Virus record (IMG/VR): IMGVR_UViG_3300035661_000009
Coordinates: 1 to 64,000 of that record
Length of the DNA: 64,000 nucleotides
Direction: 5' to 3' (one strand)
Source of the DNA: a virus
The translations under genes and the position numbers were made by a program. Shown here in pieces: positions 1 through 64,000 of this stretch; positions within the stretch are counted from its first letter, which is position 1; each line of letters starts with the position of its first letter. Under the pieces are notes generated by a model. It made no database searches and was not told where the DNA came from. It was given only the letters and a program-made list of their open reading frames with translations.

Positions 1-1475
1 GATCGCTGTTCTTTGTCCATTGCTTGTTTAAATTCTGGTATTCCTTGAATGCCTTCTTTTTCCATACTTTTATAAGCCATATCCAATAAATTTCTTTGAA
101 TGTTTTGTATATGTGGGCGTGCCATTCTTACGCCTTCTGGAGTTTTGATCCCCCATAGACGAGCGTCCATAGCATGTGAATTTTCATGAAGTTTAGTACC
201 AATTACATCGTTTGGATCTTTTATCCTATTTAAAGCCCGTTCATAAGTCTTTGGATCGGGTTTTTTACCATTTTCTAAATCTAAATTATATTTCTCTCTA
301 ATAGCGGCGGCGCGCATATCTTCATTCAAAGCATATCCGGTCGTCGGTTGACGTATTCCCCAAGCACTTTCTAAGGCTTTTTCTGGAATTTTTTTGCCAG
401 TATTTATTTGTTCTTCTTGGTTGGGAACCCCTAAATACGCCTGTGCGTGTTTATTTCCAAGTGCCCGGTAATCTTCATCGCCTGGAATTTGGAAATCATT
501 TAACTTCTTTTCATTATCGACAATAGTTGGCTTGCCGCCAGCAGGATCTGGTGTTATAGTTCTAGTAGAGATAGGGCCGATAATCGGAGTATCTCGTCTG
601 TCGTCGCCTTTAGGTGAATGGGCAGTACCTAGTAATCCAGCCCATTTTGGTGCAGACTGTATCTTTTCAAGCTCTGATTTCTTAATGCCTAGTTGCTGAG
701 CAATTTTATCAAAACCTGCCTGCAACGCTGGCGAAATAGATGGATTAGCTTGAGGTTTCTTCTTAAGCCACGGTTTTTCTAACTTACTTTTCTTCCATGC
801 TTGGACATATGGATCGTTAGCAATTAGATCTGGATCTTTAGCAAAGTCTTGCTTAGCTTTATTTATACCATGTCGCCAACCATAAGCAGTGACATCGGGA
901 TTTTGGGTTTCATTTAGATTCCCACTCCATGTACTTCGGCCCAATTCATTGTAAAAGTCGGGGTCTGACTTGAACTTCTTGATAAAATCGGTCTTACTAG
1001 CTATATCGGTGTACTTACCTTGTAATCTTTGACTATTTTTATAAGTATCAAAGGCGACCATTGGCTTTAAGCCGACTGGACCATGGGCTGTATTCCAATC
1101 TGTCAGATTTTTAGCATGATTCATGTTACTTCCATATTGAGTTTCATTTATGGAAATAGCTTTAAGATCATCATTTAATCCTTCTGGCTTAAATTGGGGT
1201 TCAGCTTCAAACGTGTCTGGCTCATTTTCAGAATTCGTTTGTAAAAATTTAGGTTTGACCGGAGCAGCCATAGCCGCTGGCTTAATCTTAGATTGGCCCG
1301 GAGCGTTAATTGCGTTAATTGTAGGCTTATTTACCTCACCTACTGGCTTTTGAGGCGGGGTTGACCCACCTGCTCCTAATGTTAAGTGAGCGGCTAACAA
1401 AGCAGCACTACCGAACCCCTTTTCCAAGGATTCGGCTTGATTCAAAAGGTCTTTTAATTCCTTCTTTTTAGACAT
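1..1475 (-). CDS. Virion/head-associated multidomain protein with lysozyme-like (SLT-like) domain and HExxH zincin motif; 3' end runs off window (>=491 aa); absent from ORF track
   Basis: Hand-translated open frame from ATG 1475 (overlaps stop of neck gene) to window edge: MSKKKELKDLLNQAESLEKG...KAISINETQYG...AHGPVGLKPMVA...AYGWRHG...KLHENSHAMD. Confidence 0.7.
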   Translation of the reverse strand, partial: MSKKKELKDLLNQAESLEKGFGSAALLAAHLTLGAGGSTPPQKPVGEVNKPTINAINAPGQSKIKPAAMAAPVKPKFLQTNSENEPDTFEAEPQFKPEGLNDDLKAISINETQYGSNMNHAKNLTDWNTAHGPVGLKPMVAFDTYKNSQRLQGKYTDIASKTDFIKKFKSDPDFYNELGRSTWSGNLNETQNPDVTAYGWRHGINKAKQDFAKDPDLIANDPYVQAWKKSKLEKPWLKKKPQANPSISPALQAGFDKIAQQLGIKKSELEKIQSAPKWAGLLGTAHSPKGDDRRDTPIIGPISTRTITPDPAGGKPTIVDNEKKLNDFQIPGDEDYRALGNKHAQAYLGVPNQEEQINTGKKIPEKALESAWGIRQPTTGYALNEDMRAAAIREKYNLDLENGKKPDPKTYERALNRIKDPNDVIGTKLHENSHAMDARLWGIKTPEGVRMARPHIQNIQRNLLDMAYKSMEKEGIQGIPEFKQAMDKEQR

Positions 1476-2316
1476 TTGAGCTAAAAACTCCTAATCCATA
1501 AAGATTCTTGAGTCTTCGAACGATTCCATCACGCTTTTGCATTAGGTAGTCAATCTTCCCTTGGTATTGTGCTGGACCCGGAGTAGAAACACTTTGACTA
1601 GTTCCATCAATTGACATACTATAACTCTGTGCGCGGTTCGTTACTTGAAGTGAATTCAAAACTTCCAAAGCTGCATTACAACCAATTACTTCATTCATTA
1701 CCTTAGGTACTGTTCCACCGGGAAATCCAGTGGTGTAAGTAACTCTTACAAACGCCGGAACCCATGATAAGCCCGACATTATATTTAGATATGCAGACCC
1801 TGAGCCTGTTTGCCCTACGCTAGTTCCCATGACATATCCGCCAGCTATTGCCGGAACGAACGGAATTAGGTTTATTTGACCCTTATGAAAGTTAGCTGAT
1901 TCTACCCAATCGAGATTAACGGCAAATATGTCATCCCCAGTAGGAGGTGTGAACGCTAGTTTTTCAACGCTATGGACCGGTCGGTGTTCGACTTTTATAT
2001 ATCCATAACTCGCCCAGAAATTTCTGTCAAATGGGTGTTTTTCATCGTATTGAACTGGAAATATGTTTAATCCAGTTTGAAGTTCGGCTTCGGCTACAGC
2101 TCTTTCAATAAAATCTTTAAGATCATCACCAGTTAATTCGTCTCTTTGACCTGTAATTGGGTTAATTGTATATGAAACGAGCGGAATTCCAAACAGGAAT
2201 CGCTTCATTAGTTGTTCTGGAGTAATTAAAGGCTCTACTCGCTTCCATTCTTGTGCATCTACTGCTCTATCTGGGAATACTGAAGTAACTGCCTTACTTG
2301 TTGTATAGTCAGCCAT
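1468..2316 (-). CDS. Head-tail adaptor / neck protein
   Basis: 282 aa downstream of capsid genes; pattern (FIERAVAEAE, E-K-H-x-F-D, V-x-Y-T-T-G-F-P, SYSMSIDGTSQSVST) resembles neck proteins of large myoviruses. Confidence 0.65.
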   Translation of the reverse strand: MADYTTSKAVTSVFPDRAVDAQEWKRVEPLITPEQLMKRFLFGIPLVSYTINPITGQRDELTGDDLKDFIERAVAEAELQTGLNIFPVQYDEKHPFDRNFWASYGYIKVEHRPVHSVEKLAFTPPTGDDIFAVNLDWVESANFHKGQINLIPFVPAIAGGYVMGTSVGQTGSGSAYLNIMSGLSWVPAFVRVTYTTGFPGGTVPKVMNEVIGCNAALEVLNSLQVTNRAQSYSMSIDGTSQSVSTPGPAQYQGKIDYLMQKRDGIVRRLKNLYGLGVFSSNV

Positions 2317-2328
2317 TTTAGCTCCTTA

Positions 2329-2745
2329 TTAACAACGTGACCCAATTTGGGAGCCAATATTGATTACATTACTTACCATGGCAGAGGTGGTCTTGCTTCC
2401 TTCAGTTAAGGCTAGCTGAAGACTAAAAGTGCCAGAAACTATAGGATCAGTAGAAAGGATGCTTATAGCCCAAATACTAGGGTCGTTAGCAAATGGTTGC
2501 GTAGCCACCTTAACTACGGTGTTTACTGCATTTATGTTTTGTATAGTAGCTGTTAATACAGCACCAGTAGCTGGCATATAGCGCTTCCCACTGGGGCGGT
2601 TCTTGAGTACGTCCTTATCTTTATCAAGGTCTATTAGCTGTAGATATAACGTAGGTGTGTCCCCTTGAGACAGGCGGTAAACATCTCCGTATTCCCAAGT
2701 GTTTACGTCTGCGACGTTTAATAAAACTCTACCAGTTAGGTACAT
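2329..2745 (-). CDS. Putative virion structural protein (beta-rich, 138 aa)
   Basis: GGAG RBS; preceded by putative late promoter motif; adjacent to neck gene. Confidence 0.5.
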   Translation of the reverse strand: MYLTGRVLLNVADVNTWEYGDVYRLSQGDTPTLYLQLIDLDKDKDVLKNRPSGKRYMPATGAVLTATIQNINAVNTVVKVATQPFANDPSIWAISILSTDPIVSGTFSLQLALTEGSKTTSAMVSNVINIGSQIGSRC

Positions 2746-2761
2746 AGCAATCTCCAGCTTT

Positions 2762-2772
2762 AAAGATTGTTA
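2762..2772 (-). promoter_or_regulatory. Putative phage late promoter TAACAATCTTT
   Basis: Identical 11-mer at 16161-16171; both lie 16-17 nt upstream of structural gene starts. Confidence 0.55.
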
Positions 2773-2931
2773 TTTTAAGAGTTTTGAGTCTTTAAGGTAG
2801 TGCATAAGAGCGGCAAACCCACAAACTACAGCCATAAGCATATAATACCATTGATTGCCTGTGTGTAGATACACATGTATATATGCTTGAGTTACATTAA
2901 GGATCACGCACCCTATCATTACCCAAAACAT
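2770..2931 (-). CDS. Small two-helix membrane protein (53 aa); absent from ORF track
   Basis: MFWVMIGCVILNVTQAYIHVYLHTGNQWYYMLMAVVCGFAALMHYLKDSKLLK; TAATG coupling with upstream gene; fills the gap exactly. Confidence 0.6.
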   Translation of the reverse strand: MFWVMIGCVILNVTQAYIHVYLHTGNQWYYMLMAVVCGFAALMHYLKDSKLLK

Positions 2932-3344
2932 TAAATTGGTCCGATCCGGGGGTCTGTATCCCTATTTCTATTAAGAATTAGGTTATAGACGTGATAAGAG
3001 GTCGCTTTTGGGGCACCACCGTGGCTTGGAGACGTGACATAATGCCCATGAAGGTGTGGATATAGCCTCTTGCCTTCTATTTCTAAATCAAGGCGCTCAG
3101 GCGTCTCATAGTCTATAAATAGCTCAGCATAGATCGACTTGCCTTCCTTATGAAGAGTCGCACAGCCAATTATATTGCCTGCGTCACCAATTACTGAAAC
3201 GACCGGCTCACAGACGATTTTACAGTGCTCGAAGTTGGCCCGGCGCTCCAATTGGTGCTCATTGTCAAATATAAATACCTCGGTCTTGATAGTATACGTC
3301 TTTACATCGTTTCCGTTAATAACTCTTACGTCGTCTAGGTTCAT
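2931..3344 (-). CDS. Hypothetical protein
   Basis: 137 aa; TAATG coupling; GGGAG RBS; extended -10 TGATATAAT at 3372-3380. Confidence 0.6.
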   Translation of the reverse strand: MNLDDVRVINGNDVKTYTIKTEVFIFDNEHQLERRANFEHCKIVCEPVVSVIGDAGNIIGCATLHKEGKSIYAELFIDYETPERLDLEIEGKRLYPHLHGHYVTSPSHGGAPKATSYHVYNLILNRNRDTDPRIGPI

Positions 3345-3691
3345 TACGCAGTTGCTCCCTTTTGCGTGGCCATTATATCATAAGGAACGTGGCCTGCATA
3401 GGAGACGAGTTCGAACCAAGTGTTCATTTTAATAAAAAATTCGTTGTCGGACATTAAATCTTCATGAAGTTTATCTTGAATATAATTTTTACTTATAGTT
3501 AAATAAAGATTAATTGATTCATCTATAAAACCACTTATAGAATATTCGTAAACTAATGAACAAAGACCTTTTGAATGAGCCATTTTAGAGATCTTATTTT
3601 TATTTAGATCGGAGTCTAATGTAATTTTAGCGGTCTCTAGTTCTTTTTTGTCCTTATTATACATGGTTAATAGATTGGTATCGATTGCCAT
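3344..3691 (-). CDS. Hypothetical protein
   Basis: 115 aa; GGAGG RBS; overlaps end of dNMP kinase gene. Confidence 0.6.
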   Translation of the reverse strand: MAIDTNLLTMYNKDKKELETAKITLDSDLNKNKISKMAHSKGLCSLVYEYSISGFIDESINLYLTISKNYIQDKLHEDLMSDNEFFIKMNTWFELVSYAGHVPYDIMATQKGATA

Positions 3692-4464
3692 TTTGGGAAT
3701 ACCTCCGCAAAGGCTTTGACGACCTGAACCTCTAGATAGGAGAGACTATCTTTCCTGTTAAGGATGATTAAATCAAATAAGTTTTTATTGATTAAATCTA
3801 CGTTTTCAGATACATGAGTATTGGCTTCTGGCGAAACCGGATTTTCTACCTTAATTATAGCTGATCCAATGGAGGCCAACGCTATTACTTCGTTTGGAAA
3901 CCGAGCGTCTGTGATTATAACAAACGGACAGCAATATTTAGCATCAGTTGGTATAAGGCCAATATTCTGATTGTATTTCCAACCACCAGATAGTAACTTA
4001 ATTGCCGTATCTTTAGTAAAATCGACCCATACATTGGAAGAAATTGATCTACCCCACTCCGTACCTAAATATTGAAGTACAACTCTTGGGGAGATTGTTG
4101 CTTCGAACTTTTTCATCAATTGCGGAAGTACATTCTTGCGTAATATATCAAGAGCTTTCATGTAATCGGGACCAAACACCTTCTTAATCTCTTCGTTTAA
4201 GAGATGGTGAGCTACGATTTCATAGTTTACCTCTTTCCAGACCTTGGCCCTAGTATCTGGGTTTAAAAATCTAGGATCTATTTGATCTCTGTTTTGTGAT
4301 GGGCCCCATAATTGATCATCGGAAAAAGAAAAAAGAATTTTAACTATACGTTTAAGCGGGTCGGCAAAAGCTATTGTAGTGCCACTAGTCATTAAAGATA
4401 ATATTGCTCCAACTGAGTCTTTTCCGGCACCAGCTCTTCCAACTATTGTGATTATTGGTATCAT
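3667..4464 (-). CDS. Deoxynucleoside monophosphate kinase (T4 gp1-like)
   Basis: GRAGAGKD P-loop, FADPLK, PRVVLQYLGTEWGR, ITDARFPNE, HVSE motifs; start probably at 4464 (ATGA overlap with thyX). Confidence 0.88.
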   Translation of the reverse strand: MIPIITIVGRAGAGKDSVGAILSLMTSGTTIAFADPLKRIVKILFSFSDDQLWGPSQNRDQIDPRFLNPDTRAKVWKEVNYEIVAHHLLNEEIKKVFGPDYMKALDILRKNVLPQLMKKFEATISPRVVLQYLGTEWGRSISSNVWVDFTKDTAIKLLSGGWKYNQNIGLIPTDAKYCCPFVIITDARFPNEVIALASIGSAIIKVENPVSPEANTHVSENVDLINKNLFDLIILNRKDSLSYLEVQVVKAFAEVFPKWQSIPIY

Positions 4465-5126
4465 TCTGACCATCCTATGGCTTTACAGACATTAGGGAAG
4501 GTTGGGATCATCACATCTCTAATGATAGCATGAGCTATATCTGCGTGTTCTTTTTGAGTTCCATTCCCAGAACGAAGTTGAAGATAATGAACCCAGCTCC
4601 TGAGACTGCCGTTCATGAACATGGTTGTTTTAGTATTTAATGGAAGCAAAAACCTTGCTTGTTCTTTGGCAATCCCTTTTTCTAAAGACTTATTATAAAG
4701 ATCGATCGAATTATTCCATACTTGCATTTGAGCTTCAGCAAACCATTCTTGGTCTTCTTTAGGCATGTCGTCTATACTATTTTGACGATTTTTAATATCT
4801 TGACGACGAGCAGGATATGTTTCATAGTCGCTAACTACTGAATATCGTTGACTAAATTCTTGAAAAACAAATGAGCGGTGGCGTAGGACCTGAGCGGCTA
4901 TAGCCCGGCTAGTTTGGATTTCTACACAAAAATTGACCATTTCTAGTGGTGACCAATGCTTATTTTCAATTAAATATTTTAAAAGTTTTGGGGCGGTATC
5001 TAATTTGTCTTGGTTTTGTGGTGCCGAGACTCTTGCTGTATAACAAACCAGATCTTCAGCGGTCATTGATTGCCCATTTGGAGTGGTAATTGTCGGCTGT
5101 TGTAGTGAAATTAACTTAACTTTCAT
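4461..5126 (-). CDS. thyX: FAD-dependent thymidylate synthase
   Basis: HWSPLE, QVLRHRSFVFQEFSQRY signature, EQARFLLP, TQKEH. Confidence 0.95.
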   Translation of the reverse strand: MKVKLISLQQPTITTPNGQSMTAEDLVCYTARVSAPQNQDKLDTAPKLLKYLIENKHWSPLEMVNFCVEIQTSRAIAAQVLRHRSFVFQEFSQRYSVVSDYETYPARRQDIKNRQNSIDDMPKEDQEWFAEAQMQVWNNSIDLYNKSLEKGIAKEQARFLLPLNTKTTMFMNGSLRSWVHYLQLRSGNGTQKEHADIAHAIIRDVMIPTFPNVCKAIGWSE

Positions 5127-6208
5127 TTAGTGCTCATTCCATGTGGAGTGCCTTCTATGTGGCTAGCTCCGGTTATCAACATAAATCTCACTTTTTGGCG
5201 AAATTCGGTTAAGTTGTTGCTTCCGCTATAGCTAAGGGCCGACTTTAATCCGCCATTTAAGTTATTTACTACTAATGAAACGGGTCCTGTCATCGGTTTC
5301 ATTATCGCAACGCCTTCTGGGGTATAGTCAGTAGGTAACTCTGGGTCAAAATCTGACCTGGCTTCTCTGCTTGCCATACCTCTATAAATTTTTTGGCCTT
5401 GCATTATAGTTCCGGGAGCCTCGGTTGTAGTGGCGAACAGACTACCTATCATAACAGTGTCGGCGCCGAAAGCAAGGGCCTTAGCTATGTCGCCTGAATC
5501 ACGAATACCGCCATCAGCTATAAGATCGAATTTAAAATCTTTCTTTAATTCTGCTACTTCTGCTATAGCTGTGATTTGTGGCACTCCGTGGCCTGTAACG
5601 CGACGGGTGGTGCAAACGGCACCGGGACCTATACCTACCTTCAAAGCATCTGCACCGGCCTCTAACAGCCTTTTACCGCCTTCATAGGTGGCTACATTAC
5701 CTGCAATGATTTTGGCTGTTGGAAAATCTTTTTTAATAGCTGTTATAGTTTCTATCATTAACTTGCTATCGCCGTGGGCTATGTCAATACACAAGCCATC
5801 TGCCGTTTTATTTGCAATTAACCATGATCCTAAATTAACAGCTTCGGATCCGACGCCAATGCTTGCAATAACTATACCGCCATTTTGTTTAATTAGTTTT
5901 GCTTGATCTACAATAGCTTGAATATCTTGGTATCTATGTAAAATCCCTATACCACCAAGGTTATTCATAGCTATAGCCATGTTAGCCTCGGTTACGGTAT
6001 CCATATTAGCTGAGATAAGTGGATTTAACAGCTTAAATCCTAGCAAAGAAGTCGATATGTCTACGTTTTTGCGGGTCTCTACCTCAGAGTATTGAGGTTC
6101 GAGAAGCACGTCGTCGAATGTAATTGCTTGATTTAACTGGTTAATTTTTGATACTGGCTTAGCCGCATATTTGGGCTTGCGTTTAAAAAGATTGAAGGGC
6201 AGTTTCAT
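5123..6208 (-). CDS. IMP dehydrogenase / GMP reductase family protein (no CBS domains)
   Basis: [38 protein letters not shown] (catalytic Cys), ADGGIR, YRGMAS, PEGV. Confidence 0.93.
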
Positions 6209-6222
6209 ATTTCCTCACAGTC

Positions 6223-6231
6223 ATTATACCA
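6223..6231 (-). promoter_or_regulatory. Sigma70-type extended -10 promoter (TGGTATAAT) for the nucleotide-metabolism cassette
   Basis: TG-n-TATAAT 14 nt upstream of the GuaB-family ATG, followed by GAGGA RBS. Confidence 0.6.
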
Positions 6232-6254
6232 CAGGTTAAGATGACAACAACAAA

Positions 6255-6287
6255 TAAGAAAGCCCAGCATGGGGCTGGGCTTTCTTA
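6255..6287 (-). terminator. Intrinsic terminator ending the capsid operon
   Basis: Perfect 14-bp inverted repeat TAAGAAAGCCCAGC / GCTGGGCTTTCTTA with 5-nt loop; U-rich run on the minus strand. Confidence 0.85.
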
Positions 6288-6306
6288 CTACAGACTGTTT
6301 ATTTTA

Positions 6307-6655
6307 TTACCAGAGCGCTGAATCAGTTGCTGAGGTTAGAACGAGTGCTCTCATTACTAAGTAGACGTTGCCAACGACGCCAGCTACTGGTAGAGTGCCC
6401 GCAGTAGCTACTAGATATCCCAATACTGCACCGCCCGCTGAAGGAATCATTAATACTGAGTCACCTACAGCTAATGCACCGAAGTCGGTAGTTGTTGAAG
6501 TGCTGGTTCCCGTGATCTTAGCGACACAGGTTTGAGCAGATAGAGCAGCTACTAATGCACCTTGGTTTACGTTTGTAATTACTTCTGTGGCAGTAGCGGG
6601 GTCTATTGAGATAGCAGTAAGTACCCCTTTTTGCCTTTTGTGATAAATTAGCCAT
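6307..6655 (-). CDS. Putative capsid decoration protein (115 aa), split by a +1 frameshift at 6624-6632; absent from ORF track
   Basis: AAGGAG RBS + ATG 6655. Frame 0 stops at 6518. The +1 frame reads GVLTAISIDPATATEV...LTSATDSALW* with structural-protein composition. Span is 349 nt (3n+1). Confidence 0.7.
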
Positions 6656-6679
6656 TTTGTAGCTCCTTATCCTTAGTTA

Positions 6680-8092
6680 TTAAAACGCACCGATTAGTGA
6701 GTCAATTAGAACGTTCTTGCGTGGCTCCAGAACCGCTAAGCAGAGGAAACGGAAATGCGCTTCAGGCTGTGAAAGGTCAACTACCGCTAGTTTTAGACGG
6801 CTGTATGAAGCTAGTTCCTTTAATACCATTGTATCCTTTTCTACTAGGAATCCAGTGATACCACCGGGTAGACGGTTATTTAGGTCAAGGAATTGTACTG
6901 AAGCTCCCTTGTACGCTACACGACCTACTAACTTCGCAGTTGACGCCGCACCACCTGAGGCTGAGCGGAATACGTTGAAGAAACGTACAGTACCTGAACC
7001 AACGGCACAGGTTACTTGGATTTGCTGACCGGCAGTTAATGAAGCTGAGGTTACAGCCGCTGAAGGTGCTGATTCACCAATTTCATTTTCCGCAGTAATG
7101 TAATAAGTATAAGTCGCGCCAGCTAGGAATGAAGTTGACCCAGCTTGAGGAGTGACTGAAGAAATTGAGGGCGTACCGGGAGCGCCGTTACGAGTTCTCT
7201 TTTGCTTAGTTTGCGCTGATAGGAAGCGTGAAGCTTCTAGGGTGACAACGCCACCTGAAACTGCTTGCTTACCGATATCCGCACCAGTGGTAGGCTCAGA
7301 AGCTGAGTTACCAAGAACAATGCGTTCCTTACCGGCATAGCTGTTCTTTGAGTAAGCTGATAGAACTAGAGGATCTATATAAAGCTTATCTGCCGATCCC
7401 ATGTTCATTAGACCACGAACCCAAGCATCTTCAATCATTGACTGGGTTAGAACACCACCACCAGCTATAATAACTGAAAGGTTTGAACCAAACGCGTCAA
7501 ACATTAGGTCTTGAGTGTTGGTTTGTGAGTCTGAAATACGAACTTGCGCATCTAGACCAACCATGTTAGGCATACGGTCTGGGAACGCTAGCGGGTTACC
7601 ATCGAAAACACCCGCGTTTGAGAAGTCGCCCTTACCACGGAAAATATCAAATTCGACATCGCCAGCGATTTTCTTCGCGCCTGATTGCGCTTCACGATCT
7701 TCCGCCTTAACGCCATCTTGAGTCTCTGCCATATTAGCAGCTAGAGTTACTCGACGAATGTGGCTGTAATAAGCCATCGGAACAACCGCGCGCACGAAGT
7801 CTGAGGTCTCTTCTGACCCTACTTGACCTTCGTGTTGCGCTGAACCGCCAAAGATACCATATGATAGCTGGCGATTGAATTGTACCAATTGACCCTTAGA
7901 CTTTTCCACCTTAACTTCTTTTTGAAGTTTGATGTGCTTGTCTTGGAAGGTGACGTTGTGCATTACAGGTGAAACATCTTCTACCTGTAGGGCGCTGCCT
8001 TGCACGAGTGAACCGGGAGAACCTGCATATGAGCCCAATTCTAGTGCCTTAACTAGATCTTCAATTTTGTTTAAAAGGTTTGTACCTGACAT
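6680..8092 (-). CDS. Major capsid protein (Herelleviridae-like, with FN3-like insertion)
   Basis: N-terminal KAL..G....PGSL..GSALQVEDV, then EFDIFRG and GLDAQV; insertion PGTP...YTYYITAENEIGESAPS; lies after scaffold; strong RBS. Confidence 0.9.
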   Translation of the reverse strand: MSGTNLLNKIEDLVKALELGSYAGSPGSLVQGSALQVEDVSPVMHNVTFQDKHIKLQKEVKVEKSKGQLVQFNRQLSYGIFGGSAQHEGQVGSEETSDFVRAVVPMAYYSHIRRVTLAANMAETQDGVKAEDREAQSGAKKIAGDVEFDIFRGKGDFSNAGVFDGNPLAFPDRMPNMVGLDAQVRISDSQTNTQDLMFDAFGSNLSVIIAGGGVLTQSMIEDAWVRGLMNMGSADKLYIDPLVLSAYSKNSYAGKERIVLGNSASEPTTGADIGKQAVSGGVVTLEASRFLSAQTKQKRTRNGAPGTPSISSVTPQAGSTSFLAGATYTYYITAENEIGESAPSAAVTSASLTAGQQIQVTCAVGSGTVRFFNVFRSASGGAASTAKLVGRVAYKGASVQFLDLNNRLPGGITGFLVEKDTMVLKELASYSRLKLAVVDLSQPEAHFRFLCLAVLEPRKNVLIDSLIGAF

Positions 8093-8107
8093 ACTTTATT
8101 CTCCTGG

Positions 8108-9145
8108 TTACTTCAGTAAGTGTGAAATTTCATTTACATCTACATCGCCTGCAAGAACGTATCGATTAATTAAATCTCGGTCCGATTTCTTCAAATCATT
8201 GCTTTGGGCTACTTGATTTAACTTCTTTAATACATCTTTGCGATTCATTGATACTGGCTTAGGCTTCTCTAATTCCGACTTGGCTACGAATTGAGCCATT
8301 GAAGTAAACGCCTTTTGTTGCGGGCGAGTAATCATCGTTTCTAGTAAACCCGTTAATCCAGCTAATTGTCTTTCTAATGAAGCAACCTTTTCATCGGTTG
8401 CTTTCTTTAGCTCATCAGCCCATACTGGAGCTTCTGAAGCTTGTAATTGTTCTGGCGGACCACCGGCACCCATTTCTGGAGGCATTCCGCCTGCACCCGG
8501 AGGGCCACCGGCTGGTGAGCCTGAGGCTTCTGGAGGCATTCCGCCTGCACCCGGAGGGCCACCTGCACCTTGATCTGGTGAAGGAGCACCCGGAGCCGCT
8601 GGAGCGCCTGCTCCACCGCTCATACGTTGCATAACTACCGCTCGGAGAGCTTCATAGTGCATTTGTAATTGATCATCAGGAAGCGCAGCATAAGCTTGTT
8701 CTAGAGTTTGTTCATCCCCTTGTTGCTGTTCTGGGGATTCTTGTCCGGGAGGAGCTTCTGCACCTTCTTCGCCACCATCTGCTGGCGGGGTTTCTGATTC
8801 TCCACCACCTTCTGACGCGCCTTCTGATGCACTTTCGCCACCCATATCGGGAGAACCTTCTGGAGCCGAACCTTCTTTCTCTAATTCAAGTTGTTCTGCG
8901 TCTTTCTTAAGACCGCCCTTATTCTCATGAACAATTTGACCTTCTTTGCCCATTTTGGGAGCTTTGTCGTGTAAAATTTGTGCATGACCGGAACTAGCTT
9001 GGCCGACTTCATGGCCACTTGAGCGTTGTCCGCCTGATTCAGCTGATGGATATTGTTTTCCACCTTCTGACTTTAATAGTTCGGGAAGATCCGTTCGGAG
9101 TTCTTCAATAAGTGAGTTAATTTCGTCGTCGGTATATGATTTCAT
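8108..9145 (-). CDS. Head scaffolding protein
   Basis: Acidic, low-complexity G/P/A/E sequence with coiled coil; many L-x-K-[S/A/D] sites; directly upstream of major capsid gene. Confidence 0.7.
   Translation of the reverse strand: MKSYTDDEINSLIEELRTDLPELLKSEGGKQYPSAESGGQRSSGHEVGQASSGHAQILHDKAPKMGKEGQIVHENKGGLKKDAEQLELEKEGSAPEGSPDMGGESASEGASEGGGESETPPADGGEEGAEAPPGQESPEQQQGDEQTLEQAYAALPDDQLQMHYEALRAVVMQRMSGGAGAPAAPGAPSPDQGAGGPPGAGGMPPEASGSPAGGPPGAGGMPPEMGAGGPPEQLQASEAPVWADELKKATDEKVASLERQLAGLTGLLETMITRPQQKAFTSMAQFVAKSELEKPKPVSMNRKDVLKKLNQVAQSNDLKKSDRDLINRYVLAGDVDVNEISHLLK
8474..8563. repeat. 36-bp perfect direct repeat (GGPPGAGGMPPE x2) in scaffold gene
   Basis: Copies at 8474-8509 and 8528-8563. 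Confidence 0.9.
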
Positions 9146-9175
9146 ATAACCTCCTTTTTTTGAGAATCAACTCAA

Positions 9176-9637
9176 TTACATGTCGCCTAGGTCTTTCCAG
9201 TATAGGTCGCTTAGAACATAAGTAGGAGTACCGGTAATATCTGATACAGTAGGGATCGCACCGTTAGCGCGTATATAAACTTCAACGCGGACATGTTGTT
9301 GAGCTAGTTCTAGGAAAACGCGGTTCTTTACAACTTCAGCTACTAGCGAAACGCCAGTTAGACCAGCGGCTTGCTCTAGAACTACTTGAGCAATATGTGG
9401 ACCATACGAGTCTTGAGCAACGCCAACTGAGTTAAACCCAATTGAAGGCATTTCAATTATACGGATTACGACGTTATTTTCGCCAGTAGCGGGGGTGCCG
9501 TCGTTTACTGAAACTACAGGAAAACCTGAAGAATCTAGTGATTCAATTACTGATAAAATCGGGGTCTCTTGCATGCGTAGAGTTAGCTTTTGTGCAAGGG
9601 TACGTGATAAAACTAGTGCTTTCTTAAGTGTGGACAT
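9176..9637 (-). CDS. Putative head structural protein
   Basis: 153 aa; AGGAG RBS; N-terminal LKKA site; first gene ahead of scaffold and capsid genes. Confidence 0.55.
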   Translation of the reverse strand: MSTLKKALVLSRTLAQKLTLRMQETPILSVIESLDSSGFPVVSVNDGTPATGENNVVIRIIEMPSIGFNSVGVAQDSYGPHIAQVVLEQAAGLTGVSLVAEVVKNRVFLELAQQHVRVEVYIRANGAIPTVSDITGTPTYVLSDLYWKDLGDM

Positions 9638-9743
9638 TATTGTCTCCTAAAGGGCTATCGCCCGGTGCAACGAAAATTTTAATTACATATAAAGTATTGG
9701 TATCTTTGGAGAACACGCAAAATCGCGAATCAATCTTTTATGC

Positions 9744-10157
9744 ATGGAAATGTTCAAATGTTCAAGATGTGAAGTAACTAAGTCGAGAGACAAGTTCCAT
9801 GAAGTAACTGATAAAAATAGAAATAGACCAGTTACTTCATGGTGTGCGGATTGTCGCAAGACAGCAGATAGAAGCCGAGAGCTTTTTAATTTTGCTTTTA
9901 AAAAATATGGCCAAATCTGTATTTATTGTAAATACCCCAAAAAGAACACCTATCGAGGAGTTTGTAAGAAATGTATGAAAAAGCAGGGCCTAAAAGAATG
10001 TAAACGATGCAAGACAATCCTTTTATTGGCTTTTGATTTTTGGGAAAAGAAAGGGGCTTGTAAACACTGCTTAAGAGAGCAATGGCGAGAAGAAGCTATT
10101 TTAAAGGGTGTTGGAGCTTTAAGCCGCGGGGAACAATTGTCTCAAGATAGGTCTTAG
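9744..10157 (+). CDS. Cys-rich zinc-finger protein (six CxxC), antisense to head operon
   Basis: CSRC, CADC, CIYC, CKKC, CKRC, CKHC; no recognisable HNH catalytic motif. Confidence 0.65.
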   Translation: MEMFKCSRCEVTKSRDKFHEVTDKNRNRPVTSWCADCRKTADRSRELFNFAFKKYGQICIYCKYPKKNTYRGVCKKCMKKQGLKECKRCKTILLLAFDFWEKKGACKHCLREQWREEAILKGVGALSRGEQLSQDRS

Positions 10158-10794
10158 ATTTTTCTAATGGTCGCCAATCATCTGGCGGAGCTTCGTGCAA
10201 CTTAGATACATGAATAAACGGCTCTTTGCCTAAATCAAAATGCTTAACCCTTTGGCTGTTTATCATTCCACCAAGAATATCCTTTGCTTCTTGCAATGCT
10301 TGTTCTGCTTGTCCCGGAGAATAGCCAATGCCTACAGAAACGGTGAATTTATGGTTGGTTCCAGACAATACTTCTGTTTCATCTAGCTTTTGTTCTAATT
10401 CTTTAGTAAATCCAAGGGCTTCTTGTGGAGATTTAAATATAATTCTGCTTTTATCCCCACTAACTCTAAAGGCATGAACCTTATATTTCTTAGATAATTC
10501 TAGTATTGAATTAAACATTAGCGAAACGCCTTCATCTCCCATTAATTGGCCATGGGTGTCGCTTAATGCTCCGACCGAATTACCATCAATAGTTACGTGA
10601 ACGCCTGAATTTTTATTAAAAGCCACGAATTTCTTGTAAGAAAATAGATTCCCAAAGTCTGGAAACTGACTATCCTTTTCGATATGATCAGGAAACTCAG
10701 GCTCGGCTGGTTTTTCATAGATAGGCAAGGAAGGATCCATCTTTTGAAGATTTTCCATTCCCTTAAGTAGTTCGAAGTAGTCTTCATTAAACAT
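10096..10794 (-). CDS. GGDEF-fold protein with degenerate active site (SGDKS)
   Basis: Colinear GGDEF landmarks: KD......GN, TIDGN, LSDTHGQLMGD, FRVSGDKS, TVSVGIG, AEQALQEAK. Confidence 0.8.
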   Translation of the reverse strand: MFNEDYFELLKGMENLQKMDPSLPIYEKPAEPEFPDHIEKDSQFPDFGNLFSYKKFVAFNKNSGVHVTIDGNSVGALSDTHGQLMGDEGVSLMFNSILELSKKYKVHAFRVSGDKSRIIFKSPQEALGFTKELEQKLDETEVLSGTNHKFTVSVGIGYSPGQAEQALQEAKDILGGMINSQRVKHFDLGKEPFIHVSKLHEAPPDDWRPLEKSKTYLETIVPRGLKLQHPLK

Positions 10795-11240
10795 TAGAAC
10801 TTCTCCATTTTATACTTGCCTAGTTGTACTTGTGCAAATAGCTCTTTTAATTCGTCTTTAGAAATTTGCTTCCCACCAAATATGGTGTTTATTCCGTATA
10901 TTTCAAGTATTTTAGGCTGATCTATCCCATTCCACACAAAATACTTGGCGTCTGGGTCTACATCGCCAAGACTCATTTCAGGAATAACGTCGTCGTGAGC
11001 CCCTTCATTGGCTTGTTTATCAGAAATGACTTTAAAATACGGTGTGTGGCAAAGATGGAATATCTTTTTTGATATTTCTGGAGTTATTGGACCTTCTATT
11101 ACATCTTCCATCAAATTATCGTGATCTTCTAATATGTAGAATTTACCGTTTTTAATAAAAAACTTAGACACTTGTCTTTCTACGGGTTTGCCGTATCCTG
11201 ATTTAATGCTATAGACTCTATAAATTCCGTCTTTTAACAT
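10794..11240 (-). CDS. Hypothetical protein between protease-kinase and GGDEF genes
   Basis: 148 aa; AGGAG RBS; TAATG coupling to the GGDEF gene. Confidence 0.7.
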   Translation of the reverse strand: MLKDGIYRVYSIKSGYGKPVERQVSKFFIKNGKFYILEDHDNLMEDVIEGPITPEISKKIFHLCHTPYFKVISDKQANEGAHDDVIPEMSLGDVDPDAKYFVWNGIDQPKILEIYGINTIFGGKQISKDELKELFAQVQLGKYKMEKF

Positions 11241-11248
11241 TTAGACTC

Positions 11249-13246
11249 CTAGACCCCGTAGTTCTTATGTGCCGACAAGATATCGCCCATACTGTTCTGA
11301 CCCAATACTGAGGTAGATTGCATTGCTAGTAGTCTTTTAACTGCCTTTTCTACTAATGTCGGGTGGATCTTGCTTTCTTCTAGTTGGCGCTTTAATTCAA
11401 ATGGATCTAAACCTACTAGCCATTTCTTAGCTTCAGGGTGAATGTTTTTTTCATAAATATTTTTACCCTTAATTCTTGCATAATCTTCCAAATATGATGG
11501 AATCTCGTCCTTGTTGTAGTCAAAGGTAAGTGCGTTATCAATAAGCATTACTTTGTTATTACGTTTATCAATCATGTAGTTAGTTTTGTTTCTATCTCTG
11601 TTGCCTAGAACCGTGTCCATAATGGCCATTTTATCTAATTGACCGGTAACCCCTTCTTTATGCAATATTGGACGAGTAGCCGCTGAAGGAGAATCTGGGT
11701 GAAAATGAACCGCTTCAGGCAAGACTTCCATTGCTGAATGTTCTTTGCCACCTTCTGGGTGAGAAAAGAGGGTTGTCGTAGGAACGTTGTCTATACCGAA
11801 AAATCCCTTTGATAAGTTATGGAATATAACCTCTCTTGCTGCCGTCGAAGGTTTTATTTCTTTATCTGGCTCATCCTCATAATCTACGCTTGGCTTTACG
11901 TGGGCAGTTTTGCCGCTGGCTGACTTGTACCAACCATAAGCTGCGTCTTTGTCTTTAATATGCCAAGTGGAAGTTCTTGGATGATCTACAGATTCTTGTT
12001 TAATGTCAATTCCGTGAATTAAATCTTTTTGTTCATGCGTCTTTGTGTGATCAAGACTTGAATGTTTACCACCATCTACATATAAAGCTTCATGAACCTC
12101 TTCTGGCATCTTTATAATAGCGAAGTGACTGCCTTCTTGTTTTCTATTGATCTTATTTATATTGACTTCACTCTGATCGCCTGCTTTGGGTGGTTTTACG
12201 TGAACGTGAGTGTCGTCAACATGAAGCAATTTAAGCTTACTTCCCTTAAATGGCCCGCCAATTAGCTCGATTTCTCCGGGCTTAACCATTTTATCTTTAT
12301 ATTTGATAGCACCTTTTTCTGCTTTTGGCAAATCCGATAATCCATCTTCCTCACTCTTGCGAAATTGGATTTCATTAACCATATCTGAATATTTATCCAA
12401 ATACTTGTCGGCAACATCTGGTAATGAATGTTTAAGAAACTTCTTAAGATAAGGCTTGAACGGCATTTTACCATCATAATCTCTAGCCGCAGCTAGTAAT
12501 TGATTTTTAAAGAACTTCTTTTTTCCAATTACATCTTCTACGGCTAAAGCAGAGCCGCCAGTTAATGAACCGGGAGCGGCATCGCCGCCGCCGAGAGTTA
12601 ACGTCTTTTCTAGAGCTACATCTACCATTTCATATTCCATCTCACTAATGGCAATATATTTTTCGCTCTTTTGAACATCGACCCCAACTTGCTTAACCTT
12701 AGGTTCTGAAACTAGGTTACTAAAACTGCTACGATTACAAGGCTTGATAGTTGCAGCTACTCGACGAGCAATAGTCTTTAATAGATAGTTGCCGTTTCTA
12801 TCAATGGTGCTTCCTTCAATACTGTATCTAATAACAATTGGCAAGCCACGACGATGATAATGTTTAATCATAGCGGCGGCGTCTTTTGCGTTACTATGCC
12901 CTTCTTTGTCAAATAATTCAGAAGCTCCGTAGATAAATGGGAGTTTAATTTCATTCCAAAGCTTAAGCTCTCTCTCAGATTCACAATCTTCTTCGCCAAA
13001 TATTTTCTTAGCGAAGATAATTCTTCCTATGATTACAGAGAAGGTGGCTGATTCTTTTTTGTCTGGATTATTGTGCTCTGTATTCAAAATGCCATCTTCA
13101 TTTAATGATGATATATCAGCGCCCTTAACGCTGATAATTTCTCCTGAAGTATCAATGGCTTCTGTAGCAAAAGCACCATCTATAACGGTGCCATGATCTG
13201 GATAGCGAAGCGCTTCCTCTATTTTAGGATGGAATTTGACTAACAT
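11249..13246 (-). CDS. Prohead protease fused to KOW-like domain and C-terminal HipA/PI4K-like kinase
   Basis: N-terminal DTSGE, LNTEH (His), YSIEG (Ser), VAATIKPCN, directly after portal; middle IGGPFKG; C-terminal HVKP, AAREV, VPTT, MDTVLGNRDRNKTNY, LIDNALTF. Confidence 0.85.
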   Translation of the reverse strand: MLVKFHPKIEEALRYPDHGTVIDGAFATEAIDTSGEIISVKGADISSLNEDGILNTEHNNPDKKESATFSVIIGRIIFAKKIFGEEDCESERELKLWNEIKLPFIYGASELFDKEGHSNAKDAAAMIKHYHRRGLPIVIRYSIEGSTIDRNGNYLLKTIARRVAATIKPCNRSSFSNLVSEPKVKQVGVDVQKSEKYIAISEMEYEMVDVALEKTLTLGGGDAAPGSLTGGSALAVEDVIGKKKFFKNQLLAAARDYDGKMPFKPYLKKFLKHSLPDVADKYLDKYSDMVNEIQFRKSEEDGLSDLPKAEKGAIKYKDKMVKPGEIELIGGPFKGSKLKLLHVDDTHVHVKPPKAGDQSEVNINKINRKQEGSHFAIIKMPEEVHEALYVDGGKHSSLDHTKTHEQKDLIHGIDIKQESVDHPRTSTWHIKDKDAAYGWYKSASGKTAHVKPSVDYEDEPDKEIKPSTAAREVIFHNLSKGFFGIDNVPTTTLFSHPEGGKEHSAMEVLPEAVHFHPDSPSAATRPILHKEGVTGQLDKMAIMDTVLGNRDRNKTNYMIDKRNNKVMLIDNALTFDYNKDEIPSYLEDYARIKGKNIYEKNIHPEAKKWLVGLDPFELKRQLEESKIHPTLVEKAVKRLLAMQSTSVLGQNSMGDILSAHKNYGV

Positions 13247-15150
13247 TATCGACCCTTAATTAGTTTTAATGCCTTTTCAATAGAAGCTCTTTCACCTTTG
13301 CTTAACTCTGATCGGGTAAGTAGGCTTTCTAATTGATTAACTCCGGTCATTAATTCATTACCTTGAGAATTAGCTTGTTGTGTTTTTTGTTGCTCTTGTT
13401 GCTGAAGCTGTTGTTGTTGTTGCATTTGTTGCTCAGCCATCTTCTTTTGTTCTTCTTGTTGTTGTCGAGCTTCAATTAACTGCTTTTGAGTAAACCAGAA
13501 TTGATCTCGACGATAGCCATTCATTGGGTCTTTTTTAGCTTCTTTGTCGTCAAAGAAATATTCTTTAATTTCTCCAACAGTAAAATAATTGTCAAGAATC
13601 TTCTGGAACATTTCGTTAAATGGAAATTCGCCGCCCATTTTACGACCGACTTTGGGCTTTTCTACCTTTTCAAGTATTTCGTCCATCGTGCCCCAGATAG
13701 GAGCCCACTCTTGAATAGCGGTTCTTTCTTTTTCAGGAGAATCGGTTTCTAATCCGTGGAATCTAACAGTACAATATTCGGCTAATTCTTTATCTATTAA
13801 TGGAAGAATCTTAGTTGAAAGGAAGTCTTGTAAGTGTGAAAGCAATGGACGGATGCCTACGTCTCTATGCGCTTCAAGCTTGTATTCATTATTTGATTCT
13901 GATAAAGTCTGGGTGTTAGTACCCTTTGACAAATGTGAATAAGCAGGAACTTCGTCTGGCGACATTTGGAACGCAGCTAAGACTACACGACAATTACTAT
14001 CATATAGGTATTGGAATTCCATATCTCTTGAAGCTCCATCCATGGGAGCCCAAGTTACCTTATCTTCTTTACCTACTTTAATTACTGGAGTTTTCCACGA
14101 ATTGCTTACGCTGTTAATAGCCGCATTGAATTGCTGCTTAAGATCTGCTAAGGTGCTAGGGTCTACCTCATCTGAGCTAATAACCATCATGCCCTTCGCT
14201 GCACGTCCGTTTTGGAAATAAAGCTTATTGTGGTTAGTTATATTAATATGGGTAGTTATTGCAGCGAATGCAACATCGATTGGCGTAATTGGATACCCAT
14301 TATTTTCAATATCGGTCGATGGATAGCAGTTCCTTACTATTAACTCATCGGCCTCAAATCCTTGGGCTGGTGTTCCGTTAATTACTTGAAAGAATTTATA
14401 ATCATCAGCTTTGAACTTCTTAGGGTCAAGCTTGAGATTTTTCTGTTCAGAAATTACCCTAATCGCTTCTTTTCTAATGTTCGCATCTATACTGTCGGTA
14501 GGAACTGCGCGATAAACAGTGCCAGCGTCAACTGGCCTAAAAGCATAAAAACCGTTTTTATTGCCCTGGGTGTCTCGTTTGTGAATAACTTCGGTGGCGA
14601 ACCTTCCAAATAATAAGGCGTTTCGAGCGGTTAGATACAAGAAGGTTGATAAGCTCATCATGTCGTCTTCGTCTGTATCTTCTGTATGGCCACAGGTCAA
14701 AAGGATTTCTTGAGCCTTGTCCATTCTGATTCGAAGCTCTTTTGCTTTTTCTTTATCTAAATGCTTGAATTTATGTGGCTTAGGATCTACTCTAAATCCC
14801 CACTCAAAACGATCTTCCAATATTTGACCGAATACAGCACTTTGGTTTGCACGAATATGTAAAATGTTGGCGATCAAATCATCCGTCACTGAAACGCGCT
14901 TTAACAAAATATCGGGTAATTGACCTACTTTGTCATAGAAAATACCCATAAAGCGATTTACGCTCTTTGGATCCTCTTCTAAAGCTAGTCGTTGGATTTT
15001 GTTAGATTTAGTGATACTTGTTAATATGCTCTTAATTAGCGGAGTTACGTTAGGTAACTCGATGTTTTCGCCATCTTCATATTTAGCAAGCACATCTGGT
15101 GTGATTTGATTATCGAGAGCTTCGAATTCAAATCGGGGCTTTTTGGACAT
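13246..15150 (-). CDS. Portal protein
   Basis: RPVDAGTV, GYPITPID, YFQNG..AKG, NSWKTP, DMEF, AAFQMSPDEV, GIRPLL; position between terminase and protease; poly-Q C-terminal tail. Confidence 0.9.
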   Translation of the reverse strand: MSKKPRFEFEALDNQITPDVLAKYEDGENIELPNVTPLIKSILTSITKSNKIQRLALEEDPKSVNRFMGIFYDKVGQLPDILLKRVSVTDDLIANILHIRANQSAVFGQILEDRFEWGFRVDPKPHKFKHLDKEKAKELRIRMDKAQEILLTCGHTEDTDEDDMMSLSTFLYLTARNALLFGRFATEVIHKRDTQGNKNGFYAFRPVDAGTVYRAVPTDSIDANIRKEAIRVISEQKNLKLDPKKFKADDYKFFQVINGTPAQGFEADELIVRNCYPSTDIENNGYPITPIDVAFAAITTHINITNHNKLYFQNGRAAKGMMVISSDEVDPSTLADLKQQFNAAINSVSNSWKTPVIKVGKEDKVTWAPMDGASRDMEFQYLYDSNCRVVLAAFQMSPDEVPAYSHLSKGTNTQTLSESNNEYKLEAHRDVGIRPLLSHLQDFLSTKILPLIDKELAEYCTVRFHGLETDSPEKERTAIQEWAPIWGTMDEILEKVEKPKVGRKMGGEFPFNEMFQKILDNYFTVGEIKEYFFDDKEAKKDPMNGYRRDQFWFTQKQLIEARQQQEEQKKMAEQQMQQQQQLQQQEQQKTQQANSQGNELMTGVNQLESLLTRSELSKGERASIEKALKLIKGR

Positions 15151-15153
15151 AAA

Positions 15154-16143
15154 TTACTCCGCTGACATTATAACAATATTTAAAGGATTTGTGGTCGAAC
15201 GGTTAACTACGTCCAATTGCCAACATGGACCGGGGCCTTTTTCGAACCAACCTACTTGACTACCAATACTTGATGTTATAGTGTCTAATCTAAGCGAACT
15301 ACCTGTATCGCCATTTAATCGTAAAACGGCTTGTTGATCTACTTCTACTCTAAGAAATCTTTTGGTCTTTGAATAAATGACTAATCCAGTCGCCGTAGGC
15401 GCTACGCCAGTTTCTAATGGAAGGGCTGACGTACTGATGAATTCTATCCAACTCGGGGTTACGGCAGTAATTACATAAGCTTTTCTAGTTACTGCGCTGA
15501 ATCCAGACGATATTTCTACTGTTGAGCCAACTTGAACCAAATCTGAGCTAAAAACTTGGAATTGAGTGTCTGTGATGGGGGTTTGAGCTTCTGCTACACC
15601 AGAAAAAGCTACTCCCGTTTGCCTTACTGCTGTTAATTGAGTCGTCGAAACGCCAATTATTGTCCATAATCCACCGTTTACAACGCTAAATGGGCTAAGT
15701 AAGGAGGCGTCTCCGGTTAAGGTCGTAGGCAGGAATAATGTATCTCCAGTCTGTACAGCGCCAAATATAGCAGAACCAGCCGTAAATGTAGCTGTTGCGT
15801 TGTTATTTATAGCTATAGTTACTAAAACACCTGAAACCGCAACGGTACGAGCAGTTCTAAATACAGGAGCAGTCCCACTAGTGTTAGTAATGCGGTAAGT
15901 TGAGGTTAAGTAAGGATTTAAAGCGATACTAAATAACGATGTATTGTCTATAGAAGTAGCCTGAGCTCCGGTAAATATATTAAGAGTTTGGCCTGGAAGT
16001 AGCTTAACTCGTGACATACTAGGATTAGTTACGGAAATACTTAAGACGTTACGTTTCCAGTCAATAAACCTTTGTTGGGGGTTATTTGTGGCGGTTGCGT
16101 CATCATAAATGTTTACCGTTGATAAAGAATTAAGAAGGGACAC
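15154..16143 (-). CDS. Putative virion structural protein (T/S-rich, beta-rich)
   Basis: 329 aa; GTG start with GGAG RBS; late-promoter motif upstream. Confidence 0.55.
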   Translation of the reverse strand: MSLLNSLSTVNIYDDATATNNPQQRFIDWKRNVLSISVTNPSMSRVKLLPGQTLNIFTGAQATSIDNTSLFSIALNPYLTSTYRITNTSGTAPVFRTARTVAVSGVLVTIAINNNATATFTAGSAIFGAVQTGDTLFLPTTLTGDASLLSPFSVVNGGLWTIIGVSTTQLTAVRQTGVAFSGVAEAQTPITDTQFQVFSSDLVQVGSTVEISSGFSAVTRKAYVITAVTPSWIEFISTSALPLETGVAPTATGLVIYSKTKRFLRVEVDQQAVLRLNGDTGSSLRLDTITSSIGSQVGWFEKGPGPCWQLDVVNRSTTNPLNIVIMSAE

Positions 16144-16160
16144 GAGTTTTCTCCATGAAC

Positions 16161-16171
16161 AAAGATTGTTA
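16161..16171 (-). promoter_or_regulatory. Putative phage late promoter TAACAATCTTT
   Basis: Identical to 2762-2772; heads the portal/protease operon. Confidence 0.55.
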
Positions 16172-16179
16172 CTAATCGG

Positions 16180-19026
16180 TTATATCGAGAATAACAGACC
16201 GCCCGGCTTGCCAGTTACTTTAACCTCTCCATCGGAGGCGTCAATTCCCGCCTTTTTCTGAATCCAGCCTTCATTTGGGTCTCTTTGGTATATTTTATTA
16301 TTATCATTAAATACCATAACCGCTTTTGACTTGTTTAATGGCACGTTTTGGCATAAATATCTAAATGCATCTAATTCGTCGTCATCTTGACTATCCGGCT
16401 CATCCGTTAGATTGCCCTGTGGATCGATTTTCCAGTGGTATCCGACTATCTTAGTAGCCAAGAATTCACAGCCAGGATCTTCCTTAAGTAAGAATACTGA
16501 TGGAGGAAGGCCGTTTCCGGGCATTATACGCTTTCTTGCATTTTCAATACCTAATTGAACTTCTTTTTTAAAGTTAATCATTCTAAAACCCGCCATTCTA
16601 AACGATTTAACGTCTGAAGGATAGGCGTTATCTGGATATATGGCGGGGTTTAATGGAGTAAGCTTTTCTTTACATAGTTCGATTCTTTGCTGTAATTCCA
16701 AGCCCTTAGCTGAAATTACGTCTATTATATAAAGAGTGTGACCTAATAGCGCCGCTGTAACTACAGCGAAATTATGAGTAAAGCCCCAGTCTAGTCCACA
16801 ATAAAATTCAGCTCCCATTCTTTTAAATATCTCTATTAGCTCTGCCTTATTTAAATGGTCAGGAAATTCTTCACCAGTAGCCCTTCTTGCCATGTCTGCG
16901 GCAGACAATAAATGCTTTTCTCTTTGAAAATTAGGATAAATCTTACCTTCTGAGGACGGTAAATAACACATTAATTGAGCACGAGCTAGATCTACCGATA
17001 TAGTAGAAAATAAGGGCTGTACGTGGTTGATTTTCTTTAATAACTTACTGTCTGATGTTTGCTTAGTAGCTAAACGCCCCTTACATTGAGCAAAGAGTTT
17101 ACAATTTTGTAAACAGCCTTTATAGCCCATTTTAACGTCCCATTGAGCTTTTTCTTTTTCAGATAGCAAGTCGTGTTCTGCTTTGCTAATCGCCCGTAAA
17201 TTATTTTCAGAAAAATAAATGGGGATTTGTGGTTCTTCTGGCAAATGCCTCTTAGGTGGGCATCTTTCGGTTACGTCAATAATATTCCAATGGCGTATAT
17301 TTAAGCCGGTCCTATGGCTAGCGTCGATTTCTTGCTGAACTAACCCGAATGAATATTTTCTAGTAGAGGTAAGAAAGGTAATGGGTAGCTGTCCGTCATC
17401 CCCCATTGATGGAATCATCTTGCTTTCGTCATAAGCGGCGGGTTCTGATAGATCTAGTTCGTCGCAATTTTTAACTAAAACCCCATTGGCTATGAAGTTA
17501 TGGTTGTCTTTAACGGTAAAATCAATTACCCAGTCTTCGCCCATAGGTTCAATAGACTTGATAATGTCTACTTTAATTGATTTTGACTGGGCGGCAACAC
17601 ACATTTGATTACCGCAAGTAACTGCGGATTTACCCAGCATTGCTGGATAGTATTGTTTTTTACAAAAACGGCATTCTTTTTGTGGTGATATGTCAAATTT
17701 ATACATCATGGTCGGGTGTATGTATTTTTTGCAAATCTTAAATAATTCTTTTGAGTTATTAGAGTAAAACCCATATAATAATTTTTGAGTATATCCGCTT
17801 TTAGCTGTCTTATTTTGAGTGAATTTAAGTTTTTGGCTTAATTTATTCAATTTCCAATCTAAATAATCTTTTTGCGCATAACTATGTTGTTCTTTAAAGC
17901 AAGAATTTGATGTTTGTCCCCTATAGACTCCAGCATCTCCTAATAATGAACCTATTAATGTCTGTTCAAAACAATCGGATATCGGCTCTTTATATTTAAT
18001 TTTTATATCGCTAACTATAGGCAATAATTGTTTCTTAGCCATTGATTGTGTTTTATATATTCTTAAAACTCCGTCTCCGATGTTTAAATCTTTAACTTCT
18101 TTATAACCATTAAGCGTCATTATTGGATGATTTTCGGTACAGACTAAATTTTTACCACTTTCTAATGAAATTTTAAATACTTTTTTAAACGATCTTCTTG
18201 TAGCTATTATGGGTTTAAATTCAAATAAGCCATTTTTATAATTAAATGATAAAACTTCAATATTTTCTTGAACATTTTTTGTAAATCCTTCTAATTTATT
18301 TTTAATATTTGGAGAAAATCCCATTAATCTATTAAAAATTACTCCAGCTTTAGCTGGTATTCTATCTCGTTTATTTTTAATGCTATTATTTTTGATTAAA
18401 ATTTCACTTTGATCTGAAACACAAACGAAAAAAGGGGCGTGAAGCCCGTTAGCTCCACCAACCGTAGCGATAACGATCTTAATCCAACTAACCTTTTCTT
18501 CATAATTCTTCTTTTCATGATCAGTTAGTTTATTGAATTCGGCTGGAGAAATAGATCTAGATCCATCCATAGATAAATATCTAGTAATTTCTATTTGTCT
18601 TTTGTTCTTAGAGGTCATAAATTCTCTAAGAATTGGACGTTTAAAATAACCCTCTATATATCTCTGGCAATTGTTAGCTTGAGCTTCTAATGCCGCCATA
18701 TGGCCAACATTACGACCGAGGTGGAACATACATAAAGTTTCAAGAATGGCTGCTGATAGCGTCTTAAAACTATCTCTAGCTGCGAACCCTAATACGCGAG
18801 TAAATGTTTCATCTTGGCCATTTCTCGCTTTTGAGTATATTTCCCAAATTAAATCCATTGGGCTTGAATTGCTTGAAGGATTCCTGACCTCATCATCACA
18901 TACAATTACATTAGGCACGTCAATACCTAAATATATCTTAATCCACTTATGTAAGTGTTCCTTGGTGTCACACGGAATGAATAATGCTTTTCTGAGTATC
19001 TCTTCTTGTTCTTCTTTACTTAGCAT
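16180..19026 (-). CDS. terL: Terminase large subunit (intein-containing)
   Basis: ARDSFKT Walker A variant; FFV|CDE Walker B split by intein; nuclease motifs GLDWGF and DDDELDAFRY; start probably MLSKEE at 19026. Confidence 0.9.
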   Translation of the reverse strand: MLSKEEQEEILRKALFIPCDTKEHLHKWIKIYLGIDVPNVIVCDDEVRNPSSNSSPMDLIWEIYSKARNGQDETFTRVLGFAARDSFKTLSAAILETLCMFHLGRNVGHMAALEAQANNCQRYIEGYFKRPILREFMTSKNKRQIEITRYLSMDGSRSISPAEFNKLTDHEKKNYEEKVSWIKIVIATVGGANGLHAPFFVCVSDQSEILIKNNSIKNKRDRIPAKAGVIFNRLMGFSPNIKNKLEGFTKNVQENIEVLSFNYKNGLFEFKPIIATRRSFKKVFKISLESGKNLVCTENHPIMTLNGYKEVKDLNIGDGVLRIYKTQSMAKKQLLPIVSDIKIKYKEPISDCFEQTLIGSLLGDAGVYRGQTSNSCFKEQHSYAQKDYLDWKLNKLSQKLKFTQNKTAKSGYTQKLLYGFYSNNSKELFKICKKYIHPTMMYKFDISPQKECRFCKKQYYPAMLGKSAVTCGNQMCVAAQSKSIKVDIIKSIEPMGEDWVIDFTVKDNHNFIANGVLVKNCDELDLSEPAAYDESKMIPSMGDDGQLPITFLTSTRKYSFGLVQQEIDASHRTGLNIRHWNIIDVTERCPPKRHLPEEPQIPIYFSENNLRAISKAEHDLLSEKEKAQWDVKMGYKGCLQNCKLFAQCKGRLATKQTSDSKLLKKINHVQPLFSTISVDLARAQLMCYLPSSEGKIYPNFQREKHLLSAADMARRATGEEFPDHLNKAELIEIFKRMGAEFYCGLDWGFTHNFAVVTAALLGHTLYIIDVISAKGLELQQRIELCKEKLTPLNPAIYPDNAYPSDVKSFRMAGFRMINFKKEVQLGIENARKRIMPGNGLPPSVFLLKEDPGCEFLATKIVGYHWKIDPQGNLTDEPDSQDDDELDAFRYLCQNVPLNKSKAVMVFNDNNKIYQRDPNEGWIQKKAGIDASDGEVKVTGKPGGLLFSI
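17467..18423 (-). mobile_element. Intein in TerL Walker B (319 aa; decayed LAGLIDADG)
   Basis: CVSD...CTENHP...DFTV..NHNFIANGVLVKN|C; single GSLLGDAG motif. Confidence 0.9.
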
Positions 19027-19648
19027 TTTGTTCTCTTGTAGCAATTAAGTCAAGCAATTCGCTGGCTGCCGCGCTACTTACTCTCTTAGCTTCTGGACCT
19101 TTCATTTCACTAGTAACTGCATGTAAATGCTTAACTGTTCCACCAACCATTACTTCTTTCTTATCGCCAGTTCCTTCAGTAAGTAATTTTAACATAGTTA
19201 AGATTTCTTTATAATTCTTCAAAGAACTTGGATCAAATCCTTGTAATAGCTCTTGATTACCTTCTTGGAGAAATTGTGCTACCTTATCCCCCCAAATCTT
19301 ATGAGCAGCCGCAAGTAGGTCAGATAAATGACTCAATGCATCTTGTTTAACCTTATAGACCTTACGCTCGACTTGACTATGCAAAGCCATTAACTGACGA
19401 TCGCGTCTTATATCCCAATTTAAACGGTCTTTAGCGTCAATTATAGCACCGTATTCAAAGGCTCCGCCATTTGCTTTAAAGATTTGCTCACAAGTATAGC
19501 CGTTTAAATAGAGTTCATACATCTTTACCGCTGTTGGAAGTGGGACGGGGAGTTCCTTTTTTCGCTTCCACTCCCTTAGCGCGAACTCTTCTTCGTCCGG
19601 CACTAGTTTTTCCGTCTGTGGTATTGTCAGTTCCTTGGGCGATTCCAT
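19016..19648 (-). CDS. Putative terminase small subunit
   Basis: Directly upstream of terL; N-terminal HTH-like segment (MYELYLNGYTCEQI), helical body. Confidence 0.5.
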   Translation of the reverse strand: MESPKELTIPQTEKLVPDEEEFALREWKRKKELPVPLPTAVKMYELYLNGYTCEQIFKANGGAFEYGAIIDAKDRLNWDIRRDRQLMALHSQVERKVYKVKQDALSHLSDLLAAAHKIWGDKVAQFLQEGNQELLQGFDPSSLKNYKEILTMLKLLTEGTGDKKEVMVGGTVKHLHAVTSEMKGPEAKRVSSAAASELLDLIATREQNAK

Positions 19649-19964
19649 GTATTAATCCTTTTGAATAAAACCAGACGGTTTCGCCTTTTTGAACGATGAT
19701 ATTATAATCCTCACCAAGCAGCCATCTTGTGTAAAACTCAAGTATTTTTAGACGCTTAGGCAGATCTTTAGGTTTCTTGCCTTTCGTCTTTTCTATATTA
19801 TAGATTACTGTCCTTGCTTCAAAGTTAAACAAAATCTCTGCCTTGACCGCATGAGTCAGAGTCAAAGGCCAGTATTTTAACTGTTCTACTTGGCTGTCGT
19901 GGAGAGCACCGTAAAGCTTTGTCCATTCTTTAAGTAGTTGTAATTGTTCGAATTCACTTGCCAT
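19515..19964 (-). CDS. Hypothetical protein
   Basis: 149 aa; GAGG RBS; basic tail overlaps next gene by 134 nt. Confidence 0.55.
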   Translation of the reverse strand: MASEFEQLQLLKEWTKLYGALHDSQVEQLKYWPLTLTHAVKAEILFNFEARTVIYNIEKTKGKKPKDLPKRLKILEFYTRWLLGEDYNIIVQKGETVWFYSKGLIHGIAQGTDNTTDGKTSAGRRRVRAKGVEAKKGTPRPTSNSGKDV

Positions 19965-20931
19965 CCCAATTTATCCTCTTGGCCGCCAAATCTTCTAAGT
20001 CTTCGATCTTACTATCGAATTTTACCACGTAATCTAAAAGAAAACTTTTAAACGCCTCTTTGATACCTAAGCTTTCTTTTACTTTAACTTGTTTAACTTG
20101 TGTAGGGAAAGGTCGGATACGTGGTTTATTATCTAACTTGCTTACCTTTTCCTTAACCAAATCTATAAATACTGTATTTCCTACAACGTCAAAGCAAATA
20201 TTATTATTCAAAAAATCTTGACTTAATCCTATCTTTAGTTCTTCTTCATTAGTTATTTGATAAACCTTAATACTAGGAACGCCAATTATTGGTATAGACT
20301 CATACATATCTTCGTCATGATCTACCAATAAAAATCGTTTTTCGGCATTTACATCGTTTATGTTAATCCAACGACTGCTTCCTACATAAGTTATTTTCCC
20401 AAAAACTTGAGCGGCGTGTATGTGTCCACTTATAATTATTTTTTGTGGAACTTGGGTTAATTCAATCCCATCTTTTATATAAAAGCCATTATCATACTTA
20501 CCGCCATTAAATGAGGCATGACAAACTAGTGTTTTAGTATTAAACTCATTAGCTAGGTCGATTAGCTTCTGTGGGTTATGTTTATATGAAACAAAGAGCA
20601 CGTCATCTTTTACTATATGACTATGAACTACTGTACAATTTTCTATTCCAGATAAGAATTCCATACCATGAAAGATTTGATTAAAGTCGTTGCTTCGGTC
20701 ATGATTACCTACTAAGACTATAGAAGGGCACCGAAGCTGTTTAATAAAAGCTATAAAAGCAGCAACTACCTGTAAATGCACTACGCCGTGATTATCAAAC
20801 TGATCACCAAGAAAACAAACGTAGTCTGGCTTTTGTTCATTTATTGTTTTATTGATAAAATCAAATAGCTTTAGACACTGATCCATAGAATCAGGTCTTA
20901 TATGCATATCACCGACGTAAAGTATCTTCAT
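19954..20931 (-). CDS. sbcD: SbcD/Mre11-like nuclease (T4 gp47-like)
   Basis: GDMH, LGDQFD, GNHD, CHA, SGHIH, YVGS motifs. Confidence 0.85.
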   Translation of the reverse strand: MKILYVGDMHIRPDSMDQCLKLFDFINKTINEQKPDYVCFLGDQFDNHGVVHLQVVAAFIAFIKQLRCPSIVLVGNHDRSNDFNQIFHGMEFLSGIENCTVVHSHIVKDDVLFVSYKHNPQKLIDLANEFNTKTLVCHASFNGGKYDNGFYIKDGIELTQVPQKIIISGHIHAAQVFGKITYVGSSRWININDVNAEKRFLLVDHDEDMYESIPIIGVPSIKVYQITNEEELKIGLSQDFLNNNICFDVVGNTVFIDLVKEKVSKLDNKPRIRPFPTQVKQVKVKESLGIKEAFKSFLLDYVVKFDSKIEDLEDLAAKRINWDGK

Positions 20932-21215
20932 TATTGTGGATTTTCTACAATTAAGACGAATTGTTCAGGCATTAGGATAAATAGTTCATTGTCATTTGTA
21001 TAAATCTTAGATGCCCATGGTTGCTTAAATAGTTCAGCGAGCACCCAAATAGTAGCTCCGGATTGAATAGTGCCTGAATAATTACCGTGGATAACCTTAA
21101 CCTTGGCTAATGTGTGTTTTTGCTCAACTACAGCAAAACCACTTCTAACCTGAGTTTTTACATCGGTATTCTTAAATGGCTCTATAGCTATGCTTCCATT
21201 CATTGTCTTTTTCAT
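20931..21215 (-). CDS. groS: GroES-like co-chaperonin
   Basis: 94 aa; mobile loop KTQVRSGFAV, KVIHG, QSGATI, FILMPEQFVL; groEL is in the same window. Confidence 0.65.
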   Translation of the reverse strand: MKKTMNGSIAIEPFKNTDVKTQVRSGFAVVEQKHTLAKVKVIHGNYSGTIQSGATIWVLAELFKQPWASKIYTNDNELFILMPEQFVLIVENPQ

Positions 21216-22270
21216 ATCATATCCTCGTTTACGCCTTTAAGTCTTAATAGTTTATTTTCTAATATAGAAAGATTATGTAAACAACTAACTAACTTAGTCT
21301 TCAAATCTTTCTGTTCTGCCATTATATCAGGCCTTGATTCTTCATCGGCGGCGCAGATATTGTGGTAAGAAGTATCCTTTACGTGCATTTCACCAGGATC
21401 TTCAGAATTAAAGCCCTCATCTAAAGAAAAGTGACTACTTGCCATCATTAATTGATTAATTTCTGGCCCCGTGGTAGGTTGATCTAGCGCTGGACCTTCG
21501 TTAACTTTTTTAGCCAACGATTCCATATCGTCGTTCTTTTGATTCTTTAATACCTTATTAGCTCGATAAATCTTTCTTTTATCACTAGGATAGAAGTAAA
21601 GCATTTTATCGCTATAATTATCAATTAAATCGCCAGTTATTCTACCTATAATTACGTCTCTAAAGACTGTTGTATATGGCGGAACAAACTTATCAACAGC
21701 CGTACAAAGAGCTTCTAAGCTTATTTGTACTAGATCCATATAACTTAAGTGAGCTTGTGGAGTCTTTTGTTTAAAAATCCTTGCTCTGCTTATGGCCAAA
21801 GGCATGTTTTGATGAATAATGACATTTCTAGCCAACTCTACTTCTTTAGCTAGCTTAGTTATCTTACTATTAGGACCAAAATTGCCAACATCCATTACAA
21901 ATACAATAAATGGAAAGTTAATATTGAACTTAATTAGCTTCTTAAGGTCTTTTTTCTTAATTGCCGGAGAAATCCCCTTTGAAAACTGAGTTCTACGTTC
22001 ACGAAAGAAAGGCCTTGCAACTAATGTATTTCTACGATTATCTTTACCGCTATGCCAAATGAAGTCGAGAAACTTCTTATATATATTTACCCCTCGACTG
22101 TCAGCTAACAACGTTTTCTTAAATTTTTTCTCTAGACTGATAAGCAATTCAACTTGCTCTTTTTGTTTTTTAGTAAATTCATCTTTTGACACACCAAAGC
22201 TGTCAGCTACGTTAAGCTGAACTTCTTTGCTAAAGAACCTAAAATGTGGGTCGAAGGTGAATTTGCTCAT
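21212..22270 (-). CDS. Sigma70-family RNA polymerase sigma factor lacking region 4.2
   Basis: Region 2: IIHQNMPLAISRA...MDLVQ..LEAL..AVDKF; region 3 FSLD; ends at LHNLSILENKLLRLKG. Confidence 0.85.
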   Translation of the reverse strand: MSKFTFDPHFRFFSKEVQLNVADSFGVSKDEFTKKQKEQVELLISLEKKFKKTLLADSRGVNIYKKFLDFIWHSGKDNRRNTLVARPFFRERRTQFSKGISPAIKKKDLKKLIKFNINFPFIVFVMDVGNFGPNSKITKLAKEVELARNVIIHQNMPLAISRARIFKQKTPQAHLSYMDLVQISLEALCTAVDKFVPPYTTVFRDVIIGRITGDLIDNYSDKMLYFYPSDKRKIYRANKVLKNQKNDDMESLAKKVNEGPALDQPTTGPEINQLMMASSHFSLDEGFNSEDPGEMHVKDTSYHNICAADEESRPDIMAEQKDLKTKLVSCLHNLSILENKLLRLKGVNEDMI

Positions 22271-23736
22271 TTAAACACTATATTATCATAAAAGCTTTTG
22301 TAAATAGCGATTCTTGCCAAACTTTGATTATGAATCATCGGTATATTTTTAATATCGAAGTCAACGAACCAAAAATCCTTTTTTCCGGGAGATAATCTAG
22401 TACCTCTACCTATTAATTGCTTAAACTTAACTTCAGATTTACCGCCTTGAAGGTTATAAATGATATTAACTGGTTTTATGTCAGTTCCTACAGAAATACA
22501 AGAAGTTCCTATAAGTACGTCTATTTTACCATTATTGAAGTCAGCAACTAACTCATCGGCATCTGATTTATGGAATTTTTCAGGAATGTCTGCCATATTT
22601 TCTTTACTTACCTTACCACCATGGGCAAAGGCAACAACACCTTTAAGGTGCGGATATAGGTATTTAAATTGAGTAACTTGATCAATCATGATCATAACTT
22701 TCTTCCCAGAAGCTACACTGGCATTAGAGAACGTAGCGACAGTCTTATGAAGTTCGACATTGTTATATAAATGCTTACTGATCATCCTCATAGCATCTTT
22801 ATTGGTGTAATCGCTTGAACTAAAGGCAGACATTATCATAAAATGAGGTTTAGCTAAAAATCCTTCATTAATTAGGTCGTCTGTAGTTTTTTCATAGACT
22901 ACAGGTCCTATAATGCCTTCTAGAAGCAAATCACTACCGTCATTACGCATTTGGGTAGCTGAGAAGAAATAACGCAATGGTGCTGACTCTAGAGGCCCTG
23001 AACACACCTTTTCGAACGTCTCAGCCGGAGTTGTATGAGATTCATCAGAACAGAATAACTTAACATTGCTAAAAGCTTCATAGGCGGCAGTATCATCTTC
23101 TATTCTAGTAAGAGACTGACCAGTAGCGATAGTTATTAACTTCTTGAACTCTTTCTTGCCATCTCCATACTTACCTACATACTTAGCTCCTAAGTGTTCT
23201 TTAAAAGTCTCGTATAGCTGATTACCAATACTAACACTGGGAGTCATAATCACTGTTTTAACTCCAAAATGCTTAGTTAGGTACAATAACGCAAGACTTT
23301 TACCACTTCCAGTAGGTAGGGAAATTGCTCCATGTTTAACCTCTATAAGTTTATCTATGGCTTGTTGTTGGTAATATCTTAATTCAGGAGGTTGTTTAGC
23401 CCAAGGCAGACTTACTTTCTCAAAGCAAAATGGATTAGGAGGAATAACTACCTTAATTATTGAAGCAATTAAGTTTATTAACCCTGAATATGTAACTAAT
23501 TTCCCATTCTTAGTAATTAGAAGACTCTTTTGTTCTTTAGAACGAAGTTCTTCAAGCTTTTCAGCATAAGCTTCTTCGCCATACTTACTAACAAACCAAT
23601 AACTATGTTTAAAACGATCTATTTCATATTTAACCTTATTATCTTTAAAGGTAAGTAGTTTTTCTAAAGAACGGAGTTCTTCATTACTAGGATCAATGAT
23701 TTCTATGTATACGGGTGAAAGCCATTTTAGTTTCAT
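22267..23736 (-). CDS. Superfamily 2 DNA helicase (UvsW-like)
   Basis: LRYYQ, PTGSGKS, DESH, SAT, QLIGRGTR. Confidence 0.92.
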   Translation of the reverse strand: MKLKWLSPVYIEIIDPSNEELRSLEKLLTFKDNKVKYEIDRFKHSYWFVSKYGEEAYAEKLEELRSKEQKSLLITKNGKLVTYSGLINLIASIIKVVIPPNPFCFEKVSLPWAKQPPELRYYQQQAIDKLIEVKHGAISLPTGSGKSLALLYLTKHFGVKTVIMTPSVSIGNQLYETFKEHLGAKYVGKYGDGKKEFKKLITIATGQSLTRIEDDTAAYEAFSNVKLFCSDESHTTPAETFEKVCSGPLESAPLRYFFSATQMRNDGSDLLLEGIIGPVVYEKTTDDLINEGFLAKPHFMIMSAFSSSDYTNKDAMRMISKHLYNNVELHKTVATFSNASVASGKKVMIMIDQVTQFKYLYPHLKGVVAFAHGGKVSKENMADIPEKFHKSDADELVADFNNGKIDVLIGTSCISVGTDIKPVNIIYNLQGGKSEVKFKQLIGRGTRLSPGKKDFWFVDFDIKNIPMIHNQSLARIAIYKSFYDNIVFK

Positions 23737-23738
23737 AA

Positions 23739-24341
23739 TTATAGTGATTGTATAAAATTACCATGATATTCCATAATAACATGACTTGCTTTTAGGTAAC
23801 GTTGTTCTAACGTCAACGTACCATATAACTCAAATACATTCTGGCCTCTTTGTTTACATATATCTAAAAGCTTTAAAGCTCTATCTTGTAATCCATTAAT
23901 ATCATCTAAACTATGAATTCGATTACTATCTTCTGGAAGGAAGCGAAGATTTAAGTTATGGCAAAAGAATAAGATGTCATAATGATTATCAGCTTTTGTA
24001 AAGAAGCCTCTGTCTGGATTTAAATCGAATGTTGAATCCAAATATAATCCAGCATTTAGACAAGAACTATCAGAAATAATTATAGTCTCAGGAGCAGTTG
24101 AATTCATCATAATACTTTCAGCATGCATTTGAGCTTTATAAATATTTAACTGATCGTCGTTAGTTAATGATACAGGGTCATTATACTTCATATGGTTAGT
24201 GTACCTAACCTCAGCTATGTATTGTCTAGCTTGTTCAGCCACTATCTCTGTCTTCATTCCGATCTCTTTAAGACTAGCAAATAGCTTGGCAGCAATAGTC
24301 GTTTTACCACTACACGGTGTTCCTATAAATCCAATGAGCAT
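23739..24341 (-). CDS. NadR/Ttd14-like P-loop (AAA_28) protein
   Basis: IGFIGTPCSGKTT, EQARQY, IISDS, YDILFF, DSNR; start at 24341, 6 nt after TATAAT. Confidence 0.75.
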   Translation of the reverse strand: MLIGFIGTPCSGKTTIAAKLFASLKEIGMKTEIVAEQARQYIAEVRYTNHMKYNDPVSLTNDDQLNIYKAQMHAESIMMNSTAPETIIISDSSCLNAGLYLDSTFDLNPDRGFFTKADNHYDILFFCHNLNLRFLPEDSNRIHSLDDINGLQDRALKLLDICKQRGQNVFELYGTLTLEQRYLKASHVIMEYHGNFIQSL

Positions 24342-24346
24342 TCCAG

Positions 24347-24360
24347 CATTATAACACACT
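24347..24360 (-). promoter_or_regulatory. Extended -10 promoter AGTGTGTTATAATG (leftward)
   Basis: Perfect inverted copy of 24727-24740. Confidence 0.7.
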
Positions 24361-24726
24361 GGAAGCTTGGATCAATGATCTTAAATCACCTACAATCCAT
24401 ATACCTACAACTACCTAACATCCTATACTATATGTAGTATAGTATACCTGCCATTTTGAATTAAGTGTTTGGATTGGTGGTTTATCGAAAGATCATAGAT
24501 CATAGACTTACATCACTACCTAATATCCTATACTATGGTAGTAGTATATCTGCCATTCTTGATTCTGTCATGTGTATGTATATCTGCCATTTTTAACAGC
24601 GTTTTAGCGTTTTAATGGTGTTACTTAAGGATCTTGAAGTTGTCGAAGACTTCGCGCGTTACTTAGTATATGTGACGTTTTCAAAATGGCATGGATATGT
24701 ATATCTGCCACTTTCTTTTTTAAGCA
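24361..24726. repeat. Repeat-rich intergenic region, putative replication origin
   Basis: GTATA(C/T)CTGCCA at 24442, 24544, 24578, 24699; ACTACCTAA(C/T)ATCCTATACTAT at 24410 and 24515; located at coding-strand divergence. Confidence 0.65.
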
Positions 24727-24740
24727 AGTGTGTTATAATG
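24727..24740 (+). promoter_or_regulatory. Extended -10 promoter AGTGTGTTATAATG (rightward)
   Basis: TG-T-TATAAT, 6 nt upstream of ATG 24746. Confidence 0.7.
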
Positions 24741-24745
24741 AGGAC

Positions 24746-25783
24746 ATGAATCAAGGCCCCTTCAACAAGAATTGTGAACTTTTACTCATTCATATCGAAA
24801 ACATGAATAATGGTAAAATGAAGAAATGCAATGCGACGACGACTTACTTGGCTAAAGCTATTGGCAAATCAGAGCGTCAAACATATCGGTATTTAACCCA
24901 TTTACAAAAGAATGGATTAATCGTTCGAGAAACCAGCAAGCTATCAAGAGACAAGAAGAGGAACAATCTCTATAAGCTTCGCAGCATTAAAACGACAGAA
25001 AAGGTGGAAAAACATCCACAGAAATATGATATATTGAGCTTAACGTTTAATAAGGAGCTTCATGGTCGTGTACGCAACCGTATGACTAAGGAAGTTACTA
25101 ATGGAGCGTTCTCAACCCCAAACTTAGGGAGCAAGCCTAAAACAGTTAAAATAGAGGCAATGTCTTTTGCGCCAGCAAACTTTACTGTAGAAAAGGTTGC
25201 AGAAGTCGTTAAGAATACAACTTACATAGCCTATCTACCTCCAGTAGAGATCAAGGAAGTAAAAGATAACATGACTATTTACGAAGAAAACATGAAGAAG
25301 ATTGAGGAAGAGAAGAAGAACTCGACCTTCCGCAAGTCTCTAGCCGAAAAGGGCATGGAATTTAAAGAATATAAGAAAGAAGACTTCATCAGTAAGGAAG
25401 AACTTGAACGACTAGACGCTGAACAAATCTTTAATTCAAACAGAGACAAGGAAGCAGAAAAAATCCTTATTGACAAGAATCTTGGGAAACTAGCGTCTAA
25501 GGGCGAGAACGTAGAAATTTTGGTTAAACATACAATAGACAATTATAGAGCTATTTATGCCAGATTAGAAGAGTTTTGCCCAGAAGAAGATTTTGAAATT
25601 CGTGATAGAATGGAAATGTTCGCACAGAATAGTATATTTGAAAACGGGAAATATATGTATACTCTGAATCTTGGACGTAGTTTGAGCTACAAGCTAGACA
25701 TATTCGATTATGTACCTTGGAGTAAGGACCACAAGAATTTTGAGATATACTTAGCATTTATGAAGGAAATGGGGAAAATTTAA
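24746..25783 (+). CDS. Winged-HTH DNA-binding protein, candidate replication initiator
   Basis: CNATTTYLAKAIGKSERQTYRYLTHLQKNGLIVRE resembles the N-terminal HTH of phage Rep/O-type proteins; adjacent to repeats. Confidence 0.6.
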   Translation: MNQGPFNKNCELLLIHIENMNNGKMKKCNATTTYLAKAIGKSERQTYRYLTHLQKNGLIVRETSKLSRDKKRNNLYKLRSIKTTEKVEKHPQKYDILSLTFNKELHGRVRNRMTKEVTNGAFSTPNLGSKPKTVKIEAMSFAPANFTVEKVAEVVKNTTYIAYLPPVEIKEVKDNMTIYEENMKKIEEEKKNSTFRKSLAEKGMEFKEYKKEDFISKEELERLDAEQIFNSNRDKEAEKILIDKNLGKLASKGENVEILVKHTIDNYRAIYARLEEFCPEEDFEIRDRMEMFAQNSIFENGKYMYTLNLGRSLSYKLDIFDYVPWSKDHKNFEIYLAFMKEMGKI

Positions 25784-27954
25784 TGAATTCTTATAGAAAA
25801 GCAAAAACAGTAGCAAAGGATATGTTAGTTAATGGTCCAAGCCTTGAAAAGAAGGTCTTAGACACAATGAAAATTATTTCAGATATGGTTGGCTCAACAT
25901 TGGGCCCCAGTGGTAGGCCGGTTCTAATCGAAAGGCAAGAGTACGGTCTGCCTCACATCTTTACTAAAGACGGTGTAACGGTGTTTCGCAATCTTGGTTT
26001 TCAAGACCCCACTGCCCATGCAATTATGGAGGCGGCAAGAGACGCCTCGGTAAGAACCGCCTCGGAAGCTGGCGACGGGCCACAGCCTTTATGGAGTAAG
26101 ATCCTAACTCCGGAAGGATTTATTTTTATGGGTGCTGCTCGTAAAGGAATGAAAATTTGCGGAACCAACGGAACTATTCAAGAAATTATAGAGGTTTACG
26201 AAAAAGGGGCTAAAGAGATTTGGCAAATTCATTTTTCAAAAAATAGAATTGTAGAATGTAGTTTTGACCATTTATGGTCTGTAAAACATGAGTTTTATGG
26301 AAAAATAAGCAAAAAAACACAAATTATAACCACCAGAGAATTATATAGAAGGCTTAAATTAGGAATGAAATCTTTTACTCCAAACTTCATGGGGGAAGGA
26401 GATGGTGATGAAGTAATAAGAATCACTCCTACTAATAAAGTAGGTGAAATGCGTTGCATTAAAGTAAGTAATCCAGATAATCTTTATATAACGGACAATT
26501 TTGTAGTTACTCACAACACAACTACCGCCACTGTTTTAGCGGAAGCTATTGTTCGTCGTACACATGAGTATTGCAAGAAGCATCCAACCGTCTCTCCACA
26601 AAAAGTAGTTCGCCATCTAGAAGAAGTTTTTTCTTCGAGTATTTCTCCGTTTATTAAAAGCCATAGTATGGAAGCGGATGAACAAATGCTTAAGTCTGTA
26701 GCTAAGTTATCAGCTAACGGCGACGGAGAATTAGCTGACGCAGTTATGAGGTGCTTTGATGTTATTGGCGATGACGGCAACATTATAATTAATGAACAAT
26801 CAGGCCCCTCAGCTTATGAGGTGGAATTCACCAAGGGATATCCCATAGGAATGGGGTATGAGGAAAGCTGCGGTAAGCTATTTCCTTTGTTCTTAAACGA
26901 TAAGAAGAATAACCGAACCTTCCTAGAAAAGCCTGTATTTTTACTGTATTTTGGTGCAATTACACAAATACAGACTATAGAGAAATTAATGCAAACCGTA
27001 GGTAGTGCATGGGAAAATCCACAACACCACGACCTCGAAAAGCCATTTAACTACAATGTCGTTATCGTAGCTACTGGATATTCAGAAGCCGTACTAGGAG
27101 ATTTATCGGCAAACTTCTCACATCCTCACACTATTAACGTTTTCCCATTATTAACTCCAAAATCACCCGTTAGTAGCGGTGAAATGCATTTTCTATATGA
27201 CTTAGCGGCAGTTACCGGAGCCACGGTATTTGATCCTATTGGTCGCCCCATAGAGAACGCAACCTTGCAGGACCTAGGTTATGGTATTGAATCGTTTGAA
27301 GCTACCAGATACCGCAGTACAATTCTTGGGTTATCAGATGATACATTAATAGAAGTTCGGGCTGACGAGCTTCGAGAGTCACTAAAGACCTCTGATAGTA
27401 AATATGATTCAAGCTTTATTCAAGAAAGACTAGCTAAGCTTACTTCTGGTATCGCAAAGCTTAAGGTAATCGGCCCTTCCAACGGTGAATTACGTGAAAA
27501 GCGAGATCGTGCAGAAGATGCTACGTTCGCTGTACGTGGAGCTAAGAATCACGGCTGCTTACCGGGCGGTTGCTGGACGTTACTAAAGGTTAGCCAAAAC
27601 CTACCAGATAATGAAATTAATAATGAGATACTAATACCTGCATTAATGGAACCTTTAACTAAGATTTTAACTAATTGCGGTATGCATACTGAAGAAATAG
27701 ATGAAATTGTACACAAGCTAAGCAATACGGATTCACTTGTTTATGACGCAATGCAACATCAATATGTAGATGCGCGTCATTCCGGTATTTTAGATAGCAC
27801 TCCTGCTGTTTTAGAAGCAGTACGGAATTCAATCTCTATAGCCAGTATGTTAGGTACGTTAGGTGGTTCAATAGTATTTCGTCGGGACGAACAGATGGAA
27901 CTATCAGAAGCTCAAAACGCTGTTGAAGCTGAAAAATCATTCTTAGGTGACTAA
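25783..27954 (+). CDS. groL: GroEL-like chaperonin (intein-containing)
   Basis: TLGPSGRPV, TKDGVTV, AGDG|TTTATVLA, ERLAKL.SGIA, EKRDRAEDA, PGGC, GILD. Confidence 0.95.
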   Translation: MNSYRKAKTVAKDMLVNGPSLEKKVLDTMKIISDMVGSTLGPSGRPVLIERQEYGLPHIFTKDGVTVFRNLGFQDPTAHAIMEAARDASVRTASEAGDGPQPLWSKILTPEGFIFMGAARKGMKICGTNGTIQEIIEVYEKGAKEIWQIHFSKNRIVECSFDHLWSVKHEFYGKISKKTQIITTRELYRRLKLGMKSFTPNFMGEGDGDEVIRITPTNKVGEMRCIKVSNPDNLYITDNFVVTHNTTTATVLAEAIVRRTHEYCKKHPTVSPQKVVRHLEEVFSSSISPFIKSHSMEADEQMLKSVAKLSANGDGELADAVMRCFDVIGDDGNIIINEQSGPSAYEVEFTKGYPIGMGYEESCGKLFPLFLNDKKNNRTFLEKPVFLLYFGAITQIQTIEKLMQTVGSAWENPQHHDLEKPFNYNVVIVATGYSEAVLGDLSANFSHPHTINVFPLLTPKSPVSSGEMHFLYDLAAVTGATVFDPIGRPIENATLQDLGYGIESFEATRYRSTILGLSDDTLIEVRADELRESLKTSDSKYDSSFIQERLAKLTSGIAKLKVIGPSNGELREKRDRAEDATFAVRGAKNHGCLPGGCWTLLKVSQNLPDNEINNEILIPALMEPLTKILTNCGMHTEEIDEIVHKLSNTDSLVYDAMQHQYVDARHSGILDSTPAVLEAVRNSISIASMLGTLGGSIVFRRDEQMELSEAQNAVEAEKSFLGD
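26080..26517 (+). mobile_element. Class 3 mini-intein in GroEL (146 aa)
   Basis: Starts PQP, has DHLW (Trp), MRCI (Cys), ends VVTHN|T; no endonuclease domain. Confidence 0.88.
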
Positions 27955-28217
27955 TGGCTACTTATAGATATTTTTGCCCTACCTGCAATAAGCCTCAAAC
28001 TAGGTCTCTTTCCCCCGAAGACGCTAAGAAAGAAGTTCTTTGCAGGAAGTGTCAAACTGTAATGAAAAGAAACAAAGTAGATAGCTTTACTACGATTAAG
28101 GAAACTATTGACAACGGCATTATGCTCCGAAAAGTAGAGCAAATTGCTGGAGCTAACGAGCAAATTCATGAACGTGAGTTTCTAGATAGACAAAAGAAAG
28201 AAAAAGATACCTTATAA
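27954..28217 (+). CDS. FmdB-like zinc-ribbon protein
   Basis: MATYRYFCPTC...CRKC...MKR. Confidence 0.7.
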   Translation: MATYRYFCPTCNKPQTRSLSPEDAKKEVLCRKCQTVMKRNKVDSFTTIKETIDNGIMLRKVEQIAGANEQIHEREFLDRQKKEKDTL

Positions 28218-30205
28218 TGTCAAGAATAAAGCTTAAAAACATAAAAATGAAGGCTTTTCGGAGCTTTGTTGATTCTCAAGACTCAGGAGAGTTACCTGAG
28301 TCTGGAGTTATTGGTATTTTTGGTAAAAATCTTGATACCGGTGGCAGCAATGGCAGTGGTAAGAGCAATTTTCACCTAGCCATCCCTTACGCTTTCGGGT
28401 ATTCTCATATCCCATCAACTGAATTACAAAGTTATCTTACTGAAGATAAGATGCAAGTCTCTCTCACCTTTGAATATAACGGGGATGCTTATGAATTGAA
28501 CCGTGGAGAGGTAAATTCATTTACTAAAAATGATGAAACAACTATTGGGGCCAAGACTGTAAAGACCAAGGTTGGAGAGTTATTGCCAATCAGTTTAGAT
28601 CTGCTCGATGCATTAACTTTTAGACCGCAGAGAAGCTTTGGTCGATTTATGTCTATGGTGGACAGTGATAGAAAAGAGTTTCTTGGTCAATTACTTAATT
28701 TAAATACTATAGATCAAGCAATTTACGACTCAAAAACTTCGATTGAAGCAAAAGAGAATGGGCTAGAAATGACTAAAGCTCGTTTAGCTGGTTCAAGGCA
28801 AGCTATCCCAGTGGTCCAAGAACCAAAGCTATACGACACCGAGACCGAAGGGAAGAAAATAGAAGAGTTAGACATACAAATTCAATTCTTAGAAGCCGAA
28901 CTTTCTTTCCTTAATACAAAAGCTGAGAACTGCAAGGCGAAGATCAATAAGATTAAAGAAGTTAAGCCGGTGTTTGTCACGCCTTTAGTCGAAGAAACGA
29001 CTAAAATTGACATAAAAATCAGTGAATTGCGCGCAAAAGACAATAGAATTAAGACTGAAATAACGGAAAAGCGTAAAAAGATTGAAGCAAATATCAAAAA
29101 GAATGAATTAGCTATTAAGAATAAGTTTAACTTCTATATAGACCTTCAATCTCAAATTCGTTTTTTAAACGAACATATACACCACTTACAGAATAATACA
29201 TGTAAAACCTGTGGTCAAGAATGGAAAGCTCCAGATACGCTGGACTCTTGTATAATTCAGCTAAAAGACGTAGAAGCGGCTAATTTAATTAACACAGCCC
29301 TTAGAACCGAACTTGAAAACACTACCTTTGCTGAATCAGAAGGTATTATCAAAGAGATTCAAGGGCTAGAATTAGAACTCCGGAACGTGCATAAACGCAT
29401 TAATCTAGAAAGAGATACAGCTGAGTACGAGTTCAATCAAAAGAATAAAGAAAAGATTGACGCCTTACTTACCGAAATTTCTCCCATACTACAGGAATAT
29501 AAAGAAAAGAGACTTCTATATGAAACTCTTAATATGCAACTAACCGAATCTCGTGTAAACGTTTCATATCAAAATGGAGTTAATCAAGAAAAGGTCAAGA
29601 AATATAAAAACGACCTCCTCGCGGCGGAAAATCTTCAAAAACAAGTAACTATATTAGAAGATTCAATAATTAAGATAAGTCATGAATTAAATCTAGAAAG
29701 AGACTTCTCCGCTATGCTTAAGTCGTTTCTTAATAACATAATGGAAGAGGTTTTACTTGAAATAGCCCAAGAGACTAATAGTAAACTCGCTAAACTCAAC
29801 AATACTAGTTCTATTGTAGTTGAGTTCAAAACAGAGAAAGTAACTCAGAAAAACACAATTAAAGAGGAAATTCGACCCATTTTATACAAAAATGGTAAAG
29901 AAGTATCCATAAGATCTGGTCTATCTGGTGGACAATTTGCTAGCGTAGAATGGGCGGTAGATCTTGCCATTAATAACGTCATATCGAGGCGTACAGGCTT
30001 CAATCCGGGGTGGATGGTACTAGATGAGCCATTCCATAACCACGACCCCATAAGCCGGGAAAGCTGTTTAGAGCTATTAAAACAAGAAGCGGAAGACAAG
30101 CTTATTTTTATAATTGAACACTCAGTCGAAACTAATGAATTATTTGACAAAAAGATATTAATTGAGAGCCGGAACGACAAATCTGCCGTCAAGTCGCTCA
30201 TTTAA
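28217..30205 (+). CDS. sbcC: SbcC/Rad50-like SMC ATPase (T4 gp46-like)
   Basis: NGSGKS, coiled coil with CKTC hook, LSGGQ, LDEPF, IEH. Confidence 0.92.
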   Translation: MSRIKLKNIKMKAFRSFVDSQDSGELPESGVIGIFGKNLDTGGSNGSGKSNFHLAIPYAFGYSHIPSTELQSYLTEDKMQVSLTFEYNGDAYELNRGEVNSFTKNDETTIGAKTVKTKVGELLPISLDLLDALTFRPQRSFGRFMSMVDSDRKEFLGQLLNLNTIDQAIYDSKTSIEAKENGLEMTKARLAGSRQAIPVVQEPKLYDTETEGKKIEELDIQIQFLEAELSFLNTKAENCKAKINKIKEVKPVFVTPLVEETTKIDIKISELRAKDNRIKTEITEKRKKIEANIKKNELAIKNKFNFYIDLQSQIRFLNEHIHHLQNNTCKTCGQEWKAPDTLDSCIIQLKDVEAANLINTALRTELENTTFAESEGIIKEIQGLELELRNVHKRINLERDTAEYEFNQKNKEKIDALLTEISPILQEYKEKRLLYETLNMQLTESRVNVSYQNGVNQEKVKKYKNDLLAAENLQKQVTILEDSIIKISHELNLERDFSAMLKSFLNNIMEEVLLEIAQETNSKLAKLNNTSSIVVEFKTEKVTQKNTIKEEIRPILYKNGKEVSIRSGLSGGQFASVEWAVDLAINNVISRRTGFNPGWMVLDEPFHNHDPISRESCLELLKQEAEDKLIFIIEHSVETNELFDKKILIESRNDKSAVKSLI

Positions 30206-30208
30206 CCC

Positions 30209-30237
30209 TTGCCATAGCACACCCGTGAGTGTATATT
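30209..30237 (+). promoter_or_regulatory. Sigma70-type promoter
   Basis: TTGCCA-17 bp-TATATT in intergenic region. Confidence 0.6.
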
Positions 30238-30272
30238 GTCGGTGTAGTTAAACACTAACCCAGAAAGAAACA

Positions 30273-30554
30273 ATGCCTAGACCAGCAAAGAACCCAGAAG
30301 AGAAGTTTTTAGAATTACCCCAAGATTGGCGTACCAAAGTTGAAGCCCTATCTATTGATGATTTAAAGAACGAACTAATGGTAGTGGTAGATAACGAGCG
30401 CGAGAACCTCAAGAACAAGGACGAAGACCAGCACCTAAAAGAAGCTAAAGAATCCTATACAGACGCTGCTGCTCAATATAAAGAAGCCAGTAAGGCTCAT
30501 AAACTAATGATTAACTACGTCCTTCGCATCTTAGGAGACAAAGGCGCAGTTTAA
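30273..30554 (+). CDS. Hypothetical helical protein
   Basis: 93 aa, charged coiled coil, own promoter. Confidence 0.7.
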   Translation: MPRPAKNPEEKFLELPQDWRTKVEALSIDDLKNELMVVVDNERENLKNKDEDQHLKEAKESYTDAAAQYKEASKAHKLMINYVLRILGDKGAV

Positions 30555-30564
30555 TTTTGACTTC

Positions 30565-30597
30565 TGCTATAATCTACCACTAACCAAGGTAGATTAT
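30565..30597 (+). promoter_or_regulatory. Extended -10 promoter overlapping an RBS/start-sequestering hairpin
   Basis: TGCTATAAT at 30565-30573; 10-bp stem ATAATCTACC / GGTAGATTAT includes the AT of the ATG. Confidence 0.6.
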
Positions 30598-31081
30598 GTC
30601 AATTCATTGCAACGCTTGTGATACAGATAAGATTTCCGAATTATTCCCTAAACCTAAGAAAAATAAAAAAGGTGAATTAAAATACGGAAACTGTAAACAA
30701 TGTATCGCATCGAAAAGTAGACGATTACGTTTAAAAAATAAATTCAATATATCAGAAGAGGAATATTTAGCTATTCTTTCACTACAAGATGATGTCTGTG
30801 CTATATGTAAAAATCCTCCAAAATTTAATAAGAATCTAGCTGTAGATCACGATCACAAAACCGGCCTCATTAGAGGCCTTTTGTGTTGGGGCTGTAACAA
30901 AGCTTTAGGTGTTTTTAGAGACAATTTGTTCAAATTTGAACAAACAGTTCTTTATCTAAGATTGCCTCCAGCTACTCAAGCTTTAGGCGAAGAAAGATAT
31001 GGTTTAAAGGGCCGTGTTACCAATAAAGCGGCTACCGTAAAGAAACTAAACAAAGAACTGTTTGAAAAAAAGAAAAAATAA
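30596..31081 (+). CDS. Recombination endonuclease VII-family HNH nuclease
   Basis: QDDVCAIC...LAVDHDHKTGLIRGLLCWGCNKALG. Confidence 0.9.
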   Translation: MSIHCNACDTDKISELFPKPKKNKKGELKYGNCKQCIASKSRRLRLKNKFNISEEEYLAILSLQDDVCAICKNPPKFNKNLAVDHDHKTGLIRGLLCWGCNKALGVFRDNLFKFEQTVLYLRLPPATQALGEERYGLKGRVTNKAATVKKLNKELFEKKKK

Positions 31082-32943
31082 TGACACCATCCAATAAGAT
31101 ATTATCAGATTTAGTAAGTTTTAGAACGTATTCAAAATATATACCTCATCTAGAACGTAGAGAAGTATTGCCGGAAACTATTAACCGTGTAATGACAATG
31201 CACTTAGATAAGTTCCCCAAGTTAAGTAAGCCTATTATGAAGGCTTTTAAGAAGGTCCATGATCTAGAAGTTATGCCAAGCATGAGAACGTTGCAGTTTG
31301 CTGGCGACCCTATTTTGAAAAATTCAGCTAGAGGCTATAATTGTTCAGCAACTACAATTACCCACCCGAGGAAGTTTTCTGAAATATTATTCTTATTACT
31401 TTCAGGCACAGGAGTAGGATATTCGCTACAAAAGCGTCATATTAGTCAGCTACCTAATATACGTCCAACTACTCAAGAAGGCCGCTTTGTAGTTCAAGAT
31501 TCGATTCAAGGGTGGTCACAAGCTACTCAAGTTTTGATGGATGCTTATTTTTATGGCACAATACGTCCAACCTTTGATTTTTCAGACATTAGTCCAAAAG
31601 GTACTCAATTAAACACAACTGGAGCTAAGGCTCCAGGCCCGGAACCGTTGAAGTACATGTTAAATGAAGTAGAAAAGCGCCTTAAATTTGCCATTGGCCG
31701 TCAACTTCGTAGTATCGAAGTTCATGACATTATCTGCATTATTTCAGATTGCGTCCTTGCTGGCGGTATTCGCCGTAGTTCATTGATTGCTCTCTTTGAT
31801 AGAGATGATTATGAAATGTTGAAGTGCAAATCTGGCAGTTGGTGGGAAAAACACCCATATCGAGCTAGGGCCAATAACAGTGCCGTATTAATGCGAGGAG
31901 AAGTAACTAAGGATGAGTTCATGGAACTTTTTCGAACTTGCAAAGATAGTAACGCTGGCGAGCCAGGGTTCTTTTGGACTAATGATTACGACCTTTTAAC
32001 TAATCCGTGCGCTGAAATTTCATTAAATCCAGATCAATTCTGCAATCTAACAATAGTAAATCAGACAGGGATTCTCAGCAAAGAAGATTTTTTATCGAGA
32101 ATATACAGTGCGACGGTATTAGGTACGATACAGGCATCTTACACAAATTTCCCATATCTGTCCGAAAGCTGGAAACGTCAGACAGAAGCTGAAGCCTTGC
32201 TTGGTATTTCATTTACAGGAATCGCCGATAGCAATGGTATAGTTACCGCTGAGTGGTTAAGGGAAGGGGCTAAGCTAGCTTTAGAAGTAAATGCAGAATT
32301 TGCTAAAAAAATAGGAATTAATCAAGCAGCTAGAATTACTGCAATTAAACCAGAAGGATCGAGTTCTCTTGTATTAGGGTCTTCATCTGGAATCCATTCC
32401 AGGAAGTCTAAATACTACTTACGTCGTGTTCAAATCAATAAAGATGACGCAATGTATCTCTATTTATTAGCCACAGTACCTAATCTAATAGAAGATGCCA
32501 TTGGCGTACCCAATACTGCGGTAATCACCGTTCCACAGGAATCTCCAGATAACGCCCCTACAGAAGATAAAGAGACCGCTATGCAATTATTCAATAGGGT
32601 GATGATGTATCAAAGGAATTGGATTACTCCGGGGCATCGTTCTGGTAAAAACAAACATAACGTAAGCGTAACCATTACTCCAAGAGAAGATGAATGGTCT
32701 GAACTAGCAGAAGCTATGTGGGATAAGCGAGACCTTTATACAGGGATTAGTTTGTTCCCGTTCGATAATGGCTCATATCAGCAAGCTCCTTTTGAATCTT
32801 GTGATAAAGATACTTTTGACAAGTATTACAGTCAGGTAAAAGAACTCGATTTAACTCAGGTTCGTGAACGTGAAAATCTGACAAATATGATAGAATCAGT
32901 TAGTTGTGCTGGCGGCGCATGTGAAATAACATGGCTCAAGTAA
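31081..32943 (+). CDS. nrdJ: Class II (B12-dependent) ribonucleotide reductase
   Basis: PSMR, YNC, GTGVG, GGIRRS, RANNS, GEPG, TNPCAEI, FCNL, KPEG, C-terminal CAGGAC; no small subunit adjacent. Confidence 0.9.
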   Translation: MTPSNKILSDLVSFRTYSKYIPHLERREVLPETINRVMTMHLDKFPKLSKPIMKAFKKVHDLEVMPSMRTLQFAGDPILKNSARGYNCSATTITHPRKFSEILFLLLSGTGVGYSLQKRHISQLPNIRPTTQEGRFVVQDSIQGWSQATQVLMDAYFYGTIRPTFDFSDISPKGTQLNTTGAKAPGPEPLKYMLNEVEKRLKFAIGRQLRSIEVHDIICIISDCVLAGGIRRSSLIALFDRDDYEMLKCKSGSWWEKHPYRARANNSAVLMRGEVTKDEFMELFRTCKDSNAGEPGFFWTNDYDLLTNPCAEISLNPDQFCNLTIVNQTGILSKEDFLSRIYSATVLGTIQASYTNFPYLSESWKRQTEAEALLGISFTGIADSNGIVTAEWLREGAKLALEVNAEFAKKIGINQAARITAIKPEGSSSLVLGSSSGIHSRKSKYYLRRVQINKDDAMYLYLLATVPNLIEDAIGVPNTAVITVPQESPDNAPTEDKETAMQLFNRVMMYQRNWITPGHRSGKNKHNVSVTITPREDEWSELAEAMWDKRDLYTGISLFPFDNGSYQQAPFESCDKDTFDKYYSQVKELDLTQVRERENLTNMIESVSCAGGACEITWLK

Positions 32944-32949
32944 GGATTT

Positions 32950-33783
32950 ATGGCTAAGATAATATCAAATGATGAAGTAGACGAAACGGAAGTTATAGAA
33001 CAAGATACTCAAGATCAACAATTAGATGATGTTCTAGATGAATTAGATGAAGAAACTCAAGAACTTGAGAATATGACGGAAGTAGAAGTAAGACTAGAAG
33101 AAGCTAATTATTTCAAGGCTTTACTTCAAAATCCACTGTTCTCTGATACAGATTCGCCCATAGCAGAAAGGGTAGAAAAGAGGGTTCGTGGGTTTATTCA
33201 ATCAGAATTGCGAATCCTGTTAGGTCTAGAAACGAGGAAGCTAATCCCAATTCAAGCCCAAAGCAATTTTACCCAAGAAGAAGAGAAGGTGCTAAAAGCG
33301 TTGGCTGGAAAGGTGCTAAGTAAAGAAAAAGTAGAACAAAAATCTGAACCAACCGTTAATACAGCAACACTACAGCCAGTACAGCAAGTTAAACCAGTTA
33401 CCGTAACTCAGGCGGTAGTTAAGAAGCCCGTTGCAGTAAGGGGTCGGCCGCCAGTGGCTAAGACCAAGAAAGAAGAGGCAAAGAAAGAAACTAAAGTGGA
33501 AGCCCCACTAAATAAACCCAAGACTGTAAAGATTAAGAGAATTGTCAATACTCCAGAAGGACCAAAGGAAGTTGAGATTGACGTTCCACAGTCACAAACC
33601 CAGCCTTCTGCTGTAACAAAACGACATCAGACCTTGACACAGGCCGAGGTCAATAATATAATGCAGCAGTCAGCTATCCAAGAAGCACCGGGTGGAATTC
33701 TTGGGCAAGCATTGAATTTAATAAACCCAGCATTGTCAGCACAACTAATAATAGATGATTCAGAATCAGGAGATTACGAATAA
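32950..33783 (+). CDS. Hypothetical protein (acidic N-terminus, K/P-rich linker)
   Basis: 277 aa ORF with RBS in operon. Confidence 0.7.
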   Translation: MAKIISNDEVDETEVIEQDTQDQQLDDVLDELDEETQELENMTEVEVRLEEANYFKALLQNPLFSDTDSPIAERVEKRVRGFIQSELRILLGLETRKLIPIQAQSNFTQEEEKVLKALAGKVLSKEKVEQKSEPTVNTATLQPVQQVKPVTVTQAVVKKPVAVRGRPPVAKTKKEEAKKETKVEAPLNKPKTVKIKRIVNTPEGPKEVEIDVPQSQTQPSAVTKRHQTLTQAEVNNIMQQSAIQEAPGGILGQALNLINPALSAQLIIDDSESGDYE

Positions 33784-34349
33784 TGGCTCAATTAACAATA
33801 ATAGATAGAATTAAACTTTTAGAAGAAAAACAAACAGGGTTAGATCAATCATTGGATCTAACACTTGAACAAGTAAAAGATACTAGTTCAACAACATTGA
33901 CGGTGGTAGACGCTGTAGTATCGGTATTACAAGACTTAAACCTAGCAGAAGATTTTGCTATGTTGGTTCAGAAGAAGATTCAACAAAAACGTCAAGAGCG
34001 TATTGATGGTCAATTAGCTCAAGAAAAGACTCAGCGAGACGCTATGGTCAATTCTGGCGTAATTAAGGTTACCGATACTGTAACCGAAAATTCAGTATTG
34101 GTAGTTAATGTAAAAACCCCAGAAGGTCAAACAATCGGGCTACCGTTACGAGCGGTCGAATTCAGCCAATTTAAGGCAGATTCTGGCCCGCGACTACTAG
34201 GCCAAAAGGTCGGATTCATACTTGAATCAGACTCAAAGGAAACTGTCGAAATAGTAGAAATCTTCGATATTGTTCAATCACAACCAATTCAACAAGAAGA
34301 AGTTGTAATTACTACACCAGAAGCTCCCGCTGCTCCAACCGAAGGCTAA
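33783..34349 (+). CDS. Hypothetical coiled-coil protein with GreA/FKBP-like C-terminal domain
   Basis: RLLGQKVG....VEIVEI pattern after an N-terminal coiled coil. Confidence 0.45.
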   Translation: MAQLTIIDRIKLLEEKQTGLDQSLDLTLEQVKDTSSTTLTVVDAVVSVLQDLNLAEDFAMLVQKKIQQKRQERIDGQLAQEKTQRDAMVNSGVIKVTDTVTENSVLVVNVKTPEGQTIGLPLRAVEFSQFKADSGPRLLGQKVGFILESDSKETVEIVEIFDIVQSQPIQQEEVVITTPEAPAAPTEG

Positions 34350-34350
34350 A

Positions 34351-35658
34351 ATGAATTTTAAGATAGAATACGAAAACCAAGACATTAATTACTGGGCAGA
34401 TCTACATAAGACACTTATAAAGAAAGCCGCCCAAGATGGTGGTGTTCAAGGTTCGGATCTTTCTTGGAATGAATATCAAAAATACGTTTTTACTCATATT
34501 GACCGACCAGATTCCCCCGAAGCTACAGAGTTTCGGGGGAGTGGCAAGTTTAATCGTTTTATGAAGCAATGCGGTGGTTTTGCCGCATTAAAGGCTTCTG
34601 CTGGCGTTAGAATCCAACCAAAAGCCCTGATTATTAAGTCAAAGGCCAAGGCTGAAAGAAAAGTAGCTCAAAAAAAGGCTATGGAAGAGCTACGCGTAGC
34701 TACCATGGAAGAAGTGTTGGCGAAGATTTCACCCATCAATCCCACATACACCCTTCCTAAACGAGAAAAGTATCTAGAACGCCATCAACATTTAATTCTT
34801 TCAGACCTTCACTTCGGCTCAGATTTAAATCCGTTAGTTGGAGTTCGTAAATATGGGATCGTTGAAGAAGCTAGGTCTTTTGCTAAGATAGTTGTAGAAA
34901 CCGTAGAGCATAAGACTCAATACCGTAAAAACACTAAAATCTGGGCTAACTTAAATGGCGACATTATTCAAGGCGATATCCACGATCCAGCCAACTATGA
35001 CGACCTATCTAAACAAGTCGTTAGAGCTATCAATGTCCTTAGTCAAGGTATTGAAATCCTTGGCAGTAACTTCCCTGAAGTTGAATTAAACTGTGTAGGC
35101 GGTAATCACGACCGAAACTCACGTCGTCACCCGGACAGAGCAATGCAAGCAAAGCATGATTCTTGGGCATTTGTTATTTATCACGCCCTTAAGAATCGAT
35201 TTGCCAAACACCAAAACATAAAATTTAATATACCTTTAACGCCTTTTGTTACATACAAGTCATTTGACTCATGGTACTATGGAACTCACGGAGACACTCA
35301 ATTCCACCTACCTAATCCAAGTGGAACAGTAAACGTAAAAGCTTTAGAAAATGAAATAAATAGTTTAAATTCACGTATAAATAGTCCAAAATATAGTGTG
35401 GTATATTTTGGGCACGTACACTCAGGAATGTTGCTCCATTTGTCAAACGGTACGACATTAATAACCAATCCTCCGCTAGTTCCAACGGACGAATACGGCT
35501 CCTCACTTAACATTAATCCAGATAGCCCCACAGGGCAATGGCTGATAGAATCAGTACCCGGTCACGCAGTAGGTGACACTAGATTCGTTAGAGTTACAGA
35601 AGCTGATAGGCAGAACCCTGAATTATCAAAAGTTATCGACCACCGATACTGGAAGTAA
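34351..35658 (+). CDS. Calcineurin-like metallophosphoesterase
   Basis: SDLHFG, NGDII, GNHDR, THGD, GHVH. Confidence 0.85.
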   Translation: MNFKIEYENQDINYWADLHKTLIKKAAQDGGVQGSDLSWNEYQKYVFTHIDRPDSPEATEFRGSGKFNRFMKQCGGFAALKASAGVRIQPKALIIKSKAKAERKVAQKKAMEELRVATMEEVLAKISPINPTYTLPKREKYLERHQHLILSDLHFGSDLNPLVGVRKYGIVEEARSFAKIVVETVEHKTQYRKNTKIWANLNGDIIQGDIHDPANYDDLSKQVVRAINVLSQGIEILGSNFPEVELNCVGGNHDRNSRRHPDRAMQAKHDSWAFVIYHALKNRFAKHQNIKFNIPLTPFVTYKSFDSWYYGTHGDTQFHLPNPSGTVNVKALENEINSLNSRINSPKYSVVYFGHVHSGMLLHLSNGTTLITNPPLVPTDEYGSSLNINPDSPTGQWLIESVPGHAVGDTRFVRVTEADRQNPELSKVIDHRYWK

Positions 35659-35659
35659 A

Positions 35660-35866
35660 ATGCAAGATGTTAAAGAAAAAATAGAAAACGATCCACATTT
35701 TATCAATATTAAGCGTTTTGATTACTCAATAGACAAGCTCTTAGAACGATATCCCGAAGGGGCTCCAACTAAGATAATTTGTCAAGCGCTTAATATGACC
35801 GAAAAAGAAGTGGAAGAACTGTATACTTCCGTAGTTGAGAAGCTTAAACTGAAACTAGCAATTTAA
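35660..35866 (+). CDS. Small sigma region 4-like HTH protein (68 aa)
   Basis: RYPEGAPTKIICQALNMTEKEVEELYTSVVEKLKLKL; ATG at 35660, just after the upstream stop. Confidence 0.55.
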   Translation: MQDVKEKIENDPHFINIKRFDYSIDKLLERYPEGAPTKIICQALNMTEKEVEELYTSVVEKLKLKLAI

Positions 35867-35923
35867 TCAACATTAGAATACCAATCTTCACCTTGCACTT
35901 AGTGCCACTAACCCAATTTTATC

Positions 35924-38900
35924 ATGTCAAAACTACAAAATTTTAGCTCTCCTCACTGCCATTTACAATCCTTAGACACCGCAACTACGCTTGATGAATT
36001 CGTTCGTCGCGAGGTTGAACTCGAAACCGGCACCTTAACCTGTACAGATCACGGGTATTTAGGTGCTTGTCGCGATGCTTATAGACTAGCAAAAGAAAAC
36101 AAATTAACTCCAATTCTAGGTATTGAAGGTTATCACCGAGATGATAACTGCGATATTCTTGGCAATGCTGGATTTAAGAAAGATTCTAAAGGCACATATC
36201 AAGATATCTATAAGTATGGTCATATTACTATTCACGCTCTTGACCAAAAGAGTTTTGAATTCATTATTAAGAAGACATCAGACCGCGATTTAACCGCAGA
36301 ACAACACGGCTCTGAACGTAAACCTATTTTTACTTGGGACGATCTTGAAGAAATCGGTGCTCAAAACGTCACCTACACAACGGGCTGCCTAATCGGAGTT
36401 GTAGGTAGGCACTTTAAAGATGGTAGAGTTGAGATTGCAGATAAATATTACGACCGTCTTCGCAGTTTTATCAAGCAAGAGAACTTCTATGTCGAATTAT
36501 TTACACACAAATGCGATAAAAATTGGGTAAGTGGTGCGTTCTTAACTCTAGAGGGTGGAGAAACTAAGAAATATTATCTAGGCAAAAAGGTTAAAACTGA
36601 AGAATTTGAAGAAATCAGCGTAGCCGACTTAGCCAAAGCAGTAGGCAAGGGCAAGAAGGTTGGTAAATTACTTGCCATTAAGAACAATCGGTCTTGGGAT
36701 GTCATAGAACCTAAGGAAATTGTTGATTGTCAGATAATTCAAGACTTCATAACTAACGAATGCACCCCTTGGAACCCTGACGGAGACATACAGAAGGCAC
36801 TTAATCAATATATGCTCCAGAAGGCCGCTAAATACGGAGATAAGGTTTTGATTTCTGATGACGCTCACTATGCCTTCCCTGAAGAAAAAATCATTCAGGA
36901 AGCCAAATTAGGTGGTATGGGAGATAGTTTTAGGTTCTATGGTAACTATCATAGGCATACTTCAGATGAAGCCTTTGTTCATTTTAAGGAAACTCTTGGT
37001 CTTGATGAAAAGCAATTTCAAAAAATCTTAAATAATAATATTGAGTGGGCAGAAAAGTTTAAGAATTTTGAATTAAAGAATGAAATCTCACTCCCCACCT
37101 CATTCTATCCTAAAAATACTCTTGAGCATCTAATTAAGCTAATTAATGAAAAAGGGCGCATGGATTGGGGTAATGAAGTCATGAAAGCCAGACTTCAGTC
37201 AGAAATAGAACTAATCCATAAAAATGGTACAATTGATTTAATCCCCTACTTCTTCTTAGCTGAAGAAGGTGTAAGAATTCACGAAGAAGCTGAAGTATTG
37301 ACTGGGGTAGGTCGCGGCTCTGCTGCTGGAATGTTAATTTCGTATCTTCTTGGCATTACTCATATAGATCCATTGAAGTACGATCTAAGTCAAGATCGAT
37401 TTCTGACATCAGATCGTATCAAAACTGGTAAGTTACCAGATATTGATCAAGATCTTCCTAATAGAGATTTGCTCCTACCTTGGCTAAAATCTAGATTCGG
37501 GAATAATTCTGCTCAAGTAAGCACGAACGGCTTATTAAGATTAAAATCTTCTATATTAAATGTAGCCAGAGCTACTTGGGGGTCTGTCCCAGTAGAAATT
37601 GAATTATTGACCAAATCCATACCTAGTACCCCGCAAGGAGTAGAAGATCTTGATTTTATTTATGGATATGTCTCTGAGGACGAGAAAGAAGTAAAGGGAC
37701 TATTAGAAACTCACGATGAATTAAAAGCTTATACGAAGAAATATCCAGAACAGTGGGCAATTGTTTTAAAAATGGCGGGAACTCAGAGAAGTAAGGGGCG
37801 TCACGCCTCGGCTTGGGTTATTGCAGATAAACCTATAGATTCATTTATTCCTGTAATGACTATTGGTGGTTTTAGAGCAACAGCTTATACTCATAAAGCT
37901 TGCGAAGAATCTGGTGCTTTAAAGATGGATTATCTATCTTTAAACACGCTTATTGATATTCAAGGAGCTTTAAGGCTTATTCAACAAAGAAGCGCTAATA
38001 AGCCTATTGAGAAGTCTTATATATTGAATGGCAAGAAAGTTCCTAGTTTTAGAATAGTTCCATTTGAAGGTAAAATGTATGATATTTGGGATCTTCCTGA
38101 AAGGACGGAAGTATTCAATGAAATTGCAGATGGAAAGACAGAAACTGTATTTCAATTAAGCACCTCTTCAGCAAAAAAATGGTTAAAAGAGTTCAACTAT
38201 TGGACGAACGATGATCGTAAAGAAAAATCAATCAATAGCATTGCCTCTATTTCAGCTTTTACCGCTCTTGATCGTCCGGGGCCTCTGGATGCCATTATCA
38301 CGGATGGAGTTAGTAGTAGGAACATGCTAGAAGAATACGCCAGCCGCGCCCGTGGAGAACAACCACTAGACGAAATTCCGTTTATGACTCATGCATTGCC
38401 AGAAACATTTGGAACAATGGTTTACCAAGAGCAGTTGCAGTCTATTTATCAACAACTTACTGACTGTACTGGTATTGAAGCCAATAAGTTTCGCGAAGAC
38501 GTTTCAAAGAAGAAGGTCACTAAGATTAACGAAAGGTTCCCATCTTTTATTAAAGCAGCCACAGATAAGATAGGGGCTGAATCAGCCAAAAAAATTTGGG
38601 ATCAGATATTTACTTTCGGGCAATACGGATTCAATAAAAGTATGGATGGAACAACAATCCTAAATTACAAAGGTGGCCAAAAGCAACTTAAGGATTTTAA
38701 GGGAGGCGAAATAGTCAATGGCGTTAACGAGCATGGGAATGTAATAGAAACTGAAGTGGTTAAATTACATAATCATGGTGTTTTAGCTGCCTTTGAAATT
38801 ACGTTCGATGATAATTCAAAAGTAACGTCTTCAATTAATCACAAGTTCCTTACGGAAGAAGGCCAAAAACCATTGTATGAAATCATTAATAGAGGAATCG

Positions 38901-40327
38901 AAGTGTACAGCAGACCTGAAGTCAATGACCCGGCCTTAACGTTATTGTCACAGGAAGAAGTGTCTAATTTGTCGCAAGACAAAGCCCTTGATACGGCTAG
39001 CGGCACCGTGCTTCGTAAGTTCCAGCGGCAGGTTAAAAACAGAATGGCTGGAATAGCTTATAGCGATGCTCCAGTCTCCAAAACCCGGAGTATGGTGTTG
39101 CGGAAAATTGTACGAATCCGTTACATGGGCCCAAAACAAATGTACGATCTTGAAGTATCCCACCCCAAACATAATTTTCTCCTCCCAAATGGAGTAGTGA
39201 CTAGTAATAGCCACAGCACCAGTTACGCAGTTACCGCCTACGCCTGTGCCTTCTTAAAATACTATTTTCCTCTAGAATGGTGGTGTGGAGTTCTACAAAA
39301 CGCAGAGAAAGAAGAGATTGCTGTTAAATTTTGGAAGCACTGTAAGAGTTTTATCAACCTTCCAGAAATCTCTCTATCTGAAGACAACTTCACGGTCAAA
39401 AATAACCGTATTCAGGCCCCAATTGGAATGCTTGTTGGTGTAGGTCCAAAGGCACAGCAAGAATTATCTAAATATCGTCCATACACCTCAATTACCGACT
39501 TTACTGATAAAATTAGTAAGCACAAAAGAGCTGGTGCTAAGGTACTTGGCGAGAAGGTCAAGGCAGGAACTAGTGCGTTGAATCGCGGAGTCGTAAGCAA
39601 GCTGATAGTAAGCGGCGTAATGGATACACTATTCCCCTCTAATTTAGATACCATAGGCAAGTTAGAGACATTTGAAACAGCCTTAGGAGTATCGTTAGGC
39701 AAGCGTACACAAAAGATTAAAGAAGAGTACCGTGGAATAACTCCTATTAAGATTTATCAATATAAGAAGGAAATTTTACCTGTCTATACAGATTCATTAC
39801 AGAAGTATTTATACGATCTACATATTGACGGAGTAGAAAAAAAGATTAAAACCATAGGTGGCGTAGAACAAGTAGTTTATACTTACCTCCCTACCAATCC
39901 AGAAACTATTGATTATATTACCAAATCTTTTGATAAGAAAGAATTCGTAGGAAAGTTAGTATTTGTTGATGGAGAAATCTTGTCTTATATGGACAAAGAT
40001 GCTATAGTCGACCCCAATGAGCCATTGCACGTAGCAGTTGCGGCATATGTCATTGATGCTCGTCCGTTTAGCTTCATTTCTAAGAAAACTAAGAAAACTA
40101 AGAAAGCTGTAGAGTTTACATTAGATATAAACGGAGAAGTATTCAAGGTAGTGAAGTGGACAACTAAGCAGGGTGAAGTAATTGTGCCAGAAAATCCAGT
40201 AATAGGTTCGATAGTTATAGCTATACTAGGAAGATGGAACGAAAGAGGTTTTTCAATAGAATCAATTCAAAAAGTAGTAGAACCAGCAAACTCAGAACCA
40301 GAAAAGGAAGAATTAAGTGAAAAATAA
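35924..40327 (+). CDS. dnaE: DNA polymerase III alpha subunit (intein-containing)
   Basis: PHP motifs HCH, TDHG, DAHY; GRGSAAG, PDIDQD, KMDYL, MVYQEQ, YGFNK|SH. Confidence 0.95.
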   Translation: MSKLQNFSSPHCHLQSLDTATTLDEFVRREVELETGTLTCTDHGYLGACRDAYRLAKENKLTPILGIEGYHRDDNCDILGNAGFKKDSKGTYQDIYKYGHITIHALDQKSFEFIIKKTSDRDLTAEQHGSERKPIFTWDDLEEIGAQNVTYTTGCLIGVVGRHFKDGRVEIADKYYDRLRSFIKQENFYVELFTHKCDKNWVSGAFLTLEGGETKKYYLGKKVKTEEFEEISVADLAKAVGKGKKVGKLLAIKNNRSWDVIEPKEIVDCQIIQDFITNECTPWNPDGDIQKALNQYMLQKAAKYGDKVLISDDAHYAFPEEKIIQEAKLGGMGDSFRFYGNYHRHTSDEAFVHFKETLGLDEKQFQKILNNNIEWAEKFKNFELKNEISLPTSFYPKNTLEHLIKLINEKGRMDWGNEVMKARLQSEIELIHKNGTIDLIPYFFLAEEGVRIHEEAEVLTGVGRGSAAGMLISYLLGITHIDPLKYDLSQDRFLTSDRIKTGKLPDIDQDLPNRDLLLPWLKSRFGNNSAQVSTNGLLRLKSSILNVARATWGSVPVEIELLTKSIPSTPQGVEDLDFIYGYVSEDEKEVKGLLETHDELKAYTKKYPEQWAIVLKMAGTQRSKGRHASAWVIADKPIDSFIPVMTIGGFRATAYTHKACEESGALKMDYLSLNTLIDIQGALRLIQQRSANKPIEKSYILNGKKVPSFRIVPFEGKMYDIWDLPERTEVFNEIADGKTETVFQLSTSSAKKWLKEFNYWTNDDRKEKSINSIASISAFTALDRPGPLDAIITDGVSSRNMLEEYASRARGEQPLDEIPFMTHALPETFGTMVYQEQLQSIYQQLTDCTGIEANKFREDVSKKKVTKINERFPSFIKAATDKIGAESAKKIWDQIFTFGQYGFNKSMDGTTILNYKGGQKQLKDFKGGEIVNGVNEHGNVIETEVVKLHNHGVLAAFEITFDDNSKVTSSINHKFLTEEGQKPLYEIINRGIEVYSRPEVNDPALTLLSQEEVSNLSQDKALDTASGTVLRKFQRQVKNRMAGIAYSDAPVSKTRSMVLRKIVRIRYMGPKQMYDLEVSHPKHNFLLPNGVVTSNSHSTSYAVTAYACAFLKYYFPLEWWCGVLQNAEKEEIAVKFWKHCKSFINLPEISLSEDNFTVKNNRIQAPIGMLVGVGPKAQQELSKYRPYTSITDFTDKISKHKRAGAKVLGEKVKAGTSALNRGVVSKLIVSGVMDTLFPSNLDTIGKLETFETALGVSLGKRTQKIKEEYRGITPIKIYQYKKEILPVYTDSLQKYLYDLHIDGVEKKIKTIGGVEQVVYTYLPTNPETIDYITKSFDKKEFVGKLVFVDGEILSYMDKDAIVDPNEPLHVAVAAYVIDARPFSFISKKTKKTKKAVEFTLDINGEVFKVVKWTTKQGEVIVPENPVIGSIVIAILGRWNERGFSIESIQKVVEPANSEPEKEELSEK
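38639..39208 (+). mobile_element. Mini-intein in DnaE (190 aa)
   Basis: FNK|SMDG...SSINHKF...MYDLEV..PKHNFLLPNGVVTSN|SH. Confidence 0.88.
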
Positions 40328-41066
40328 ATTAGAATCATTATCAAAACTATTAGAAACAATAGAAAGTACAGAAGCCGAAGCTACGCTAGATGTAATGAAT
40401 TTCCCATATGCCAATCGTCCAAGCATAGAAATGCGCGTCCGCCAGTCAAAAACAGCGCTGCCTAAGTTACGTAGCGACTATGGTCGAGAATTCATTAAAA
40501 CCGTAACCAAGGTTATTATTAATTCAGACAAAGAAGGCAGCGCCCAACTAGCTAAGTTAGTGTCAAAAGAAGGAGTGATTGCCAAGCCCGCAAATACAGT
40601 GTATGATATGCTTACAGACTTCACTGCCCCTCGGCTAGATAATAACGTATTTACAACTAACAGTTTCTTGGCCTTAATGGAAATGATGCATACGACTGCC
40701 CGTGGCTTTAGTTTGCGAGCAAAAGCAGAAACCCAAGCACCGCCGCCTATAAACATAGAACACAGAAGCCAATTACACGCATTGGTTAAAGATTTCGTAG
40801 ATAAGTTCTATGGTCCAATTCTTAACGAATTGCACATAACTAATGAATTAATTAATCAAGCTTTATCTGATAAGTTAAACAAAGAAGTAACGGTATTAAT
40901 CGTTCCTGAAACGTCTAACAAGTTAGATAATCTACTAGCAGGGCAGCCCTCTTTGCAAGTAGAGTTGGATCCGGGCGAAGAAGTAAATAAGTCGTTAGCA
41001 ATGAAGATATACAGAAAAGTCTCAGATTCATTCAACAAACAAACAATCAAAACAAATAAGGAATAA
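40317..41066 (+). CDS. Hypothetical protein
   Basis: 249 aa, GTG start, between dnaE and ssb. Confidence 0.65.
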   Translation: MKNKLESLSKLLETIESTEAEATLDVMNFPYANRPSIEMRVRQSKTALPKLRSDYGREFIKTVTKVIINSDKEGSAQLAKLVSKEGVIAKPANTVYDMLTDFTAPRLDNNVFTTNSFLALMEMMHTTARGFSLRAKAETQAPPPINIEHRSQLHALVKDFVDKFYGPILNELHITNELINQALSDKLNKEVTVLIVPETSNKLDNLLAGQPSLQVELDPGEEVNKSLAMKIYRKVSDSFNKQTIKTNKE

Positions 41067-41067
41067 T

Positions 41068-42051
41068 ATGTCAAATATCGGAAAACCAGTATACGGAAAT
41101 CAAAGTAACGCAAAAGCAAATGCAGCAAACGCCAATTGGAAGATTGGCGACGAAGGTAGTCATATTTACCGAGTGTTGCCTCCATTTGGCACTAATGCAG
41201 AAAGCGGTCGGTGGTCACAATACGAAGCTTTACATTGGGGCTTTGCATTAAGTAACGGGAAGAAGCGTGTATTCCGTTGCATGCAACGAAAGAACCGCAA
41301 GACAGGCATGATAGATGTAGAATGCCCAATGTGTACTAAAATTGAAGAACAAAAAGCCGTTCTTGAACAAAAGCAAAAAGAATTAAAATCAAGCGGAAAA
41401 AGCAAAGATCAGATAAAGGCAATTTTAGAGCCTCTAAATGACTGGCTCCAACGCTATAACGTTCAAAAAGGTCACTTCGTTAACGCCCTTCGTCGTGACG
41501 GTCAAATCGGTCGATTGTTTATTAAGATTAAGTGTAAGCAATCATTAGATAAAACCTGCAAGGAATTGGTTGAAAAAGAAGGTATCGACCCAATTTGGGC
41601 TCAAGAAGGCGTATGGCTAGATTTTCAACGTACGGGAATGGATAGAGATACTACATACAATGTTGTTCCAGCAATGGAAGACATTGAAGTAAATGGTCGT
41701 AGATTAAAGGACATTTGTCGTGCGCCACTCAATGAAGAAATAATTGAACGCATGAAGAAAGAAGCTTGGGATTTGGCTACATATCATAAAGACTTAGCTT
41801 ACAACGAAATACTTATGCTAGTTAATTCAGATGGTGACCCGGAAATAGTTGATTCAGTATTCGGGGCACCAGCAATATCAACTGCCCCCAAGGCCGAACC
41901 GGAATATGAACCTGAAGAAAGCGATGTAGATCCGGCTCCTGCTAAAGTAGCTCCTCCAGCACGACCTAAGGTAAGCAATACAGCTAGCTCAAGGGCTGTA
42001 ATGGCATCTGCCGAAGAGTTCATGAAGGAAATTAACAAGGACGACCTGTAA
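41068..42051 (+). CDS. Single-stranded DNA-binding protein (T4 gp32-like)
   Basis: YRVLPP, HWG, C...ECPMC Zn site, RTG...TTYNV, acidic tail ending DDL. Confidence 0.8.
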   Translation: MSNIGKPVYGNQSNAKANAANANWKIGDEGSHIYRVLPPFGTNAESGRWSQYEALHWGFALSNGKKRVFRCMQRKNRKTGMIDVECPMCTKIEEQKAVLEQKQKELKSSGKSKDQIKAILEPLNDWLQRYNVQKGHFVNALRRDGQIGRLFIKIKCKQSLDKTCKELVEKEGIDPIWAQEGVWLDFQRTGMDRDTTYNVVPAMEDIEVNGRRLKDICRAPLNEEIIERMKKEAWDLATYHKDLAYNEILMLVNSDGDPEIVDSVFGAPAISTAPKAEPEYEPEESDVDPAPAKVAPPARPKVSNTASSRAVMASAEEFMKEINKDDL

Positions 42052-42057
42052 TACCTT

Positions 42058-42086
42058 GGGTGGGGAGCAATCCTCGCCCTCTTTTT
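42058..42086 (+). terminator. Intrinsic terminator after ssb
   Basis: GGGTGGGGA-GCAA-TCCTCGCCC stem with GNRA loop, followed by TCTTTTT. Confidence 0.7.
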
Positions 42087-42098
42087 AGGAGTATAAGA

Positions 42099-42656
42099 AT
42101 GTTCGAACTTGGCACATTACTAAAGATTCCACGGGGAACCCCAAACGTTCCACCACTGATCTTAGAATTACAAGAAATAGAAACTGTAGAAAAACGTAAA
42201 CACGAAATCACGTTTGCTAATAAAGAAACAGCGCCTGAATTAATGCATATCTTTAATAAGGCATATTGTGCAGTAACCAGAATGTTAGCTCAGGTAAGTT
42301 ATGAATACTCAGAAGCTCGCAAATGGGCTGACAAGCGTAAAGGTGCGATATTATTAGATATAGCCCCAGAAATACTAAAGAAAAAGGGATTATCAAGTAG
42401 TGTAGATTTACGAAAGGCGGTGTTAGATCAAGATGAAGAATATTTAGTTTTACTTGATAAATTAAATATGCTAGAAGCCGTACACGAATACCTAAGATCT
42501 AAAGCAAAGGGATTCGAGATGTCATATCAATCAACAAAGAAAATATTCGATCAATCAAATAACGGCTTAGGCAATACACATAATATGTATTCTTTCGGCG
42601 TTGAAGAATCACCAGATCCAGACGATAAAAAAATAGGAAAACCAAAATATGGCTAA
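42099..42656 (+). CDS. Putative UvsY-like recombination mediator
   Basis: Helical protein between ssb and recA; LRKAVLDQDEEY; AGGAG RBS before ATG 42099. Confidence 0.5.
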   Translation: MFELGTLLKIPRGTPNVPPLILELQEIETVEKRKHEITFANKETAPELMHIFNKAYCAVTRMLAQVSYEYSEARKWADKRKGAILLDIAPEILKKKGLSSSVDLRKAVLDQDEEYLVLLDKLNMLEAVHEYLRSKAKGFEMSYQSTKKIFDQSNNGLGNTHNMYSFGVEESPDPDDKKIGKPKYG

Positions 42657-43797
42657 CAAATATGTAAAGATGCTAAATGAAATGTCAGGGTTCGTAGATC
42701 ACCAAAAAGATTACTTCGTAGAAGGCGTGAGAACCCCATCCTCATCCGTTAACTTCGTATTTGGCAATACGCATTTAATTCCATTTGGAGCTTCATGTAT
42801 TTTATGGGGGCCACCGAAGGGAGGTAAGAGTCTTATCTCAAGTTTCATGATAGGTCAACTTCACAAAGATTATCCTGATGCAATTGCCATTAAGATAAAT
42901 ACCGAATTACGTGAACACTTCCAAATGACCCCACGGTCAATGAAAATGTTCGGAATTGACCCAGATCGCTACGCCGCTCGCAATACAGGCAAAGCCGAAG
43001 AAATCTTCGATTTTATTGAAAAAGAAGTCGTCGATTTATGTCAAAAAGGGGCGAAGATCAAGCTCATAGTCATAGATTCAATTACCGATATCATGGGCCG
43101 AAATCTTGCCAACGCAGAAAGCGTCGGGAAGTTCCTCATGGGGGATGACGCTGCAACGCAGCAAGCTGGGTTAAGACGTATTCGAAGTGTACTACGTGAA
43201 TGGGGTATTACTCTGGTCATGATAAGCCAAGAAAGGGCTGTTTTGGACCCCGTAGAGATAATGCGTGGTAAGAAGACGAAGATGGCGGGGGCGTTCTATC
43301 TAAAGCACTTCGCTGAATACTTCGTTTATGTCGCTCCTAACGAAAGCAAGGAAGGCAAAGAAGATTTCCTAGGCCATAAACTAGAAGATGAGTCATTGAC
43401 CGATATGGTGGGTAATTCAGAAAAAGCCTTCCAAAAGGTCAAAGTGGTAATGAATGATTCTTCTGTGGGTATAGCCAAGCGTGCAGGGGAGTTTACATTC
43501 CATAAGTTCAAGGGAATAGTTAATATGGAAGAAGAGGCCTTTAAAATGGCCTGTGCCCGAAACGTTCTTGAAAGACCTAATAACAGGACCTATGTATTAA
43601 AAGATTGGCCTTCTAAGGGACAACAGGCACAATGGGTAGGTAAAGAAGAGACATTGACCAACATTAGGCTAAACGACGATTTAGCCAAAGAATTAGTTAA
43701 CAGAGTGAAGGCTAAAGACATTGACCAATTCCGTAATGGTATTGAAGATACGGATACTGATATAACAACAGAAATCGCGGATGATCAACCCAAGTAA
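42649..43797 (+). CDS. recA: RecA/UvsX recombinase
   Basis: WGPPKGGKS, NTE, GIDPDR, IVIDSI, ISQER, LKHFA. Confidence 0.85.
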   Translation: MANKYVKMLNEMSGFVDHQKDYFVEGVRTPSSSVNFVFGNTHLIPFGASCILWGPPKGGKSLISSFMIGQLHKDYPDAIAIKINTELREHFQMTPRSMKMFGIDPDRYAARNTGKAEEIFDFIEKEVVDLCQKGAKIKLIVIDSITDIMGRNLANAESVGKFLMGDDAATQQAGLRRIRSVLREWGITLVMISQERAVLDPVEIMRGKKTKMAGAFYLKHFAEYFVYVAPNESKEGKEDFLGHKLEDESLTDMVGNSEKAFQKVKVVMNDSSVGIAKRAGEFTFHKFKGIVNMEEEAFKMACARNVLERPNNRTYVLKDWPSKGQQAQWVGKEETLTNIRLNDDLAKELVNRVKAKDIDQFRNGIEDTDTDITTEIADDQPK

Positions 43798-44758
43798 ATT
43801 ACGGGAAATGATTGAAGAAGGAGGGGTGTCTTTCAAGGAAGGCGCCTCTTCTTTTATTTTCACTTGTCCCAGATGCAATAAACCAGAAAAACTATACGTC
43901 AGGAAGACTGACGGTAGATTTGTATGCTTTGTATGCCAAGAAGAAAGTAGATTTGCCGGTAAAGCTGAATTCGGCCTATCTGAAATATATGGTATAACTA
44001 TATCCGAAGCTAGAGAAAGAATCTACAATTACAGCACATTTAAGGCAAAAGAACTGCTCACACTACAGCTAAACGATCCTTATGAGCTAAACTATGACGT
44101 AGAAGAGTCTTTTGGATTAGATGAGGTAGAATACCCAATAGACTTTGTAGATAGATACAGTAAATTATTCCCAAAAGCTAGAGAATATCTATTAGGTCGT
44201 GGTTTAAACAATGAAATAATAGAATATTACGATATTAGATTCCACCCCAGCTGGAAGACGGTCATATTCCCTATTAAAATAGACTCAATTTTAGTAGGTT
44301 GGCAAGAAAGAGCCATAGATAGAAACTTCAAATTTACGTCAAAGGGCTTCAAAAAGGCTCAATGTCTTATGTTTCAAGATAATTTGTCTAATTCCGATCA
44401 TGCAATTCTGTGCGAAGGTCCAGTAGACGCTCTTAAAATGCATTATATGGGCGGTGCCGTGGCTAGTATGGGAAAGGGCGTGTCCGAAACACAGATAAAT
44501 ATCATCAAAGATTCAGTAAAGAAGCTGTATATAGCATTAGATCCTGACGCTAATACAGAAATTGACTCATTGTGTCGCACCATGTATGATGATATGGATG
44601 AAATTTATATAATAGAGCCACCAAAGGGTCGAAAAGACCTTGGTGAGTGTTCATTTGAAGAAACTGAACAACAATTTAAGAATGCTAAGCCTTATAACGG
44701 CCAAGTATTTATGCATTTAAAGCAGTTAAGGAAACTATATGGCCCAAACGGAGAATGA
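43781..44758 (+). CDS. dnaG: DNA primase
   Basis: CPRC/CFVC Zn finger; TOPRIM CEGPVDAL, ALDPDA, KDLGE. Confidence 0.88.
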   Translation: MINPSKLREMIEEGGVSFKEGASSFIFTCPRCNKPEKLYVRKTDGRFVCFVCQEESRFAGKAEFGLSEIYGITISEARERIYNYSTFKAKELLTLQLNDPYELNYDVEESFGLDEVEYPIDFVDRYSKLFPKAREYLLGRGLNNEIIEYYDIRFHPSWKTVIFPIKIDSILVGWQERAIDRNFKFTSKGFKKAQCLMFQDNLSNSDHAILCEGPVDALKMHYMGGAVASMGKGVSETQINIIKDSVKKLYIALDPDANTEIDSLCRTMYDDMDEIYIIEPPKGRKDLGECSFEETEQQFKNAKPYNGQVFMHLKQLRKLYGPNGE

Positions 44759-47267
44759 GGTAACGTTACCGTTTAACGTAATTAAACAAAACGCATTATT
44801 GGGGTATTTGCTTATAAATGAGCGCTTTTTTAGGATGGCTTCACCCAGAATTAAGCCAAGTTGGTTTCTTAGTGAGCGTAATTCACAGGCTTATCAACTT
44901 ATTCTTGATTTCGTAGAAGAATATAAAGATTTTCCAAGAGAGCATGAATTGCTCAATTGCCCACAACTAATGATTAAAGAGCCGCGTGAGCGAGCAACCA
45001 TCCAAAGCACTATTGCAAAGTGTATATCAGAGACGGCACAGGTCAGATTAGAGCAAATTAAGCCAGAATTGACCGAATGGCTACATACCATTACGCTAAT
45101 GAAGGGTCTAACCGACGCCCAAGATTCATTTAACGCCAAGGATATGAAGCTTACTCACAATAAGCTAATGGCTGCCGTTAAAGAAGTGAGTAATACAAAC
45201 TTTGATTCCGGGGACGTGATCACATTTTCTAATTATCAAGAGTATTTATTAGAAACCCAGAAAGAACGAGCCAAAGCCTTAACTACTGGCTTAAAAATGT
45301 TAGACGAAGTAATGTTAGGAAAGGATGCCGAAGGTGGGCTTTTATATGGAGATACGACCATTATAATGGCTCCAATAAATGTAGGAAAATGTGAGGCAAA
45401 AGGCACCGAACTAATTGATTTTAACGGAAAAATTGTTAAGATTGAAGATGTAAAGCCCGGAGATAAGCTAATGGGGCCTGACGGGATGGCTAGAAACGTG
45501 CTTTCAACTACAAAAGGGCACGGACCTATGTATAAAGTTACCCCAAAGGCTGGGGGGCATTCATTTGTTTGTAACGATGTTCACGTATTAAGTCTTAAGC
45601 TAGGATGGACCGATACAAATATTCATAAAGTTGGAGAAATTGTCAATATTCCTGTAAACGAATATTTAACAAAAAGCAATAATTGGAAAGCTCAACATCA
45701 TTTATGGAGAGCTAGTTTGGATTTTAGTCATAAAGAACTTTCAATTGATCCATATATATTAGGATTATGGCTAGGAGATGGGGATAGCCACACCGCGGCA
45801 TTAACTACCATAGATAAAGAACTAGAAGAAATTTGGTCAAAGTGGGTACGCTCTAATGGAGATATAGTTAAGGCAAGAATTCGAAAAAATAACAAAGCAA
45901 GCATTTACGAGGCTTGTGTAGAACCTAGATATTCAAAAGTAAAAAGCAATCAATTGCTTAGAGACATTGAGGTGATTGACAATAAGCATGTTCCTCATAT
46001 CTATCTTACTTCAAGTAGAGATCAAAGACTTAAACTACTTGCTGGATTAATTGATATAAATGGATATTTATGCGAAGATTCTAAGTATTTTGAAATAACT
46101 CAAAAAAACGTCAAGCTTGCTGAAGAAATTGCATTTTTGGCTCGCTCACTTGGATTCAAGGTTTCAGAGGTTAAAACCGAAAAAGCTGATCAGAATGGGA
46201 CTAGGGGAAGTTATATTAGAATGACAATAATGGGCCCTCTTTCTACGATTCCTACTCAACTAGCTAGAAAACAAGGCAAAGATGGGATTAAAAATCCATT
46301 GACAACTAATTTTAGAATCGAGCCTGTAGGCGAAGACGATTACTACGGCTTTACGTTAGATGGGGATCATCTTTATTTACATAAGGATTTTACAGTAACT
46401 CACAATACATCATTCCTTGTCACAACAATGGTTCACAACATACTTCGTGGCAAAGATGTTTTATTTATGACCCATGAAGGTAATCCTAACGAACTTAGAT
46501 TAAAAATTCTTAGTAATATACTTCAAGTTACTGGAAATGATATTTTATCTTTATACAAAGATAAAGCTGGTGAACAAAAGTTAATAGCAGCGACCCAGCA
46601 GCTTGAAAAGCACCTTAAATACATTCCTTATAATAAAGCGGGAGGTATGTTTATTGAAAGAGTTGTTCCCATCATCAGGACCGCTCAAGAGGATTGGATG
46701 GCCAATCACAACGGGAAAGGATTTGACTTGCTAGTATCAGACTATCCTGCTATTCTGAGCACCGAGATGGCCATGCGAGGTAACTTGGCTAAGAGAGATC
46801 AAGATAGAATAGTTTATGACAGTTATGTTCAATTAGCCATAGAGTATAAGTTCCACGCTTTATTAGCCATTCAGACAAACAGAGAAGGAAGTAAGATTAA
46901 CAAGGGATTGACTGGAGAAGGTCGCCAACTAGAAATGGAAGATGTAAAGGAATCATGGGATCCCATGGCTGAAGCTTCGAACGTATTGACCCTTAATAGG
47001 CCTCCTTGGGCAGAAAAGAAAGGTATTTTGATGATTAACCTTGCAAAAACTAGAAGCAATGCAAGAGGAGTTGTGGTATCATGTTTTACAGACTTCTCCA
47101 AAGGTATTACTCATTCTAATGAATTAACCGGTTGGATTGAGCATGGTGGATTTGGAGACGCAGAAGCACGAGCAGACGCCTTAATATCGCAACAAGCAGC
47201 AAGAAAAGCCTTAAGAGAAGTACCGGTAGCCCCGAAAGAAGTTAAAACTAATGACAAAGCTAAATAA
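44739..47267 (+). CDS. dnaB: DnaB-like replicative helicase (intein-containing)
   Basis: APINVGK|TS Walker A split by intein; THEG, SDYP, QTNR, KTR. Confidence 0.9.
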   Translation: MAQTENEVTLPFNVIKQNALLGYLLINERFFRMASPRIKPSWFLSERNSQAYQLILDFVEEYKDFPREHELLNCPQLMIKEPRERATIQSTIAKCISETAQVRLEQIKPELTEWLHTITLMKGLTDAQDSFNAKDMKLTHNKLMAAVKEVSNTNFDSGDVITFSNYQEYLLETQKERAKALTTGLKMLDEVMLGKDAEGGLLYGDTTIIMAPINVGKCEAKGTELIDFNGKIVKIEDVKPGDKLMGPDGMARNVLSTTKGHGPMYKVTPKAGGHSFVCNDVHVLSLKLGWTDTNIHKVGEIVNIPVNEYLTKSNNWKAQHHLWRASLDFSHKELSIDPYILGLWLGDGDSHTAALTTIDKELEEIWSKWVRSNGDIVKARIRKNNKASIYEACVEPRYSKVKSNQLLRDIEVIDNKHVPHIYLTSSRDQRLKLLAGLIDINGYLCEDSKYFEITQKNVKLAEEIAFLARSLGFKVSEVKTEKADQNGTRGSYIRMTIMGPLSTIPTQLARKQGKDGIKNPLTTNFRIEPVGEDDYYGFTLDGDHLYLHKDFTVTHNTSFLVTTMVHNILRGKDVLFMTHEGNPNELRLKILSNILQVTGNDILSLYKDKAGEQKLIAATQQLEKHLKYIPYNKAGGMFIERVVPIIRTAQEDWMANHNGKGFDLLVSDYPAILSTEMAMRGNLAKRDQDRIVYDSYVQLAIEYKFHALLAIQTNREGSKINKGLTGEGRQLEMEDVKESWDPMAEASNVLTLNRPPWAEKKGILMINLAKTRSNARGVVVSCFTDFSKGITHSNELTGWIEHGGFGDAEARADALISQQAARKALREVPVAPKEVKTNDKAK
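45390..46406 (+). mobile_element. Intein with LAGLIDADG homing endonuclease in DnaB Walker A (339 aa)
   Basis: CEAKGT...CNDVH...LGLWLGDG...LAGLIDING...YYGFTLDGDHL...THN|T. Confidence 0.95.
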
Positions 47268-47877
47268 GAGTGAAGAAATCCACGAAGAACACGAACACGA
47301 CCACGACGATGATGTAAAAACATTATCAAGTGGTGGTCAGATCTTTATATCAGGAACGATTAGCCAACAATCGGTCACTGAGATTATGTCTGCATTTAGG
47401 CAAGCCATTCAGGCAAACGAGGTAGTAGATATCTTTATCGCTAGTGGCGGCGGTTGGGCTGCAGGGGGGTTTGCTCTGTATGATATGTTCAAAAGCGTTC
47501 CCAATAAAGTAAGAACGTTTGGGTGTGGATTCGTAGGTTCGGCAGCAAACCTACTCTTCGTTGCTGGTGACGAACGATATATGTATAAAAGTTGTAGAAT
47601 GTATCTCCATGACGGAAGCGCTAGTATCGGGGGCGACTTCTCAGAAAGAGCTCTTAAATCAGTAAGCAATGAAATGGTCGTATTAGAAGACTTATACAAT
47701 GATTATATGGCCGAAAATAGTCATTTGACCGCGAAGAAGGTCAAAGAGATGTGTAGGGCTGAGACCTACCTTTCCGCTGAAGATTGTGTTAGGATGGGAA
47801 TTGCTGATTATTTAATTAACGACTTCCCTAAGAAGCTTAAGAAGCTTAAGAAGTCTAAAAAGAAGGCTAAAAAGTGA
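47251..47877 (+). CDS. clpP: ClpP-family protease
   Basis: IFISGTI, IASGGG, G..GSAA (Ser), MYLHD (His), ETYLSAEDC..MGIAD; His/acid-rich N-terminus. Confidence 0.85.
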   Translation: MTKLNKSEEIHEEHEHDHDDDVKTLSSGGQIFISGTISQQSVTEIMSAFRQAIQANEVVDIFIASGGGWAAGGFALYDMFKSVPNKVRTFGCGFVGSAANLLFVAGDERYMYKSCRMYLHDGSASIGGDFSERALKSVSNEMVVLEDLYNDYMAENSHLTAKKVKEMCRAETYLSAEDCVRMGIADYLINDFPKKLKKLKKSKKKAKK

Positions 47878-48500
47878 TAACTCCAACTCTACAAAATGTT
47901 AAAGATTTCGTATCAAAACATAGAAATTTAACCATAGTAATAGTAGTTATTTTACTTTTAATCGGGTCCTTCTTAGCTGGTCGATATACGACCACGCCTA
48001 AGGTAGAAACTAAGATAGTCGAAAAAGAGGTCATTAAGACTGTTGAGGTCGAAAAACAAGTTGATACTACCAAATATTGGGACAATACCAACAAAGACGA
48101 AGCCACTAAAGAAAATGTCCATACTAATACAGTAAAAGAAACTAAACCAGATGGAACAGTTACTGAACATACAATTACAGACACTAATCTAGACCATGTA
48201 GTCAAAGAAGTAGAGGTTAAGTATGTAGATAGGGTGGTAACCGTAGAAAAAGAAGTTCAAGTAGATAAGATAGTGACTGTAGAAAAAACCGTAAAGCCGA
48301 TCTTGCCAGATTGGGAAGCAAGTATTAAGGTAGGAGCAAGCATCAATAACCTCTTTAATCCAACTCTTGGCTCACCATTGGTAATAGGATTAGAGGTAGA
48401 TAGGCGGGTTCTAGGACCATTTAAGGTAGGGGTTTGGGGCAGTACAAACACAACATTTAATCAGTGGCAGGCTGGTGTGTCACTTGGAGCGGAGTTTTAA
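47874..48500 (+). CDS. Membrane protein with N-terminal TM helix and C-terminal beta-barrel-like strands (spanin-like candidate)
   Basis: LTIVIVVILLLIGSFLAG; VEKEV repeats; ends QAGVSLGAEF. Confidence 0.55.
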   Translation: MITPTLQNVKDFVSKHRNLTIVIVVILLLIGSFLAGRYTTTPKVETKIVEKEVIKTVEVEKQVDTTKYWDNTNKDEATKENVHTNTVKETKPDGTVTEHTITDTNLDHVVKEVEVKYVDRVVTVEKEVQVDKIVTVEKTVKPILPDWEASIKVGASINNLFNPTLGSPLVIGLEVDRRVLGPFKVGVWGSTNTTFNQWQAGVSLGAEF

Positions 48501-48664
48501 TGAATATCGATTCAGATGATTTAGCGGCAATTATAGAAGAAGAGCTAGTTGAAAAACTAGGAATTGATGACGAAGAGTTAATACAAGAAATCGTAGAAAG
48601 CATTATAGACCGTGCCGAAGACGAGAGTATGTTTAACGAGTCAGACAATAAATTCGATGATTAA
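48500..48664 (+). CDS. Small acidic protein (54 aa)
   Basis: TAATG coupling, GGAG RBS; MNIDSDDLAAIIEEE... Confidence 0.6.
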   Translation: MNIDSDDLAAIIEEELVEKLGIDDEELIQEIVESIIDRAEDESMFNESDNKFDD

Positions 48665-48914
48665 AGAAATTAAGCATCTTACAGCTTTACAGGGGAATGG
48701 GGATATATTACATAGAATAATATTACGGTCTGAGGATTGTGACCAATTCGGAGAAAGAGCTAGATACATTAAGAATAATATGCTTCGAGCCGCTGTCGAC
48801 AATCCTGATTTATTAGGTTATAAGTTCTATGAATTCTATAGTCTAAAACTAGAGCATTTTCAAGGGGCTTGGCAGTTGACTGCAAGTATCATAGAGCCCA
48901 AAGAAGAGAAATAA
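48657..48914 (+). CDS. Hypothetical protein (85 aa)
   Basis: ATG overlaps upstream stop region. Confidence 0.55.
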   Translation: MIKEIKHLTALQGNGDILHRIILRSEDCDQFGERARYIKNNMLRAAVDNPDLLGYKFYEFYSLKLEHFQGAWQLTASIIEPKEEK

Positions 48915-48946
48915 TCTTCAATATGTAGGTTACACAAGAGGTTAAA

Positions 48947-49255
48947 GTGGCTCACAACATTCGTATAGTTCAAGACAGAGCGAGAAAAGAAACTAAAGAA
49001 GTAAAGAATAAAGAACTACAAGAATTACGAAAAGAGAATCAAAAACTGCGTAGGGAAAATTCAAGACTACGTAGAGATTTAGCTAAACGATTAAATTATG
49101 AACCCGAAGAAGCGACGGCAGAAGAGTTCAACATACCAGCAGCAACCAAAGAGCTTTGTCCAGAATGTGGCTCAGACAATATTGGGAAAATGAATTTAGG
49201 TAGCAAAGAGATTACCGTTTGCAAAGCCTGCAAATGGAGAAAGATAAGTGCATAA
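48947..49255 (+). CDS. Coiled-coil plus zinc-ribbon protein
   Basis: LRKENQKLRRENSRLRR; CPEC...CKAC; GAGG RBS. Confidence 0.7.
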   Translation: MAHNIRIVQDRARKETKEVKNKELQELRKENQKLRRENSRLRRDLAKRLNYEPEEATAEEFNIPAATKELCPECGSDNIGKMNLGSKEITVCKACKWRKISA

Positions 49256-49812
49256 TGTCGAAAACAAGAGATGCGAAAGTATTACCAGTATTGGAGTATA
49301 ATAATCCGATACTATCAGAAAAATCAACGTTAGTTATGTCAGATATCAAATCTGAAGATATTCAGAATTTGATTAAAGATATGCATCATACGTTATTGAA
49401 CTACGGGGCAATAGGTCTTGCTGCCCCGCAAGTCGGAGTAAATCTACGTATGCTAGTTCTTAATGTTGAAGGTAAGAAATATACGATGATTAATCCGGTA
49501 GTGTCACAGTTATCTACAGCCGTTTCTTTTGAAAACGAAGGCTGCCTATCAATACCCGGAGTCTATAAAAGAGTTAGACGACCCATGAATATTGTAGTGT
49601 CCTACCAAGACGAAAATGGCGACAACCAAACCTCTGGTGGCTCAACTGCAAGTTCTGGCGGCTTATTTGCTAGAGCGGTTTTGCATGAAATCGAGCATTT
49701 AGATGGCAAATTCTTCTTAGACAATCTCAATATTATAGAAAAGAATATGGTATTGAAGAAATATTCTTTGCAGAAGCGTAAATATACCGCTTTAGCGAAG
49801 TTAGGAGTTTAA
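49255..49812 (+). CDS. def: Peptide deformylase
   Basis: AIGLAAPQVG, EGCLS, HEIEHLDG. Confidence 0.95.
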   Translation: MSKTRDAKVLPVLEYNNPILSEKSTLVMSDIKSEDIQNLIKDMHHTLLNYGAIGLAAPQVGVNLRMLVLNVEGKKYTMINPVVSQLSTAVSFENEGCLSIPGVYKRVRRPMNIVVSYQDENGDNQTSGGSTASSGGLFARAVLHEIEHLDGKFFLDNLNIIEKNMVLKKYSLQKRKYTALAKLGV

Positions 49813-49813
49813 T

Positions 49814-50557
49814 ATGAAAATAGATGTAATGTCAGATCTCCATCTAGATCTATTAAGCGATAAAGATGTAAACCTATTTTTAGATAAGTGTAAAGAGCAC
49901 TCGGCTAATAATGGTAAACCAGATTTACTATTATTAGCCGGAGATATCGGGTCTTTAAGAAATCAAGATAAATATAAAAATTTAATACTTGATATAAATA
50001 AAGCAATTGGTCCAGCAATTAATACAGTATCTATACAAGGGAACCACGACTTTTGGCATAGCAAGTTCCTGCCAACAGATCTTGAACCCCGCTATTGCAC
50101 TACGGGAGGCGGCTCAGAAATAACTACCGTTCTATATCACCCCGGATGGTTTGACGCTAACGAAACCCCACGTCACGTATGGCCCTATTGGCCAGATTTT
50201 AGGTATATTGGGGCAGATATTAAAGAAGCTACCCAATCAATTACTAAAGCTCATAAAGCGTTATGCAAAGAGTTAGAGACAGGAACCTTTGGCATATTAA
50301 TGACACATCATTTTCCCGTAGAATCGACTGACGCAAAATGGATGGGTAGCGAAACAAACGGGTTCTTTAGCTCGTCTAATTTTGTCTCTTCATTAAAGAA
50401 AAATTCTAATAAACCAAAACTATGGGTACACGGCCATACACACGACCCAATGGACTATGTACATCCGTTAGGGATGCGCGTATACTGCAATCCTCTCGGT
50501 TACAAACACGAGGGCATGAACGACGACTTTTGGAATAGAGTCAGAATTGAATTATAA
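49814..50557 (+). CDS. Metallophosphoesterase
   Basis: SDLH, AGDI, GNHD, THH, HGHTH, NPLGY. Confidence 0.88.
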   Translation: MKIDVMSDLHLDLLSDKDVNLFLDKCKEHSANNGKPDLLLLAGDIGSLRNQDKYKNLILDINKAIGPAINTVSIQGNHDFWHSKFLPTDLEPRYCTTGGGSEITTVLYHPGWFDANETPRHVWPYWPDFRYIGADIKEATQSITKAHKALCKELETGTFGILMTHHFPVESTDAKWMGSETNGFFSSSNFVSSLKKNSNKPKLWVHGHTHDPMDYVHPLGMRVYCNPLGYKHEGMNDDFWNRVRIEL

Positions 50558-51021
50558 TGAATTTAATGAACAAAATACTCGTATTATTGTTACTAAGCTG
50601 TGGTCCAAACGTAGCAACTCCATACGAGTATTTTTCAAACTGCGTAAAAGTAAAATCCACCGTCGAGCTTACACAAGCTGCGGTGGATTTTCATATTGGT
50701 GAAACCATTTCTTGGTATGACCACAAATTCTTGCCCGGAGATTGGTGCAGAGATATTAAAAATACTAATACTGAGATTATTGTAGTTGATGGCGATTTTG
50801 ATTGCACAGCATATTCAGTAGGCTGTGCAGGATTTACAGAGCCAGGATTTATATGGATAAACGGAAGAAGACGCTCAATTCTTCACGAGTCTTTTCATAT
50901 GAGAGACTTGCTATACGACACATTAGATTATATTAATGGTCCGCATTTTCTTTGGGATAAAAAAGGATATTGGCAAGCCTCTGATAATTTTAAAAACAAT
51001 TTATTTACAATTATAAATTAA
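50557..51021 (+). CDS. Putative lipoprotein with HExxH metallopeptidase motif
   Basis: MNKILVLLLLSC lipobox-like signal; ILHESFH. Confidence 0.6.
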   Translation: MNLMNKILVLLLLSCGPNVATPYEYFSNCVKVKSTVELTQAAVDFHIGETISWYDHKFLPGDWCRDIKNTNTEIIVVDGDFDCTAYSVGCAGFTEPGFIWINGRRRSILHESFHMRDLLYDTLDYINGPHFLWDKKGYWQASDNFKNNLFTIIN

Positions 51022-53324
51022 CTTAAAACTCCAGTTAATTGTTGTAATGAATAATTAATCCTTGCTCCATATATAATTATAGTATCTGTACCCGGAGCAC
51101 TCAATGAAGCATTTAAAAATAGTTTTATATAACCGTTTGTTTGGCTGGTAAAAGTACCTCCTGGCGTAATTGTAAATACGTTATTTACCGTAGCTCCGGT
51201 TCCGTTAGTTACCGGCCCGACTCCACCAGTAGCTATTACTCCAAAATCTCTGAATGTAGCCGAATCATATACCTGAAGGACGGACCCGGTAATTGTTGCT
51301 GTACCGACCATACCCGCTTGCAAGCCGTAATATACAGTCACGCTATTTATAATTACCCCCTGCGGAATATTTGTTCGTATATCTAAAGGGTATGGGCTAC
51401 CGCCACCAGTAAGTGTAGTTACGTAACTATCTTGTATGGTTATAATTGCATTCCATTTTCCAGAGCTATAGCTCATGTCGCTTGTTGAAGAATGCGATAT
51501 TTTAGTAGGAATAGTAATTGCGTTCGAACTTCCATTACCAGAATACATCAGTCTGCTTTCACCAGACGAACCACTTAACTTAATGTCGCCATTTGTTATA
51601 AGTAACGCATCATAATTGTTACTATATGCAGTGGCTGATAGTGCAACTCCGGCAGAGTTAGTAAAAGCGGCAAACGCTCCACCCAATCCACCACCGGTAG
51701 TAACGCCTACAATGGCACTTCCAGACCCAGAATTAACTACAGATATTCCTGATCCTGAACCAGAATTTGTTATAGAGATACCAACGCCAATTGTATTTAC
51801 ACCAATACTTAGGCCACTTCCAGAAGCTATTCCTGAAAGAGCTATTCCGCCGTTTGAACCTAACGCCGGAACGACTGGAGTAAATCCACCAATAGTGCCC
51901 GGAGCTTGATTCAAAACAACCAATCCAAGCGAAGTAGTTGTCGCAGCTTGGAAGGTTCTACCTACTTCGTAAGCTCTTTCGCGACTATAGCAAAGAGAGC
52001 CATCTCTCCAAGCAATAATCATTCTACGGCCCGGTAAAGCACTTGAGCCAAGAGTAGTAAGCGGTAGAGTTACTGGAGTTAATGTCGCATTTTGTGATCT
52101 ATCAAGATCTACATATAGACAATTCCCATCCACAATAACTGTGTTACCATCTGCAATTATATTATAATAAAATGCTGTACCGCTATTTTCAAATAAGAGT
52201 CTTAAACCTTTCCAAGCTAAGGTATCGTTTATAGTAGCTGCAATAGTATTGCTTACGGCCCCAGTAGACAAAGTGTCGGTATACGTAAAGGTATTTGTGG
52301 CTATTGCTGTAACCTGGAACGTCCCAGAGACAAAGTTAGTATCACCACCAGCATAAGCTATTTTAACTAGCCCGTTAACTTGGAATGGATGACCAGTAAA
52401 GGTTACCGTAACCGTAGATCCCGTTCTGGCTACTGCGCCAATTGCAAGGTTAAAGCCGTTTACAAACCAAAGATTGTCTCCATTGCTTGTAACCGAAGAA
52501 CTATAACGTAGCTTTACGTTGTCTCGAATTTGATTACTGAACCATGAATCGCCGCCGCGGATTTCCCATAGCGAAGTCATCATAGCATCCATCCATCCCT
52601 TAATACTGCCAAAGTTCTTTTCTTCTGTATTGAATGGGCTTAAGGTGCTTCCCGATACATACGAGGGCGGAACAGCAACTCTCGTACCCCATGAATACTT
52701 ATTAGTAACGCTAGGGGTGTCGCCGCCAGAAGCCAACCCAAGCATCATCTTTCTAGCGTCAGTAACTCCAGTAATTAACCCAGAACCGTCCACGTTTACT
52801 ATAGCAATAGGTAGGACATTGGTAGTCGCTGAGAAGTTAGTAGTGCTTATAATTATCTTATATTGCAGTGTTCTAGCTAGCGGAACATCTTGTGAAATTT
52901 CCGTACTGGTAGTAGGGTCAAGAAACTGTTTAGTATCTATAGTTGAGCTATCTGCACTGCGGAATAAGTCAATACCTACGTAGTTAGCTGCACTATTAAC
53001 AAAGAAACCGTTGATATTGCTATTGGTTTGGGTTAATTGTTGTGCAGTTGCATTGTCATCGATAGTGAAGACTGTACCTGATTCACTTGCAAGGTAATGG
53101 AATATAACGCTGCCAGCGACGTTTAGCTGAAGGCTTGAAGCCTTTTGTCCAATCATGCTGTCAACACTTAGGGTCAAACCTTTAATAACTAGTGCGGCTT
53201 TCCCAGCTAACGCCTTTCCAGCTAAGTCATCGAAGTCGCTGCTAACAGAGCTTTCAATTGAACGTAAATCAGGTACGTCAACTCGTTCTTGCCCTAAGAA
53301 ATTAACTTGTCGTTTAATGCTCAT
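51018..53324 (-). CDS. Baseplate / tail fibre protein
   Basis: 768 aa, G/S/T-rich; ATTTSLGLV fibre motif; beta-helix-like G-x-G-I-x-I repeats. Confidence 0.65.
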   Translation of the reverse strand: MSIKRQVNFLGQERVDVPDLRSIESSVSSDFDDLAGKALAGKAALVIKGLTLSVDSMIGQKASSLQLNVAGSVIFHYLASESGTVFTIDDNATAQQLTQTNSNINGFFVNSAANYVGIDLFRSADSSTIDTKQFLDPTTSTEISQDVPLARTLQYKIIISTTNFSATTNVLPIAIVNVDGSGLITGVTDARKMMLGLASGGDTPSVTNKYSWGTRVAVPPSYVSGSTLSPFNTEEKNFGSIKGWMDAMMTSLWEIRGGDSWFSNQIRDNVKLRYSSSVTSNGDNLWFVNGFNLAIGAVARTGSTVTVTFTGHPFQVNGLVKIAYAGGDTNFVSGTFQVTAIATNTFTYTDTLSTGAVSNTIAATINDTLAWKGLRLLFENSGTAFYYNIIADGNTVIVDGNCLYVDLDRSQNATLTPVTLPLTTLGSSALPGRRMIIAWRDGSLCYSRERAYEVGRTFQAATTTSLGLVVLNQAPGTIGGFTPVVPALGSNGGIALSGIASGSGLSIGVNTIGVGISITNSGSGSGISVVNSGSGSAIVGVTTGGGLGGAFAAFTNSAGVALSATAYSNNYDALLITNGDIKLSGSSGESRLMYSGNGSSNAITIPTKISHSSTSDMSYSSGKWNAIITIQDSYVTTLTGGGSPYPLDIRTNIPQGVIINSVTVYYGLQAGMVGTATITGSVLQVYDSATFRDFGVIATGGVGPVTNGTGATVNNVFTITPGGTFTSQTNGYIKLFLNASLSAPGTDTIIIYGARINYSLQQLTGVLS

Positions 53325-53744
53325 TTAAAACTCCGATTCATTGGACCAAGAAAGGCCTTCAAAGCTAAAAGTTCCCTTCATGACGCCTCTTGGGGTAACT
53401 GACCAACTTTGGTTAATGACTAACGCTTCTAAGCTTTTGAATATAACTGCGTTACTTTTTCTATCTACTAAAACTATTGAGATGTATTTCTCTAATGTAA
53501 GATTGTCTTCCGAAGCTACGATATTTGTGCCTTCTAAGCCACCATATCCACCTAATCTAGTACATTCAAGTTTTCCACTTACTTTGACACTTCCGGGTAT
53601 AATTTCAAACGTACTAACGAAATCTAAGCCACCAAGGCTTTTTCTGCCATAATCGACGGTATATTCAAATCCAGTGCAAACGCCAAATGGTCGGCTATTT
53701 ATATAAACCTTTACACTACTGCCTGTAATTGTTATTGATTTCAT
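53325..53744 (-). CDS. Tail-tube-like baseplate protein
   Basis: 139 aa; ITGSSVKVYIN...EIIPG..VSG...FSFEG tube-fold pattern; baseplate context. Confidence 0.55.
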   Translation of the reverse strand: MKSITITGSSVKVYINSRPFGVCTGFEYTVDYGRKSLGGLDFVSTFEIIPGSVKVSGKLECTRLGGYGGLEGTNIVASEDNLTLEKYISIVLVDRKSNAVIFKSLEALVINQSWSVTPRGVMKGTFSFEGLSWSNESEF

Positions 53745-53749
53745 TACAT

Positions 53750-56700
53750 CTAGCTCCTACCATTATTAACATCATCTTGAGATCCCCAAACCCAAACCTC
53801 ATCCGAAAGTTTAGCGCCAGTCGGCCCATTCCCATAGTTACCTAATCCTACGTCATTTGGGTAGGCGATATGCTTCTTTACTATAACACCAGCAGCGGAT
53901 ATGTAGTCAATTGTGTTACCAGCGGCAATCCGCCCTGCAACGCTATCAGTTAGGTACATACTTCCGGCAGTTGGGGTAGTTGGGGCATATGGAGTATTTT
54001 GTACAATTAATGCCACTGACCCAGTTAAGATTGTATTCGGGAAGGAATAAGTTCCGTCTAGAATAATGCCAGTAGTGGTTTTAGCTAAATACGGAATAGC
54101 TATCGTTTGTGTCGATAATCCGAAGTTAAACAAGACATATCCAGCGCTTGGAAGGTTAGTGGGAATTGAATTAAACAGCACCGTCCTATACAACTTCCCA
54201 GCATCTAATTGCTGATTTAATGTCATGCTTAACGAAGTTAATGACGGGCTAATTTTAGGATTAAATACATAGGGTCCTATTGGTTTAGTGTCTTTAGCTG
54301 ATTTAAACTGCGTTACTTTAGCCGTTACGGTGGTTCCATTGCTATCTGTAAAAGAAGTCAATATGGGAGTTATTGAGGCGAATTCTGTGGTTAATAACGT
54401 ATCTGCGTAAAAGTGAGTTCCAGTAAGTACAGTTACTTGGGCGATTGAGTTAACGCCGCCAGAGGTGGTAGCTGTCTTCAAAGTATCGAATACCGAGCCG
54501 ACGACTGCCCCAGTCTCTCCAATAAACAAGTTTTTGGTGTTTAGCAATGTAACTGTATTGCCAGAAGCTGTTTGGATAGTGCCATTTTTTATTAATATCT
54601 GATATTTAGGATCAAACTTAATATATGTATTTACGGGTGAAGCCCCGCCACCGTTTACGCCAATTACCTTACCATCAGCATCGAGACAATATGCCATTTT
54701 GTAGACTAAATAAGAAGAAAGGCCAGACCAAGCAGTTCCCCAAACATTGCTGCTTACGTTAAAATATTCTACGTTTGTATAAGCCATTGGAGTTGTATTT
54801 TGTTTACCGCCAATAACTACCACCGTTCCGTCTGGGCCCATTGAATTATCTAGGTAAGTAAAGGCGTTGGCTGGAAGGGTCTTACCCCCCATCAATATCC
54901 ATATCCCGACATTTAAATCGTAGATATAATACGCAGTATTCATTGAACCAATTGAACCGCCAGTAGTAAATAATCCACCACCACAGAAGACATTACCGTT
55001 ATTTAACGTAACTACAGCAGCCCCTTTAAGACCAAAAGGCAAAGCCATTAAAGTTGTCCACGTATTTAATGTAGAATTATAGACTTCCGTCGATGTATTG
55101 CCAACGGCAAAGATTCTTCCATCTTTGAGTTTAGTTGCAAATGACTCGCTCTTGGCGGTAGCCATCGAAGCCGCAGCTACCCAAACATTTAACAATGGAT
55201 TGTAGATTTCGCAGGCAGAAATTTGGGTTCCGGCTCCAGTTTCTCCACCCAAAACCATTATATTGCCGTTATTTAGCATAACGATTTCGTGCAGTCTTCT
55301 TGCTGTAATCATTGAAGTCGCAGCAGAGTATGTATTAGTGCTTGGATCGAAGATATAGACCTGTGCCGTTTCGGTTCCGCTTATAGTTCCGCCAGTAATT
55401 AAGACCCGGCCATCGGTCATTTTAATGGTTTTGTAGTCTGTCGCTAAGTTATTGGCCGTCAGAGTCTTATTCTGGTTAATTAAACTAATTGTATCAGCCA
55501 AAAAACCTTCAAACTTAACAAAATCGCCGTTAACTAGATTATTTGCAGCCGTCTTTACGTATAATCTACCATTTATGTCTCTAAATGTTTGATATACATA
55601 TCCAGCAGCTACCGTAGAGCCAATATTGGCTCCCGTATTCGGAATTGTAAACTGAGTTGTAGAAATTTGCGTCACCTGCCCAGTGATTTTGATGTTTTCT
55701 GTCGCCGTAGTAAGCATCACACACACAAAATCGCCGGTAGCTATAGTATTCACCAAAGAAGTATTTACGGTAAGGACGTTTGTCGTCCTGCTAACTGTAG
55801 TTATTGGCAACTTACTTGGCAAGGCATAACTTACTTCATGTAAATAAGCTGCGCCGCCGACTGTTCTGCTAATGGCATTTGTAGTAGCTGATAAATATAC
55901 GTCTACAAAATTATCGGAGGTTTGGGCAGCAAATACTTTATGAGTATTGTTGTTGATAGTTCTCACGGTTTGAGCATAAAACTCTAAATCATTATTTGCT
56001 AATTGAGTAAAGGTTTGATTAACTCCGTAAAGATTGTCTATTTCAAAGTATTGGGTGGTCGTAGATGTGTAATTGACAGCAGTTACTGGAAAAGTTCCTC
56101 TGTTCAACGCAGATACGGGCGAGCCGTAGATAGTTACATAATTACCAACAGTAAGGTTTTGTAACCCAGGATCCGTTCCAGCACCAGAATAGGTAAATCT
56201 TACCTTCCCACTCTTTAAAAAGGGAGTTACTGAAGGAGAGGAGACCTGAACCTGCCACTGTGTAGTGACTGCCTGTGTAGTGGCCACCAAGGTAGGAAAT
56301 TTAAGCTTTTGTTGTGCCGACCCACCACCACAACTAACTGCTCCACGAAGCCCCAGAGCGCCGCTATAGACCTTCACAACGCTACCAGTAAGAGTAGAAT
56401 ATGAAGTAGCGAAAGCCTTTAATCCGGATAGCTCAAAATATCTAGTAATTACAGCAGCTACCTCAGCAGCTGTCGCCGCTCCATAAGAGTTAAAATCGTT
56501 TTGGGCGAAGACTATATTAACTACTGCACCGTCTATATTTATGGTAAGGCTGTCACCATCTTGTATATTGTATGGCTGAGTTAAATTTGATGTAACGTTC
56601 GCTCTAGCTGAGTCATCTCCGTAAAAAATATCTAGTACGTTCAGAAATGATTGGTAAGTTACCTTCTCATAGTTAAGTTCTGTTACTAGTTTTCTAAACA

Positions 56701-57304
56701 ACGGATCTGACATTCCAGTATTTACTGGTCTTATTAAACCTAAATTGCTAGCATTTCTATCTAAATACTTACCATTACTTGAGTTGATGGTCAATTGATT
56801 GAACGCCAACTGGGCTAAAGACGATAAGTTAGCGTCGCCCACAGCCAAAGCCTCCAGTAAAGCATCGACGGCTTTGCCCTTGATAGGTTTTGGAACGTAA
56901 GTACGAAGAATATTCTTGCTAGTAGGAGATACGGCACCTTGAGAAATAGAGGCGATTGAATTAAAACCAGAAACAGAGAATTGAGCAGAAATTGACCCCG
57001 TTAATACCCCGCCGCCGCTTGTCTGGATATTAATTACAGATACTAACCAAGCCCCATTAGCAAGCGGGACGTTAGTATTTAATACAAACCCCTGAGGGTC
57101 GCCAATTACTGGAGAAACAGACAAAACACTAGCTGTAGCTGGGCCAGTAAGTGAATAATTGTTTGGATTTAAGGCATCGTTAACGCCAACGCTTGAAGCT
57201 GCCAATGGATCTTGGCTAAAGCGTACAGAAACTTGAGTAGCTTGTTTTGCGCTAGCTTGCAGTAAGAATAAATTGCTTCCTGTAAATAAGCTACTTGTTG
57301 ACAT
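53750..57304 (-). CDS. Baseplate wedge protein with Kelch beta-propeller insertion
   Basis: GKYLD...GLIRP...MSDPLFR wedge motif; repeated DGRVLITGG / NGNIMVLGG...YNP..N.W Kelch units. Confidence 0.7.
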   Translation of the reverse strand: MSTSSLFTGSNLFLLQASAKQATQVSVRFSQDPLAASSVGVNDALNPNNYSLTGPATASVLSVSPVIGDPQGFVLNTNVPLANGAWLVSVINIQTSGGGVLTGSISAQFSVSGFNSIASISQGAVSPTSKNILRTYVPKPIKGKAVDALLEALAVGDANLSSLAQLAFNQLTINSSNGKYLDRNASNLGLIRPVNTGMSDPLFRKLVTELNYEKVTYQSFLNVLDIFYGDDSARANVTSNLTQPYNIQDGDSLTINIDGAVVNIVFAQNDFNSYGAATAAEVAAVITRYFELSGLKAFATSYSTLTGSVVKVYSGALGLRGAVSCGGGSAQQKLKFPTLVATTQAVTTQWQVQVSSPSVTPFLKSGKVRFTYSGAGTDPGLQNLTVGNYVTIYGSPVSALNRGTFPVTAVNYTSTTTQYFEIDNLYGVNQTFTQLANNDLEFYAQTVRTINNNTHKVFAAQTSDNFVDVYLSATTNAISRTVGGAAYLHEVSYALPSKLPITTVSRTTNVLTVNTSLVNTIATGDFVCVMLTTATENIKITGQVTQISTTQFTIPNTGANIGSTVAAGYVYQTFRDINGRLYVKTAANNLVNGDFVKFEGFLADTISLINQNKTLTANNLATDYKTIKMTDGRVLITGGTISGTETAQVYIFDPSTNTYSAATSMITARRLHEIVMLNNGNIMVLGGETGAGTQISACEIYNPLLNVWVAAASMATAKSESFATKLKDGRIFAVGNTSTEVYNSTLNTWTTLMALPFGLKGAAVVTLNNGNVFCGGGLFTTGGSIGSMNTAYYIYDLNVGIWILMGGKTLPANAFTYLDNSMGPDGTVVVIGGKQNTTPMAYTNVEYFNVSSNVWGTAWSGLSSYLVYKMAYCLDADGKVIGVNGGGASPVNTYIKFDPKYQILIKNGTIQTASGNTVTLLNTKNLFIGETGAVVGSVFDTLKTATTSGGVNSIAQVTVLTGTHFYADTLLTTEFASITPILTSFTDSNGTTVTAKVTQFKSAKDTKPIGPYVFNPKISPSLTSLSMTLNQQLDAGKLYRTVLFNSIPTNLPSAGYVLFNFGLSTQTIAIPYLAKTTTGIILDGTYSFPNTILTGSVALIVQNTPYAPTTPTAGSMYLTDSVAGRIAAGNTIDYISAAGVIVKKHIAYPNDVGLGNYGNGPTGAKLSDEVWVWGSQDDVNNGRS

Positions 57305-58263
57305 TAGACTATAATTCCTTGGAAGTCTCGGATGTTAGACGCGGTTACCGTATATGAGGTTCCAAGCGTCTGGTGACTTGTCGTTAATCTAAAGATTGAA
57401 TCGGAGATTTGAGTACATGCCGTTACAATAAGCCCGTTATTAATTGAGTAATTATTTATATTCAAGCCATCAAGTTTATTAATTGGCTTATTAAAATATA
57501 CGTCAATAGTTCTGGCATCTACAGTTCTTGTAATTGCAATAACTGGAGAAGTCGCCACTCCTGTAAAGGTTCCATTAAATGGACCAGTAAATACTGCGCC
57601 ACCCACGTTTGCAAACCAAGACTGAGGTAAAAACAAGGTGTATGTCGTTCCGTTAGCTTGCCAACTAGTTGAAAGAACTACCGTATTCCCAACTACCGTT
57701 ACTGAATATATATAGACGCTTGCATTGTTTGGATCAATTATAAGATATTTACTAGCAATTAAGGCATCTTGTAATAATACTGGAGCAGAGTCAAAAGTCA
57801 ATGTAACTATATTAGCTCCACCCACAATACTCAAAAGATGGATTGAAGAGGCTGAAGGTGCTGTAAACGGAGCCGTTCCAAAATTAACACGGCTTCCTGC
57901 GTCAAATACAGTGTTGTTCGCTATTGTTAAAGTATACGTTCCAGAGGTGAACGTCCCGCTTACCGTCAATACTATATTTGGTGAGCCGCCGCCGGACCAA
58001 GTAACTCCAGTAACGGTTAATACCGATGGACCAGAAATAGAATAATTTCCAGGTGTCGTATTAACCGACGTTAATGGAGTAAAAAAAGATACTAGAACCG
58101 AGGTACTGCTTGTAGCAACAGCTACATATTGCAATCCAGGAGAAAAGAAGACCGCATCCGCCATTCCTACAACTGGGTAGACATTTCCAATAAATGGAGT
58201 GTCAGACCCCTGAGCGGTGGTGCCGAATGGCACTATACCGTCATTTGCTTGTAAATTAGCCAT
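57304..58263 (-). CDS. Virion protein with three Ig-like repeats
   Basis: Repeated V.V.F......N..NY.I....V......L.TS....G..YT.T units. Confidence 0.65.
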   Translation of the reverse strand: MANLQANDGIVPFGTTAQGSDTPFIGNVYPVVGMADAVFFSPGLQYVAVATSSTSVLVSFFTPLTSVNTTPGNYSISGPSVLTVTGVTWSGGGSPNIVLTVSGTFTSGTYTLTIANNTVFDAGSRVNFGTAPFTAPSASSIHLLSIVGGANIVTLTFDSAPVLLQDALIASKYLIIDPNNASVYIYSVTVVGNTVVLSTSWQANGTTYTLFLPQSWFANVGGAVFTGPFNGTFTGVATSPVIAITRTVDARTIDVYFNKPINKLDGLNINNYSINNGLIVTACTQISDSIFRLTTSHQTLGTSYTVTASNIRDFQGIIV

Positions 58264-58264
58264 G

Positions 58265-59344
58265 TTACATACCTATATTTACGGGCATTGGGATAAGCAT
58301 ATCTGCCGCTAGCACCTGAGTAGGAGATGTAGTGTTGGGCCAAGAACCTCCAACAGTGCCGCCACCCCACCATAAATCGGTTCCACGACCGCGCCATCCT
58401 GTATATACTGTAGATACTGAATCTCCGGCACATCCAGCGATATAAACAGGTAGTGCGATGTAATTGCTTGTCGCATTATCAAAAGAGCCTAGCCCTGCGA
58501 AGTAGGTGGTGCTACTCCCCCAACTTAATACAGATCCTGCGCTTGTTTGTGACTGTGTATCTACGCTATTTGAATAATCTCTACTTTGATTAAAGCCGTT
58601 ATTGCCTATAGTTGCGACAGTGCTGACTGACCCCGAACCTCTTCCTGAGTTGGTCATATCAGAAATAGACCAAATTGGGTGTGTATCTCCAGTTCTGGTT
58701 TCTGTAGTTAAAAATAAACAGAAAAGAGTATTAAACCATCCAACACCTACTCGATTGCACAAGTAATTGAACGCGCCGGTAGAGTTAATAGAAAAATGAC
58801 TTTGATGGCTTCCTGATACAGTAAGATCGTTTACATAAGTTCTGGTGTTTGTATTTGCAAAAGCCGTTCCCGTACAACTAACACCTTTTGTTTGTGTTGG
58901 AGCGTTTGTCGTAGTGCCGCCAGTAGGTGCCGTTCTTGACCAATATATATGACCTGTGGTAACCGTCGCCGAATTTAGATTTATAGTTAAGTATACCGGA
59001 CCTAAAGCGGCCGGTGATTGCAGTGTAATCCAACAGTGCGACGTTCCTTCTGCCGCAGACTTGTTAGCCAATGCCAAGAAAGTCGTAAAAGTTGTTGTCC
59101 ATAGATCTGTTGCGGTTCCGACCCCACCAAGAGATGTCGTAGTTCCGTTGCTGCTCCCCCAAACACCCCAAGTGTTTGTAGAGTCTCTAACTACGCCACC
59201 AGTTGTTCCAGTAGAAATAGTGGCCAATAGATGAGACTTTAATGACCAAAACCATGAATAAGCGATATTATTAGCTGTTGTAACATCTGGAAATGGAGCA
59301 TTGCCTCTACCTGACCACGTTCCTGTTAGTGAAGGAGAACTCAT
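58265..59344 (-). CDS. Putative tail/baseplate-associated structural protein
   Basis: 359 aa, T/G/S/W-rich; GAGGA RBS; tail operon. Confidence 0.55.
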   Translation of the reverse strand: MSSPSLTGTWSGRGNAPFPDVTTANNIAYSWFWSLKSHLLATISTGTTGGVVRDSTNTWGVWGSSNGTTTSLGGVGTATDLWTTTFTTFLALANKSAAEGTSHCWITLQSPAALGPVYLTINLNSATVTTGHIYWSRTAPTGGTTTNAPTQTKGVSCTGTAFANTNTRTYVNDLTVSGSHQSHFSINSTGAFNYLCNRVGVGWFNTLFCLFLTTETRTGDTHPIWSISDMTNSGRGSGSVSTVATIGNNGFNQSRDYSNSVDTQSQTSAGSVLSWGSSTTYFAGLGSFDNATSNYIALPVYIAGCAGDSVSTVYTGWRGRGTDLWWGGGTVGGSWPNTTSPTQVLAADMLIPMPVNIGM

Positions 59345-59352
59345 TTAATCCT

Positions 59353-62300
59353 CTAGTTTAAGATGGAAATAGCTATGTCAGTAGCTAGATCTAAGATTGT
59401 TGCTTTTTCGTTTGCTTGAATAGTAATCAAATCATTGCCGCTTGAATACTGAGGATAAGTGATTGTCACCGACATAACCCCACCAACTTTCGATGCAGCA
59501 TTAACTATGTCAGATATTGCAATGCTTTGGCCTACTGGATATGAATTAATAGTTCCAGCGATCGAAGATCTGACCTTACTTAATACCGTATCTGTGGCGA
59601 CTCCGGTTCTTAACCTCAATTCTAGAGAAACTTGAATTCGCTTAATTAGCGGGCCCGAAATGTCGATCAATGCAGGAGTGCAGGCCACGCCGGGATAGTT
59701 AGCTGGATCGTTTTCATCGCCATAAACTATCTTATGAACTTCGCCAAGTAGCCCGTTATTATAACTATAGCCATCTAACCCAGCCTTGCTTGAAGACGGG
59801 AAAGCAAGTTTATCTACAGCATAAATAGTCGAATTAACGCTAGAGTTAATCTTGCTGATATAGCCAGTTAATCCCATATTTGAAGCCCCATAAACTCGGC
59901 TGTAGCCAGTCAATACTGGATCTTTGATAATTGAATTAATTATAGAATAAGCAAAGAATGGGTTAGCCTCAGTCACTTTAGTGTAAATGTAATTAGTACC
60001 CAAAGCTGTAGCTGCAATTGGAGACATACTTCCAGTTACATAAAAGGTGTTAATATACCCAATTCCATTCCCCTTAACTCTTCTACTTACAGTAAATGTT
60101 CCGTTATTTGCCGTTCCTAAGACATTCGATCCAACCGTAAATGTGTCTCCAACATCAACGCTATCGTAAGTTGCGACTCTGAACCAAGCAAGAGTTCCGG
60201 AAACTTGTTCTTGAACGCCATTTGGATTATATACCCAGACCGTACTATTAGCAGAGTCTACGCCAACAACGTTAAAAGTGCCTACATTTACTTGACTAAA
60301 TCCAACTCCAGATGGGTTTTCTATTATAAGTAAGTCACCGGGTCTGGCCGATGAATAATCTAACTTACTTCCGGTAGTTTCGACGTATCCACAAAAGTTT
60401 CCTTGCTTAATAACTTCCCAACTTCTTGATGTAAGCCCATCAACACTTTCCGCTCTTGGAGTAATTACGTTCCCGGAGAAAGTAATTAACCATTCATTTG
60501 CATTACTTCCAGCAGAAACAGCGACAGTGGTGGCTCCAGTCAATCCTAAGGTCTTAGTAGTCCTGTTTTGGTTTACAATCTTTATAGGCATTCTTCCAGC
60601 AAACCCAGCAAGCTGAGAAGTTAAGGCATTAAACACAAACCCTTGCCCAAGGCTGAACCCCAAGTCAGTAGCCCCACCAAACACCAAGGCAGAACTTGCA
60701 TTCCCATTTCCACCAGTAACTTGAATATTAGCGCTGCTTCCAGAAGTGCTTGAAAGGATTTCTATCTTTCCACCATCAGTGCTTGGTAATATTGAAGTAT
60801 TTGCAGAAATGCCTGAAGAAGCTGGATTAGACAAGAATGAAACAAAGTTAGTTGCTGTTTTAGGAATTAAATTCATTACTTCATTGTTGAAGTCAGCGTT
60901 GGCAGTTAATTCACCGCTAACCGCGTTCTTTAATGAAATATTACTTGCGACGTTACTGATTACAGTATTTTTGACAAAGTTAATGCCGTCGAAAAGATCG
61001 AAGTATGGTAAGCAGGCTGGAGTTCCGATGTTCCCGTTCAATGTCGCATTGTTAGTCTTATATAACCATTCGTCTAATGTCGCTGTTCCAATAGTCGCCG
61101 CACCGGTTCCGTTGACAACGGTGGCTTGAACTATATCAGTCAAAGCATTAACCGTAGAAGCAATAGTAGAAGCTGCTGTCGCAGTAACTGGAAAGAATCG
61201 CATATTTGTAATGCTTCCCAGTTTGAATATATTACTACCCGCATAGTTTCTAGAAATTTCAGCTAAGAAAGTAAATCCAGTGCTTGTCGGGGAAGTTAAC
61301 TTAACGCTACCCAGTAAGTTAGTGGGAACGAACGTGGAAAAATTGACGATATCTCCGGAAACCACAGGCGTGGCCCCTCCAGTTAAAGCAGGAGAGCTTG
61401 CAGTTGATTGGAAGTATTGGACTAACGTACTGACCGTTCCGCCAGCCGGTTCTGTATAGGTGAATGTCCCAGCACCGATTGAAGTAATTATCTTTGCTCC
61501 AGCGGTAAAATTAGTTTCCCCTGGGGTGCAATAAACAACATCACCTACTTGATATGGGCAAGAATTTATCAATGCGGTTTGTGCCCAAGTCGCTGTTACT
61601 GTAGTTCCGGTCTTCGATAATGAACCAATGGCGACTGGTGTTCGATATTGCTGTACGGTTGTTTTATATGCGGCTCCAGTAGATACTTTTAATAAAGTGC
61701 TTACGGCTGTTGAAACAAGATCTGGAGTAGTTTTTGCCCAGCTAACCGTAGTTCCAGTTACTGCCGTTAATGCGACCGCTCCTAATCCGGTACTATTCGC
61801 TCCAACGTTATATGTATAAAAATAAGGTATATACACAATATCGCCAATAGAGAAGGGGTGACTTCCAATTGTAGCGGTAACAACATTGCTAGTTACTTGA
61901 ATATTGGTTACAGTGTATGAACTACCCGTATCTACGTAAAGCAAAGCGTAGTTTAGAGTTACGTTACTTGACCCAGTAAAAGTATTTGTGCTTGTATAAG
62001 TAAAGCTACTTGAAGTAGTACCGGTTATGGTATACGTACCAGAGATGAATCGAGTAGTGCCTGATGTATCATTATTAAGTAGAGTTATGTTATCGCCAAT
62101 ACTTAAGTTATGTAGATAGGTTAACGTAGAAGGAACAAAACTTACAGTAACCGTCGTACCTACGCTATTAACTAACCCAGCAATTACTGAATAAGTTGGA
62201 ATTTGAGTAACTAACCAATACTGACTACCATCTAGTCCTAATCCGGTTCTTTCTGTTCCAGAAGGTAAGGTAACATCTATTGAAGCCTTAGCATATGAAC

Positions 62301-63999
62301 TAGTTCCGGTTCCAGATATTTGATTTTGCGTAAACGCATATGGATTGCCAGAGGTTACTGAGATCGCTTGATTGGGCGCTGTTGGGTTAACATATCTTAC
62401 CTTAGCCCATTCGCCTTCTGGACCTGCTCTACCAAATCTCCATAATAGAGTTTGATTAGTAGTTAATGAATGGCTCTTGCCGCGAGCCTTCATATAAAGG
62501 GCGAAGTCATTGAACAATGAAGTCGTTCCCCAGTTGGTAAATAACGAAGCTCCGGTGCCATTTTCTCTTACTTCAAATGCAGTAGCTCCGTAAGCTGCTC
62601 CAGCTAGCGGAGTGATTTTTCTAAATAAGGGGATGTTATAGTTCTTGTTAAGCGGGTCGCTATCTAAAATTACATTAATTCCATCTTCAGCGCCTAATAC
62701 GAAGGTATTAAGCCCTTGAATTAGGTCTCCAACTTCTGGGGTCCTTGTTCTAGCATTGGTTTCAGTTGTAGCAACACCTGATGTAATATCAGTAAGAACT
62801 CGACGATCTTCACTTGCATTTCCGTATTTATTATTGGCTCCGTTCAGTGTCTTCTGAAATTGTAGAATGTTGCCGGTATTGAAGTAATTAGCGTAAAAAT
62901 CGACTATAGAGGCCGTTTTAGGGGAGAAATTGACCGTATTTGACGTAGATCCGGCAATTACAGAGGTCATTAAGAACCTAGGAGTTCCGGCCTCTGAGTT
63001 ACCTGATTCTATAATAGCTAAGTGATTAGGAGAGAAAACATCTGAGCTAATAGGTAATTGTAGGTTTTGAGCAACAGTATTTGCTGTAACTAGCGTAATA
63101 TCGCCACTTAAATATGAATTTGACGATACTCGGAAATATTTAGTTCTGTATACTTCAGCTAATCCACCGACTAACTGTGTATTAAATGAAGTAGCCAATG
63201 AAGTTAATGAAGGAGCGGACCCAGCGACCACAGTAACTACTTGTGGTTGCGTAGTTGATCTAACGAACCCCAATCCTTGACTTGAAGGAAGGATTGGCCC
63301 TTCTGCGACAACGGCAGCGTTTTCTACAGTGAAGTAATCTCCAGTAACTACTTCAGTAATTCTAAATACACCAGTATTGGCGGCGTTAAATGCCGGATCC
63401 CAGATTATGGCCCAGTCACCTTTTTGAAGCTTAGTTCCAATTAATCCAGAAGCGACAGTATATCGAGCTAGTCCCGCTGCGGGGTTAGTTACAGTAACTC
63501 CAGTTGATGTAGATATATTGGGGCTTAGTAACGTAGCAGATCCATCGATAGTAAACCACCATTTAGCTGTTCCGACTAATCCAGTCGCAATTGATGAAGC
63601 GAATGCTGGAGTTTGAAGATAAGCCTTAGTATTAGGGCTGGCTACAACTAAGTTGTCGAATTGAACTAACGGATTGTTTAATTTAATTTGACCAGTATTA
63701 CGATTAAGAGTAAAATCGTTGTTTAGACCGGTAGATACGGCTCCAGCTACAAACATTGTTTTTGAAGTTAATGTCCCACCAACTATTTCGATCTTACTTC
63801 TTGAATTGCCGGTTAAGTTACTTACGATTTCTAATCTACCATTTCTGGCATATACCGTAACTCCAGCTATCTTTGAGCTAAGTACGGTAGCCCACGAAGC
63901 TAATGAGTTTTGATAACCGACGGTTGTATATCCGGTATTCAATGAAGTAAAATCTGAGTTATTTACAACAATCGTCTGTAGCGAAGTTCCGTCAACCTT
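59353..63999 (-). CDS. Very large baseplate J-like protein (5' end outside window)
   Basis: Frame open to window edge (KVDGTSLQ...); C-terminus YPGV..TPALI...INSYPVGQSIAISDIV.AASKVGGV.SV is typical of baseplate J. Confidence 0.75.
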   Translation of the reverse strand, partial: KVDGTSLQTIVVNNSDFTSLNTGYTTVGYQNSLASWATVLSSKIAGVTVYARNGRLEIVSNLTGNSRSKIEIVGGTLTSKTMFVAGAVSTGLNNDFTLNRNTGQIKLNNPLVQFDNLVVASPNTKAYLQTPAFASSIATGLVGTAKWWFTIDGSATLLSPNISTSTGVTVTNPAAGLARYTVASGLIGTKLQKGDWAIIWDPAFNAANTGVFRITEVVTGDYFTVENAAVVAEGPILPSSQGLGFVRSTTQPQVVTVVAGSAPSLTSLATSFNTQLVGGLAEVYRTKYFRVSSNSYLSGDITLVTANTVAQNLQLPISSDVFSPNHLAIIESGNSEAGTPRFLMTSVIAGSTSNTVNFSPKTASIVDFYANYFNTGNILQFQKTLNGANNKYGNASEDRRVLTDITSGVATTETNARTRTPEVGDLIQGLNTFVLGAEDGINVILDSDPLNKNYNIPLFRKITPLAGAAYGATAFEVRENGTGASLFTNWGTTSLFNDFALYMKARGKSHSLTTNQTLLWRFGRAGPEGEWAKVRYVNPTAPNQAISVTSGNPYAFTQNQISGTGTSSYAKASIDVTLPSGTERTGLGLDGSQYWLVTQIPTYSVIAGLVNSVGTTVTVSFVPSTLTYLHNLSIGDNITLLNNDTSGTTRFISGTYTITGTTSSSFTYTSTNTFTGSSNVTLNYALLYVDTGSSYTVTNIQVTSNVVTATIGSHPFSIGDIVYIPYFYTYNVGANSTGLGAVALTAVTGTTVSWAKTTPDLVSTAVSTLLKVSTGAAYKTTVQQYRTPVAIGSLSKTGTTVTATWAQTALINSCPYQVGDVVYCTPGETNFTAGAKIITSIGAGTFTYTEPAGGTVSTLVQYFQSTASSPALTGGATPVVSGDIVNFSTFVPTNLLGSVKLTSPTSTGFTFLAEISRNYAGSNIFKLGSITNMRFFPVTATAASTIASTVNALTDIVQATVVNGTGAATIGTATLDEWLYKTNNATLNGNIGTPACLPYFDLFDGINFVKNTVISNVASNISLKNAVSGELTANADFNNEVMNLIPKTATNFVSFLSNPASSGISANTSILPSTDGGKIEILSSTSGSSANIQVTGGNGNASSALVFGGATDLGFSLGQGFVFNALTSQLAGFAGRMPIKIVNQNRTTKTLGLTGATTVAVSAGSNANEWLITFSGNVITPRAESVDGLTSRSWEVIKQGNFCGYVETTGSKLDYSSARPGDLLIIENPSGVGFSQVNVGTFNVVGVDSANSTVWVYNPNGVQEQVSGTLAWFRVATYDSVDVGDTFTVGSNVLGTANNGTFTVSRRVKGNGIGYINTFYVTGSMSPIAATALGTNYIYTKVTEANPFFAYSIINSIIKDPVLTGYSRVYGASNMGLTGYISKINSSVNSTIYAVDKLAFPSSSKAGLDGYSYNNGLLGEVHKIVYGDENDPANYPGVACTPALIDISGPLIKRIQVSLELRLRTGVATDTVLSKVRSSIAGTINSYPVGQSIAISDIVNAASKVGGVMSVTITYPQYSSGNDLITIQANEKATILDLATDIAISILN

Positions 64000-64000
64000 A

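Follow-up and report, generated by a model that had tools for sequence, protein, structure and literature searches.

Organization of the capsid and small-gene locus

The window, by which the whole stretch of 64,000 nucleotides analysed here is meant, comprises the first 64 kb of a 160,015-bp phage record in IMG/VR (CheckV completeness 99%, GC content 39.7%). Myxococcus phage Mx1 is a distant relative, with 66.8% nucleotide identity between the two capsid genes. On the minus strand, the gene for the major capsid protein lies directly upstream of a small gene with which it forms a common transcription unit, and the 24-nt spacer that separates it from the ATG of the small gene has AAGGAG inside (Table 1).

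Table 1. Coordinates of the capsid and small-gene unit in the window
Feature	Position	Strand	Remarks
Major capsid protein gene, 470 aa	6680..8092	-	phrog_752 major head protein, E 1.2e-43
Shine-Dalgarno AAGGAG	6663..6668	-	7 nt before ATG; read directly from sequence
Frame-0 head, ATG + MANLSQKAK(R)	6626..6655	-	MANLS/MA-LS..A.K(R)L conserved in homologues
Homopolymer tract AAAAAGGGG (A5G4), one surplus base (frame break)	6624..6632	-	
Frame-0 ORF, 45 aa	6518..6655	-	product without shift; Cys/Arg-rich beyond residue 10
+1-frame body, 106 codons + TAA	6307..6627	-	homologues, E 2.7e-20 and weaker
Intrinsic terminator	6253..6289	-	16-pair stem, T-rich tail; closes capsid/small-gene unit

From the ATG at 6655-6653, the small gene reads ATG GCT AAT TTA TCA CAA AAG GCA AAA AGG GGT, and the tract within it consists, on the minus strand, of A5 at 6632-6628 followed by G4 at 6627-6624. 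Frame 0 translates as MANLSQKAKRGTYCY... (MANLSQKAK RGTYCY...) up to the stop at 6518, and no gene with this exact 45-aa product was found on record. In the +1 frame, an open stretch extends from 6666 to the TAA at 6309-6307; it has 106 residues counted from the GGG at 6627 and contains no ATG, GTG or TTG upstream of 6450. Joining the two frames yields a product of 115 aa (P0040), and the phage genome holds no second intact copy or paralogue of the small gene. A strong RBS, the ATG, the head MANLSQKAK, the 45-aa frame-0 product, the 106-aa +1 body and the terminator had all been listed in the first-pass annotation of this DNA, and each was recovered at its place; the statement that the +1 body lacks an early start codon also held.

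Regarding the neighbourhood of this unit, a nucleotide-metabolism block follows directly 3' of the terminator (3667-6208, minus strand), with genes for an IMPDH/GMP-reductase-like protein (361 aa), ThyX (221 aa) and a dNMP kinase (268 aa); the capsid gene of Mx1 is likewise followed by genes for thymidylate synthase and dNMP kinase. Between the capsid gene and the 9176 gene, a scaffold-like gene (8108-9145, minus strand) encodes a Gly/Pro/Ala-rich protein of 345 aa and carries an exact 36-bp direct repeat (8474-8509 and 8528-8563), which encodes a repeated GGPPGAGGMPPE segment.

A conserved protein encoded in two frames

The small gene is real, and its coding sequence changes from frame 0 to frame +1 within the A5G4 run. 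A search of a 5.8-billion-protein collection with the +1 body returned 37 homologues of 97-140 aa with E values down to 2.7e-20, and a profile search with the family returned 109 clusters at 50% identity. The joined product aligns end to end with this unnamed family of phage proteins, which are about 112-118 aa long, and the N-terminal motif of the family, M-A-(N)-L-S-x-x-A-x-K-R-L, is found in frame 0 in this phage. Judged from this alignment, the frame-0 head is the true N-terminus of the family.

Four candidate products were compared by scoring them against a family profile built without the row of the window protein. The +1 body alone obtained 102.3 bits, a product started at an ATT codon 106.0 bits, the join made by skipping an A (AKGVL) 109.0 bits, and the join made by skipping a G (AKRVL) 111.5 bits, so that the nine frame-0 codons add 6.7-9.2 bits. 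These scores and the N-terminal motif therefore identify the ATG at 6655 as the true start and indicate that A5G4 holds exactly one base too many.

The window protein has the family motifs ATSTSTTTDFGALAVGD, ATAGTLP and LYVVLR, and every family-invariant residue is intact in it. Its deviation at conserved columns falls in the upper fifth of the family, yet inside the family range, which makes this test of decay uninformative; decay is not apparent, and a recent mutation would look alike. Two short family members, P0131 and P0101, were checked as possible further broken copies, and gave no information on this point, one of them being a divergent half-domain on a 655-bp contig.

Presence of the surplus base in the DNA

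An identical capsid protein is encoded in two further public assemblies, namely a JGI contig of 159,891 bp (sample 3300036715), which differs from the 160,015-bp record in length and offset, and a Logan contig of 17.8 kb (run SRR11723145). Both have the same A5G4, their identity to the window is 100% over 7.4 kb for the JGI contig and over 4.8 kb for the Logan contig, and both leave a 471-bp gap without a called gene at the small gene. Moreover, 722 homopolymer runs (A/T of at least 5, G/C of at least 4) lie inside the 91 intact ORFs of at least 150 aa of this genome, 89% of which is occupied by ORFs of at least 70 aa. Since the same A5G4 is present in two other assemblies and these 722 runs sit in intact ORFs, an assembler artefact is unlikely, and so is the one-base assembly error that had been offered as an alternative in the first-pass annotation. 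The extra base is very probably present in the DNA.

The three identical assemblies may come from one sample or from sibling samples, and their agreement is without evolutionary information. A5G4 is the sole allele in all available assemblies of this phage, which is abundant enough to assemble to 160 kb.

Outside the window, at G000:C1 71452-71670 (plus strand), a 77-codon open frame without ATG, GTG or TTG for 73 codons sits in a gap that has no called ORF, and this frame may be non-coding.

Comparison with relatives

Relatives were searched for in viral and metagenome contigs with the family motifs located downstream of the break, and the search was therefore blind to the frame and free of gene-calling bias. 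The frame is shifted in none of the 47 relatives recovered (30 loci from viral contigs and 17 from metagenome contigs, with duplicates among them), and all but one of these loci have their own in-frame start, nearly always ATG, the exception being L058, which is cut by the contig end. The two-frame layout is likewise not conserved among homologues at the protein level, the 37 protein homologues being of full length. The programmed +1 shift proposed in the first-pass annotation had been made to depend on the frame of relatives, and this comparison goes against it, though the 47 relatives are distant, at most 57% identical over the best segment.

The closest phage, IMGVR 3300042988_000913 (L010), has a capsid protein 81% identical to that of the window and an intact 118-aa gene that starts with MANLTEKSVKHL. 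In L010, a 505-aa HNH/homing endonuclease (L010:881-2398; phrog_3339, E 3.5e-66) is encoded between the capsid and small-protein genes, whereas the two are adjacent in the window. A scan of viral contigs for the exact pattern of the site with variable tract length gave no match, nor did a scan of metagenome contigs with the joined protein for close relatives; a capsid-based scan of the collections returned the 81% relative and none closer, and no variant assembly with the same capsid protein was returned. At the level of the family, the shift is unique to this phage, the relatives compared being no closer than 81% capsid identity.

Position of the surplus base

At the place of the break, relatives have GCA AAA CGG CTT (A-K-R-L) in L012, AAA AGG CTG (K-R-L) in L042 and GCA AAA AGC TTA (A-K-S-L) in L011, and 15 of 19 homologues have K or R in the aligned column. 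Against the family profile, the skip-G join beats the skip-A join by 2.5 bits. From the A-K-R codons of the relatives and this gain, the surplus base probably lies in the G-run, beyond an ordinary in-frame AAA AGG, at modest odds of about 6 to 1. The simplest history, and the most probable one by this comparison, would be a change from GCA AAA AGG GTA to GCA AAA AGG GGTA by one extra G; AAA AGG would then be ordinary coding sequence, and the look of a slippery site followed by a rare codon would be a by-product.

A shift after AGG would have a poor context, re-pairing from AGG to GGG requiring a first-position G-U pair, and the frame-0 A-site codon beyond AGG is GGT, the commonest Gly codon. 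The less likely alternative to the break in the G-run is a shift at AAA-A, with K-G-V as the result. The two are predicted to leave different junctions, AK-G-VLTAISIDPATATEVITNVNQGALVAALSAQTCVAK for the AAA-A shift and A-K-R followed by VLTAISIDPA... for the AGG-G shift.

Features bearing on +1 frameshifting

The downstream part of the gene lies in the +1 frame, has no start of its own and overlaps frame 0, and a P-site tRNA could re-pair there from AAA (6631-6629) to AAA (6630-6628). AGG accounts for 4.5 per 1000 codons and 11% of the Arg codons of the phage, and for none of the 36 Arg codons in the capsid, scaffold and 9176 genes (0 of 20 in the capsid gene). AGG is scarce, as may suit a slow A-site codon, but the phage encodes a normal tRNA-Arg(CCU) that reads it and has a 7-nt anticodon loop, and the in-frame AAA-AGG pairs of its ORFs occur at the expected frequency (7 seen against 7.8 expected) and are not depleted. 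What the first-pass annotation had described as a slippery AAA-A followed by a rare AGG thus stands as far as the possible re-pairing and the absence of AGG from three neighbouring late genes are concerned, whereas the tRNA-Arg(CCU), the frequency of AAA-AGG and the probable location of the break in the G-run weaken it as a frameshift context.

Codon usage in this region has further peculiarities. The late genes at 6680-9637 (minus strand) have no AGG and no CGG, and just 2 of their 36 Arg codons are AGA, the codon that leads all others for Arg in the genome as a whole (39%). The late structural genes appear to be a distinct codon-usage class. In the capsid gene, Lys is encoded by AAG more often than by AAA (19 against 5), in agreement with the phage tRNA-Lys(CUU). 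The latter is one of 12 phage tRNAs encoded outside the window, at G000:C1 84728-111314, the set being Arg-CCU, Thr-UGU, Leu-CAA, Leu-UAA, Lys-CUU, Ile-UAU, Tyr, Trp, Asn, Pro-UGG, Ala-UGC and Gln-UUG. The gene for tRNA-Arg(CCU) occupies 84728-84802 on the minus strand of the genome.

Regarding the remaining elements of the site, the +1-frame codon GGG is the rarest Gly codon, and the RNA 3' of the shift site folds no better than shuffled sequence (z -1.09). On the 5' side of AAA, at a distance of 2 nt, there is a 4-nt Shine-Dalgarno-like AAGG; the corresponding spacing in prfB is 3 nt. In the FSscan study, four pairs count as enough for such an element, and an AAA AGG T cassette (pspD) that was tested in E. 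coli is not among the four significantly above the random control (PMC2790909). A slippery P-site codon followed by a hungry AGG is an established principle, with Ty1 CUU AGG C as an example (PMC5009743).

A frameshift-suppressor tRNA with an 8-nt anticodon loop reading AGGG was also considered and is ruled out by the 7-nt loop of tRNA-Arg(CCU), and for transcriptional slippage both A5 and G4 are too short by established rules.

Comparison with known systems

The locus resembles prfB in that the +1 shift would be early and obligatory, the short frame-0 product is useless, a putatively slow A-site codon follows a re-pairable P-site codon, and an SD-like element lies just upstream. The prfB site is CUU UGA C, in which a stop codon serves as sensor, its SD-like element is a strong AGGGGG, and it is conserved across most bacteria, whereas the present site is found in one phage, has only AAGG and would rely on a slow sense codon for which the phage has its own tRNA. 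The yeast site CUU AGG C of Ty1 and ABP140 is similar in that a P-site tRNA slips by one base in front of a rare AGG, but that site is conserved and requires both a tRNA-Arg(CCU) of very low abundance and a special tRNA-Leu, whereas this phage supplies tRNA-Arg(CCU) itself (PMC5009743). On the relevance of virus-encoded tRNA to frameshifting, the 2016 review of Atkins et al. states that it is not known (PMC5009743).

Among phages, the cps and tsh genes of Listeria phage PSA are structural genes with a +1 frameshift; as far as the account of this work in a later review goes (Zimmer 2003 via PMC5009743), ribosomes in PSA shift at a Pro codon close to the 3' end with the help of a pseudoknot or a stop codon, and a frame-0 protein that is already functional is thereby lengthened at its C-terminus. 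In the window, the shift would fall at codon 9-10 and the frame-0 product is junk. In phages such as PSA, T7 and T3, shifting extends functional proteins at the C-terminus, early shifts of the obligatory kind, like that of prfB, are regulatory and conserved, and a third class consists of low-level compensatory frameshifting on indels in homopolymer runs (PMC5009743). The thymidine kinase G-run of herpesviruses is of the compensatory kind and is similar to the present locus in its one-base indel in a homopolymer run, its useless non-shifted product and the production of full-length protein only by rare slippage, although the run there is longer (G7-G8) and the selective benefit demonstrated (PMC5009743), whereas here both slippage and benefit are putative. 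By analogy, the compensatory class appears to be the best fit for the window locus. With its own family (P0003-P0146, and WNM70236.1 of Mx1), the small protein shares end-to-end homology, equal length and the same motifs, and the gene often lies right after the capsid gene; the difference is that the window gene is the only member found with a broken frame.

Origin and expression of the split gene

We favour, with a probability of roughly 0.6, a lineage-specific one-base insertion in a homopolymer tract, by which the gene is either broken or expressed only by rare, unselected slippage, because the base is in the DNA, no known relative has it and the rest of the gene is undecayed. Guided by the strong RBS and the ATG, ribosomes would read 9-10 correct codons and then 35 out-of-frame codons before stopping at 6518, and the full-length protein would arise only via a +1 slip on A-AAA-AGG-GG. 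Such slippage would be of the unselected, low-level 'compensatory' kind and not an evolved recoding signal, and the phage would either tolerate the loss of the protein or live on the small amount derived from slippage. Indels favour homopolymer runs, and a slippery-looking context is therefore expected under plain mutation. Several observations fit the insertion less easily: the family is widely conserved and has no paralogue in this genome, so that complete loss might be costly; A5G4 is the only allele in the available assemblies of an abundant phage; the RBS, the ATG, the terminator and the invariant residues are all intact; and a perfect AAA-to-AAA re-pairing stands before AGG, a codon that the late genes avoid.

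Some of these observations also speak for a programmed, that is, selected and efficient, +1 frameshift, in which tRNA-Lys would slip from AAA to AAA while AGG is slowly decoded and decoding would resume at GGG; the layout would be prfB-like, with an obligatory early shift that the supply of tRNA-Arg(CCU) could tune. Re-pairing is perfect, AGG is rare and missing from the 36 Arg codons of the late genes, AAGG stands 2 nt upstream of AAA, neither the signals for initiation nor the frame beyond the break are damaged, three assemblies share the allele, and the hungry-codon principle is established (PMC5009743). We nevertheless regard this reading as unlikely: none of the 47 homologous loci is shifted, conservation in the family favours a break beyond AGG, where the A-site codon is the commonest Gly codon, GGT, the tRNA-Arg(CCU) that the phage supplies should shorten any pause at AGG, the other ORFs show no depletion of AAA-AGG, the +1 A-site codon GGG is rare, 3' structure is missing, and the AAA AGG T cassette did not reach significance in E. 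coli (PMC2790909). Its most specific form, a prfB-like obligatory shift at codon 9-10 that has newly evolved in this single lineage and whose efficiency is set by the supply of AGG-decoding tRNA, including the phage tRNA-Arg(CCU), is more doubtful still.

Another improbable reading is that the consensus hides heterogeneity, either as a coexisting intact allele (A4G4 or A5G3) arising by slipped-strand mutation or phase variation, or as a systematic sequencing error shared by assemblies of the same reads. Contigs drop minority variants, and the three assemblies, 100% identical over 4.8-7.4 kb, are maybe those of one sample or of siblings; however, two different assemblers agree, the 722 comparable runs are unbroken in large ORFs, and no variant assembly with the same capsid protein was returned. 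Useful rates of phase variation need tracts of about 7 or more bases, and A5 and G4 are far below this length; with tracts this short and three identical assemblies, the locus does not look like a contingency locus, and the phase variation of A5G4 suggested in the first-pass annotation finds no backing. It is very improbable that the +1 frame starts alone at a non-canonical ATT (6648-6646), the frame-0 ATG being a decoy and no frameshift being needed. The +1 frame, open from 6666, does contain this ATT, and the product reaches 106.0 bits, but the skip-G and skip-A products score 3-5.5 bits higher, the Shine-Dalgarno sequence is 14 nt from the ATT as against 7 nt from the ATG, and the frame-0 MANLS..A.K matches the family, of which L032 and L010 also begin with MANL. 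ATT, moreover, initiates poorly.

If the lineage-specific indel is all there is, the locus is a point of annotation, in that gene callers miss a conserved small virion-module gene, and it is a hint that the phage can perhaps do without the protein. If the shift is efficient, the locus would be an unusual case of obligatory +1 recoding within a phage structural operon and a natural system in which to follow the modulation of frameshifting by phage tRNAs; were the tRNA-tuned, prfB-like reading true, it would be the first case to tie a virus-encoded tRNA to the control of recoding.

The protein family and its possible function

The family is one of conserved, unnamed phage virion-module proteins of about 115 aa. 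It is widespread, with its 109 clusters at 50% identity; neither Pfam nor PHROG has an entry for it, searches of both having given no match, and no relative of it is known among solved structures. Virion proteomics and cryo-EM could reasonably be directed at this family. The +1-frame body (P0001) was modelled with AlphaFold from family alignments, a first model having a pLDDT of 64.6 and a second, confident one, made with a 96-sequence alignment, a pLDDT of 88 and a pTM of 0.71. The improved model (AF2) predicts a helix on the N-terminal side, at residues 10-29 of the +1 body, and a small beta domain after it. Comparison of the first model with viral structures gave no usable matches, and for the better model the search of the PDB with Foldseek gave no hit at E of 0.001 or below (best E 0.11), with VIA Z scores of at most 4.7 and Atlas TM scores of at most 0.56. 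No known fold is assigned to the small protein from this model, which does not show that the predicted fold is new. A fold shared with the solved decoration proteins (lambda gpD, T4 Soc/Hoc and phage L Dec types) was not detected either, the best VIA Z being 4.7 with no Foldseek E of 0.001 or below.

The gene is found 3' of the capsid gene here and in L010 (with the HNH endonuclease inserted), L011, L012 and L019; in L018 and L023 it lies 3' of a tail sheath gene and a 155-aa gene (tail sheath and tube-like genes), and in Mx1 it lies elsewhere. The first-pass annotation had called the protein decoration-like, with the shift setting its stoichiometry to the capsid protein; what bears on this proposal is the position of the gene, and from that position a decoration protein would be a guess.

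In some members of the family, the domain is part of a larger protein. P0041 (1029 aa) begins with a ConA-like lectin, a GDSL esterase and repeats and carries the small-protein domain C-terminally, in P0099 the fusion partner is an ice-binding-like domain, and P0080 is also among the fused forms. These fusions suggest that the domain may be a module for anchoring to the virion surface. In P0065, an insertion of about 100 aa lies within a loop of the small-protein domain.

Follow-up and report, generated by a model that had tools for sequence, protein, structure and literature searches.

The internal proteins IPI-III and Alt of phage T4 carry an N-terminal capsid-targeting sequence, are cut by the gp21 prohead protease and are injected with the DNA; the T4 protease also digests itself, and the resulting fragments leave the head. 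In Twort, a member of the Herelleviridae, the head module has the order portal, 261-aa protease, scaffold and capsid, without a kinase. Unrelated enzyme domains, including kinases, GGDEF domains and peptidases, are strung together in the polyvalent proteins of phages and conjugative elements (Iyer et al. 2017, PMC5512222). The prediction for these proteins is that they travel into the cell with the invading DNA and that a peptidase of their own processes them; their kinases form a truncated clade of the Ser/Thr/Tyr type. Additionally, processed head ("ejection") proteins are described for SPN3US and phiKZ, giant phages of another lineage with a cleavage motif ending in Glu (PMC5694885, PMC7411985, PMC10052503); their cargo proteins are encoded by separate genes and are not part of the protease.

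The window analysed here is a stretch of 64,000 nucleotides (positions 1 to 64,000 of the virus record IMGVR_UViG_3300035661_000009). Judging from its sequences, the phage, of 160 kb, is of the SPO1/Twort (Herelleviridae) type in its capsid, its protease and its gene order; among cultured phages, Myxococcus phage Mx1 is the nearest to it. The features of the head module are as follows:

13246-15150, minus strand: portal protein, 634 aa (Pfam Phage_portal, 6.8e-13; phrog_12, 1.3e-17)
11249-13246, minus strand: open reading frame of the protease-kinase fusion (P0001), 665 aa; AF2 model with pLDDT 84
12692-13201, minus strand: prohead (capsid maturation) serine protease domain, aa 16-185, with catalytic His58 and Ser142
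12533-12691, minus strand: disordered linker, aa 186-238 (pLDDT <50), with putative cut sites V-Q-K193/S and L-E-K214/T and the capsid-arm copy
12347-12532, minus strand: helical module, aa 239-300, ending at the putative cut site F-R-K297/S
12062-12334, minus strand: small beta domain, aa 305-395, eight short strands in the model
11252-12061, minus strand: type II PI4-kinase-like kinase domain, aa 396-665, with Lys451, Glu472, D551-R-x-x-x-N556 and I-D570-N
10794-11240, minus strand: P0002, 148 aa, not assignable to a known family and predicted to be a partner or pro-domain for the GGDEF-like protein
10096-10794, minus strand: GGDEF-fold protein (P0003), 232 aa, core aa 40-200 (10195-10677)
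10741-10794, minus strand: N-terminal helix of the GGDEF-fold protein, ending L-Q-K18/M
10099-10158, minus strand: disordered tail of the GGDEF-fold protein, aa 213-232
9176-9637, minus strand: conserved head-module protein, 153 aa, role not assigned, between the GGDEF-like gene and the scaffold
8108-9145, minus strand: scaffold-like protein, 345 aa, acidic and Gly/Pro-rich, preceding the capsid gene as in Twort
6680-8092, minus strand: major capsid protein, 470 aa, SPO1/Twort type (phrog_752, 1.2e-43)

The tightly linked trio that the original prediction had placed directly after the portal gene (protease-kinase fusion, 148-aa protein and GGDEF-fold protein) was found exactly as laid out there, on the minus strand. 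The portal stop overlaps the start of the fusion gene by 1 nt, a gap of 8 nt precedes the 148-aa gene, and the latter overlaps the GGDEF-fold gene by 1 nt. The trio had also been thought to close the operon. It is indeed followed by a convergent gene, but the 153-aa gene and those for scaffold and capsid, further along, still belong to the head module. Mx1 and seven metagenomic loci (those read through to the capsid gene) share one conserved gene order: TerL, 329-aa protein, portal, protease-kinase, protein of about 150 aa, GGDEF-fold protein, protein of about 155 aa, scaffold and capsid. An orthologue of the 153-aa protein, of 135-168 aa, occupies the same place in 9/9 loci. Mx1 thus carries the same arrangement, its genes being annotated as "putative prohead protease" and "nucleotide cyclase". 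In tblastn comparisons the capsid protein is 55% identical to that of Mx1 and 21-28% identical to Herelleviridae capsid proteins. The sequence portal, protease, scaffold, capsid is shared with the Herelleviridae head module of Twort, which lacks the proteins of about 150 aa, GGDEF fold and about 155 aa that lie here between protease and scaffold.

The prohead protease proposed for the N-terminus of the fusion was borne out by several comparisons, which confirmed a fold of the T4 gp21/herpes type that is closest to the Twort/SPO1 group. VIA-align superposed the model (residues 12-168) on T4 gp21 (5jbl) with Z 10.0 and an rmsd of 2.7 over 125 aligned residues, and on the VZV protease with Z 8.5; Foldseek against BFVD returned prohead proteases at about 1e-5 to 1e-8; and phrog_1028 (head maturation protease) was matched by 19/28 N-termini of the family, the best at 5e-8. 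Moreover, hhalign matched the Twort protease (ORF040; Herelleviridae protease of the SPO1/Twort/phage K type) with probability 92.8 and E 4e-7, aligning the His and Ser motifs N-x-E-H and S-I-E-G, and the catalytic residues are kept across the family (H58 in 185/187, S142 in 187/187).

The capsid-arm copy described after the protease also stood up: residues 212-239 of P0001 align with residues 13-40 of the capsid protein with a score of 71, compared with 24 +/- 4 and a maximum of 49 in 1000 shuffles. In the capsid protein, a 15-aa leader ends at L-V-K15/A (8048-8092), with L-x-K-A conserved in 9/9 orthologues, and the arm copied in the protease comes next. The ordinary 261-aa Twort protease also has a capsid-arm copy with a [V/L]-x-K/[S/A/T] motif just after its catalytic domain, the combination of V-x-K-S and arm being common to Twort protease and Twort capsid protein; the copy is ancestral and not a special address for cargo. 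The helical module forms helices at 240-299 in the model, with pLDDT <50 at 294-301, and by lengths and module order it ends about where the Twort protease ends, although the module itself gave no alignment to that protease. The first 300 or so residues of the fusion contain the parts of a complete Twort-type maturation protease in the same order (catalytic domain, cut site, capsid N-arm copy, C-terminal helices). Nothing is appended to the Twort protease, whereas here a beta domain and a kinase follow behind one more cut-site motif.

The small beta domain is present in about 130/189 relatives. It carries a KOW-like motif, G-x-x-G-P-F-x-G; it has no Pfam match, and its only matches to NusG/Spt5 KOW domains are non-significant (E 0.15-0.22). 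The kinase, predicted to be of the HipA/PI4K/CtkA type with intact catalytic motifs, was recovered as such: Pfam PI3_PI4_kinase matched at 2.5e-7, over the curated cut-off, Foldseek matched 4hnd at 1.5e-5, and VIA-align superposed the domain on PI4KII-alpha (4pla) with Z 18.0 and an rmsd of 3.5 over 248 residues at 14% identity. The protein kinases CtkA (Z 13.2), Fam20 (about 13) and HipT/HipA (10.6-11.1) also matched, below the lipid kinase. Each of the residues K451, E472, D551, R552, N556 and D570 is conserved in at least 160/174 members. The Lys, D-R-x-x-x-N and I-D-N elements are shared with PI4KII-alpha, but the phage kinase forms the C-terminal part of a protease, and a lipid substrate would be conjectural. 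Elsewhere in the genome are genes for another kinase of this type, not fused to a protease, and for another palm-domain protein, within about 6 kb of each other, so such enzymes do not need a route through the head.

Full-length homologues of the 665-aa fusion have 33-74% identity, 1012 representative clusters match it at E<1e-3, and protease and kinase are both present in about 170 of the 189 representatives examined. A fusion that is real and ancient is supported by this comparison. A survey of relatives for variable C-terminal cargo on the protease had been suggested; it showed the opposite, the kinase being the constant part, and the variable part of the family is an insert of 400-1000 aa that is absent from this phage. 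We found no published description of the protease-kinase arrangement in the literature. Unlike the polyvalent proteins, the fusion begins with a protease, the one by which the phage matures its own head, and has a kinase of the PI3/PI4 type; across a large clade, protease and kinase are regularly joined in this way.

The candidate cut motif is [L/V/F]-x-K/[S/T/A], with cutting proposed after Lys. The three putative self-cleavage sites between the modules (VQK193-S, LEK214-T and FRK297-S) are conserved and lie within 186-238 and 294-301, the only segments of the model with pLDDT <50; cleavage at them is predicted. No exception to K193 was seen among 26 sequences, or to K214 among 45. At the end of the helical module, 157/184 members have the motif where 41 would be expected; for the form with Glu at P2', the numbers are 89 observed and 9 expected. 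Conserved sites are also found in the capsid leader, in the scaffold-like protein (three [L/V]-x-K-[S/A] sites, K248, K289 and K320), in the portal (P-L-I-K40-S among orthologues) and at the N-terminus of the GGDEF-fold protein. The latter had been described as bracketed by such sites, of which the N-terminal L-x-K18 is conserved in orthologues, but the C-terminal LEK212 is not. Across the head proteins there are seven conserved [LIVMF]-x-K-[small] columns, and the same pattern with Asp gives six and with Glu four, so the motif count is not significant by itself and it is the position of the sites that carries the argument. Given the fusion, the Lys motifs in disordered joints and the same motif in the capsid leader and before the GGDEF core, the simplest reading is that these proteins would co-assemble into the procapsid and be cut by the protease.

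A degenerate GGDEF-fold protein had been proposed as the third member of the trio, and this assignment holds. Pfam GGDEF matched at 1.2e-4, under the cut-off (AF2 pLDDT 81), Foldseek matched WspR, SadC and DgcB at about 2e-6 with a TM-score by target of up to 0.67, and the family profile matched solved cyclases at 3e-11. Most relatives retain GGDEF or GGDEG and the substrate motif N-x-x-x-G-H...G-D, and this phage has SGDKS instead of GG[DE]EF, with the signature Glu lost and Ser replacing the base-binding Asn. With so degenerate a signature, this phage's protein is unlikely to make c-di-GMP in the canonical way. The fold is common to the diguanylate cyclases WspR, PleD, SadC and DgcB, but the phage protein lacks a sensor domain, lies in a phage head module and has a dedicated predicted partner of about 150 aa, to which it is fused in some relatives.

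The 148-aa protein has no match in Pfam or PHROG. Every related locus read downstream has an orthologue of it, encoded either by its own gene or within the GGDEF-like one; in three relatives (L003, L008 and L009) the two parts form one polypeptide with L-x-K at the joint. A complex model of the two proteins gave an ipSAE of 0.61 (three runs, 0.59-0.65) against 0.00 for the best control, with at least 50% of contacts agreeing between runs and a partner pLDDT of at least 72; in the calibration of the tool, the pass mark was reached by 58/80 solved complexes and 2/110 mismatched pairs, counts that apply only approximately here because alignments of our own were used. In the modelled interface, the conserved I-L-E-D-H strand of the 148-aa protein lies against residues 41-51 and 110-113 of the GGDEF-fold protein. 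Fusion and model together make the 148-aa protein more likely a partner or pro-domain of the GGDEF-fold protein than the kinase inhibitor or adaptor originally suggested.

The gene layout suggests loading of the enzymes into the head, cutting and delivery, and the best explanation, to which we give about an even chance, is that they are cut free there and carried to the next host. The protease part would take the whole fusion into the procapsid, and the activated protease would then cut after Lys in the three disordered joints; capsid leader and scaffold, and probably the portal, would be cut at this motif too. A folded kinase of about 40 kDa would be freed and, being too large to leave through the capsid pores, would stay with the DNA. 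In the least certain step, it would be expelled with the genome and phosphorylate a host target before phage gene expression. Comparison lends good support to the predicted packaging and cutting; ejection into the host and the "rewiring" of the host are what we purely infer. The 148-aa and GGDEF-fold proteins would form one unit, as their fusion through the same Lys motif in some relatives suggests, with the 148-aa part predicted to sit on the GGDEF-motif loop like a cap or pro-domain. This cyclase-like unit would probably enter the head through the capsid-leader-like N-terminal helix of the GGDEF-fold protein, a short helix ending in a protease motif that resembles a T4 targeting sequence.

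The proposed steps of procapsid entry, trimming at a short consensus, retention with the DNA and host entry are those of T4 IPI-III and Alt. The differences are that one cargo would be covalently part of the protease, that the deduced specificity is after Lys and not Glu, and that a PI4K-like kinase and a GGDEF-fold protein would be the enzymes carried. Self-digestion of the T4 protease implies that cargo in the head could be degraded too. The universal conservation of the kinase speaks against delivery, being unlike typical, fast-changing injected effectors, and it fits a core role in assembly or in the late cell equally well.

It is possible, though on balance unlikely, that the kinase, and perhaps the cyclase-like unit, acts only in the producing cell or procapsid and that nothing functional is delivered to the next host. 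The kinase might phosphorylate the scaffold, portal or capsid protein and so time scaffold exit or protease activation, and fusion to the protease would supply timing and stoichiometry. A constant kinase partner with near-invariant catalytic residues is typical of a core life-cycle function, and none of these genes lies outside the late head module. We know of no phage head assembly that requires a kinase, and the related Twort head module manages without one; cleavable disordered joints flanking folded enzyme domains have the look of packaged cargo, and a protein downstream of the capsid-binding parts of the protease would enter the head whether it is active there or not. Alternatively, the kinase might dampen a host immune response to head proteins or to the activity of the prohead protease. 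Such protease activity is reported to be detected by CBASS systems of the host (bioRxiv 10.64898/2026.03.04.709575), which makes late countermeasures beside the protease conceivable.

We consider it improbable that the kinase- and GGDEF-like domains are bulk inner-core proteins that shape the procapsid or the DNA, their enzyme activity being irrelevant or lost and the domains perhaps degraded at maturation. The GGDEF-fold protein of this phage, without signature Glu and base-binding Asn, would suit such filler, and large phages such as SPN3US are known to fill their heads with many processed proteins (PMC7411985, PMC10052503). Nevertheless, of 174 diverged representatives, 163-172 retain any one of the catalytic Lys, Asp, Asn and Asp residues of the kinase, and the GGDEF/GGDEG signature is intact in most relatives, a conservation not expected of filler.

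We give still less credence to the cassette originally envisaged, in which the 148-aa protein is a kinase inhibitor or adaptor and kinase and cyclase are injected as one signalling unit. The 148-aa gene does start 8 nt after the kinase, and the proximity of the second kinase and palm-domain genes weakly hints that the two types go together; however, where the 148-aa protein is part of a fusion, in the three relatives, its partner is the GGDEF domain and not the kinase, and in the complex model it binds the GGDEF-fold protein.

Finally, an assembly or frameshift artefact joining separate protease and kinase genes can practically be dismissed: a homologue is split across two frames in the MAG contig L012, but this phage has a single uninterrupted frame of 665 codons with no convincing internal start N-terminal to the kinase, the finished Mx1 genome has the same fusion, and the number of independent assemblies that carry it, about 170 representatives from many samples, refutes an artefact.

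The 665-aa protein encoded next to the portal joins a prohead-type protease to a PI3/PI4-type kinase, and its gene lies within the head module of a phage whose genome is one contig of 160,015 bp; the window is its first 64 kb. The genes of this module, listed from the terminase to the capsid gene, are the following:

16180-19044, minus strand: large terminase, with an intein
15154-16143, minus strand: 329-aa beta-rich protein between terminase and portal, in all related loci
13246-15150, minus strand: portal
11249-13246, minus strand: 665-aa protease-kinase
10794-11240, minus strand: 148-aa protein
10096-10794, minus strand: 232-aa GGDEF-fold protein
9176-9637, minus strand: 153-aa protein, before the scaffold and 458 nt after the 232-aa gene, in all related loci
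between the 153-aa gene and the capsid gene, minus strand: 345-aa scaffold-like protein, acidic and Gly/Pro-rich
6680-8092, minus strand: major capsid protein (phrog_752, 1.2e-43)

The 665-aa gene overlaps the portal gene by 1 nt, the 148-aa gene begins after a gap of 8 nt, and the 232-aa gene overlaps the latter by 1 nt. The original prediction had the last three of these genes ending the operon; the head module is not closed by them, however, and the 153-aa, scaffold and capsid genes come after. The 329-aa and 153-aa proteins gave no match in Pfam or PHROGs. A 137-aa Cys-rich ORF with many CxxC pairs (9744-10157, plus strand) converges on the 232-aa gene, with an overlap of 62 nt at the 3' end of the latter. 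The ORF is genuinely a conserved gene, with 57% identity to the gene at the same place in the nearest relative, L005, and 27% to one in another related locus, L006, and it looks like a small inserted gene that divides the head module into two transcription units. A terminator was searched for 3' of the GGDEF-fold gene and none was found.

We modelled the fusion with AlphaFold2 on 45 homologues (mean pLDDT 84); only two segments, residues 186-238 and 294-301, have pLDDT below 50. For the N-terminal domain, neither the single sequence nor a profile of 28 members gave a match in Pfam or to PDB sequences, and the assignment therefore rests on PHROGs, on the alignment to a known protease and on structure. 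PHROG 1028, "head maturation protease", was matched by 19 of 28 family members, and the 261-aa protease of phage Twort, a member of the Herelleviridae, was matched by hhalign with E 4e-7. The modelled domain (residues ~12-181) superposes on T4 gp21 (5jbl) with VIA Z 10.0 and rmsd 2.7 over 125 aligned residues (model 12-168), and on the varicella-zoster protease with VIA Z 8.5. Additionally, Foldseek against viral models (BFVD) returned many HK97-type prohead proteases at about 1e-5 to 1e-8, and the Atlas gave TM 0.63-0.70 to Peptidase_S78 clusters. In the alignment to the Twort enzyme, H58 and S142 fall in its N-Y-E-H and F-S-I-E-G motifs; they are kept in 185/187 and 187/187 family representatives. 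The gene lies between the portal and the scaffold and capsid genes, as expected for a prohead protease. The domain thus has the fold, catalytic residues and gene place of a prohead serine protease (assemblin/T4 gp21/HK97 fold), as originally predicted.

The region that follows the protease domain can be compared with Herelleviridae proteins. The phage's own capsid protein, at its residues 13-40, aligns with residues 212-239 of the fusion (score 71, against 24 +/- 4 for shuffles), and the match takes in the Leu-x-Lys just ahead of the arm. This copy of the capsid arm, part of the original prediction, is real; it is not special to the fusion, as the ordinary protease of Twort also holds a 30-residue copy of its own capsid N-arm with Val-x-Lys-Ser in front. 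The capsid protein is itself of the SPO1/Twort type (21-28% identity, full length), and the first ~300 residues of the fusion therefore have the parts and order of a complete Herelleviridae-type protease, the kinase part being appended about where the 261-aa Twort enzyme ends. The basis of this equivalence is the lengths and the order of the modules, as hhalign gave no significant match between the linker and helical module and the C-terminal part of the Twort protease (probability 3%). No co-variation was seen between the arm copy and the capsid of the same phage in this set, in which the own capsid was the best match in 2 of 9 cases.

The kinase occupies residues ~394-665. It has a two-lobed PI3/PI4-kinase fold with an ATP-binding Lys, a catalytic D-R-x-x-x-N loop and a metal-binding Asp. 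K451, D551, R552, N556 and D570 are conserved in 163-172 of 174 representatives, and the active-site Lys, Glu, Asp-Arg, Asn and Asp in 160-172 of the same 174. Pfam PI3_PI4_kinase (PF00454) was matched with 31.3 bits against a cut-off of 27.1 (E 2.5e-7), a match covering aa 534-581 only, and no HipA match was obtained in Pfam. The closest structure is PI4KII-alpha (4pla), with VIA Z 18.0 over 248 residues; CtkA (Z 13.2), HipT (11.1) and HipA (10.6-10.7) follow, and Fam20, actin-fragmin kinase and CotH fall within Z 10.6-13.2. Of the proposed "HipA/PI4K/CtkA-type kinase", the PI4K likeness and the intact motifs are thus upheld, whereas HipA and CtkA, at Z 10.6-13.2 against 18.0, are not the closest kin; the kinase resembles them in fold and is not classed as a member. 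Judged by the model, it may be described as type II PI4K-like in fold, a description that does not imply phosphatidylinositol as substrate; protein kinases of the same fold match too. Ahead of the kinase, residues 305-395 form a beta domain with a KOW-like motif, which matched NusG/Spt5 KOW with E 0.15-0.22 only, over 25-29 residues, and had no Pfam match in any of 25 members. For an internal start ahead of the kinase, no convincing ribosome-binding site was found in the sequence.

A full scan of 1.84 billion representative proteins gave 1012 relatives of the fusion at E<1e-3 and 427 at E<1e-30. When five profile segments were compared with 189 relatives, ~170 were found to have protease and kinase together. 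The variable part is inserted after the helical module and before the beta/kinase part; it is 400-1000 residues long and is missing from this phage and its nearest relatives. Since the insert varies and ~170 of 189 keep the pair, the kinase is a constant element and not interchangeable cargo. Pfam is almost empty for the inserts of long members (inteins in 3; single matches to GNAT, GGDEF and DUFs), and a reading of them as typical effectors could not be demonstrated. Among phage genomes, megablast of the region gave no match and tblastn matched only Mx1, a Myxococcus phage and the closest cultured relative, whose version is 1239 aa long, is annotated "putative prohead protease" and has behind it a 150-aa gene and then a "nucleotide cyclase". 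Among 185,579 bacterial and archaeal genomes one match was obtained, L012, on a 165-kb contig binned with an Elusimicrobia MAG; it has the same protease-kinase and GGDEF arrangement (5995-7685), with the protease-kinase divided over two reading frames. This phage-sized contig is probably a phage binned with the MAG.

Three putative self-cleavage sites had been noticed between the modules, and V-Q-K193-S, L-E-K214-T and F-R-K297-S do all fall in the two low-confidence segments of the model; no variation is seen at Lys193 in 26 sequences or at Lys214 in 45. Conserved columns of the motif [LIVMF]-x-K-[small] number 7, but the same pattern with Asp in place of Lys gives 6 and with Glu 4, so that the count by itself lacks significance and was dropped as an argument. 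The case for the cut sites is positional. Within a 30-residue window at the end of the helical module, [LIVMF]-x-K-[small] is present in 157 of 184 relatives, against 41 in random windows of the same proteins; with a Glu two places on, the numbers are 89 and 9. The 15-residue leader of the capsid protein ends in the same Lys motif in all nine orthologues compared (9/9), the scaffold has it conserved three times, and the GGDEF-fold protein has it at residue 18. We infer from the conservation of these candidate sites that the protease would cut the capsid and scaffold proteins. The portal, in all orthologues, has P-L-[I/V/A]-K↓S near residue 40 and [L/I/M]-x-K-[S/G]-E near the C-terminus (residue ~618), and may also be trimmed (↓, candidate cut). 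No experimental cut site of a Herelleviridae capsid protein was found in the accessible literature.

The 232-aa protein is modelled as a GGDEF domain (pLDDT 81) that has a helix at the N-terminus and ends in a disordered tail. Foldseek matches it to WspR, SadC and DgcB (about 2e-6), and the family profile matches solved cyclases (3e-11, 3ign); the single sequence scores 22.3 bits against Pfam GGDEF, under the cut-off of 23.8. A word-based homologue search found one relative only, and the orthologues were taken from the neighbours of protease homologues. Relatives retain GGDEF, GGDEG or GGDEN together with the substrate-binding motif, whereas the signature is SGDK[S/A] in this phage and its nearest relative (SGDKS in the window), both of which also lack the base-binding Asn; in the window, Ser replaces this Asn of I-N-K-x-H-G, and "degenerate" is therefore the right word for this copy. 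On these motifs, we do not file the protein as an active c-di-GMP synthase. Its N-terminal helix (residues 4-19) ends in L-Q-K18↓M, a candidate site that 5 of 6 split orthologues keep and that the 3 fused forms have at their joint, and the helix has a likeness, too short for statistics, to the capsid leader ...E-D-L-V-K15↓A. Common to the split (unfused) GGDEF-like proteins is a C-terminal tail in a disordered region, with G-L-K-L-x-N-P-L-K at its end (10099-10158, minus strand, in the window), which the fused forms do not have and which may be a docking peptide.

Every related locus that was read downstream has the 148-aa protein, which belongs to no known family; its look-alikes in the Atlas are unnamed bacterial clusters only, with no model. 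Three of these loci encode it in one piece with the GGDEF domain, and a Leu-x-Lys motif marks the joint. The model of its complex with the GGDEF-fold protein reached ipSAE 0.61 (three runs, 0.59-0.65) against 0.00 for the best control, the runs agreeing in at least 50% of contacts and the partner pLDDT being at least 72. In the calibration, whose figures are approximate here as our own alignments were used, the pass mark was reached by 58 of the 80 solved complexes and by 2 of the 110 mismatched pairs. In the predicted interface, a conserved Ile-Leu-Glu-Asp-His strand of the 148-aa protein lies against residues 41-51 and the motif loop 110-113 of its partner. The complex model supports binding of the two proteins as one unit. 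Given this contact with the GGDEF-motif loop and the fusion in three relatives, we take the small protein to be a cap or pro-domain of its cyclase-like partner, and not the inhibitor of the kinase once suggested.

In the most likely mechanism, the protease part would draw the kinase into the procapsid and would cut each joint behind its Lys; a free kinase of ~40 kDa would then remain with the DNA and be expelled into the next host, and the GGDEF unit would enter by its leader-like helix. Behind these inferred steps stand results that were observed: the domain folds, catalytic residues that are conserved, the protease-kinase fusion, a shared gene order, Lys motifs with their place and conservation, and, in relatives, the small protein fused to the GGDEF domain. 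The main rival of this mechanism is a role of the kinase in the producing cell or the procapsid only, which the universal conservation of the kinase fits as well. It is possible, and on balance we think rather unlikely, that in a clade of Herelleviridae-related large phages (>400 sequence clusters, Mx1 included) the virion carries a constant PI4KII-like kinase in the protease and a capped GGDEF-type cyclase, both activated by protease cuts and expelled with the DNA, which reprogramme the host by phosphorylation and nucleotide signalling before phage genes are read.

If delivery by the virion is true, the maturation protease would be both loader and activator of an injected signalling kit. Phage T4 and giant phages load enzymes in the head and trim them by the maturation protease. 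The logic would be the same as for the internal proteins and Alt of T4 and for the processed ejection proteins of SPN3US and phiKZ; here, the proposed cargo shares one polypeptide with the protease and is the same kinase across hundreds of phage lineages. Bacterial immunity senses prohead proteases and signals with cyclic nucleotides, and a phage-borne PI4K-like kinase with a capped GGDEF protein is for this reason of current interest; the two would be added to the possible tools of the first moment of infection. The fusion and the constancy of the kinase point to an infection step that nobody has studied. The proposal can be tested, as Mx1 grows on Myxococcus xanthus and the predicted cut sites are open to mass spectrometry. 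The polyvalent proteins of phages and plasmids (Iyer et al. 2017, PMC5512222), with several unrelated effector domains in one polypeptide, follow the same logic, and the fusion is multi-domain and phage-borne. According to that paper, however, assemblin-like peptidases are rare among polyvalent proteins and always C-terminal, and the kinases it describes are of another clade, whereas in the fusion the peptidase is N-terminal. A literature search for a fusion of a maturation protease with a PI3/PI4-type kinase, or for a GGDEF unit in a head module, found no description, and the genome note of Mx1 does not mention these genes.

Near the other end of the genome (contig G000:C1, locus L011), a second, unfused PI3_PI4_kinase-type protein of 721 aa with intact catalytic motifs (Pfam 1.1e-8) is encoded at 157207-159372, minus strand (L011 7208-9373). 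A 483-aa protein with an mCpol (minimal CRISPR polymerase) palm domain, over the Pfam cut-off at 1.5e-8, is encoded ~2.5 kb away at 153197-154648, minus strand (L011 3198-4649), both within a 6.2-kb stretch. The mCpol-type and GGDEF-like proteins have no detectable kinship (hhalign, probability 1.4%). The phage thus holds two kinase-plus-palm-domain pairs, and such enzymes are therefore used outside the head too.

Some further features of the head modules were observed. The intein in the terminase gene (16180-19044, minus strand) carries a LAGLIDADG homing endonuclease; relatives also have inteins in the terminase, and L006 has one in the portal as well. Six related loci have an extra gene of 223-258 aa between portal and protease, with a weak Phage_Mu_F match and a conserved H-P-x-C-R-C motif (L001 5628-6404; L002 9233-9970; L003 7606-8370; L006 7327-7998; L007 7317-7994; L008 7220-7990). 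This gene is absent from L005 and from the present genome, over the whole of which tblastn gave no match. The capsid gene is directly followed, at 4461-6208 on the minus strand, by a gene of the IMP dehydrogenase/GMP reductase family (Pfam 3.7e-103) and by one for a ThyX thymidylate synthase, a pair that occupies this place in several relatives too.

Follow-up and report, generated by a model that had tools for sequence, protein, structure and literature searches.

The window, a stretch of 64,000 nucleotides of DNA from a large Mx1-like phage, carries on its minus strand a group of head genes in the order portal protein, maturation protease with a kinase-like domain, ORF148, GGDEF-fold protein, ORF153, scaffold and capsid protein (Table 1). 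A matching gene order was found in Myxococcus phage Mx1 and in six metagenomic loci. In many relatives, the products of these genes are joined. An ORF148-like domain is fused directly upstream of GGDEF in 62 of 151 relatives, and a protease N-terminal domain (300 aa) is joined to GGDEF in about 20 matches; such fusions include a protease-ORF148-GGDEF protein of 704 aa and another protein, of 1535 aa, encoded between the portal and scaffold/capsid genes. The cassette is a head-morphogenesis unit conserved in Mx1 and many uncultured relatives, and its protease, ORF148-like domain and GGDEF domain are encoded in relatives as a single polyprotein. An earlier annotation of the locus, referred to here as the sequence-only reading, had missed both this head-gene context and the dedicated partner domain. 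Its open reading frame for the GGDEF protein is real (232 aa, minus strand), with an ATG overlapping the stop of the upstream gene as TAATG. Its remark that a sensor domain is lacking holds for this frame taken alone, but the domain fused upstream in relatives corresponds to the adjacent gene, ORF148.

An exhaustive homologue search with the GGDEF protein returned 251 representative clusters at E ≤ 1e-3. Megablast of the 10 kb around the gene against cultured phages gave no match; in tblastn searches, the window protein and a protease-GGDEF fusion each recovered Mx1 and nothing else.

Table 1. Features of the head-gene cassette in the window.
Feature	Position	Strand	Basis or remark
Major capsid protein	6680..8092	-	phrog_752 at 1.2e-43; 55% identity to Mx1 capsid protein
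Scaffold-like protein	8108..9145	-	Position; homologues in relatives
Conserved head-module protein, 153 aa	9176..9637	-	Homologues at the equivalent position in five related loci
GGDEF-fold protein (P0001), degenerate active site, 232 aa	10096..10794	-	ORF, AF2, structure alignment, family profile
Conserved C-terminal tail G-L-K-L-x-[N/H]-P-L-K	10099..10125	-	Family alignment
GGDEF-fold core, residues 33-203	10186..10698	-	Model range aligned to DgcB, PleD, WspR, DgcR
Degenerate signature S112-G-D-K-S116 for GG[D/E]EF	10447..10461	-	4urg alignment
S78 for guanine-binding Asn (PleD N335)	10561..10563	-	Family alignment
D70, kept first metal-binding Asp (PleD D327)	10585..10587	-	Asp in 116/122 family members
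L16-Q-K18 of the conserved L-x-K-x-[D/E]-P motif, N-terminal to the GGDEF domain	10741..10749	-	Candidate maturation cleavage site, from sequence
ORF148, partner domain	10794..11240	-	Overlaps the GGDEF gene as TAATG (translational coupling)
L37-E-D-H40 motif of ORF148	11121..11132	-	L37 and D39 nearly invariant; predicted contact with GGDEF active-site hairpin
Protein of 665 aa comprising a head-maturation protease domain, a mimic of the capsid N-arm and a kinase-like domain	11249..13246	-	phrog_1028, Atlas, Pfam
Copy of the major capsid protein N-terminal arm, L-E-K ahead	12530..12613	-	BLASTP 17/28 identical, E 2e-7
Portal protein	13246..15150	-	phrog_12 and others

Fold and active site of the GGDEF protein

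The window protein is a genuine member of the GGDEF fold (PF00990 superfamily). Its AF2 model, built from a 122-sequence alignment, reached a pLDDT of 90.3 and a pTM of 0.80, and a Foldseek search with it gave 97 PDB matches at E ≤ 1e-3, with GGDEF domains throughout among the matches listed. Structural alignment with VIA-align gave Z 17.2 (rmsd 2.5 Å, 148 residues) against DgcB 6tts and Z 16.2 (rmsd 2.0 Å) against PleD 2wb4, within a range of 15-17 for the GGDEF structures compared (DgcB, PleD, WspR, DgcR and FimX). At the sequence level, the protein alone scored slightly below the Pfam GGDEF cut-off (22.3 against 23.8 bits), whereas relatives found at E 1e-20 to 1e-55 scored above it (37-56 bits), and the family profile matched solved GGDEF domains in the PDB at E 1.6e-15. 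The sequence-only reading had described a phage-encoded GGDEF-fold protein with a changed active site, and this is borne out by the predicted fold, the alignment and the motif. It had named the lack of a predicted GGDEF fold as a ground for refutation, and the prediction passed this check.

The diguanylate cyclase 4urg of T. maritima and the family profile served as references for placing the active-site residues. The signature G-G-[D/E]-E-F aligns with S112-G113-D114-K115-S116, placing K115 where the catalytic Glu of position 4 is expected; in the family alignment (n = 122), the exact GGDEF is found in 73 members and Glu at this position in 105. S78-D79 align with the N-D pair, S78 falling on an Asn that is present in 119 of the 122 sequences; Ser occurs there only in the window protein and in a relative 63% identical to it, which also shares SGDK. 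The guanine-recognition pair is thus half kept, with the Asn lost and the Asp (PleD D344) retained as D87. Also kept are the metal-binding acidic pair, D70 and D114 (PleD D327 and E370), the Arg before the signature (R110) and the phosphate-binding Lys (K171). A direct reading of residues 96-111 revealed no RxxD I-site, a motif expected five residues before the signature and present in just 3 of the 122 family members. The retained metal-binding Asp positions, the change of GGDEF to SGDKS, the exchange of the guanine-binding Asn for Ser and the missing I-site had all been reported in the sequence-only reading. It had placed both metal-binding motifs at 10447-10467; R-V-S-G-D-K-S does lie there, but the T-I-D triplet lies at 10585-10593. 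A Hypr GGDEF (cGAMP synthase) was considered as an identity and rejected, as D87 is not replaced by Ser or Thr and the signature is not intact.

In the family tree, the window protein belongs to a 15-member clade (SH-aLRT 99), all of whose members (15/15) have lost the final Phe of GGDEF. Within it, a nested clade of ten (SH-aLRT 97) lacks catalytic residues in nine, and its signatures differ from one another (SGDKS, GGDKG, AGDLG, AGAQA, AGARC, SGNRG, KGDLA and RGDEA); in the window clade, some signatures are devoid of the Asp altogether (AGAQA, AGARC, SGNRG and SGGEL). This variability looks like relaxed constraint on catalysis rather than a new conserved chemistry. In most family members, the catalytic set is complete, which indicates that the chemistry matters for the family at large. 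The window gene is nevertheless under strong purifying selection, since comparison with the 63%-identical relative gave pN 0.24 and pS 0.74, with similar results in the N-terminus, core and tail. As far as sequence comparison can tell, motif loss together with purifying selection would fit a pseudoenzyme better than a re-specified cyclase, and cyclase activity has probably been lost in the window protein.

ORF148 and the protease protein

ORF148 gave no match in Pfam, PHROG, NCBIfam or the PDB, and its Atlas feature matches were uninformative. A model of its complex with the GGDEF protein scored an ipSAE of 0.68, the best of three controls scoring 0.00; among reference cases, 58 of 80 solved complexes and 2 of 110 mismatched pairs attain this mark, counts that apply approximately here, where our own alignments were used. 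Contacts agreed between runs by at least 69%, with a partner pLDDT of at least 76. In the modelled interface, ORF148 residues 35-42, which include LEDH, face GGDEF residues 37-38, 41-43, 49-51, 83, 110 and 112-113. The model supports binding between the two proteins without demonstrating it, and suggests that ORF148 most likely binds across the active-site face. The ORF148-like domain, which belongs to no known family, could be a regulator that caps the GGDEF active site.

The 665-aa protein upstream of ORF148 was identified as a head-maturation protease because 10 of its 18 relatives matched phrog_1028 ('head maturation protease', best E 1.1e-9), because H58 and S142 are invariant among its homologues, and because the Atlas structure matches of this domain were Peptidase_S78 and S77. 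Queried singly and as a profile, the N-terminal domain matched no PDB sequence, and it had no Pfam match either; elsewhere in the protein, PI3_PI4_kinase matched at 31.3 bits. The copy of the capsid N-terminal arm in this protein is kept across the protease homologues and the capsid proteins of relatives.

An L-x-K motif precedes both this arm and the GGDEF domain, in different contexts: L-x-K-[A/T] in capsid and protease proteins versus L-x-K-x-[D/E]-P in GGDEF proteins. The latter occurs in split and fused forms alike, and its Lys is present in 83 of 101 filled alignment rows. Cleavage by the protease may occur at this position, on the N-terminal side of the GGDEF domain. A literature search found neither a cleavage specificity nor a Lys-specific motif for related head proteases, and no paper on protease-GGDEF fusions. 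At the other end of the protein, long relatives carry additional domains beyond the conserved C-terminal tail, namely ART-PolyVal and DUF3293, and these fusions are consistent with a virion-delivered cargo.

Possible roles of the GGDEF protein

On balance, and with some reserve, we favour the interpretation that the window gene encodes a pseudoenzyme of the Mx1-like head-module GGDEF family, which has lost diguanylate cyclase function and is probably loaded into the head for a non-catalytic job. In the proposed mechanism, protease, ORF148-like domain and GGDEF domain would be made as one polyprotein or, as here, from three tightly coupled genes. The unit would most likely be carried into the prohead with the protease, whose protein bears the copy of the capsid N-arm; it would probably be trimmed at the conserved L-x-K sites and probably leave with the DNA, much as giant-phage ejection proteins and T4 Alt do. 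Along with its close relatives, this phage would have lost the synthase chemistry and retained the fold, the contact with ORF148 and several of the residues that touch the nucleotide. Such a combination would point to a non-catalytic job such as incorporation into the head, partner binding and possibly the binding of GTP or a cyclic dinucleotide. Several observations count against this interpretation. Fusion to, or adjacency with, the protease is no proof of packaging; L-x-K is short, and its contexts differ between capsid or protease and GGDEF proteins; the protease domain is unmatched in Pfam and among PDB sequences; the retention of D70, D87, R110, D114 and K171 under purifying selection would also be expected of an enzyme with altered chemistry; and S78 and K115 are common to the two closest sequences.

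A more far-reaching version can be offered tentatively. In Mx1-like phages, a GGDEF signalling module may enter the capsid within the protease polyprotein; it would be capped on its active-site face by ORF148, freed by cleavage at L-x-K as the head matures and co-injected with the DNA, so as to act on host cyclic-nucleotide signalling or immunity from the first seconds of infection. In the clade of this phage, the synthase would then have become an injected, nucleotide-binding pseudoenzyme serving as sponge or decoy. If true, virion-delivered second-messenger enzymes would act on the host before any phage gene is expressed, and possible targets would include c-di-GMP physiology (motility, surface structures or biofilm) or cyclic-nucleotide defences. 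The lineage provides a natural series, from active-looking protease-fused cyclases through split versions to a clade under selection that has lost the chemistry, and this series separates a catalytic from a non-catalytic role.

Among the alternatives, the protein could be a decoy or sponge that stays unpackaged in the cytoplasm and binds GTP, c-di-GMP or another cyclic oligonucleotide, directed against host signalling or defences; we regard this as unlikely. Degenerate GGDEF domains of other proteins, such as PdeA, PelD, FimX and GdpP, bind GTP or c-di-GMP, and phage sponges against cyclic-nucleotide defences are known. The sponge or receptor suggested in the sequence-only reading finds partial support in the phosphate- and base-contacting residues that are kept (D70, D87, R110, D114 and K171), but not in the I-site, the usual c-di-GMP site, which is absent. 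In addition, the gene belongs to a late operon of head genes, where it is coupled to the protease, rather than to a group of early or anti-defence genes; ORF148 is predicted to cover the active-site face; and neither an EAL gene nor a second GGDEF gene was found in the 160-kb phage genome.

A purely structural role is given a similarly low likelihood. The protein would then be an accessory of the head core or scaffold, using the GGDEF fold as a building block of the prohead interior that is degraded or left behind, with no role for nucleotides. The place of its gene at the core of the head module throughout the lineage, its conserved C-terminal tail, and a clade in which catalytic residues are dispensable while the fold is conserved would all suit such an accessory. 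They are weighed against the complete catalytic set of most family members, with an exact GGDEF in 73 of 122, and against the cargo-type fusions (ART-PolyVal), which point to effector delivery.

Slightly less likely again is an active nucleotidyl cyclase or transferase of altered specificity or chemistry, in which SGDKS and Ser would re-tune the site, for example towards a non-GTP substrate or a linear product. The five retained active-site residues, the strong purifying selection and the sharing of SGDK and S78 with the 63% relative are all in keeping with such an enzyme. However, by established GGDEF biochemistry, catalysis requires Glu at position 4 of the signature, where the window protein has Lys; signatures vary among its sister sequences in the clade, some lacking the Asp; and the Asp-to-Ser change that defines Hypr enzymes is absent at D87. 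For these reasons, the cyclase of altered specificity, one of the options named in the sequence-only reading, is not supported as the leading explanation. Last, a dominant-negative partner forming dead heterodimers with host diguanylate cyclases, also proposed there, drew no support and is very improbable: GGDEF catalysis does need two domains facing each other, and the window protein is without its own catalytic Glu, but the N-terminal domains that normally drive cyclase dimerisation are absent, and ORF148, a protein of the phage itself, is predicted to occupy the active-site face.

Comparison with known systems

The canonical cyclases PleD, WspR, DgcB and DgcR (PF00990) resemble the window protein in fold (Z 16-17, rmsd 2.0-2.5 Å over about 145 residues) and have in common with it the first metal-binding Asp, the Asp that binds guanine, the Arg preceding the signature and the Lys that binds phosphate. 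Unlike them, the window protein has SGDKS and a Ser for the Asn, lacks an I-site and any receiver, PAS or GAF domain, and is phage-encoded in a head operon, paired with a domain of no known family. In degenerate GGDEF domains such as those of Caulobacter PdeA, PelD, FimX and GdpP, the fold has been retained after cyclase activity was lost, and it now works in nucleotide binding or regulation. The FimX domain was among the structural matches of the window protein (Z 15.5). However, these proteins are cellular and mostly have an I-site or a fusion to EAL or DHH, none of which is present here. A likeness as a small palm-domain cyclase also exists to mCpol (minimal CRISPR polymerase, PF18182, of Panoptes defence), limited to a weak Pfam match (20.8 bits against a cut-off of 26.4, E 5e-4). 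This identity was rejected, as the score is below the cut-off, relatives fit GGDEF far better and the gene stands in a phage head operon, beside head genes and with neither a CARF nor a transmembrane effector as a neighbour.

A parallel to the proposed delivery lies in the polyvalent proteins of phages and plasmids, which carry GGDEF domains and are predicted to be co-injected with DNA, T4 Alt being the prototype (Iyer et al. 2017, PMC5512222). The window family resembles them in combining GGDEF with unrelated enzymatic domains (ART-PolyVal, kinase-like) in a late or packaging context. Polyvalent proteins use a MuF or zincin peptidase as carrier, whereas here it is a head-maturation protease; further differences are the lineage-wide link, the dedicated ORF148-like partner and, in this phage, the split into three genes and the degenerate GGDEF. 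T4 Alt and other internal proteins follow a route of targeting to the prohead, trimming by its protease and ejection together with the DNA (PMC5512222), and two further reports describe this route for the ejection proteins of SPN3US and phiKZ-like giant phages (PMC10052503, PMC7411985). The delivery mode proposed here would be the same by analogy, there being no sequence relationship, and cleavage after L-x-K, as proposed here, is unlike the motifs of T4 and phiKZ.

The nearest relative in a cultured phage is the Mx1 'nucleotide cyclase' WNM70324 (OR576727), which is 32% identical over 98% of the window protein; a literature search brought up no publication on the Mx1 genome. From portal to capsid, the Mx1 genes stand in the same order as here, with WNM70323 (150 aa) and WNM70322 ('putative prohead protease') as neighbours of WNM70324, and WNM70324 shares with the window protein the N-terminal L-x-K-x-D-P and C-terminal N-P-L-K motifs. 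The two systems differ in the size of the protease protein (1239 aa in Mx1, 665 aa here) and in the active site, which is canonical in Mx1 (N-G-G-D-E-F and I-N-K) but reads S-G-D-K-S, with Ser for the Asn, in the window protein. Since Mx1 is cultured, the predictions made here are directly testable.

Fold and Active Site of the GGDEF Protein

The virus record containing the window comprises 160 kb and is estimated to be 99% complete. The ATG of the GGDEF gene overlaps the stop codon of the upstream ORF (TAATG), an arrangement typical of translational coupling. The sequence evidence from the window protein by itself is borderline: Pfam GGDEF matches at E 1.2e-4 (22.3 bits; cut-off 23.8), mCpol and TIGR00254 both match at E 5e-4, and the top PDB sequence match is 4urg (E 0.025). 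Its relatives exceed the Pfam GGDEF cut-off (37-56 bits), an exhaustive profile search returned 251 representative clusters (E<=1e-3), of which 94 reached E<=1e-10, and the 122-domain family profile matches solved diguanylate cyclases at E 1.6e-15. The AlphaFold2 model, built with the 122-domain family alignment, showed a pLDDT of 90.3 and a pTM of 0.80. Foldseek returned 97 PDB matches at E<=1e-3, with GGDEF domains throughout among the matches listed, and VIA-align superposed the model on DgcB (Z 17.2, rmsd 2.5 Å, 148 residues) and PleD (Z 16.2, rmsd 2.0 Å, 144 residues), spanning residues 33-203 of the window protein. The GGDEF fold proposed in the sequence-only reading, the lack of which was to count as a refutation, is therefore predicted, and both fold and homology are virtually certain.

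In the alignments, the residues correspond to those of PleD as follows: D70 to D327 (metal), S78 to N335 (guanine), D87 to D344 (guanine), R110 to R366 (the Arg before the signature), S112-G-D-K-S116 to G368-G-E-E-F372 (signature), and K171 to K442 (phosphate). The active-site residues named from the sequence were correct, but the T-I-D triplet had been misplaced: 10447-10467 encodes R-V-S-G-D-K-S, and T-I-D lies at 10585-10593. The reported absence of an RxxD I-site also held, with none upstream of the signature; this motif is generally missing across the family (present in 3/122). Among the 122 family domains, the exact GGDEF signature occurs in 73, Glu at signature position 4 in 105, and the guanine-site Asn in 119, while the D70, R110, and K171 columns hold Asp, Arg, and Lys in 116, 116, and 120, respectively. 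These counts indicate a family built like working cyclases, to which the window protein is an exception, and Ser at the guanine site is found only in this protein and its 63%-identical relative. The homologue of Myxococcus phage Mx1 is canonical (F-R-N-G-G-D-E-F, with I-N-K).

In a maximum-likelihood tree of the family (122 rows) made without the motif columns, the window protein falls within a 15-row clade (SH-aLRT 99) none of whose rows keeps the final Phe of the signature; beyond this clade, 98 of the 107 rows are canonical by a lenient rule. A nested 10-row clade (SH-aLRT 97) contains nine members without catalytic residues, whose signatures are all different: SGDKS, SGDKA, GGDKG, AGDLG, KGDLA, RGDEA (with Asn at D70), AGAQA, AGARC, and SGNRG. 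An enzyme with altered chemistry was considered, but a re-specified enzyme would be expected to carry a new conserved motif, and the variable, non-conserved replacements argue instead for relaxed selection on catalysis. Diguanylate cyclase activity has likely been lost in the window protein. Comparison with the 63%-identical nearest relative (metagenomic locus L012) gave pN 0.24 and pS 0.74, the latter saturated, which puts dN/dS at roughly 0.1 or lower; the N-terminus, core, and C-tail gave similar values; judged from this comparison, the gene is not decaying.

Head Module and Polyprotein Organization

Features of the window around the GGDEF gene
Feature	Positions	Strand	Remark
Major capsid protein	6680-8092	(-)	
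Capsid N-terminal arm	7973-8056	(-)	
Scaffold-like protein	8108-9145	(-)	
Conserved protein	9176-9637	(-)	153 aa
Cys-rich ORF	9744-10157	(+)	137 aa
GGDEF-fold protein	10096-10794	(-)	232 aa
ORF148	10794-11240	(-)	
665-aa protein	11249-13246	(-)	
Kinase-like domain	especially 11504-11647		in 665-aa protein
Capsid-arm copy	12530-12613	(-)	in 665-aa protein
Portal	13246-15150	(-)	
Large terminase	16180-19044	(-)	954 aa

The neighbours of the GGDEF gene in the window are head genes. The sole cultured relative, Mx1, has the same gene order: portal, 'putative prohead protease' (1239 aa), a 150-aa protein, the GGDEF homologue annotated as 'nucleotide cyclase', two small proteins, and the capsid protein. 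The window capsid protein shares 55% identity with its Mx1 counterpart and 21-28% with the capsid proteins of SPO1- and Twort-like phages. An equivalent head module was present at six metagenomic loci with family members (capsid matches E 1e-57 to 1e-175), and the window protein almost certainly belongs to a head-module GGDEF family.

Several other features of this region were observed. A long low-complexity stretch rich in Gly, Pro, and Ala occupies the middle of the scaffold-like protein, which ends in H-L-L-K, faintly like the H-P-L-K end of the GGDEF protein; relatives' scaffolds finish in H-L-L plus one variable residue. The Cys-rich ORF, with six CxxC pairs, is convergent with the GGDEF gene, and the two share 62 nt at the 3' end of the latter. 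Since an identical overlap occurs in L012 (8638-8994 versus 8001-8699), both frames are probably real. Terminase matches fall in two parts of the large-terminase ORF (aa 287-353 and 738-910), and the genes at this position match Intein_splicing in L009 and, faintly, in L012; the window gene may carry an intein.

The N-domain of the 665-aa protein had no Pfam match and no PDB sequence match. Among its homologues, 10/18 match phrog_1028 'head maturation protease' (best E 1.1e-9; window copy E 0.006), the His of N-x-E-H and the Ser of S-[I/V]-E-G are invariant in the alignment, and the Atlas model resembles the Peptidase_S78 / S77 families (TM 0.41-0.50, a lead only), all of which supports a head-maturation protease. 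Downstream, 28 residues copy the capsid N-terminal arm (17/28 identical, E 2e-7), with L-x-K ahead of both at equal spacing; this element is kept in 17/18 protease homologues, and Mx1 and four related metagenomic loci likewise have the L-x-K-A arm on their capsid proteins. Ahead of the GGDEF domain, L-x-K-x-[D/E]-P occurs in split and fused forms alike (Lys in 83/101 filled rows), lying in fused forms in the linker that follows the ORF148-like domain. The L-x-K motifs are candidate maturation cleavage sites and the arm copy a candidate capsid-docking mimic. A literature search for the cleavage specificity of related head proteases found none published. The protein also carries a PI3/PI4-kinase-like domain (Pfam 31.3 bits; cut-off 27.1), with a weak SCO1664/Fam20C-like match too.

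An ORF148-like domain is fused immediately upstream of the GGDEF domain in 62/151 family matches (single-sequence phmmer), including proteins of 1200-1700 aa, and ~20 matches begin with a fused counterpart of the first ~300 residues of the 665-aa protein. A 704-aa relative joins protease, ORF148-like domain, and GGDEF in a single chain, and a 1535-aa relative fills the entire portal-to-scaffold/capsid interval. The three window genes are thus the split form of one polyprotein. After the GGDEF domain, some members bear ART-PolyVal or DUF3293, and P0115 bears the PI3/PI4-kinase-like domain that follows the protease in the window, apparently another cargo enzyme of this polyprotein system. Three relatives (P0028, P0013, and P0014, from loci L006 and L005) continue beyond N-P-L-K into ART-PolyVal, Phage_T4_Y00F, or DUF3293, indicating that in longer cargo proteins this motif marks the edge of a module.

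Predicted Docking of ORF148

No known family was found for ORF148, whose strongest conservation is an L-E-D-H motif with nearly invariant L37 and D39. The predicted complex with the GGDEF protein scored 0.68 (best of three controls 0.00), a mark reached by 58/80 solved complexes and 2/110 mismatched pairs, counts that apply only roughly here, since the prediction used our own alignments. Contact agreement between runs was at least 69% and partner pLDDT at least 76. The confident contacts join ORF148 residues 35-42 to the conserved entry hairpin and the beginning of the signature loop of the GGDEF protein (residues 37-38, 41-43, 49-51, 83, 110, and 112-113). The model supports binding, and ORF148 is probably a partner of the GGDEF protein. 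The synthesis of c-di-GMP needs two GGDEF active sites face to face, so ORF148 docked at this position would act as a cap; the model suggests zymogen-like control of active family members by ORF148-like caps. The earlier remark that a sensor domain is absent is therefore misleading, since a separately encoded domain is predicted on the active-site face.

Proposed Role and Precedents

The window protein is most likely a non-catalytic GGDEF pseudoenzyme. Of the other properties of its family it keeps the L-x-K motif at the N-terminus, the conserved G-L-K-L-x-[N/H]-P-L-K tail at the C-terminus, several residues that contact nucleotide, and, probably, binding to ORF148; it may still bind nucleotides. 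A cytoplasmic sponge, a dominant-negative partner, and a purely structural head component are, like an enzyme with altered chemistry, less likely alternatives. As a pseudoenzyme, it would most likely enter the prohead along with the protease protein and leave with the DNA; we lean slightly towards capsid loading.

Computational work had already described GGDEF genes in phages and the occurrence of GGDEF domains in polyvalent proteins. Our literature search found no description of a lineage-wide link between GGDEF and head-maturation protease, of a dedicated partner domain of a head-module GGDEF, or of a degenerate clade in this family. The window contributes a clade of pseudoenzymes, an analysis of selection on the gene, and the docking of ORF148 predicted on the active-site face. 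Precedents for the proposed loading include T4 Alt and injected polyvalent proteins, the latter with GGDEF domains recognised by computation (PMC5512222), and the ejection proteins of giant phages, which are processed by protease (PMC10052503 and PMC7411985).
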